From positions 1 through 28,983 of the forward strand of contig CAVSOU010000018.1 in assembly GCA_963729625.1 (NCBI GenBank): a DNA stretch of 28,983 nucleotides. The letters run 5' to 3'. Under the pieces are notes generated by a model that made no database searches, was not told the DNA's origin, and worked only from the letters and a program-made list of their open reading frames with translations. Both the position numbers and the translations under genes were made by a program. Within the stretch, counting starts at the first letter, position 1; each line of letters starts with the position of its first letter. This DNA is from an uncultured bacterium (GTDB taxonomy: Bacteria; Chloroflexota; UBA5177; JANWHV01). Below are positions 1 through 28,983 of the stretch, one piece after another.

Positions 1-692
1 AATGCACAGATACACCCCCATCGGCTCCAGCCTTGGTACACACAATCAGACCCGAGGCTGCAAGCTGTGCCTCATCGAAGCCTTAAGAACCAGAGCGGAC
101 TCCATCTCGGCTGGGGAAAACTACGTCTGCTTGAGCAATAAGCCGACGAACCTGCCTCCACGGTCGTGACGGAGGACCGCTTCGCGCCGGAATGCTCGGG
201 CTCAACCGACACTTTGCCGCCAGCGGCCCGAACCCTTCGCGCCGCATCGGTTACCACGTCCGCCAGTGTTGCTCCCAGGGCGATAGCGGAACCTGAGACG
301 TGCAGCCAGCTTGCGCGCTCGGGCAAGTCGCCGAGGTCTTGCAGGCGCGATTGGCCTGCGGCGGCCTCGCGCACATAAAAGACGAAGCTGCGCTCGCCGG
401 TGGCAGCATACGCGACGAAGGCTGCTGCAGTGGGAAGCACAGGATCTATGGCGATATGGTCAACACTACGCCATCCGCCGAAGTCGATCCACGATCATCC
501 GACCAAACCCGTCGTTTCCCACAGCGCCGCACATCTCGGTCTCAGCACCGAGCCGGGCTGCAGCACTGGCGAAGATGGCTGGCGCCCCATGGGTAGTGGG
601 CCGACAAACGTGGCTGTCCGGTCAAACGGCACATCACGATCCGGGCGCATGAATGCAGCGATGATTTCACCGACAACTAACAGCATAGCCAC
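1..692 (-). CDS. PfkB-family sugar kinase (frameshifted; 3' end outside window)
   Basis: Joined frames give MLLVVGEIIAAFMRP...FVGPLP..., then LPTAAAFVAYAATGERSFVFYVREAAAG and WLHVSGSA...AGGKVS, typical of PfkB N-terminal and mid domains. GGGAG RBS precedes GTG at 692 (alternative ATG at 686). Confidence 0.8.
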
Positions 693-935
693 TACTCCCA
701 GCGGGGGAACGGCACAGTCGCCTGGTGCCTCCCGCGGACGCTGTCTCTCGCGAGGCGGCTGCGCCAGCATGCACACAGAATACACTGCTGAGGACGCAGC
801 GCGTATGCTACTCCTGCCGAAGCGCCACGTCAATTGTGCAAAGTGCCGAGGATGTGCGCCGCATTGGCGGGCTACGCTGCGCCACGGCTGAGCGTAGCAC
901 GTAAACCTGGCGGGCACTCCGCGGCTGCCGCGGGG

Positions 936-1010
936 TTGCCAGCCACCGCTGGGGTAGCTTAAGATACTGATCGATTGCAAACGATATGGTTAAGAGCAAC
1001 AATATGAAAC
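936..1010 (+). promoter_or_regulatory. sigma70-type promoter with downstream phased-repeat operator (copy C), upstream of the cyclase-E1a-E1b-E2 operon
   Basis: TTGCCA (936-941), 18-nt spacer, TAAGAT (960-965), then ACTGATCGATTGCAAACGATATGGTTAAGAGCAACAATATGAAA, which is conserved in two other copies in this window. Confidence 0.7.
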
Positions 1011-1171
1011 AGGAGCGAATGCAGCGACCTGGCAAAGTGGCGCGTGGGTGGTTGCCGCAAGTGATGGGGGGCGCGGCGTAGCAATCCACGCCGTACCACT
1101 CTGGCGGCGCGACGCTAGTACACGGCTGAGCAGGCCGCTGCGCGGACGAGTAGTTACGCTGAGGACGCATC

Positions 1172-1874
1172 ATGATCAATGCAAGGATCGTGGACCTAAG
1201 TCACGCGCTCTACCCTGGTCAGGAAGAGTACCACCTGAACCTGAGAACGCATAATACAGTCGATCTCTATCCGCAGTACCCGGTGGACGACGGGAGTCTG
1301 GTACATCCTCCAGGACATAGACATGTCCTCGCGACTGCGGCACCCACATCGAGTTCCCGTATCACCACAACAGGCATGGCATGGATGCCGGCAACCTTTC
1401 CACTGGCCAGTGGCTCATCGGGGACTGTGTCTTGCTTGAGCTCCAGGCACAAGAGAGTCGGGCGACCGCGATGACGCTCGCAGGAAGTCGAGGTCCTACG
1501 ACAGCGTCATTCGGGCCGTGCGACATGCTGCTGCTCGTACTTCGACTGTGCGAAATAGCTGTACCGGACTGACCATGCCGCACGATCGTCCACGGCTGTC
1601 AGCCACGACGCGATCGAAGTGGCTCGTCTTCGCCAAGCACATCGACCTGATCGGATCGGACGCATACTGGCATAGCGCTCGGGGGTGTGCGCAAACCAGC
1701 CGAACCATCGAGCTGTTGATGGGTAATGGGATACTGATTATTGAGTGCGCTGCGCATCTTGATCAACTAGAAGCCAGCGGTTCACGTTGCTGGTGCTTGC
1801 GAGTACATGGCCTGGATTCGTGTCCCATTAGGCTCATAGCAATCGAAGATCAACAGCCGGGAGGACATTCCTAA
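1172..1874 (+). CDS. Cyclase family (kynurenine formamidase-like) metal-dependent hydrolase, frameshifted
   Basis: N-terminal RIVDLSHALYPG; GTHIEFPYHH motif region at about 1335-1370; C-terminal LLMGNGILIIE..HLDQL...GLDSCPIRLIAI. The stop overlaps the next ATG (TAATG). Confidence 0.8.
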
Positions 1875-2836
1875 TGGGATCGTGCGTTCACAGGCTTCCG
1901 CACTGCAGCTCTACGGAAACATGGTCCGCATCAGAAAGTTCGAGGAGAAGCTGTTCTTCCTGTTCTCCACGAGGTCGATGCCCGGAACTATGCACCAATA
2001 CAACGGCCAGGAAGCAGTTGCGGTTGGTGTCTGCGCTGCGCTGAACATCGACGACTAATCACGAGCACGCATAGAGGTCATGGGCATTGCATAGCGAAGG
2101 GCGCTAGCCTGAATGCGGTGATGGCGGAGATGTTCGCCAAGAGCACGGGCTGCTGCAAAGGTATGGGCGGATCTATTCACATTGCGGACTTCAGTGTCGG
2201 AATGCTTGGGGCCAACGGCATCGTCGGAGCTGGCATACCCAGGCGGCCGGCGCCGCCTGGGCTTGCAAGTATCAAAAGAACGGGAAGGTGGCGGTGGCGT
2301 TCTTCGGGGACGGTGCCGCGAATGAGGGAGCTTTTCACGAGGGCATCAACCTAGCGGCGATATGGAGGCTGCCGGCCATATTCGTATGCGAGAACAACGT
2401 CTACGGATTCTCGACGCACTACAGACGAGTAACGCCCCTCGAGGACATGGCGGATAGGGCGAGTGCCTATGGAATCCCTGGAGTCGTGGCGGACGGGATG
2501 GACGTGCTTGACGTCTACTGCAAGAGCACGGAAGCTGTCGCGCGGGCACGAAGCGGGGGACGGCCCCACCTTACTGGAATGCAAAACGTATCGATTTATG
2601 GGGCATGCGCGGGCGGAGAAGCCCACCTATCGGACGCGGGATGAGCTTGAGTCGTGGAAGCTGAAAGATTCGATCATCAGCTTCGGGCGCAGGCTGGTGA
2701 AAGACTTCGACGTGGCGGCAAGCGAATTGGCAGCCGTGAACGACGCTGTTGCTGAGGAGATCGAAGAGGCGGTGGCCTTCGCGGAAGCCAGTCCTGCCCG
2801 GGAGCGCTGGATTACCGGCGCTACATCTACGCGTAG
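1874..2836 (+). CDS. TPP-dependent dehydrogenase E1 alpha subunit (AcoA/PdhA-like), frameshifted
   Basis: LYGNMVRIRKFEE, GQEAVAVG, STHRGHGHCIAKG, GMGGSIH, GANGIVGAG, TPP motif FFGDGAANEG...ENNVYG, GPTLLECKTYRFMGH. GGAGG RBS at about 1860. Confidence 0.9.
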
Positions 2837-2851
2837 GTGCTGGGAAACAAT

Positions 2852-3872
2852 ATGAACGCGACGAAGATAGTCTAGGCACTGCGGCTCGCCCTGATAGAGG
2901 AAATGACCAGAGATGAGCGCGTGGTGTTGCTGGGAGAAGAATTGGGGTGTTTGGTGGCGCATTCCGGGTGACCGAAGGCCTGTTGGATATGTTTGGCGAG
3001 GAGAGGGTGTGTGAGACGCCCATTTCGGAAATTGCCATAGTGGGCGCGGCTATTGGCGCCGCCTTAGCAGGGCTGCGTCCGGTTGCTGAGATTCGGTACA
3101 AACGATTTTATTCCCATTGGCCATGGACCAGATCTGCAATCAGCCCGCGAATCCACCTGATGATGGGCGGGCAGGTCAGCGTGCCGTTGGTCATACGGGC
3201 GCCTATGGGCTGCACGGGCAGGCCGCACAGCACTCGCAATGCCTGGAGGCGTGGTTCATGCACACGCCGGGCCTCAAGGTGGCACTGCCGTCAACCCCGT
3301 ACGACGCCAAGGGACTGCTCAAGACGGCGATACGGGACGATAACCCGGTGATGATCTTCGAGCATAAGCTGCTCTACGGTTCGCCGTCTCCTGGAGGCGC
3401 GTCCGAAGATGGCCGTCGACGACCTGGACGAGACCTTTAAGACCAGCGCCGGACGACGAGTACCTCGTGCCGTTCGGCGTGGCCGATGTCAAGCTCGAAG
3501 GCGAAGAGTGACAGTAGTGGCCACCAGCTACATGGTACATACGTCGATCAAGGCGGCTAAGGCGTTGGCTCATAAGGGCATCGAGGTGGAGGTAATCGAT
3601 CCCGAACGTTGGTGCCGCTCGATACCAGCACCATTCTGCGGTCCGTAGAAAAGACAGGCCGACTCGTAATCGTCAGCGAGGATGTAGTGACCTGCGGTGT
3701 GGCGTCGGAGATCGCAGCCATCGTAGCGGAGCAGGCGCTGTTCAGTCTTGACGCTCCAATCAGAAGAGTCTGTGTGCCGCACACGCCGATTCCCTTTGCA
3801 CCCAGCAACGTGACGGCAGTGATTCCGCAGGAGCATGATATCGTGCGGGCCATAGAGTCGGTACTGAATTAG
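2852..3872 (+). CDS. TPP-dependent dehydrogenase E1 beta subunit (AcoB/PdhB-like), frameshifted
   Basis: [84 protein letters not shown]. Confidence 0.9.
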
Positions 3873-4182
3873 TTTCGGTTTGAGCCCTCCTGACGGGAGA
3901 TGACGTGGGATGAATCCGACGCACGACTTGCATGTCGATAGATGCTATTGGTCTTCGGCCCGCGCTGAGCACGCTGTCGAGCTCGGTCCAAGGACCGCCC
4001 TCCCCAGTTGCCTGCGTACGGGTCTCGCGCCCGACCGGCCTTCCCGGCAGAGAGCCGGTTCCGCGGGGAAATCCAGCTGCGGTAGCGACATAGCTTGAGA
4101 GCATCGCCGTCCCGACGCGGGGCAAGAGGTCCCTGCGCTTTCATGACAGCGATGCTGACGATTGGCGCGGAGGTGGCCCAAC

Positions 4183-5434
4183 ATGCCGACGCAGATCATC
4201 AGTCCGAGTGAAGGCTCATCAACAGTGCCTGGTTGTGCAATGGTATGTCAAGGTAGGGGACTCAGTCAGCATCGGGGATCCCGTCTGCGAAGTCGAGACT
4301 GACAAGACAACCATTGATCTGAGTCCCCCGCTCAGGAACCGTGCTCGATATTCTCGTCGCTGGCGGTACAGAGGTGCCCGTATCCACGCCGATCGCGATC
4401 GTGGGCGAGCTCGGCGAGGAGTACACGAGCACGTCGCCAGCCGATCAGCGGGAGGGGGCGTCGAGCGTGGCGGAGCATGCGGCGCCTGCCAACGCCATTA
4501 GGGAGAGCCCTGGCCCTGTCGAACAAGTGGCGGAGCGAGCCCGGGCACTGTCATCGCCTAGAGCCAGGCGGTTGGCAAAGGAGAAAGGTGTTGCCCTGCA
4601 CGTGGTTCGCGGCAGTGGTCCCGGCGGAAGCATCGTGGAGCGGGATGTATCGGCGTGGATTTCTGAGCATCAACTCGAAGGGCGGACTCTTGACTCCGCT
4701 GGCAGCCTGGGCACGGCAAATCGCTTGGGTAGCGCAACCCAGCCAAACGCAATGAGACTCCCCGCCGAAAGTGCTGTGCCGCGGCACCGGCAGGTAATCG
4801 CGCAGCGGCTCACGCAGGCGGTGCAGACCATCCCCCACATCGTCCTCACTGCGGCCGTCGACATGCGCCGCGCCCGCGCAAACCTGGCGCGGGGGCGTGA
4901 GGCCGGCCTGGACGAGCTCACCTACACACACCTACTGCTGCGTGCCCTGGCCCGAGCCCTGCGCGCCTATCCCGCGGTCAACCGCGTCTGGCGCACGGGG
5001 GGCGGCGGCACGCAGTACCAGGCTATCGCCGGTGCCCCCGTGGGGCTGGCGGTAGCGGGGGGGACACACTGCTAGTGCCTACCATCACCGATGCCGACCG
5101 GGTCACGCTGACAGAATTAGTGCAGGCCACGCACGCGGCGGTGCACCGGGCCCGCTGCGGCGCGCTCAGCGCAGCCGATATGCAGCCGGCGGCGGTCATC
5201 CTCAACCTCGGCATGTACCGCGTGGACACATTCCAGGCGATCATCGACCCCGAACAGACGGCCGTCCTGGCCACTGGGCGCGTGCGCGAGCAGGTGGTGG
5301 CACTTGACGGCGGCATCCACGTCGTGCCTCAGCTGCAGGCCACCCTGTCTATCGACCATCGCATCGCCGACGGCGCACTGTCTGCGATGTTCCTCGGTGC
5401 CATCGTCCAGGAGCTGGAAGATGGCCAGTCCTGA
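4183..5434 (+). CDS. Dihydrolipoamide acyltransferase E2 (AcoC/PdhC-like), frameshifted
   Basis: Lipoyl domain WYVKVGDSVSIGDPVCEVETDKT; E3-binding domain SSPRARRLAKEKGV...GSGPGGSIVERDV; catalytic LSIDHRIADGA. GGAGG RBS before ATG 4183. Confidence 0.88.
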
Positions 5435-5495
5435 AACCGGTCGCGCTGCGGCTCTGCACGCAGCGGCGCACGGCTCGCTCCTCGGCCGAACGTGC

Positions 5496-6209
5496 TCATA
5501 CCGGCTGGGCCACGACCAGCCGAATACCGTGAGCGGCGCACAGCTCTTTCATGGCGGCGCTCGCCTGATCACTTACCAGCACATCCACAGCGCCCAGCTC
5601 GCAGACGCGCGCGAAGTGCGTGACACCGACCTTGCTGTGGTCCAAGGGCAGCACGACCCGATGCGCTCGCTCAATCACCGTCGCCTTGAGTTGCGCCTCC
5701 TCCAAGTCCGCCACTGTCAGGCCATTCAGAAAAGCCGCTGACGCCGATGAAGGCGAGATTCGCGGTAAACCGCTCGAGATTCTCTGTCGCCAGGCGCCAA
5801 TGAGCGCGCCTGCCACGCGGCGCAAGCGCCCGCCGACAAGAACATGTTCCACGCCCGGTAGGTCCGCCACCAACTGGGCGACCGCGATCGCATTCGTGAG
5901 CACGGTAATGTTCCGACCGGCTAGCTTGGCGGCAATGCGCTGCACGGTGCTGCCACTATCCAGGAAGATAGCATCGCCGTCCTTGATCTCGGCCAGGCAG
6001 GCACACGCGATCGCTTCCTTGGCCCCCACATTGGCTTCGGCGCGGACGTCGAGTTCGCGCTCGAGCATCAGCGCACGGCAATCGCACCCCCGTGCGTGCG
6101 CTTGACCAGGCCACTCTGCTGCAGGGCCGAGAGGTCCTTGCGAATGGTCGGCTCGGTCACGCCGAACAACGCGACCAAGTCGGCAAGGCGCCCGCGCCCG
6201 TGCACCGCT
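5496..6209 (-). pseudogene. 5'-truncated, near-identical inverted copy of the DeoR regulator at 17064-17852
   Basis: The reverse complement aligns with 17135-17856 with few substitutions (ELGAVDVLVSD vs ELDAVDVLVTD; AQPV vs AQLV). About 24 N-terminal codons are missing; homology stops at 6209. Confidence 0.85.
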
Positions 6210-6213
6210 CTGG

Positions 6214-6342
6214 TGAACTACTCGCCTGGCAGCCTAGTCACGCATCGGCTCCGACTGGTGCGACAACCCGTGCAAGCAGGGGATCGTCTGCATCTCGTCT
6301 TGCAGACGCATCAGATCGCGACGCCACCAGGCGAGTAGTTCA
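6214..6342. mobile_element. 129-bp MITE-like element with perfect 16-bp terminal inverted repeats
   Basis: TGAACTACTCGCCTGG (6214-6229) and its exact reverse complement CCAGGCGAGTAGTTCA (6327-6342); TG...CA termini; no recognisable coding content; no clear target-site duplication. Confidence 0.6.
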
Positions 6343-6375
6343 ACGCGGCCAATCGCGCACGTCGCGAGTATCAGG

Positions 6376-7392
6376 CTACATGGTCATCACCGTCTTCACA
6401 TCCATGGGACCGGGCTCGGTGACGATCACCGTGGGCACCTCCTCCAACGTGACGCGGCGGGTGATGAGCGACTCCATGTCGAGACGGCCGGAGGCGACGA
6501 GCTCGACCGCACGCCCGTGCGTCATTGGATTGAGGTAGGAGCCGACGATGCGCAACTCGCGCGAGAAGATGTCGTAGGGAGCAATGCTCGTCGTCTGGCC
6601 CTCGGGCACAACGCCAAATACCAGGACAGTGCCGCCGCGCCGCGCCATTCTGAGCGCCTGCTCGAACGTCTCCAGCTTGCCAGCGCATTCCATCGCCACG
6701 TCCACGCCGCCGGGCACCAGGCCGTCGGCAGCGCTCACAGCGGTCACGGGGTCCTTGGCCTGCGGGTCGATGGCAGCCATAGCGCCGTGCTGCTCGGCGA
6801 GCGTGCGGCCGCGCTGATGGAGCGTGGAGAGGACGATTGTGGTGGCTCCGGCCAGCCTAGCCAACTGTACCATGAGCTGCCCGATTGTACCGCCGCCAAT
6901 GATAGCCACGCTCATGCCGGGCTGGATGCCGGCACGGTCCAGGCCGTGCAGCGAGCAAGCCAGCGGCTCACACAGGGCGGCGTGTGCCGCCAGCATGTTC
7001 GGCGGCAGAGTGTACGCTTGTGTGGCGGGCACGACGGTATACTCGGCCATTCCGCCGTCGAGAGTGGCGCCCAGGGCCCGAAGTTGCGAACAGTAGGCGA
7101 CGCTTCCACGTCGGCAGTCGCGGCAGATGCCGCAGTGGATATTCGGATCCACGGCCACGCGCGTCCCGGGCTGAATCGCCGTCTCGGCCCCCGCTTCGAC
7201 GACGGTGCCGGCGAACTCGTGGCCGATCGTGAGCGGGAACGTAGCTGGAAACTCGCCGTGCAGGATATGCCGGTCGGTCCCGCACACGCCACACGCCTCA
7301 ATGCGGACCAACAACTCGCCCGGGCCCGGCGCCCGTACCTCCACCTCGTGCACACGCAGGTCCCCTATCGTCGTGACTCTCGCTGCGCGCAT
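6376..7392 (-). CDS. Zn-dependent alcohol/polyol dehydrogenase (sorbitol/threonine dehydrogenase family)
   Basis: Intact 338-aa ORF with CGVCGTD, GHEFAG, structural-Zn CGICRDCRRG...C and GGGTIG Rossmann motif. Confidence 0.92.
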   Translation of the reverse strand: MRAARVTTIGDLRVHEVEVRAPGPGELLVRIEACGVCGTDRHILHGEFPATFPLTIGHEFAGTVVEAGAETAIQPGTRVAVDPNIHCGICRDCRRGSVAYCSQLRALGATLDGGMAEYTVVPATQAYTLPPNMLAAHAALCEPLACSLHGLDRAGIQPGMSVAIIGGGTIGQLMVQLARLAGATTIVLSTLHQRGRTLAEQHGAMAAIDPQAKDPVTAVSAADGLVPGGVDVAMECAGKLETFEQALRMARRGGTVLVFGVVPEGQTTSIAPYDIFSRELRIVGSYLNPMTHGRAVELVASGRLDMESLITRRVTLEEVPTVIVTEPGPMDVKTVMTM

Positions 7393-7517
7393 GCTTGGCT
7401 CCTCTCCTTACCGTCTCGTCACCTTCGTCCTATCCTCACTGGTAGTCGCTACTCTCGCCGAGCGCCAGACCTACTGAGCCTGCCGATGCGCCAATCCGCG
7501 TACCACCCTCGCCGTGG

Positions 7518-8490
7518 TCAATAAGCTCCCAACAACTCCTCATCTGTTGCCTCGAGCACAGCGCGCTCTCGCGTGTAGAAATACGAAGCAGTCTGCCGAA
7601 CGAGCTCGTCGAGCATCGCTGCGTCGGGGCTCCCATACATCTGATCGTATGGGTTTGCTCCGGTACCCAGTGGCTAGGGAAGCAGAAGCACCTGTCGTTG
7701 TTATAGCCCGCCACGTAGAGGGCCATGATCACGATGTCCAGGTCGAGCATGCCGGTTCCGAGCGCTCTCCTGTTCGTGTCCGCCAGGTGCAAGTTCGTCA
7801 TCATGTGGCCGTAGTTCAGAATTGTCTTGCCGATGTGCTCCTCGCCAACGAGCATGTGGAATACGTCCCCCGCGATGTGCTGGATGCCTGGATGATTGAT
7901 GGCGTCGATGAGGTTCTTGGCCTCCGCAAAGGTATGGCAGAGGCTTACCTCGTCTCGCCGCACAGGCTCAAGAGCGCGCGGATCCCGCTCCTGACAAAGT
8001 CGTCGCCCAGAACCCTCATGGTGTCTGCAGCACGCTGGAACTCGTTATCGTCGTACTTGTTCGGCCGGCCAACTGCACAGGGGCCGAACAGAATGTATTT
8101 ACCACCAACCGCGGCACAGAACTCGATGTGCGTCCTCATGTAGTCGATGGCCCGCTGTCTCGCGAAGTGGTTGGTGTTCGCGAACTCATTGTCCAGATAT
8201 ATCATGCCGCAGATACCGCTCACCTTGATCCCGTGCTCACCCAGCGTCTTGAGAACCTCCTCCGGCTTGTAGCCCAGGTCGTTGCCATAGAGGTTGCCGG
8301 GCAACTCGATATACCTCACGCCGTTGCGTGCAAGCCTCTCAGCCGACACGGCCAGCGGTTCCACGCCGAATCCCCAATTGCTCCAACCAAGATTCAGTCT
8401 GGGCAGCCTCGCTATGTCCTTACTACGCCTGAATTCGAGGAATCTCCGCACCACCTCATGATCGTGCTTCCGGAAGTTCTGTCGCTCCAC
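7518..8490 (-). CDS. Sugar (phosphate) isomerase/epimerase, xylose-isomerase-like TIM barrel (D-psicose/D-tagatose 3-epimerase-like), frameshifted
   Basis: WSNWGFG, YIELPGN, RQRAIDYMRTHIEFCAAVGG, EVSL, GDVFHM..GE, HLADTNRRALGTGMLD. The reconstructed C-terminal frame ends ...EELLGAY* at 7518. Confidence 0.8.
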
Positions 8491-8724
8491 TGCCTACTCC
8501 TCTCCAAGAACACTTCCCGGTCGATACCGGCGGGAACTGATCAGCGGCCTACGCGCGAGTATGTCAGCAGTCGCATCGGCGTGCCTCCGCCGGCGATCGC
8601 ACGTCGAAGAGGACGAACGCTTCGAAGACATGCCACGCCGAGATGCGACGTGCTTCTCTATCTACGGACCTCCCGTCGTCGGACCAGGCCGGACTGGCCG
8701 CGCACCTCGCCATCGGGTCCGTCT

Positions 8725-9503
8725 CTATTCTGTGGTTGAGCGGAGAAGGGCCGGCGCCTCATCGTCCGCGGCCATCAGCCCGACGAGCTGATCGCGCGTG
8801 AGTTCGCCCGTCCGTGCCTCAGCCAAATTGCGACCGTGCCGGAGAACCGTGAAGCGGTCTCCGACCGTGATGGCATGTGTCACATTGTGGGTAATGAAGA
8901 TAATGGCCAGACCGTCGGCGCGTGCCGTCGCGACGAGCCGCAGCACGATCGCTGCTTCATGCACGCCGAGCGCCGAGGTGGGCTCGTCAGTATCAGCACC
9001 GAGGCCCCGAAGTACATGGCGCGGGCAATGGCGACCGACTGTCGCTGGCCGCCGGACAGCGTGCTCGTGGACTGGCGTGCGCTATGCAGGCTGATCCCGA
9101 CCCGCTTGAGCTCTGTGAGCGTGATCTCTCGGCGGAAGCCCAGTCGACCCCGGCGAAGAGGACCCCAGCCGGTCGACGGCTCGCGGGCGAGGAAGAAGTT
9201 GCCGACCACCGACATCAGCGGGATCATCGCCAGATCCTGGAAGACGGTGGCGATGCCGGCTTCGAGCGCGTCGCGCGGTGAATGGAAATTGACCGGCTTG
9301 CCATCCAGCTGTATCTCCCCCGAATCCGGGCGGTGGACGCCCGAAAGCACCTTGATAAGCGTCGACTTGCCGGCCCCATTGTCGCCGAGCAGGCAAAGCA
9401 CCTCGCCCGGTTCAACCTTGAGCGAGACATTAGTAAGAGCGGCGACCCCCGGAAAGTGCTTCGTGATCTTGATCGCCTCGAGCGTTACTTGGCTGATCGC
9501 CAT
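8725..9503 (-). CDS. Monosaccharide ABC transporter ATP-binding protein (single domain), frameshifted
   Basis: Walker [10 protein letters not shown], signature [14 protein letters not shown], Walker B region ILDEP split by an indel at about 8990, H-loop ITHN. Confidence 0.92.
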
Positions 9504-10559
9504 CTGGGCCTCATCGCGCGTCTGCGCACGAAGTGGTTGAGCGCGACCGCGCCGAGCAGCATCGAGCCCAGCATGGTCTGGAACCAGTTCGCGTCGATGT
9601 TGGTAAAGAAGATGCCCTGGTTGACCATTCCAAACGCGAGCGCGCCAAACCAGGCGCCGATCGCCAGCCGTAACCGCCGGTCAGCAGCGTGCCGCCAATT
9701 ACGGACGCGGTGACCGCCTGGAACTCGACGTTTGTGCCCTGCCCGACATCGGCCGAGTTCGTCTCAATCACCTGTATAACGGCAACCAGCGCCGCCGCCA
9801 GCGCGCAGCAGATATAGAGCAGCACTCGCACCCGGTCCACCGGGACGCCGACGTTCCGCGCAGTGTTGAGATCGCCACCGGTCGCGTAGGTCCAGTTTCC
9901 AAACGACGTCTTGCGGAGCACCCAGAAAGCGACGAGCGCCAGGACGACCCACCAGACGACCGAGATAGGAAACTGGCCGATATAGCTGTTGAAGAAGACA
10001 TGGAGAGGGCTGCCGCCCGCCTTGTCGTTGACACCCTGTATCTGCGTGTTGTTTGTAACGAGGCTGGTTAGTGCTATCGTCGCTCCACGAAGAATGTAGA
10101 GCGTCGCCAGCGTCACAATGAACGACGGCAGCCCGGTCTTGATGACCAGGATGCCATTGGTCAGACCGACCACAATAGCGACAAACGCGACCAGGGCGAG
10201 CGACGGCAGCACCGGCCAGCCGAGTCGGGTGACCGTGTACGAGAACATCATCGCGGCGACGCCGAGCATGGAGCCTACGGAGAGATTGAATGTCACCGGC
10301 GATCATCAGCATCGCTACCGGCACGACGATGATGCCCTAGCTCCGCCGCAACCTGGAAGTAGTTGACCGTCCCGGCCGTACTCAGGAACCCGCGGCCGCT
10401 CGCGGCAAAGGCAAAGAAGGCAAAGACCGCTACCACCGCGACCAACGCACCCGTCTCAGGCTGCGTCGTCAGCGTGTAGAACCAGTCGGAGAGCCGGGTA
10501 CGAAGCCAGCCACCGCGCCGAGCGGCCTGTTCGTTCGACTCAGCGACCAATGGTTCCAT
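9485..10559 (-). CDS. Monosaccharide ABC transporter permease (RbsC/BPD_transp_2 family), frameshifted
   Basis: Multiple hydrophobic helices; [56 protein letters not shown]. Confidence 0.9.
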
Positions 10560-10648
10560 CAGCTGTCTCCTTAGCGCCTCACGACGAGGGTGTCGGGGCG
10601 CCGTGGCCCAGCGGACATGACGCCCCGACGTTGTAGATATCGTGCGAG

Positions 10649-11688
10649 TTAGCGGTATCCGGCCGCGGACAGAGCCATGACCGAGGCGGCATCCTTTGCA
10701 AGAATGAAGTTTGGACCGCTCAGCTCTGTCTGAACGGGCTTCAGTCCGTACTGCACATTGAGCGCGATCCATATCATCGGCAGGTACCCCTGCAGGTACT
10801 GCTGTTGATCGATGGCAAAGAGGACCTGGCCGCTTTGGATCGCCGTCAGCGTCGTCGGGTCAAAGTCGAACGTCGCGATCTTGAACTGCGACTGCTTGTT
10901 CAAATCTTTCACGGCGATCAGCGCGGCGTCGCAGTTGGGCTCGGCGCCGAGGCTGAAGATGCCGTCGAAGTCGGTGCTGGTGATCGCGGCTTTGACCGGT
11001 TGACTGAGTTCGAGACCGAGTTGACATCCGTCGCGACCACCTTGGTCGTGCCCTTGAATCCGGCGATGAACGCGTTCTGCCGGATGCGGAGCCCCTGCTC
11101 AGCCAGATTGTGATTCAGGATGAACGCCTTCTTCACGCCGGCCGCGCTCATCCGCTTGCCGGCTGCGACACCGGCCGCGTACTCATCCTGGCCGACGTAG
11201 CCGAGAGCGCCCCACTCTTGCCACTGTCCTATGCCCTGATTGATCATGACAACTTTGATGCCTGCGGCAACAGCTTGCTTGACCGGGCCTTCCATCGCGC
11301 TCGCATCCCAGACGCCGGTCACGATGCCGGTCGGCTGCGTGGCAATTGCCGCTTTGACGAGCCGCGGCTGGTCGATCGTGGCGTCGAAATTCGCCGTGCC
11401 CCGGACATCCACCGTGATCCCGAGGTCCTTTCCGGCCTGATGCGCCCCACCGGCGAGCGTCCCGAAGAACCCGCGCGCAAGGCCGCCCGTCTGCGGATAC
11501 TCGATCCGGATCTTGTTCCGTGGCATGATGTCGTTGGATCGATTGAGCATAGCGTCCGCCGCGGACGCGATCTGCTTGTCCGACAGCAAGCCGCCGTACG
11601 AGACCGCAGCCGTCGCGATAAGTGAACGCTTCAGGAAACTCGATCGCCCAATGCCACCCTTCGGCTGTGAATTCAACTGGTCGGCCAT
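10649..11688 (-). CDS. Sugar ABC transporter substrate-binding protein (periplasmic binding protein type 1), frameshifted
   Basis: N-terminal export signal; AGKDLGITV, AVAAGIKVVMIN, YVGQDEYAAGVAAG, C-terminal FAIDQQQYLQGYL. Confidence 0.88.
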
Positions 11689-11850
11689 GTTTCACCTCTC
11701 CTAGCTATTTGTGCCCAGCCACGCAAACGTATCGGAACGGACCGTAGGGAACCGGCTATGAGCAACGGCGCATGGCAATCTCGCAGCTGCACCTCCTTTC
11801 CACGTCATCTGAGTGGCCATGACCCCGGCTGGACGCTCGGGACGACCTGG

Positions 11851-11874
11851 CAGAGTGATACCGAATATATTCAT
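11851..11874 (-). pseudogene. Relic of the first ~8 codons of an rpe-like gene
   Basis: ATGAATATATTCGGTATCACTCTG vs ATGAAAACATCGGTATCACTCTG at 16792-16770, preceded by a homologous leader and RBS. Confidence 0.65.
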
Positions 11875-11935
11875 GTTCACCCTACCCGTACTCACCACCG
11901 ATTCGCAACTCGCCCGGTCGCTCCGCTCGCTCCTA

Positions 11936-12008
11936 TTTCAGACTGTTGCTCTTAGGCATATCGGACTCAATCGGTTAGTATCTTATGCCCGCTCAGGAAG
12001 CCTGTCAA
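11936..12008 (-). promoter_or_regulatory. sigma70 promoter with operator (copy A) upstream of the ABC transporter/epimerase/ADH operon
   Basis: TTGACA (12008-12003), 17-nt spacer, TAAGAT (11985-11980), then ACTAACCGATTGAGTCCGATATGCCTAAGAGCAACAGTCTGAAA. Confidence 0.8.
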
Positions 12009-12145
12009 GCCAGGGCCATGGGCGGGGTCGCGCAGGATGCGGCGCCTCGCGCTTGGAACGAAGCGCCAGAGAAGCAAGGAACGCGTACAATCCATGCGAT
12101 AGCAAGCGAAAGAGCGAAAGAGAGGGAACCACCGCGCACTCGAAG

Positions 12146-12217
12146 GTGGAACGCGAACGCGACGTTCGCGCCGGGCCGACGTTGAGGCCAAAGGATGCAG
12201 TGGCGCGTGCCTGCCTG
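12146..12217 (+). pseudogene. Decayed internal fragment of a deoR paralog
   Basis: VERERDVRAGPTLRPKDAVARACL vs LERELDVRAEANVGAKEAIARACL in the 17064 gene. It follows TACAATccatgcgatagcaagcgaaag (12086), which is homologous to TACAATtcatacggtagtaatcgaaag (17018). Confidence 0.65.
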
Positions 12218-12955
12218 ATGCCCCTTGTATGCTCATGCTGACGGGCCCCTTGAAATCATACTGTCCCTCGACTGACTGCGTTCAGCAACCATGAAACGTA
12301 GTCGCCAGGCGTCCAGACCTTCGGTCCCAGCCTGGTGCCAGAGTATCAGCATATTGGGAAGATGATCAAGAGCTTTCGCCAGAATCCTATTGCTGGATCT
12401 AGCGTTTATTGCTGATATTGCGCGGCCCAGCAGCCAGCTCGCCGCACAATGACAGATTGACCAGCCGCGGGCCATGCCCCGCGCGGTGACAGTCGCCGAG
12501 ATGGCACGTATGGCGGGGTGTGCCTAGATGAAGCAGGGCGCCTGCGTGGCAGGTGCCGGTGCCGACATGACGCCTAACTCACTCGTCCGAGTGCGATAAG
12601 TGGAGAGTGAAGGCCGGAGCTGTCACAGACTAGCGAATATGCCTTGACTCCTGTTGCTCGTGCTGATAATCTGACAGCGAACCTGGAACTGTGCAAGTCT
12701 CGTCCCGCCCAAGCTTAGCGGTAGACGCCAAGGCGCCGCCGTCGAAAGGGCCTTGGTATGTGGAGCTTGTCACTGTGGAGATGCGGTAGCGTTTGCGGCG
12801 TGGCTGGCTTCGAGGACAGGCGACCGAACTCAAGCCACGAGGAAACCCGCAGCACCGTAGGTACTGACCGCCGTGTCTGTCGGCTGGGGCATGTAGGTTC
12901 CGGCGTGGCACCACAAGAGAGCACGGCGTCAATTGTGAGGAGGGCAGGAAGGTAA

Positions 12956-13799
12956 ATGGGAGCGGGCTTCAGATATCGCATGGCACGGCTCTTCGGCGAA
13001 AGCGGTAACGGTCGCTCTATGATCCTGGCCATGGATACGATATAGCTTTAGGCGCGGTGCCCGGTTTGGACAATCCTCGATCACTGTTAGAGTCACTTCA
13101 AGATTCGGGTATCGACGGCACGATACTCTGCCTAGGCATGGCCGGCCAGACTGCAGACCTCTTTGCAAGGCGCGGCGCACCAGCACGTGTGCTCACGGTT
13201 GACCTTCCGCTGCACTCGAATATTCCTGGCAACGTGGAAGACTTCAAGGCCTACGACATGGTGGCATCGGTGGAGGACGCCGTCCGACTAGGCGTGGAGT
13301 GTGTCAAGGCCATGGTCATCTGGGGCCTGGACCACGAGCTGGAAATGCGCATGCTGGCAAAGGTTGCCAAGCTCCGCCAGGCATGCGCGTTGTGGGACAT
13401 GCCGCTCATGATCGGACAGTCCTCTGGGGCCAAGCCATCCCTGAGAGCGAGCGCGCCGATGGTAGGCTAATCGCCAACGCGTGCCGCATCTGTGCCGAAT
13501 TGGGCGCAGACATTATCAAGGCACCGTTTGTGAGTGATATCGACGCGCTACACAGTATCGTCGTTCAAACCCCTGTACCGATTGTGATTCTGGGCGGCCC
13601 GAAAGCCGCCTCAGCGAGAGACGTGCTCGAGAAAGCCGCCCTGGCCATGAGCGCCGGTGTGGCTGGAATTGTGTTCGGGCGAAACGTGTGGCAGTACGAC
13701 GACCCGCCAAGGATCAGCACCGCACTTCGGCACATCGTACATGACAACATGTCGGTCGATGAGGCCATGCAGACTGTCGGTTCTATTCCATGGAGCTAG
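12956..13799 (+). CDS. DhnA/LsrF-type class I aldolase, frameshifted
   Basis: RMARLFG...MILAMD, SVEDAVRLG..CVK, RICAELGADIIK (Schiff-base Lys), PIVILGGPK, GIVFGRNVWQ. GGAAGG RBS before ATG 12956. Confidence 0.85.
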
Positions 13800-14719
13800 A
13801 TATCCTAGCAATCGGCATCTGCACGGTTGACCTTATTGCGTGCGTCCCGGACTTTCCCAGACCGGACGGCCACATGAACATGACCGCTCTGGTGACATCG
13901 CTGGGAGGCATTGCTGCGATCGCGGGCGCTACCGCTGCGCGACTCGGCGCACACGTCGGCTACGCCGGCACGGTAGGCGACGACGATGCTGGCCGAGGTG
14001 TTTTTAGCGCGCTCAGATCGGACGGCGTCGATGTCACGCTGCTTGATGTTCAGCGTGGCGCAGGTACTCCTAGCTGCATCGTGATCTCGAATAGAGCCGC
14101 TGGCACACGCAGCATCCTTAATGACCCCAACGTCGCTTCATATGGGCTGCACGCGCGAGCGGAGGTCCGCTCCATAGCCACACAGGCGCGGTATCTCCAC
14201 CTTGACTTCTCAGCATTCCAGGGCCTGGCCCAGGATATCCTGCCGTATTGCCGAGGCGCTGGCACTCGCGTCAGTATAGATGCCGGCGTCGACTTCTCCG
14301 GGATCTGGGATTATCTCCCGTATATGGATGTATATGCCAGCACTGATGATCAGATCAAGGCAATGACCGGTGAGCCCGACCTAGCCCGAGGCATGACCTT
14401 GGTCCGCGCTGCAGGACCCGAGATTGTTGTCGCCACACTTGGTGAGCGTGGCAGCGCCGGGCTTTCAGCTGAGGGTCGCATGATATTCGCTCCCGCTTTC
14501 GACGTGCCGGTGATAGACACGCTCGGGGCGGGTGACGTGTTCCACGGCGCATTGCTGTATGCGCTGCTGAAGGGAAGGAATCTGGAGGATGCTCTCGAAT
14601 TCTCCAATGCGGCCGCCGCGCTGAGCTGCCAGGTGGTAGGTGGCCGCAATGGTTGTCCCACGCTTGGCGCCGTCGAGGCGTTGCTAGCGGCAGGTTGCCC
14701 GCGCAAAGGCCAGCTGTGA
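13790..14719 (+). CDS. PfkB-family carbohydrate kinase (ribokinase/sulfofructose-kinase-like)
   Basis: Intact 309-aa ORF with GGIAAIAGATAARLG...GTVGDD and PfkB signature IDTLGAGDVFHG. Confidence 0.92.
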   Translation: MELDILAIGICTVDLIACVPDFPRPDGHMNMTALVTSLGGIAAIAGATAARLGAHVGYAGTVGDDDAGRGVFSALRSDGVDVTLLDVQRGAGTPSCIVISNRAAGTRSILNDPNVASYGLHARAEVRSIATQARYLHLDFSAFQGLAQDILPYCRGAGTRVSIDAGVDFSGIWDYLPYMDVYASTDDQIKAMTGEPDLARGMTLVRAAGPEIVVATLGERGSAGLSAEGRMIFAPAFDVPVIDTLGAGDVFHGALLYALLKGRNLEDALEFSNAAAALSCQVVGGRNGCPTLGAVEALLAAGCPRKGQL

Positions 14720-14847
14720 AGTGGAGACTGTCTGCCCAGTAGATCCCGCGCACGTATTCCCTGTAAACATCCGTGCGCCGCATGAACCGGGTGTCCACTG
14801 TTCGCCGGTAACGCCGTGTCCCTCGGCGAGACGCGGGGAGGACTCCA

Positions 14848-15627
14848 ATGGCTGACCCCGTTCGTGACCTGATGGCGTCAGAGCGGCGTCAGCGTATCGC
14901 GCTGTTGACGGCGCAGCGTGGTGCCGTGCGCGTGAGCGAGCTGACGGAATTGTTCAAGGTCTCAGCCGCCACGATTCGGGCTGATCTCACTTTGATGGCG
15001 CAGCAAGGCCAGCTTCTTCGCGCCCACGGCGGTGCCGTTTCACTCGGTCGCCTCGCTTTGGGCACCGCGCATAATCAGCGCGCCGCCGAGAACGCCGAGG
15101 AAAAGAGCCGCATTGGACGGATGGCAGCTAGCCTGGTGCGACCGCATGACAAAATCATTCTGGACGCGGGCACAACCGTCATGGCGATGGTAAAGAGCCT
15201 TTCAGTCAGCCCACTGGTGGTCGTGACCGCCGCACTCAACATAGCAATGCACGTTGGCGGACTGCCCGGTGTCCGCGTGCTGGTTGCAGGAGGCTGGCTG
15301 AATACCGAGTCGATCAGCAACGAGGGTCCGAAGGCCGAGCACGATATGTCTGATATCTTTGTGGAGAAGACGTTTCTCGCAACGCACGCTATCGATGCGG
15401 ACATCGGACTGACCGATGCGTCACTCGAGATCGCGCGAGTGAAGCACGCGATGACAAGAGCGGCACGCCAGGTCATCCTGCTGGCCGACTCGAGCAAGTG
15501 GGGCCGTATCGCCTTCGCCAAAGTGGTGCCATGGTCATCGATACACACTTTCATTACCGATACGGCGTTGCCTCGCGAGGCGCGGGCGGCGCTCGAGCGG
15601 TCGGGGATCGAGTTGATTCTCGTCTAA
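14848..15627 (+). CDS. DeoR/GlpR-family transcriptional regulator
   Basis: HTH ELTELFKVSAATIRADL...RAHGGA, IILDAGTT, VILLADSSKWG. GAGGA RBS. Confidence 0.93.
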   Translation: MADPVRDLMASERRQRIALLTAQRGAVRVSELTELFKVSAATIRADLTLMAQQGQLLRAHGGAVSLGRLALGTAHNQRAAENAEEKSRIGRMAASLVRPHDKIILDAGTTVMAMVKSLSVSPLVVVTAALNIAMHVGGLPGVRVLVAGGWLNTESISNEGPKAEHDMSDIFVEKTFLATHAIDADIGLTDASLEIARVKHAMTRAARQVILLADSSKWGRIAFAKVVPWSSIHTFITDTALPREARAALERSGIELILV

Positions 15628-15742
15628 AGTGAGGCCACGATGAAACCCGCAAGTGAAGCGCGGCTCACCAGCACAACGTGATGTAGATCCCGTCGTGGCT
15701 TCGGTATAGGTGCTTGCTAAAGGCAGATCGACAAAAAGTTGT

Positions 15743-16090
15743 CTATGACGCGACACCGAGATCGGCGAAGAGCGCGTGCATGTCCTCGCGCAGGGTTTGG
15801 TAGTGGTCGTCCAGTGGGGTCCAGGGCGTGAGGTCGCGTGCTGCAGAGGGTGGACTAGCGCTGGCAAGCAGTGGCTTGATCACCTGCTCGCGCAGCACGG
15901 CCAGCGCGGTGATGGCGCGGACTCCGTCGGCGGGGACGTCGTAGCGACGGGAGCGTGGGAGCCGCACCACGAAGCTCTTGGCGCGTAGCTTGCGCAGATC
16001 GTAGGCGGCCTGCCGGGTGCCATAGCTGGCCGCCAACGTACCGAGCCGCAGGCGGACCTGGAACGCGAGATCCCGGAGCCTGAAGCTCAC
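15743..16090 (-). pseudogene. C-terminal fragment of an uncharacterised transposase-like protein (RQAAYDLRKLR motif)
   Basis: FRLRDLA.QVR...YGTRQAAYDLRKLRAK..V.RLPRSRRY......R.I.AL.VLRE.VIKPLLA resembles, from recall, the winged-helix C-terminus of large mobile-element proteins. GACAA-AAAG-TTGTC hairpin lies at the stop. The N-terminal part is absent. Confidence 0.5.
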
Positions 16091-16099
16091 TGGTGCCCG

Positions 16100-16792
16100 T
16101 TACTCTTGCCTGGCAGCCTGACCTACCTCGGCAGCAGCGTGGCCTTCCACCGTTTGGGCGGCAATCCACAGCACTGCCGCTGCTGGGTCAGCGTCACCGA
16201 AGACCAGCGATCCTGGCGTCACGCCGTCGGCACCAGCTTTTGCCAGGCTCGGCACGATGGTGCGACGGATGCCGCCGTCGACGAATACTTCCGGACGCCG
16301 CGTAGTGCGCGCGCGTTGCTCCACGGTCGCCTGGACGCGTGCGTAGATCGTGGGATCGATGTCTACTCCTTTGATACCCAGCCGTGTGCCCATGAGTAGC
16401 ACGCGATCCATCCGCTCGAGCAAGGCCCAGGTAGGCTCAAGCGGATCGTCGACACCAACTGCGAGTGCGGGTCGCACACCGAGCGCCTCGATCCGGGCCA
16501 ACGCTACCCTTACGTCTGCGCACGCCTCCGCGTGGACGGTGAGCATCCCGGCGCCGGCTTCGGCAAACGGGCGAATCCAGTAATCGGCATCGGTCACCAT
16601 GAGATGGACGTCTACTAAGCGGTGCGTCCGCTGCGTGACCGCGTGCACGAAGTCGGGACCGAACACGAGGTTGGGCACATAGTGGCCATCCATGATGTCG
16701 ATATGGAAGCCCGCCACGACGTGCTCGACGCGCGCCATTGCCGTCCCGACGGCAAGGAGATCGGCCGACCAGAGTGATACCGATGTTTTCAT
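16100..16792 (-). CDS. rpe: Ribulose-phosphate 3-epimerase family protein (Rpe/AlsE-like)
   Basis: SLWSAD, HIDIMDGHYVPNLVFG, DVHLMV, HAE, LLMG, VDGGI; intact 230 aa. Confidence 0.88.
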   Translation of the reverse strand: MKTSVSLWSADLLAVGTAMARVEHVVAGFHIDIMDGHYVPNLVFGPDFVHAVTQRTHRLVDVHLMVTDADYWIRPFAEAGAGMLTVHAEACADVRVALARIEALGVRPALAVGVDDPLEPTWALLERMDRVLLMGTRLGIKGVDIDPTIYARVQATVEQRARTTRRPEVFVDGGIRRTIVPSLAKAGADGVTPGSLVFGDADPAAAVLWIAAQTVEGHAAAEVGQAARQE

Positions 16793-16854
16793 GTCACCCC
16801 CTGCCCGTACTCACTGCCGGCTCGCCGATGGCCTGGTCGCCTCGCTCGCCCGTG

Positions 16855-16929
16855 TTTCACTTTGTTGTCGTTTATGCATATCGTATTCAATCGATAAGTA
16901 TCTTATGCCAGCGTAGGGATGTCTGTCAA
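16855..16929 (-). promoter_or_regulatory. sigma70 promoter with operator (copy B) upstream of the rpe-like gene
   Basis: TTGACA (16929-16924), 18-nt spacer, TAAGAT (16905-16900), then ACTTATCGATTGAATACGATATGCATAAACGACAACAAAGTGAAA. Confidence 0.8.
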
Positions 16930-17014
16930 GCACGGGCCATGCGCGTGTGGCGCGCACAGGCGGCACAGATGTTCGAGTCCAGAGTAGTGCGGCACTGCGG
17001 CGGAGGTACGAAGC

Positions 17015-17023
17015 TGCTACAAT
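17015..17023 (+). promoter_or_regulatory. Extended -10 promoter candidate for deoR
   Basis: TGcTACAAT about 40 nt before GTG 17064; TACAAT is retained in the paralogous relic at 12086. Confidence 0.5.
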
Positions 17024-17063
17024 TCATACGGTAGTAATCGAAAGCGAGGGAGGGGGCTACACG

Positions 17064-17852
17064 GTGACGCGGGAACCGCTGCCGGAGCCGGCCGTCTTCG
17101 CCGATGAGCGCCAATCCCGCATCGCCGAACTCGTAGCGGTGCACGGGCGCGTGCGCCTTGCCGACTTGGTCGCGTTGTTCGGCGTGACCGAGCCGACCAT
17201 TCGCAAGGACCTCTCGGCCCTGCAGCAGAGTGGCCTGGTCAAGCGCACGCACGGGGGTGCGATCGCCGTGCGCTCGATGCTCGAGCGCGAACTCGACGTC
17301 CGCGCCGAAGCCAATGTGGGGGCCAAGGAAGCGATCGCGCGTGCCTGCCTGGCCGAGATCAAGGACGGCGATGCTATCTTCCTGGATAGTGGCAGCACCG
17401 TGCAGCGCATTGCCGCCAAGCTAGCCGGTCGGAACATTACCGTGCTCACGAATGCGATCGCGGTCGCCCAGTTGGTGGCGGACCTACCGGGCGTGGAACA
17501 TGTTCTTGTCGGCGGGCGCTTGCGCCGCGTGGCAGGCGCGCTCATTGGCGCCCTGGCGACAGAGAATCTCGAGCGGTTTACCGCGAATCTCGCCTTCATC
17601 GGCGTCAGCGGCTTTTCTGAGAATGGCCTGACAGTGGCGGACTTGGAGGAGGCGCAACTCAAGGCGACGGTGATTGAGCGAGCGCATCGGGTCGTGCTGC
17701 CCTTGGACCACAGCAAGGTCGGTGTCACGCACTTCGCGCGCGTCTGCGAGCTGGATGCCGTAGATGTGCTGGTGACTGATCAAGCGAGCGCCGCCATGGA
17801 AGAGCTGTGCGCCGCTCACGGTATTCGGCTGGTCGTGGCCCAGCTGGTATGA
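17064..17852 (+). CDS. DeoR/GlpR-family transcriptional regulator, divergent from rpe
   Basis: ERQSRIAELV...LVALFGVTEPTIRKDL...RTHGGA, IFLDSGST, DHSKVG. GGAGG RBS before GTG 17064. Confidence 0.93.
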   Translation: MTREPLPEPAVFADERQSRIAELVAVHGRVRLADLVALFGVTEPTIRKDLSALQQSGLVKRTHGGAIAVRSMLERELDVRAEANVGAKEAIARACLAEIKDGDAIFLDSGSTVQRIAAKLAGRNITVLTNAIAVAQLVADLPGVEHVLVGGRLRRVAGALIGALATENLERFTANLAFIGVSGFSENGLTVADLEEAQLKATVIERAHRVVLPLDHSKVGVTHFARVCELDAVDVLVTDQASAAMEELCAAHGIRLVVAQLV

Positions 17853-18044
17853 GCAGGTCCACGCAAGGAGGGAACAAAACTCATCGCGGTGGCCGTGCTA
17901 GCTTCGCTAATGTTTCGAGAGTTGCGCAATGGGCAACGGCGCCCGTTGAGCATTATCACCACGTGGGCCGCGCTATGCAAAGCTTGGATCTGGGGCGGCT
18001 GTTGTGCGTACGACAAGTGGCTGGCCAGCTCATTCCCAGTTCCA

Positions 18045-19592
18045 TCACCCCATGGCTGTTGTCTCGTTTAATGCCGTTTGTGCCTGTTCACACAGGGTAA
18101 CGAGAGTGGGCTGAACAGCAGGATAAAGCCCGCGAAACAGGCTGTAAACCTGATCGTAGCGCCCGGCTGCCTCCGTATTGTGCCGTAGCGCCGCATCGTA
18201 GGCCACCGCCAAGCGGCACGCCGTGGTCAAGTCAGGGAACAGTGCCGTCGCGACGCCAGCGAGTAGGGCAGCGCCCAGAGCAGACTGGTCGGCGACGGCC
18301 AGCGGAAGCACATCGCGACCCAGAACATCTGCAAGGACCTGCCGCCAGAGAGCCACGCGCATGCCGCCGCCTGCTACGACGATCCGTCGCGGCTGCACGC
18401 CAAGTGCGAGCAGAACCTCAAGCGCCTCACGAAGGCTAAGAGCCACACCCTCGAGCACCGCCCGCACCAGATGCGGACGCGCGTGCCGCAGGCCGAGACC
18501 GCAGAACACGGCACGCGCGTGGGGCCCCAGGGACGGGGCTCGCTCGCCCAGCAGGTACGGCAAGAAAATCAGGCCATCCGCACCAGGCCTCAGGACCGCT
18601 GCGTCGGCCAGGAGCCGGTCGAACACCTCGTCGGAAGGGTCGCCGAGCACATTCTGCCGTAGCCAGCGAAGGGCCAGGCCCGCGCTTAAGGCGGTGGACA
18701 TGCAGTAGCTTCGTCCCCGTATGACGTGGCACAGGGTGAAGGCACGCAATTGCTCGTCCATAACCGGCTCGGCGAGAGGCGCCACAAGCTGGCCTCCCGT
18801 GCTGACACTGATTAGCAGATCACCCGGCTCCAAGACGCCGGCACCCACCGCGGCCATACCCTGGTCACTACCTCCAGCGATTACTGGTATGCCCGGTCGT
18901 AGACCCAACGCAGCCCCTGCCTCCTGCGACAGGGCTCCCACCACGTCAGCCGCTTCGCGCACTGGTGGCAGGATACCAGCATGGAGTCCAAGGCAGGCCA
19001 ACGCTGGCTGCGACCAATCACGTCGTTGGATATCGAGTAGCAACGTACCGGACGCGTCGCTGGCCTCAGTGAGCGGAGCGCCTCCGGTCAGGCGCAGACG
19101 AAGGGCGTCCTTGGGCAGCATACAGGTAGCTATCAACTCCCATGTCTGCGGCTCGTGACTGCGCAACCAGGCCAGGGTCGCGGCCAGAAAGCCGGAGGCC
19201 ACTCGGCCACCTACGTGCTTCGAGAGTCCACGCGCACCGAACTCCGCGTTGAGTGCCTCGGCCTCAACAGCGCTGCGCCCATCGGCCCAAATGATCGCCG
19301 GGCGGAGCGGCTGCCCGTCTCTGCCCAGCACCACGGTACCATGCATCTGCCCGCTCAGGCCGATCGCACTTACGCCATGCAGCAGAGCTGGCCCGTCCTG
19401 CTGCAGACGCAGGCATCGCACCACTTGGCGGACGGCCTCCCACCACGTGGCGAGATCCTGCTCAGCCCAGCCCGGCTTCGGTTCGGCGATAGGATACGTC
19501 GCGACGGCAGTACCACGCACATGTCCAAGACTGTCCACAAGCACCGCCTTGGCTGCCGAGGTTCCTACATCCAGTCCCAGCGCCAGTTCCAC
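18045..19592 (-). CDS. xylB: FGGY-family kinase, xylulokinase-like
   Basis: LGLDVGTSAAKA, GWAEQD, IGLSGQMHG, AIIWADGR, GGSDQ, FLPYLLGERAP, RAVLEGVA; intact 515 aa. Exact substrate not certain. Confidence 0.88.
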   Translation of the reverse strand: MELALGLDVGTSAAKAVLVDSLGHVRGTAVATYPIAEPKPGWAEQDLATWWEAVRQVVRCLRLQQDGPALLHGVSAIGLSGQMHGTVVLGRDGQPLRPAIIWADGRSAVEAEALNAEFGARGLSKHVGGRVASGFLAATLAWLRSHEPQTWELIATCMLPKDALRLRLTGGAPLTEASDASGTLLLDIQRRDWSQPALACLGLHAGILPPVREAADVVGALSQEAGAALGLRPGIPVIAGGSDQGMAAVGAGVLEPGDLLISVSTGGQLVAPLAEPVMDEQLRAFTLCHVIRGRSYCMSTALSAGLALRWLRQNVLGDPSDEVFDRLLADAAVLRPGADGLIFLPYLLGERAPSLGPHARAVFCGLGLRHARPHLVRAVLEGVALSLREALEVLLALGVQPRRIVVAGGGMRVALWRQVLADVLGRDVLPLAVADQSALGAALLAGVATALFPDLTTACRLAVAYDAALRHNTEAAGRYDQVYSLFRGLYPAVQPTLVTLCEQAQTALNETTAMG

Positions 19593-19819
19593 GTTCGGCT
19601 CTCCTTTACCGCGTCACCAATCAAGCATGCACTTCACTACCGTCGCGCCTGCCACACGCTTCCGCCAAGCCGTATGAGCTTGCCTGGCAAGGGCTGGGTT
19701 TGCAGCGGTGGCTGGGCCGTGCCAGGTGCGGCGTGCCGGCGCTGTCCCTGTCCCTGCTCCTGCTGGTGCACAAACACCACCCGCAGCACGTGGCGGAACT
19801 GCTCTGGGTACTTGCGCAC

Positions 19820-20867
19820 TATCTGAGATTCCGACCCTGCCTTCGAAGACAGCAGAACTTTCAGCGCGCTGCGACGCTCTACAATGTCGAAGGCCTGCTG
19901 CCAATCATCTAGTGTGAACTCAGCAGATATAAGTGGCTCTGCCCGAACCAGGCCTCTTTCCAGCAAGTCTAATGCGCGAGTCCAGGCAGACGGTACCGAG
20001 GTGCTGCTGCCGCTGATCGCCAGCTCCTTGTAGCAGATTCTGGTCCAGGTCCCACTGCACAGGCTTGCCGAACAGCCCAACCTGGGTGTATCGACCTCCG
20101 CGCCGCACCAGATCCAACAGCGTGCAGGCGGCGGCTCCGGAACCTGAGCACTCGGCCACAAGATCGGCCTCCATACCGCCAGTAAGCCGTTCGACTGCGG
20201 CGCGACCGGCCTCACTTGCAGCGACTACGGTCTCTTCGGCCCCTAAGCACGACGCCACACAAAGCCGGTGTTCGTCGGCCTCGGTACCCAGAATAAACAC
20301 CCTTGCCCCTGCCGCCCGGAGGACCTGCACGGCGAGCAACCCGATTGTCCCGGGCCCGCTCACGACGGCAACGTCTCCCGGAAGTATCTTGCCTCCGTCC
20401 AACACCCCATGCACGACACACGCCAATGGCTCGGTCAACGCCCCGGCGCGGAAACCCACAGTATCAGGAAGTCGATGCACGTTTCGGGCAGGCACCTCGA
20501 CGAGGGGAGCAAAGGCACCATTCACGGCTGTTCCGAGTGATCGCCGCTGCATGCACAGATTTGCGCGCCCTTCGCGACACGACCGGCAGGCTCCGCAAGT
20601 GGAGTAGTGCGTCTCGCTCGTCACGCGATCGCCGGCCCTGAAGGCGGTGACGCCGGAGCCCAAGCCCACGATTCTCCCTGAAAACTCGTGCCCCAGAACG
20701 ACTGGCGGCCAAGAACGGTACTCGTCGTGGTAAATATGGATGTCCGTTCCACAGATTCCTGCCGCCTCAACGGCAATGAGCACGTGCCCCGGGGGTGGCT
20801 CAGGGTCTCGGACATCTTGCAGCGAAACGTTTCCGTCGCCGCGCGCCGTCTTGACAACCGCTTTCAT
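19820..20867 (-). CDS. Zn-dependent polyol dehydrogenase (sorbitol/galactitol-P dehydrogenase-like), frameshifted near the C-terminus; 3' end approximate
   Basis: MKAVVK start, AGICGTDIH, GHEFSG, CGACRSCREG...C, GPGTIG; continues in a second frame ICYKELAISGS...SALKVLL. Confidence 0.85.
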
Positions 20868-21087
20868 GCCCGCTTCCAAACCACAGCGCAGCGCGATAAC
20901 AGCAGAGTATCCAACTGGCAGTAAGCACACTCCACGAATGGGTGTCAGGCCACGTTGGTCGAGCATCGTGCGCTACATCCCCGGACCTCGCGGGTCTCGG
21001 GGGCACAAGCAGGCGCTCACGAGGTGAGCGTGCTCCTTATTGTACGATACCGACCAATGGAGATCGAACGTGTCTGAGCCACGTCCC

Positions 21088-22344
21088 CAGGGCCATTTAG
21101 TGTTTGGCTAGCCGGATGCCCAGGAGGTGGAGCGCGTGCCGTGGTCGGGCTGCCGTCCGCCGGCAGGCGCTGGCGATGTTGGTCTCGCCGGCCAGGCGAT
21201 GCAGCCCGATGGCGGCGTTGCGTAACGCGGCCAGCACCTGGGGCGTGCTCCCCACGCGCACTTGGGAGTGGTCTTCGTTGAAGGTGACGTCGCGCACATG
21301 GTGCGACCGATTCTCGATCGCCCAGTGGCGGCGGACGTAGGCGAGGATGCGGCGGGCATCGGCCTGGCTGGGCGGCAGGCTGGTAATGCCGTAGAGCGTC
21401 TCGATCTGCACGACTCCCGTCTTGAGGATGGTCCGCTGGCGGACGAGCTGGAAGACCTGCCGGTGACCGGGCCAGGCCAGGAAGCCGACGAGCGCGCTGC
21501 TCAGGGTGAGGGTGCGCCGCTCGAGCCGGCCGTGGCCACGATCCCGGCTGGAGGCGCGGCTCAGGCTGTGTTGGGCCAGGAGGGCGGGGTCGGCAAAGGC
21601 GGTGGCGATGGCCTCGCGCAGGGCGGGCTGGTTGTCTTTGACCACCATGACGTAGTCGGCGCCCGGCCGCTAAGATGGCGCGGGCGATGGCCTGCTGCGT
21701 GAGCAGCGCATCCATGGTCACGACCTGGCCGCGCAGGGGCAGCTGGCGCAAGCAGCGTGTGGATGGCGGTGGTCTCGTTGGTCTTGGCGGGGACGGCGAC
21801 CTGGCCCAGCGTCAGGCCCAGGTGGTGGCTGACCGCGCTCAGGAGGTGGGTCAGCGCGGCACCTTGTTGCCGACTGCCGCGTAAGGTCTTGCCATCGATC
21901 GCCAGCCCGATGCGGGCCCCGGTCCTGGCTGTGTAGCTGCGCCAGCACCAGCGCCGCCCAGCGGCCCAGACACCCCTCCAGCACCGTCCGGTCCAGCCGC
22001 CGAAAGAGCAGGGAGAAGGTCGCGGCACAGGGCATGCGCTCGCCGGAGAAGCCCAGCGCCTGACGCACCACCGCCCCTTGGAGGCGCCCCCACTCGGCGA
22101 TGGCGCTGTAGCTGGAACAGCCGGCAAGTGTCGCCGCCACCGCCAAGGACAGCAGGGCGACCAGGGAATAGCGCCGTCCACTCCTGGACCGTGGATCGGG
22201 CAGGGCCGCGATAGACTGGACGAACGGGAGACCGGGGGCCATTGACTTTCTCCTCACTGCTGGACGTAGGAATCTCAGTGAGTGAGAGGATGGCTTCCTG
22301 TCTCCCGCGTTTTTACCTCAACTGTGGAGAACTAAATGCCCCTG
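21088..22344 (-). mobile_element. Complete ISAs1-family insertion sequence
   Basis: TIRs CAGGGCCATTTAGT (21088) and ACTAAATGCCCCTG (22331-22344), 13/14 match; flanked by direct repeat GCCACGTCC (21078-21086 and 22345-22353). Confidence 0.92.
21097..22242 (-). CDS. ISAs1-family DDE transposase, frameshifted
   Basis: LPDPRSRSGRRYSL, AIDGKTLRGS, KTNE, VVTMDALLTQ, VKDNQP, GHGRLERR, RRHWAIENRSHHVRDVTFNED. Confidence 0.92.
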
Positions 22345-22467
22345 GCCACGTCCACCGCGCTCCGGTCGTGGAATTCTCACCTGTCGTTGGTCTACCAGAA
22401 CATCGCGCCTGCGCGCTCTAGCGAGCTGCCGCGGCCAGGTCACGTCAAGGCATTATAACGGCGGAAC

Positions 22468-23424
22468 TCAGCGACAACCTGTCGTGCGGAGAGCGTCACA
22501 TGCGACCGTGAGCGCGCCCACGAGTCCTGCCTCGTCTCCGAATCGTGCCACGGCGAAGCGCACAGCGTGCCCAGATGTGGGCAGCGTCCGTTGCCGCACC
22601 ACGTCTTGCATCGGGTCAAGCAGGAGCGCCCCAGCCCGTGCAACGCCACCACCGATCACGACAATCTCGGGATTAAAGAGGTTGATGAGGGAAGCAACGC
22701 CGATGCCCAGCGCACGCCCCGCCCGACCCATGATGTCTCGTGCCACCCGGTCTCCCGCCTGGGCCGCACCGGCGACATCTGCGGCCGTCACCGGCGAACC
22801 CTCCCGCCGCAGCGTCGTGCTCGCCCCAGCTTCCAACTGCTCTCGTGCCATACGTGCGATTGCCGTCCCTGAAGCCAGTGCTTCAAGATGCCCCGGGCTA
22901 CCGCATACGCAGATGGGTCCCTCAACGTCCACCGTCATGTGGCCAATCTCGCCCGCCGCGCCGTCCCGTCCCAGCAACAGACTTCCACCGGTAATGATTC
23001 CGCCGCCAATGCCCGTGCTGACGGTCATATAGATGACGTGCTGCGTGCCCACTCCGGCGCCGTAGCGCCACTCGGCCACGGCCGCCATGTTGGCGTCGTT
23101 CCCAACATGGACACTCTTGCCCGTGCGCCGCTCAAGCTGGTCGCGCAGGGGCATCTCCCAGATAGGGAGGGTGGGCGACGCGTGCACGACGCCGGTCCGG
23201 TGATCCACGGCGCCTGAGGTGCCTACGCCCCATCCCAGTATCGCGTCCTCAGGCACGCCGGCCTCCGCACACGCGCGACCGGCCACCACAATCATCGCCT
23301 CGATCAACGCCTCAGTCCCATCGTGCGTTGGCGTCGCCGTCTTGCAGGATGCCAGGATGGTTCCATCACCGCGTCCGACCGCTGCGCGTGTGGACGTTCC
23401 GCCGAGATCGATCGCTACAAACAC
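22468..23424 (-). CDS. ROK-family sugar kinase (glucokinase/allose-kinase-like)
   Basis: AIDLGGT, NDANMAAVAE, STGIGGG, AGEIGH, CVCGSPGHLEALASG, FNPEIVVIGGG; no N-terminal HTH. Confidence 0.92.
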   Translation of the reverse strand: MFVAIDLGGTSTRAAVGRGDGTILASCKTATPTHDGTEALIEAMIVVAGRACAEAGVPEDAILGWGVGTSGAVDHRTGVVHASPTLPIWEMPLRDQLERRTGKSVHVGNDANMAAVAEWRYGAGVGTQHVIYMTVSTGIGGGIITGGSLLLGRDGAAGEIGHMTVDVEGPICVCGSPGHLEALASGTAIARMAREQLEAGASTTLRREGSPVTAADVAGAAQAGDRVARDIMGRAGRALGIGVASLINLFNPEIVVIGGGVARAGALLLDPMQDVVRQRTLPTSGHAVRFAVARFGDEAGLVGALTVACDALRTTGCR

Positions 23425-23943
23425 CTGATGACCTCTTCTGCTTGCTTCTCAATGGGCTTGCCGTCGTTGCCCGCCACGACAGCCTGCATGCTATTCCTGA
23501 GCTTCGAGGGCTCTCGCTCCGTCTCGCGCTGAGCCTTCCCATGCGCTCGGGCTCAATGTGAACGAGCTCGGAACGGTCCTTGATCATGGCGCGCTGCTCC
23601 ACTGGCACTGCACGAGTATGGTAGCACGGATGCCAACTTGCGAAGGCGAGTAACAGATGAGATTCGAATTAAGGAAATCATCTTGCCTGCGGAGGCCGAG
23701 ATACGGATGAAAATCGGGGCTCGGTATGCTTGAGGGCGGGAAGGGGTACAGAGGTCGAGCGGTTTTGGTGCGGAGAGCCCGTAAGGAAATCTGACCGCGG
23801 GTGCGTTTTGGCAATGATGCGTGTGGCCATGGCGGCTCTGTTGGGCGCGGCGATGAGCACGGGAGTAAACTGATGCGTATTCCAAGCACCCCCACCCCGG
23901 AACAAGAGCGACCAAGCCCGTAGGTTAGGATGGGGATACGAGG

Positions 23944-24250
23944 ACGGAGGTAGTATGCGGGCGGTGCGCGGGGCTGGATGTGCACTTGCGACTCGTTCTC
24001 CTGAAATGAGGGTGCAACACGTTCAAGGATGGAGGCTAGATGTCAGCACCTCGCCAGCTACTTACCCGACTTTGGAGGTAGGCGGGGAGGGGCAACCCTC
24101 CTCGCCTGGCCAGCAAGCAGAGCGTCGCAGCCTGCGCGCTGGCCGGCGCCTCCACAGGCGAGGCCAGGCAGGACGTGCGCACGATCGGCACGACGACGCG
24201 GGACCTGGAGGCGCTGAGCCGTTGGCTGGTGGCAGCGGGGGTTGAGCGGA
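23944..24250 (+). pseudogene. IS110-family recombinase N-terminal relic, interrupted at 23986-24114
   Basis: Removing 23986-24114 gives (T)EVVCGRCAGLDVH|KQSVAACALAG...DVRTIGTTTRDLEALSRWLVAAGVE, the DEDD RuvC-like N-terminus. The start codon reads ACG, and similarity stops before the AMESTG motif. Confidence 0.85.
23986..24114 (+). mobile_element. Internally deleted group II intron relic (5' end fused to domain VI/3' end)
   Basis: Starts TTGCGACTCGTT (variant of GUGYG); ends in a DVI-like hairpin GGCGGGGAGGG-GCAA-CCCTCCTCGCC followed by TGGCCAGC; exact in-frame insertion with no target duplication. Confidence 0.7.
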
Positions 24251-24271
24251 GATCTTGCCGGAGTTGACGAT

Positions 24272-24431
24272 CATGGTCTCGTGCCGAGGCGCTGCTGGCC
24301 GCCGCCTCACAGACCTGGGTAGACTTCGAGGCCGTCCGATCATGCCGCTCCTTCAAACCGCACCAATCTGGCAACGCTCGACCAATGCAGCGCATGCGTT
24401 CAAGGAGCTCGTGCTGCGAGATGCGGTAGGC
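24272..24431 (+). pseudogene. Diverged, internally deleted relic of mtnK
   Basis: 24293-24431 aligns with 25369-25504 (TGCTGGCCGCCGCCTCACAGACCTGG...GTGCTGCGAGATGCGGTAGGC); 24272-24296 resembles 25163-25186. Confidence 0.75.
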
Positions 24432-24469
24432 CATGGTCACGAGTATTTACATTGGGAAGGGCACAAAAG

Positions 24470-25712
24470 ATGGGGCATCACAGCGAGGATGGAGGTGGCA
24501 AGCCATATCACGCTGTGAGCGTTCAAGACGCCGCGGCATACGCTGCGGCATGCGCGCCACTGCGCGACATCGTGCCCGCCGGCGGCGAGTTGGAGGCCCG
24601 GGAGGTTGGCGACGGCAATCTGAACCAAGTCTTCCTTGTCTCCAGCGCTTCCGGCGCCTCCGTAGCTATTAAAAGTAGGCCATTCCGTATCTCCGACTGG
24701 TGGGAGAGACGTGGCCACTCACGATGGAGCGAAACACCTTTGAACGCCACGCTTATGCACTCTACACCCAGTGGGTTCCCGATATAGTACCCCGAGTCTA
24801 CCACGAAGACGCTAAGTTGGCGCTGTTTGTGATGGAGGACTTATCCCGGTTGCGCATTGTGCGTGGTGCGCTACTCGAAGGCCACCTGTACACAGACCTT
24901 GCTTCAGCAATCGCTCGCTTCTGCGCCGAGACGGCGCTGCGTCCAAGTGACTTCTATGTCGCGGGCATGGAGAAGAAGGGGCTTGTAGGCGAGTTCTTCA
25001 TCAATCTCAAGCTGTGATGTTACAGGGTCAAGACCTTGTGCTGACGGATCCGTTCTACAACGCGCCCTCAAACAGCTTTGAATCCGAATTGCAGCCGGCC
25101 ATCGGTAATCTGTGGGCCGACCAGCGCACGTGCGATGGCGTTGCCAGGCTGCGCTACGCGTTCATGACCCGCGCCGAGGCACTGCTCCATGGGGACCTGC
25201 ATACCGGCAGCGTGATGGGGAGCGACGCCGAGATCAAGATCCTTGATCCCGAATTCTGCTTCTTTGGACCCATGGGCTTCGACATTGGCATGTTTATCGC
25301 CAACTTGTTCATCAGTGCCGTGGCGCATCAAGCGCTAGCGGGAACTGCCTGTGACTTCGCTGAGACGATGCTGGCCGCCGCCTCACAGACCTGGCTGGAC
25401 TTCAGGTGTCGATCGATGTCGCTCCTTCAAGCTGCGCCGGTCTGGCGACTCTCGACGATGCACAGCATGAATTCATGCATCTAGTGCTGCGAGATGCGGT
25501 AGGCTTCGCCGGCACCGAGATGATCCGGCGTACGATTGGACTCGCGCATGTGGCCGACCTCGACAGGATCACGCTGGGCGGAAGTGCGCCTTCGCGCGAA
25601 GGCGATGACAATTGCCATCGGCCGTGCCCTCGTCAGCATGCATCAGCAGGTCGATTGCTTTGATGAGGTGCTCACCATGGTTCGCAACTTGAGCAGAGTG
25701 ACCTTGGCATGA
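24470..25712 (+). CDS. mtnK: 5-methylthioribose (or 5-deoxyribose) kinase, frameshifted
   Basis: [81 protein letters not shown]. Confidence 0.9.
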
Positions 25713-26793
25713 GCGCCAATGTTGCGCTCGAATCCGTCCTGCGGACGATCGCATGGCAGCAGGTATACCATCACCTGGTCATCCTGCATCAAACCGCGCT
25801 GCCGGGTGAACGGAGTGAAATACCGCTCTATACTATGCAGCATACTTTGACGGCGATCCAGTCTCTGCAAGTGCCAGGAGCGCCGCTGATAGGCGTGACT
25901 GCTGCATTCGGGCTCTACCTCGGAATGCGCGAGGCGCTGGCGAAAGGTGGCGCCGAATCCGCAGTGGAACTATCCCGGTGTGTGAGTACTTGACGAGCGC
26001 CCGGCCCACGGCCGTCAATCTGGCCTGGACCCTGCGGCAAGCGACTACGCATGTTGCGCCGTTCCTTCCTGCAGGCACCGCGGCTCTCCTCGCAGCGCTG
26101 CTGTCGTTTTCGCAGCACGCCCAGACCCAGGATGTGGCTTCAACCGGGCTATCGGCAAGCACGCACTGCCGCTACTACAAGATTGCACCTCGATCCTCAG
26201 GCACTGCAATGCCGGCTGGCTGGCGACGGCCGGCTATGGCGCGGCGCTTTCTGCTGCTGCGGGAACAGAACCGCCGGGTGCCGCACGTGTTCGTAGACGA
26301 GACAGACCCGTGTTGTAACGATCGCGCCTGACCGCGTGGGATCGGGGCAGGCAGGAATCCCGGCAACCCTGACCTGTGACAACATGGCTGCGGCCGTGAT
26401 GGCCGACAGCCGGGTCGATGCGGTGATCGTCGGCTGCGATCGCATGGCGGCGAAAGGGGACTTCGCCAATAAGATTGGCACACGGAGCGTGGCAATCCTG
26501 GCCAAGGAGTTCCATATTCCATTCTATGTCGCCGCGCCGACCTCGTCGATCGACTTCAGCTTGCCCAACGGCACGGGCATTCCGATTGAAGTGCGCTCGG
26601 CTACTGAAGTGCGCAACATTGGCGGCACAGCGATCGCGCCGGACATGACATGCTCAATCCGGCATTCGACGTGACGCCGCATCGACACGTTTCTGTTTCG
26701 GCGGTGGTGAGCGAGCGCGGCACAGCTATGCCGTCGTTTGAGCTGGCCCTGCGCGCGTTCCGCGAAGCCGGGAGCCCGGGAACGCTGGGTTAA
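25709..26793 (+). CDS. mtnA: Methylthioribose-1-phosphate isomerase (eIF2B-alpha-like), heavily frameshifted; 3' end approximate
   Basis: [94 protein letters not shown] overlap with mtnK. Confidence 0.88.
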
Positions 26794-27233
26794 GGCAGGG
26801 TTGGTCCTAGTTGGCCGTGCGGCGTCTGTTTCAGCCAGATTGCCGGCTGGACCGACTTCCTGCCGGTTACTGGAGGCCTGCATCACCTCATGATTTATGG
26901 TTGTGGACCTACGGGTCCGGGTTGTTGCACACGCCTATTTTGCGACACGGGCTATTGCGACCGTTCTCGCGACCCGTATCGCCGGTTTCGTGCGGCGTGG
27001 TTAAATGCGCCCCGCCGGTCCGCCGGGACCGTGCAGCATCACGGTGACCAAGAACTGGCTTCACGGCAGTGACGAGACCGTCAATCTCGGCGGCTCGTGC
27101 CGGCGCCCATGAGGCAGTTGCACCTTTGGCGATGCGGCGGCCAGGAGCGATGCCAGGGGTGGGCGCGGGTCGGAGAACGTGGCAGAAAGGAGCAGCCGCC
27201 ATCGACTATGCTATGCTTACGAAGTACGCTTCC

Positions 27234-28440
27234 ATGAGGGTGCAGGCCGATATCAGACGACCTTTGTTCAGGCACCGCGCACGTGGCTGGCGTATCTGGC
27301 TCTCGGCTACTACGGCTACGTCATCAACGGTCTCGGGCCGGTGATGCCCTTCCTGCGGTCGGACCTCCACCTGAGCTATGCGCAGGGTAGCCTGCACTCG
27401 AGCGATTTGCGCTGGGCATGTTCATCGCCGGACTGCTGGAGCAAGCGCAGTCCATCGTCTCGGCAGGCATCACGCGATGGTATTCGGTCTCGTCGGCCTG
27501 GCGGCCGGCAGTGTGCTCCTGGTTGCCGGACGCGTGGCGGGCTTCACGCTGGGCGGAGCCCTCCTGATGGGGAGCTTGGGAACGCTCGTTCTCGTCCTTG
27601 TGCCGGCAATCCTTGCCGACGAGCACGGTGCGTCTAGCGCAGTCGCTCTTAACGAAGCGAGTGTAGTGTCGAGCTCCTGTGCGGTGCTAGCGCCCCTGCT
27701 CGTCGGCGGGCTCGCGCGCACCGCCTTTGGCTGGCGCACCGGCTTCCTGCTCGGCGGCCTGATACTCGTGCCCACCGTCCGGCAGCTTCGTAGTATCGCA
27801 ACGCCGATGGGCCCTGCCTCAAACAGCAAGCCGGTGCAACGCCGCCCACTCCCGCCTGCCTACTGGGTCTACTGGCTGCTGCTTGTCTGCTGCGTCTCGC
27901 TGGAATTCTCGATGATCTTCTGGACCGCCGATCTGCATCGTCGCCCATGTGCAACAGGACAGCGCGGCGGCCCTGGTCAGCGTCTTTCTTGTGGGGATGG
28001 TCGTGGGCCGTGTCGCGGGCAGCTGGCTGGCGCGCCGCTTCAAGGCGCATGCCATGCTTTTGCCCGCTCTGGCAGTGACGGCCGTGGGCTTCCCGATGTA
28101 CTGGCTGATCGGGATCACACCGGTACGCCTCGCTGGACTCTTCCTAACAGGCATCGGCATCTCCACGCTCTACCCCCTGGCGCTCGGCAGAAGCCCTCGG
28201 CACGGCCCCGGGGAGAAGCGCCTCGGCCAGTGCCAGGGCCACCCTTGCCTCTGCGACGGCGATCGGCATTGCGCCATTGCTACTGGGAGAAACTGTCCGA
28301 TCGCGTCGGGATTAACGCAGCGGGCATGCAACCGTCGGCGTGCTCATCCTTCTCGCGATGGTCACCAGCCAAGTCGCCCGCCAGACAGCATCCGATCTGG
28401 AAACAAGACAAATCGAGGACCGCGCGGCGTCCTGTTAGCG
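27234..28440 (+). CDS. Major facilitator superfamily transporter, frameshifted; ends approximate
   Basis: LAYLALGYYGYVINGLGPVMPFLRSDLHLSYAQGSLH, AVLAPLLVG, VSLEFSMIFW, FLVGMVVGRVAGS, GIGISTLYP; many hydrophobic segments across frames. Confidence 0.8.
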
Positions 28441-28709
28441 AGCGCTGTCTTGTGCCTGTAGCCCGTCTGCCTCGCTTAACCTTGATCAGATTGTGCACGT
28501 GCCGGCCGGAGCAGCGGCTGCGCTCCTGCAACTGCGGACAGTGGACGGCACGGTGCTCGGGATACTAGATCGCTGCACCTTGCGCCAATGATGTGCACCA
28601 AGCGAGCGCAATCGGTGCAGCGCTCGGGAACTGGCCGGCGTGCGGGCCTCGGCGCCACGCGGCCAGCAGGAGCATTTGCAGCTAGCAGGACATTGCTCTG
28701 CCACTACCT

Positions 28710-28983
28710 AGCTGGCGAACAACTCACTTGAGGTTGCACGCCGGCCTGGTCATCCTCCAGCCTGGAGCCGAACGTCCCGCCGTTATGCCTCGGCAAGTCC
28801 GGGTCTTGGGATGTAAACAATAGGCACAATGATCACACGAGCCTGGTAGGCGCTGTTCAGTCGAGCGATGCCGGGGCGGAACGTCTGGCTGCATATTCTT
28901 GCACTACCAGGAACCATGGTCTTGGCACGCGCGGATCGCCTACTCCCAAGCATCACTGCCAACGGAGCCGTGCGATCATCGGG
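28710..28983 (-). CDS. Possible C-terminus of a frameshifted gene entering from outside the window (ATP-grasp-like)
   Basis: Fragments across frames read DAWE.AIRA, LVVQEY, IIVPIVY, GGTF.SRL, loosely resembling ATP-grasp C-termini. No continuous ORF. Confidence 0.25.

Follow-up and report, generated by a model that had tools for sequence, protein, structure and literature searches.

A duplicated promoter-leader module preceding three operons of an uncultured Chloroflexota bacterium, with a candidate direct-repeat operator for a DeoR-family regulator

Three adjacent operons for sugar catabolism in the window (the whole 28,983-nt stretch of DNA analysed here) were preceded by diverged copies of one module, which comprises a sigma-70-like promoter followed by a leader conserved over about 75 nt, with predicted transcription starts. 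With a little more confidence than doubt, we interpret the region from -10 to +17 as a DeoR-family direct-repeat operator, probably bound by the autoregulated DeoR protein encoded at 17064 (DeoR1), which would co-repress the three units. The copies are recognizable from their sequences as duplicates of the rpe-deoR1 control region, since copies A and C contained relics of rpe and copy A also contained a relic of deoR1, all of which the initial annotation had overlooked.

The pattern claimed to be common to three places was present at all three as described (Table 1). The hexamers of the three modules gave 10, 10 and 9 matches over 12 positions and were separated by spacers of 17-18 nt. Indels abound in the contig, with 147 gap openings over 9.6 kb in the comparison with its twin contig, so that single-base differences in spacing may be errors. 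The modules thus had the arrangement of sigma-70-type promoters, in which the -35 and -10 elements are 16-18 nt apart, and each had a same-strand gene downstream. Their promoter-like nature was also supported by a scan of window positions 1-19999, where they were the best three of 9 promoter-like sites (mean of 4.6 in shuffled sequence, sd 2.2). The leaders from the promoters to the first start codons were about 100, 285 and 200 nt, the last being that of copy C, in which conserved blocks extended to approximately 1035. Pfam and NCBIfam searches agreed with the downstream units named previously, namely cyclase-E1/E2 (copy C), ABC-epimerase-ADH (copy A) and rpe (copy B). The rpe-family epimerase scored under the equivalog cut-off. 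Several frames of the copy A operon were broken by indels, and the frames of the copy C operon were broken on this contig and more intact on another contig, C13.

Table 1. Positions of the modules, relics, regulators and operons in the window
Feature	Position	Strand	Details	Score with model R1 (bits)
Module copy C	934..1039	+	-35 TTGCCA 936-941; -10 TAAGAT 960-965	98.9
Copy C repeats	972-988		CGATTG-N4-CGATATG; GAT cores 963, 973, 983	
Module copy A	11903..12010	-	-35 TTGACA 12008-12003; -10 11985-11980	100.9
Copy A repeats	11982-11957	-		
Module copy B	16822..16931	-	-35 TTGACA 16929-16924; -10 16905-16900	100
Copy B repeats			GAT cores 16902, 16892, 16882; rpe ATG at 16792	
Full copy A	11816..12227	-	Decayed duplicate of the rpe-deoR1 divergent control region, ~410 bp	
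Counterpart of copy A	16734..17168	-	rpe 5' end, intergenic region, deoR1 5' end	
rpe start relic in copy A	11874-11872, 11863-11851	-	ATG; CGGTATCACTCTG	
deoR1 promoter/operator relic in copy A	12086..12112	+	TACAAT, 5 nt, CGATAG-N4-CGAAAG	
rpe 5' coding-block relic	1091..1104	+	CCGTACCACTCTGG, within the ~200-nt leader of copy C	
deoR1	17064..17852	+	HTH_DeoR and DeoRC, 262 aa; GTG start after Shine-Dalgarno GGGAGGGGG	
Putative deoR1 promoter	17015..17044	+	Extended -10 TGCTACAAT, then CGGTAG-N4-CGAAAG	
deoR2	14848..15627	+	Another DeoR-family regulator gene, at the end of the aldolase-PfkB operon; product shares 34% identity with DeoR1	
Truncated deoR1 copy	5490..6209	-	5'-truncated, frameshifted; 97.7% DNA identity to deoR1	
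rpe unit (copy B)	15743..16792	-	rpe-family epimerase 16100-16792; 115-aa ORF of no known family 15743-16090	
Copy A operon	6376..11688	-	Sugar-binding protein (ATG 11688), permease, ABC ATPase, TIM-barrel epimerase/isomerase, Zn-ADH	
Copy C operon	1172..5434	+	Cyclase-family protein, E1 alpha, E1 beta, E2; first ATG 1172	

BLAST comparison of the copies gave 76.7% identity over 163 nt for A and B, 77.1% over 96 nt for C and A, and 73.7% over 99 nt for C and B. The nhmmer search of the whole 5.4-Mb assembly (E<=10) detected four matches, which were the three modules and C13:17685-17877. The latter was probably an allelic or strain copy rather than a fourth paralogue, because it sits in a 9.7-kb duplicate of window positions 1-9598 that is 95.7% identical; no further module was found in the assembly. 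BLAST found no homologue of the module in any of 60 relatives, model R1 gave no convincing match in 20 genomes of the class, and a pattern search of 400 genomes of the phylum returned 5 non-self matches against 4 for the reversed control pattern. Neither was an orthologous deoR/rpe pair with the module found in the genomes searched. The conservation described below therefore concerns three paralogues and is not a phylogenetic footprint.

The homology between copies A and B spanned 12227-11816 and 17168-16734, thereby including the 5' ends of both genes, with a relic of the first ~35 codons of deoR1 in copy A. The part upstream of the module was significant on its own (score 51, compared with 25.7 and sd 3.8 for shuffles, 0 of 500 of which reached 51). 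Such coding relics of the donor gene starts point to plain segmental duplication and show which region was the donor and which way the copying went, copy B likely being the source. A mobile promoter borne by a MITE or IS was rejected, as no inverted repeats flanked the modules and only local copies were present in 5.4 Mb. Elsewhere in the island, the truncated deoR1 copy formed a 724-bp inverted repeat with 17135-17858, and an IS transposase was present.

Conservation within the module, counted as columns invariant among copies A, B and C, was not spread evenly. The core from -10 to +75 had 51 invariant columns out of 74, when compared with 7 of 18 in the -35/-10 spacer (Fisher P=0.028), 13 in the next 51 columns of the distal leader (P=2e-6) and 14 of 84 in the unrelated flank. 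These counts bear out the earlier proposal that blocks were kept while the spacer drifted. The conserved blocks from +30 to +75 were TAA, CAACA, TGAAA, GCGA and GCGACC-GGC, which are unlike the CGAT repeats.

The similarity might be merely historical, representing leftovers of segmental duplication, perhaps gene-converted, with promoters that may work but with neither a common operator nor co-regulation. Indeed, the 97.7% identical inverted repeat, the transposase and the coding relics in copies A and C mark the island as prone to rearrangement, the clustering of invariant columns was within chance (13 runs by hand count, about 16 expected), and part of the apparent conservation could stem from gene conversion. 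However, the decayed flanks of copy A serve as a built-in neutral control for what selection retained: in the A-B duplicate, the module part kept 72-80% identity with 4 gap columns in 157, whereas the inter-promoter stretch had fallen to 52% and the deoR1 coding relic to 53% with 47 gap columns in 123. Both hexamers were retained in all copies despite the drift of the spacer. In addition, three different bases occurred in 5 of the 22 ungapped variable columns of the core, and such heavy divergence argues against recent conversion. We consider a purely historical origin of the similarity quite improbable.

The best-defined feature of the core was a set of three GAT cores, GATAC-N5-GATTG-N5-GATATG, made up of one GAT within the -10 element and, beginning near +1, two direct repeats of CGAT(T/A). 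A pair of imperfect direct repeats, CGATTG-N4-CGATATG with cores 10 bp apart, was found in all three modules, in keeping with the 10-11 bp periodicity of DeoR-family operators. It had been claimed that five GA cores of copy C (963, 973, 983, 994 and 1006) lie roughly one helical turn apart. The positions were correct, but the phasing of the five was statistically indistinguishable from chance, and only the first three GAT cores followed exact 10-bp steps in all copies. The repeat units had merely 3-4 nt in common; self-similarity at lag 10 was not significant in the first 35 nt (P=0.19) or in the whole region (P=0.087). Conservation periodicity peaked at 8.5 nt instead of 10-11 nt (P=0.11 for 9.5-11.5 nt), and units 4-7 differed in register between copies, so a FruR-like array of four or more phased units was not supported.

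Placed at or beyond the predicted transcription start, the repeats would also be present in the RNA. The leader could thus act as a cis-regulatory RNA in the three transcripts, through ligand or protein binding, stability or translation, downstream of a constitutive promoter. Consistent with this, conservation reached about +75, beyond most operators, every conserved block past the -10 element would be transcribed, and a hairpin was predicted between the GGTAnCACTCTG block and the Shine-Dalgarno-side sequence, one pair of which (columns 88/130) was kept by a two-sided change from AU to GC in copy C. In contrast, no Rfam match reached the gathering score, and the sole hit, P15 (E=0.37), was inside deoR1, leaving the leaders with no family at E<=1. 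The folding z-scores of 0.15, -0.74 and -0.51 were no better than shuffles, the first ~40 nt were predicted to be unpaired, and the small stem across the CGAT repeats was broken in copy A. At -11.8 kcal/mol the consensus fold was weak, and its covariation term (+0.67) added no support. With no Rfam family and no stable conserved structure in the leaders, a known cis-regulatory RNA was rejected. Moreover, conservation in blocks along an AT-rich stretch is what protein-DNA sites typically show, and a repeat pair of the identical type followed the -10 element of the otherwise unrelated deoR1 leader. Control by the leader RNA in place of an operator is very improbable. There is an even slimmer chance that the +30 to +75 region is an undescribed RNA-level control element for the sugar-phosphate pathway, carried together with the operator; if so, the cassette would impose two layers of control on any operon downstream of it.

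With respect to the binding protein, the deoR gene at 17064 was divergent from copy B, as the initial annotation had placed it, and the two predicted DeoR-family genes both encoded HTH_DeoR and DeoRC domains in Pfam (9.4e-17 and 9.4e-46 for DeoR1; 1.2e-14 and 8.3e-44 for DeoR2). The putative deoR1 promoter was laid out like the modules, with two CGA-type repeats 10 bp apart that come 5-6 nt after a -10 hexamer, and CG(G/A)TAG-N4-CGAAAG was seen both there and in its copy A relic. The pattern P2, TA..AT-N5/6-CG.T.G-N4-CGA.A, matched 6 times in 10.8 Mb counted over both strands, all at the locus (the three modules, the C13 allele, the deoR1 promoter and its relic in copy A), a rarity that overstates the evidence because P2 was written after the deoR1 site had been seen; the tighter repeat pair gave 30 matches in 10.8 Mb, 6 of them at the locus. 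The shared arrangement favours the 17064 protein as the regulator and suggests autoregulation.

The same promoter and DNA operator might instead serve a protein other than DeoR1, such as DeoR2, the ROK-family protein encoded at 22471-23448 or a regulator encoded elsewhere, or the core might be divided between a protein bound to the CGAT repeats and a second one bound to +30 to +75. The island does have two DeoR genes, at least seven more DeoR-family loci are present in the genome, and the repeats and the +30 to +75 blocks have different sequences. Nevertheless, the region upstream of the aldolase-PfkB-deoR2 operon yielded neither a module nor a repeat element, while the deoR1 promoter has the repeat arrangement and deoR1 is physically divergent from the source copy. 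We regard another binding protein as unlikely. In favour of a DeoR-family operator, tandem 10-bp repeats (GATnCTGCACGA twice and two further TGCACGA words) were found ~117 bp upstream of the best DeoR1 homologue in a same-genus genome (38% identity); against it, the words in common with upstream regions of 48%-identical DeoR relatives were at chance level (P=0.33).

We infer the DNA-operator role, the binding protein, the effector and the transcription starts from sequence, and the preferred mechanism with DeoR1 would be as follows. The module, made up of a sigma-70-type promoter, an overlapping repressor operator and a leader, would have arisen as the rpe-facing part of the divergent rpe-deoR1 control region, and two local segmental duplications would have placed it before two other operons, copy A taking the entire ~410-bp region and copy C at least -60 to +150. 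Selection would then have kept the -35 and -10 elements and the core (-10 to ~+75) while the remainder decayed. A DeoR-family repressor, most likely DeoR1, would bind the repeats and block RNA polymerase at rpe, the ABC-epimerase-ADH operon and the cyclase-E1/E2 operon, and would leave when a sugar phosphate of the pathway occupies its C-terminal sensor domain. Given the module-like arrangement of its own promoter, DeoR1 would also repress itself. The analysis provides a DeoR-family regulator of an uncultured and poorly sampled lineage with a concrete candidate operator and regulon. The locus would also be a clear case of a small regulon built by copying a whole promoter-operator-leader cassette, a tidy but ordinary route that leaves current ideas on DeoR regulators unchallenged.

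The DeoR, GlpR, AgaR and SrlR repressors of Escherichia coli respond to sugar-phosphate inducers and use multiple operators per regulon. DeoR1 scored on the GlpR, AgaR and SrlR family models under each cut-off, and both DeoR1 and DeoR2 were below every NCBIfam equivalog cut-off; no orthology is claimed. E. coli DeoR recognizes a palindromic operator with long-range looping, whereas the modules have direct repeats. The initial annotation had held that DeoR-family operators are direct repeats over promoters, and two reports agree on a 10-11 bp periodicity: the predicted RhaR motifs, including those of Chloroflexales, are two imperfect direct repeats (PMC3870299), and the 10-bp direct repeats of FruR in Bacillota were footprinted from -47 to +42 (PMC11906611). 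As in those systems, a local DeoR-family regulator adjoins sugar-catabolic operons and several adjacent operons are controlled, as proposed here, and the imperfect direct repeats of the modules overlap the core promoter and run past the predicted start. In contrast to the FruR word TGAWWGWTTT with 4-8 units (PMC11906611), the word here is CGAT[T/A] in 2-3 clear units of an operator predicted from sequence, and we know of no counterpart to the +30 to +75 blocks. The occurrence of one promoter region before non-homologous genes of one genome resembles the promoter reuse by putative mobile promoters, with rewired regulation, outlined in PMC3575422. Unlike putative mobile promoters, the present copies are old (~77% identical), lie within 16 kb without transposon-like ends, and carry relics of the coding starts of the donor genes.

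The three stretches that the initial annotation had read as one shared promoter-operator-leader pattern were aligned (alignment A1), and the alignment reproduced the described blocks. Each copy consists of a -35 hexamer (TTGACA in two copies, TTGCCA in one), a spacer of 17-18 nt and TAAGAT, followed by ACT-n-A-n-CGATTG-n4-CGATATG-n2-TAA-n3/4-CAACA-n3-TGAAA, then GCGA, and then GCGACC-n-GGC. A consensus scan of window positions 1-19999 placed the three modules as the top 3 of 9 promoter-like sites, while shuffled sequences gave a mean of 4.6 (sd 2.2). Pfam and NCBIfam scans, on which the gene assignments are based, also confirmed the cyclase-E1/E2, ABC-epimerase-ADH and rpe operons claimed to lie behind the copies. 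PF04199 was detected on the contig C13 version of the cyclase-family gene, and the rpe-family epimerase scored 152.7 bits, below its equivalog cut-off of 212.6 bits. Downstream of deoR1 are a xylulokinase gene, whose score exceeds its equivalog cut-off, and another dehydrogenase gene. The 115-aa ORF showed no Pfam or NCBIfam match; its third-position G+C is high (0.82). No family match was found in any frame tested within 12240-12950, the approximately 700 bp from copy A to the aldolase gene, and a weak promoter-like TTGACT-17 nt-TAATCT was seen by eye at about 12641-12669. The aldolase gene itself begins with an ATG at 12957, and its frame is broken at about 13040.

Coordinates of the module copies, the genes behind them and the associated repeat
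Feature	Position	Strand	Description
Module copy C	934-1039	+	
Copy C operon	first ATG 1172	+	~200-nt leader; cyclase-family gene, E1 alpha, E1 beta, E2
Module copy A	12010-11903	-	
Copy A operon	first ATG 11688	-	~285-nt leader; sugar-binding protein, permease, ABC ATPase, TIM-barrel epimerase/isomerase, Zn-dependent dehydrogenase
Module copy B	16931-16822	-	
Copy B operon	rpe 16792-16100	-	~100-nt leader; rpe-family epimerase, then 115-aa ORF
115-aa ORF	15743-16090	-	directly behind rpe
deoR1	17064-17852	+	divergent from copy B
deoR2	14848-15627	+	last gene of aldolase-PfkB operon; 34% identity to DeoR1
724-bp inverted repeat, 97.7%	5490-6209 and 17135-17858	- and +	5490-6209 is a 5'-truncated, frameshifted deoR1 copy

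The motif scan of the own genome suggested in the initial annotation was done by profile search, together with whole-assembly BLAST, and returned the three copies plus one on contig C13, and nothing else. A search of the window with the full sequence model of the module (R1, filters off) found no further degenerate copy. The C13 copy shows 98.9% identity to copy C and sits within a 9.7-kb stretch (C13:16768-26393) that duplicates window 1-9598 at 95.7% identity. Window 22207-28983 is likewise duplicated at the start of contig C19 (C19:1-6781, 98.2%). As both ends of the present contig, C18, which the window covers in full, are thus found elsewhere in the assembly (5.4 Mb in 21 contigs, 87% complete, 5% contamination, ~63% G+C), C18 looks like the C13-C19 junction in a variant strain or haplotype, and the C13 module is accordingly regarded as an allele rather than a fourth paralogue. 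Over 9.6 kb, 241 substitutions and 147 gap openings separate the twin stretches, distributed unevenly: 250-1250 is almost identical, while 1250-1750 holds about 63 differences. Such duplicated ends and differences indicate a contig from a variant strain or haplotype and a noisy consensus. Many reading frames are broken; because gap openings are abundant and the breaks differ in position between the twins, most frameshifts were read as assembly errors. Single-base spacing differences among the module copies were treated with care for the same reason.

The similarity between copies A and B is not confined to the module. It extends past the leader, across the start codon of rpe and the block CGGTATCACTCTG. 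In copy B this block codes for the conserved N-terminal strand of the epimerase; in copy A it is out of frame, and the real start codon follows about 185 nt further downstream. The copy C leader retains the equivalent block CCGTACCACTCTGG (1091-1104). Local alignment followed the A-B homology in the other direction as well (12227-11816 vs 17168-16734), a span that takes in the full intergenic region and ~35 codons at the start of deoR1. Scored separately, the section upstream of the module gave 51, a value reached by 0 of 500 shuffles (mean 25.7, sd 3.8, max 42); in copy C no extension was detectable beyond about -100 (P=0.45). As judged from these alignments, the entire divergent control region of rpe and deoR1, together with the 5' end of each gene, was duplicated to give copy A, which has since decayed; copy C is a duplicate of the same region that is either shorter or more decayed. 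The direction of copying is clear, with B as the source, because B has ordinary family sequence at the N-termini of rpe and deoR1, whereas what A and C contain of them are non-coding relics. A reading of the module as a MITE was rejected, as it has no terminal inverted repeats, and plain segmental duplication is the simplest mechanism for copies without flanking inverted ends.

The same island also carries a much younger partial duplicate of deoR1, in inverted orientation, and an IS transposase. The truncated deoR1 copy, flanked by the ends of the E2 and ADH operons and present in C13 too, is probably a pseudogene; the inverted repeat could allow inversion of the 11-kb segment between its arms or supply a sensor-only fragment. 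The transposase, of the DDE type with an associated N-terminal domain (21100-22317, minus strand), borders the sugar island, and its element has a 1198-bp, 95.5% copy at C11:636818-638013. Just past the deoR2 stop, an 86-bp stretch (15624-15709) shows 98.8% identity to C8:222191-222276. This small repeat is unexplained; it can form a long imperfect hairpin, with a folding energy no better than that of shuffles (z = -0.81).

Since all of copy A dates from one event, it serves as an internal control for conservation. Between A and B, the stretch from module position -60 to the rpe ATG is still 72-80% identical and has just 4 gap columns in 157, compared with 53% and 47 in 123 for the deoR1 coding relic and 52% identity for the inter-promoter stretch. 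In the three-way alignment, 51 of 74 columns are invariant from -10 to +75 (the core), against 7/18 in the -35/-10 spacer (P=0.028), 11/27 upstream of -35 (P=0.012), 13/51 in the 51 columns after the core (P=2e-6) and 14/84 in unrelated flank. Three different bases occur in 5 of the 22 ungapped variable columns of the core, where about 1.7 would be expected under a uniformly slow rate by a rough star-tree estimate with hand arithmetic, and such heavily diverged columns argue against recent gene conversion. Clustering of the invariant columns into blocks was not significant alone (13 runs vs about 16 expected at random, hand count on A1). We conclude that the hexamers and the core are held by purifying selection at all three places.

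The initial annotation took DeoR-family repressors such as AgaR to bind phased direct repeats over promoters, and it described five GA cores in copy C spaced roughly one helical turn apart. The GA positions given for copy C are correct, and GAT recurs three times at exactly 10-bp steps in every copy. From the fourth unit on, however, the copies are no longer in the same register: there is one extra base before CAACA in copy B, and the position of GA relative to that block varies. The spacing of the two GCGA blocks is 9 nt rather than 10. In a Fourier test, the pattern of invariant columns peaked at 8.5 nt (P=0.11 for the 9.5-11.5 nt band), and self-similarity was not significant at lag 10, lags 9 and 15 being nominally significant. 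Because register, Fourier and lag-10 results all fail the five-unit array, it was dropped and a direct-repeat operator of two to three units was kept.

Whether the conserved leader acts as DNA or as an RNA-level element was weighed. The repeats occupy approximately +1 to +17 and are therefore present in the transcript as well, and the +30 to +75 blocks are unlike the CGAT repeats, which limits the argument for a DNA operator. Against an RNA role, Rfam gave no match at the gathering score and none in the leaders at E<=1, none of the three leaders folds better than its shuffles do (z = 0.15, -0.74 and -0.51), their consensus fold is weak, and the first ~40 transcribed nt, home of the best-conserved blocks, are predicted to be unpaired. 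The G+C of the modules is 49-55%, with an AT-rich core that overlaps the -10, and this was counted toward a DNA role, as were the three GAT cores at 10-bp steps and the layout at the deoR1 promoter described next. Inspection by eye excluded a leader peptide beginning at the ATG of CGATATG: the frame is broken in copy B, and the bases that vary fall at codon positions 1-2.

The element was also found at deoR1. Its putative promoter carries an extended -10, TGCTACAAT (17015-17023), followed after 5 nt by CGGTAG-N4-CGAAAG, and a relic of it in copy A reads TACAAT-5 nt-CGATAG-N4-CGAAAG; the layout matches the TAAGAT-6 nt-CGATTG-N4-CGATATG of the module. A pattern spanning the modules, the deoR1 promoter and the relic gave 6 matches on both strands of the genome, all 6 in this locus, a rarity that overstates the case because the pattern was composed after the deoR1 site had been seen. 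The repeat pair alone gave 30 genome matches, 6 of them in this locus; with a background of only about 24 sites in 10.8 Mb, a chance match in the ~130-bp deoR1 upstream region is unlikely. A shared promoter-operator cassette under selection is well supported, and a DeoR-family repressor likely controls it. Among candidates DeoR1 is favoured, since the element also occurs at the promoter of its own gene. The binding, an effector, the transcription starts and a role of the +30 to +75 blocks are inferred. The proposal that the DeoR encoded at 17064 co-represses the three operons is partly supported, its five-unit array being dropped. Measured from centre to centre, the repeat pair on the rpe side (16889) and the one on the deoR1 side (17036) are about 147 bp apart, near 14 helical turns, and about 135 bp apart in copy A; speculatively, the 147-bp spacing would suit looping by an oligomeric DeoR.

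BLAST found no homologue of the module in 60 relatives. A 19-position pattern with up to 2 mismatches gave 5 non-self matches in 400 genomes of the phylum; the reversed control gave 4, so these are at chance level. One of the 5 lies upstream of a DeoR paralogue in the genome G001. Searched against 20 further genomes of the class, R1 gave only two matches (E about 0.2). Genome and metagenome collections yielded DeoR1 relatives of at most 52% identity, the nearest (48-52%) being in assemblies labelled Acidimicrobiaceae and in metagenome contigs. The upstream side of six such loci (L013, L014, L019-L022) can be read as a divergently oriented gene whose start is FGGY-kinase-like, confirmed by Pfam for L013 only. 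Upstream words of these relatives were rejected as evidence: TACGATAT and TGAAA occur there as they do in the module, but shared k-mers were at chance (P=0.33). The same-genus genomes contained no DeoR1 (best 38%) or Rpe (best 42%) orthologue, and no orthologous deoR1/rpe locus was found in the genomes searched. In the same-genus genome G001, the best DeoR1 homologue (38%) faces a sugar-binding-protein gene and has tandem 10-bp repeats ~117 bp upstream, a match taken as an analogy only. TGCACGA occurs four times in its control region (L007 1501-1641, G001:C10): two copies lie in tandem 10-bp units, a third is inverted and another overlaps the -35 of a TTGACA-17 nt-TAGGCT promoter; they are likely an operator set for the neighbouring DeoR paralogue. 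In the assembly studied here, C11:42983-50049 carries an rpe-family gene (40% identity to the window rpe) about 6 kb from a DeoR2-like gene (58%), and profile search found no module copy there.

The main value of the locus is as a clean, directional example of regulon growth through duplication of a control region. DeoR-family regulons are described as local, with one to several operons each (PMC3870299), and promoters have been described that were copied to sites ahead of unrelated genes (PMC3575422). The sites recognised by Bacillota FruR are 10-bp direct repeats lying next to one another, eight of which, protected in footprints, extend from -47 to +42 in Faecalibacterium prausnitzii (PMC11906611). 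Although the repeat word differs here, the module layout is of the same kind, with direct repeats over the promoter.

Follow-up and report, generated by a model that had tools for sequence, protein, structure and literature searches.

The interrupted IS110 gene fragment

Positions 23944-24249 of the window (the whole 28,983-nt stretch of DNA that was analysed) hold the first 59 codons of an IS110-family gene, interrupted by 129 nt. The insert, at 23986-24114, splits the first catalytic motif of this transposase gene fragment into a 5' exon stub (23944-23985) and a 3' exon stub (24115-24249, 45 amino acids), all on the plus strand. Upstream of the insert the frame reads TEVVCGRCAGLDVH; the insert itself begins with TTGCGACTCGTT, and downstream of it the frame continues as KQSVAACALAG...WLVAAGVER, ending with GVER. 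The split falls directly after the His codon of G-L-D-V-H, the motif with the first Asp of DEDD, and before a Lys codon (target sequence in IS110: ...GATGTGCAC/AAG..., the slash marking the junction). The boundary can be slid by one base, there being a C on either side, and a target duplication of at least 2 nt is absent from the flanks.

The same genome has an intact IS110 gene on C16 (PF01548, 119 bits) that reads ...RRCGIDVHKKSVTACVM... uninterrupted, with GIDVH at residues 10-14. Removal of 23986-24114 by a script joined ...CAGLDVH to KQSVAAC... in frame, and the joined reading matched the unbroken GIDVHKKSVTAC of the intact gene, just as the original prediction had it: excision restores the frame with no base gained or lost. 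In BLAST comparisons with the intact protein the joined stub was 46% identical over 56 amino acids (E 4e-8), and the downstream stub, which corresponds to residues 15-57, aligned from K15 with 19/43 identical residues (E 6e-8). Three stop codons, the predicted TGA and two TAGs, occur in the insert when the reading frame of its flanks is carried through it.

The host gene is dead, a stub of 59 codons. Its first codon is ACG, at a place where the related locus L033 (described below) has an ATG start, and it ends before the MESTG (second catalytic) motif, so that the remaining catalytic residues and the C-terminal domain are absent from it. Only residues 14-57 of the reference IS110 are present in the 29-kb window, in which no further IS110 pieces were found at E <= 1. 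A 50-amino-acid piece of the stub gave no Pfam match, and the stub is not among the results of the PF01548 search of the whole genome; the GLDVH motif is present. When the same 50-amino-acid stub was searched in the genome_contigs collection only two distant loci were obtained, and among 21 genomes of the class the 45-amino-acid stub was found in its own genome only. The rest of the IS110 gene is replaced by sequence that includes, at 24283-24431 (plus strand), a further copy of a 149-nt segment of the kinase-like neighbour gene, 81% identical to 25359-25504. From its open reading frames, this neighbour is putatively methylthioribose kinase-like. The kinase-like gene (24452-25660) is read as several ORFs in the contig of the window and differently in the overlapping contig C19.

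The insert was found twice in the assembly, on C18 (the contig of the window) and on C19, with 100% identity over the 129 nt. Positions 22207-28983 of C18 align with positions 1-6781 of C19 at 98.15% identity with 62 mismatches and 46 gap openings, indicating that the two copies belong to one overlapping contig end and that the insert is a single locus. At its other end (1-9598) C18 overlaps C13 (16768-26393), with 95.7% identity and 147 gap openings. The assembly has the appearance of unpolished long-read data, and frameshifts in the window may therefore be errors; statements on single bases of the insert could in principle reflect sequencing errors too, though both contigs agree over the 129 nt. 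No other copy was detected in the 5.4-Mb genome, nor in any of 60 related genomes, four of which belong to the same genus; the unit is thus not the multicopy repeat that the original prediction had named as the alternative. Searches against plasmids gave no full match (two partial matches of 27-30 nt at E 0.3), searches against phages no match, and an exact 26-mer of the 5' end had no occurrence in genome_contigs. Elsewhere in the window there is an inverted repeat pair of about 720 bp (5493-6209 and 17135-17855, 97.7% identical), a third copy of which is on C13.

The 3' part of the insert forms a 12-bp stem with a GCAA cap (24080-24107), followed by 7 nt; base 24108, the seventh from the 3' end, is a G. 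When positions 23000-25500 were compared with the Rfam group II intron models, including RF00029, neither a domain V nor any other match was obtained at E <= 10, and the open reading frame list contains no reverse transcriptase (RT) ORF at the insert. The claim that an intact domain V and an RT ORF are missing was in this way borne out, and by the same token the Rfam models did not recognize the insert itself as intron sequence. Weak Rfam matches on the window (mir-H1, CRISPR-DR29, sX9 and tfoR), all far below the cut-offs, were taken as chance. The insert also contains, at 24029-24070, a GGAGG followed after 4 nt by an ATG and an ORF of 13 codons that ends just before the hairpin; this is probably a chance occurrence.

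A full-length group II intron at the same codon junction

Metagenome contigs and viral contigs were scanned with a 22-mer from the heart of the insert hairpin, and two loci were found in the former and one in the latter. Two of the three, L034 and L035, represent the same phage sequence, present once in each collection, and were discarded as an unrelated hairpin located after a stop codon. The third locus, L033, is a metagenome contig of 3760 nt with a full-length group II intron of 2381 nt at nt 105-2485. The intron ORF encodes 567 amino acids with matches to RVT_N (1.6e-33), RVT_1 (5.9e-37) and GIIM (1e-23), and domains V-VI were recognized by RF00029 at nt 2407-2485 with 43.3 bits (cut-off 40). 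In the predicted fold a domain V hairpin is followed by a domain VI in which an A, 7 nt from the 3' end, is left unpaired; this branch A lies between an 11-bp stem and a 3-bp basal helix. An HNH domain occurs in most database relatives of the RT protein, whose own C-terminus is Cys/His-rich. Its relatives in the protein collection (P0002-P0007) are 90, 89, 79, 72, 71 and 71% identical.

The L033 intron is located between ...CAGLDVH and KKEIQAC... of another IS110 gene, that is at the same codon junction as the insert of the window. The upstream flank is MERLYTCCAGLDVH and the downstream flank KKEIQACLL...THVAMESTGVY. The 3' exon of L033 aligned with the intact IS110 of the window's genome from K15 (28/54 identical, E 5e-15) and with the window stub (18/42 identical, E 1e-10). 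The IS110 host of L033 is also an N-terminal stub only, in which matching stops after MESTGVY. Further downstream (2651-3760) L033 contains a perfect 24-bp inverted repeat (about 2962-3015) and then the start of a serine recombinase-like gene (3363-3758); another mobile element may have inserted at the second catalytic motif of this IS110. The L033 intron ends in CC (ACC), and all five relatives whose 3' ends could be placed end in AAC. Because of this unusual end and the truncated host, activity of the L033 intron is considered only putative. The unusual 3' ends, ACC at 2483-2485 of L033 and AGC at 24112-24114 of the window, could be either a trait of an odd sub-lineage or a sign that both copies have decayed.

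The 3' fragment of the insert (24065-24114) has its counterpart in the 3'-terminal 50 nt of the L033 intron, with 43/50 identical positions and 27/27 in the domain VI stem-loop shared by the two. It covers the last few bases of the 3' strand of domain V, the linker and domain VI. Local alignment of the 3' half of the insert with L033 (42/48 identical) had a score of 66, compared with a mean of 20 and a maximum of 26 for 200 shuffles. The hairpin at 24080-24107 folds like domain VI of L033, with the G at 24108 in place of the branch-point A: the aligned base of L033 is the unpaired A. A GCAA-capped stem with G at the expected branch position had been described before, and the comparison now supplies the A from which it differs. 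The 5' fragment (23986-24041), equivalent to intron nt 1 to about 57 and thus to the start of domain I, had 19/21 positions identical to the 5' end of the L033 intron in its first 21 nt, and 39/58 when the first 56 were compared; bases 2-12 are the same in both. The piece between the two fragments (24042-24064, about 23 nt) gave a best local score of 17 against the L033 intron, no better than shuffles (mean 17.7). It contains or adjoins the deletion junction and is perhaps diverged domain I or other sequence from the intron interior.

Since L033 had been found with a piece of the insert, it was important to have a control built without L033. A profile was made from the first 130 nt of six related introns (L038, L039, L040, L043, L064 and L067), L033 being left out. 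When this profile was run with nhmmer on the 29-kb window, a single match was obtained, at 23987-24070, starting from model position 2 (E 6.9e-4). Addition of L033 to the profile improved the match to E 8e-5; the alignment was weak towards 24070, with low posteriors over the middle piece. A 3' profile without L033 did not find the window, and with L033 it gave E 0.012; the failure of the former is attributed to the variability of domain VI among the L033-related introns.

Group II introns conform to a consensus of GUGYG at the 5' end, a branch A in domain VI and A-pyrimidine at the 3' end, and for domains V-VI the RF00029 consensus agrees with this. The insert starts with TTGCG (23986-23990), and L033 and the six relatives have GTGCGA; in the AGC at its 3' end the penultimate base is a G, compared with ACC in L033 and AAC in five relatives. 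The hallmarks of a working group II intron, namely the 5' G, domain V, the branch A and an RT/maturase gene or domains I-IV, are all absent from the window. What is retained amounts to about 56-85 nt of domain I plus the last 50 nt or so, and the relic, which has neither domain V nor the ORF and lacks most of domain I, is dead and unable to splice. The homology of both termini, in order and in register, supports the reading of the insert as a group II intron relic by descent. For the proposed collapsed intron, the match of the two halves to group II intron termini had been chosen beforehand as the decisive point, and both halves match the termini of the L033 intron. A related full-length intron, occupying the same IS110 junction, was likewise found, in L033 and not in the genome of the window.

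Target recognition and related introns

The hexamer GUGCAC at nt 331 of the L033 intron can form six of six base pairs, one of them G-U, with GUGCAU of its own exon. With the exon of the window (GTGCAC, 23980-23985) all six pairs are Watson-Crick, L033 serving here as a proxy because the EBS1 of the relic has been deleted. At the corresponding place the introns of L038 (nt 332) and L040 (nt 341) contain perfect complements of their own, different 5' exons. It was this covariation across L033, L038 and L040 that identified the hexamer as EBS1. The six exon bases complementary to EBS1 are the Val-His codons of the catalytic motif. The only 6/6 complement that could have served as EBS2 in L033 (nt 74) was rejected, as it lies within the conserved GAYAACT motif. 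The hairpin that bears EBS2 in L040 is absent from L033, L038, L064 and L067, and L033 has no credible EBS2. The EBS1 part of the predicted pairing was thus recovered, by proxy and with 6/6 bases of the window exon, and the EBS2 part was not.

In a sample of the phylum 30 of 401 genomes contained a match to the L033 RT at E <= 1e-60. The best identity was 63% (L038), with 49-58% for L039, L040 and L064, and a search of the viral contigs returned one relative, at 43%. The 30 phylum loci were inspected, and GTGCGA 5' ends could be placed in six of them, those used for the control profile; placements in the others were unreliable. Among the 30, L059 (genome G343) is unpublished and underlies none of the statements made here. 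The 5' ends of the L033-related introns are alignable (GTGCGA..CGTT) and their EBS1 is at the same place. The intron of L040 (G224:C23) is inserted near the N-terminus of a TnpB gene (Cas12f1-like_TNB, 1.3e-21), that of L064 (G007:C51) splits an IS66 transposase at Pfam profile positions 139/150, that of L038 adjoins an HTH_Tnp_1 ORF, and that of L039 is in a gene for a UvrD-type helicase. The L033-related family appears to specialise in mobile-element genes.

DVH codons were found upstream of the intron at none of the four loci with readable upstream sequence (L039 and L043 start at a contig edge). Similarly, the junction pattern (DVH codons followed by an intron start) did not occur in any of the 401 phylum genomes. 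Seven viral loci with the pattern were dismissed as chance; six of them share the phage-like upstream sequence ...ISDSLICFCSDVH and none has an intron-like 3' end. The order of G077 (five genomes) yielded only G077 itself, and proteins in which a peptide encoded by domain V/VI is fused to IS110 were not found. The expectation that other IS110 genes would be split at LDVH/K was consequently realized in L033 and in none of the phylum genomes. In the open-access literature no report was found of an intron at the IS110 DVH/K site, and the portions of PMC6542083 and PMC3205602 that were available contain nothing on introns in IS110.

The genome of the window was searched for a parent intron, and none was found: the best matches to the L033 RT are fragments of 39-41% identity. 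RF00029 gave four matches over the cut-off (C11:681812-681906, C8:1027457-1027551, C16:15791-15868 and C4:77470-77547) and seven at E <= 1, among them C16:2215-2293 and C20:49793-49871 below the cut-off. No intact RT ORF was present within the 3.5 kb examined upstream of these domain V-VI matches; the one on C4 is adjoined by a C-terminal RT fragment. The genome therefore seems to hold only intron remnants. Two of these have GCAA-capped domain VI stems built as in the insert. As a source of the insert, the remnant termini were rejected: only words of 8-15 nt are common to them and the insert, and no D1-D4 model matched.

Origin of the insert and comparison with known systems

We consider it probable (about 0.87) that the 129-nt insert consists of the joined ends of a mobile intron of group II which retrohomed into the IS110 gene, collapsed and was fossilised. 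In the proposed course of events a mobile group II intron would have entered the gene by retrohoming (reverse splicing with reverse transcription). Pairing of EBS1 with GUGCAY, the Val-His codons that directly precede the junction, would have selected the site, and no target duplication would have arisen. Some 2.2 kb would later have been deleted internally, so that most of domain I, domains II-IV together with the RT/maturase gene, and domain V disappeared, and some 56-85 nt from the 5' end came to adjoin approximately the last 50 nt, with domain VI. Point changes may then have turned the first base from G into T and the branch-point A into G, and altered the penultimate base as well. The start codon of the host gene and everything past residue 57 or thereabouts would have been lost too. 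The outcome would be a retroelement fossil nested in a DNA transposon and capable of neither splicing, nor movement, nor transposase production. Entry by retrohoming, deletion in place and a lineage that normally homes to the IS110 motif are what we infer from the comparisons described above.

That the insert might be an unrelated MITE, a hairpin element of the IS200/IS605 type or repair filler, with its intron likeness due to chance, was considered because no Rfam model matched and the 22-mer recurs in an unrelated phage hairpin. Elements of the IS200/IS605 type have a subterminal hairpin and cause no target duplication, and the strong subterminal hairpin and clean flanks of the insert would fit such an element. 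This explanation is hardly tenable, however, in view of the single copy, of the match of both ends to the ends of one intron in the right order and from intron base 1, and of the position of that intron in an IS110 gene, where it occupies the very same codon junction. Scarcely more probable is an origin as a mini-intron which was already short and protein-less at insertion and was moved in trans by the protein of a relative. Thermosynechococcus, according to the available part of PMC2882425, provides examples of group II introns that have no ORF and are mobilised in trans, and the window's genome has several other intron remnants; yet the insert has neither domain V nor that part of domain I which bears the EBS, both of them needed for reverse splicing, and neither that genome nor the 60 relatives contain a second copy.

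A living intron lineage may home to the Val-His/Lys codons of the first catalytic motif of IS110 through the 6-nt EBS1 GUGCAC, the window holding a fossil and L033 a full-length member; we put this at even odds. Such a lineage is suggested by two cases only, the window and L033. Alternatively, there would be no homing lineage, and a single old insertion into an ancestral IS110 would have been inherited by both loci. The scarcity of cases, with the strict junction pattern in 0/401 phylum genomes, is compatible with a single insertion, as are the similar N-terminal stubs of the two hosts and the identity of their 5' exons near the junction (32/44 nt). The hosts, however, have diverged to 26/59 identical residues in the protein stubs and 87/143 nt in the 3' exon DNA, as opposed to 43/50 in the intron ends and 27/27 in a stem-loop that is free to vary in the relatives. 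The introns thus appear to be of far more recent origin than the divergence of their hosts, which favours separate insertions into two IS110 elements. A single old insertion also sits poorly with the complementarity of EBS1 to the conserved Val-His codons and with the location of the relatives at defined sites of other mobile-element genes (TnpB in L040, IS66 in L064), and is regarded as unlikely, although clearly less so than the two explanations discussed before. The proposal that an intron lineage parasitises IS110 accordingly gained a full-length intron at the same site, and with two cases it stays inferred.

The locus in the window is inert and has no consequence for the cell. It is a clear example of group II intron decay in which the interior was lost and both ends were kept, and it illustrates that an orphan insert of 129 bases without a database or Rfam match can be traced via a single metagenome relative. 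IS110 recombinases are of interest as RNA-guided 'bridge' recombinases. If the homing lineage is real, a retroelement targets the codons of their catalytic motif, could jump between IS110 elements with less than 50% protein identity and would make production of the recombinase dependent on splicing; one mobile element would then be gating another in nature.

An intron nested in a transposase gene is an already known kind of arrangement. The group II intron RmInt1 resides in ISRm2011-2 of Sinorhizobium meliloti, as described in the available parts of PMC1802570, PMC3035460, PMC4238363 and PMC4496777. The likeness to RmInt1 extends to the home of the intron, a defined site inside the transposase gene of an insertion sequence, to the decay of copies in the genome, and to the transposase being made only after splicing. 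Here, in contrast, the host is an IS110-family (DEDD) element and not ISRm2011-2, the site consists of codons of the first catalytic motif, and the window copy is a non-working relic with two ends. The RmInt1 protein is stated in an abstract to have no endonuclease domain, whereas most L033 relatives have an HNH domain. The introns of L040, L064 and L039 belong to the same family as that of the window and differ from it in their target genes and EBS1, none of them being located at IS110 DVH/K. In the part of PMC4496777 that was available, bacterial group II introns, as studied with RmInt1, are described as decaying by fragmentation in which the 3' terminus is lost. The insert resembles those fragmented introns in being a non-functional remnant left after mobility had ended; it differs from them, as far as that part of the paper describes them, in that both termini were kept and the interior, from domain I (most of it) to domain V, has been lost.
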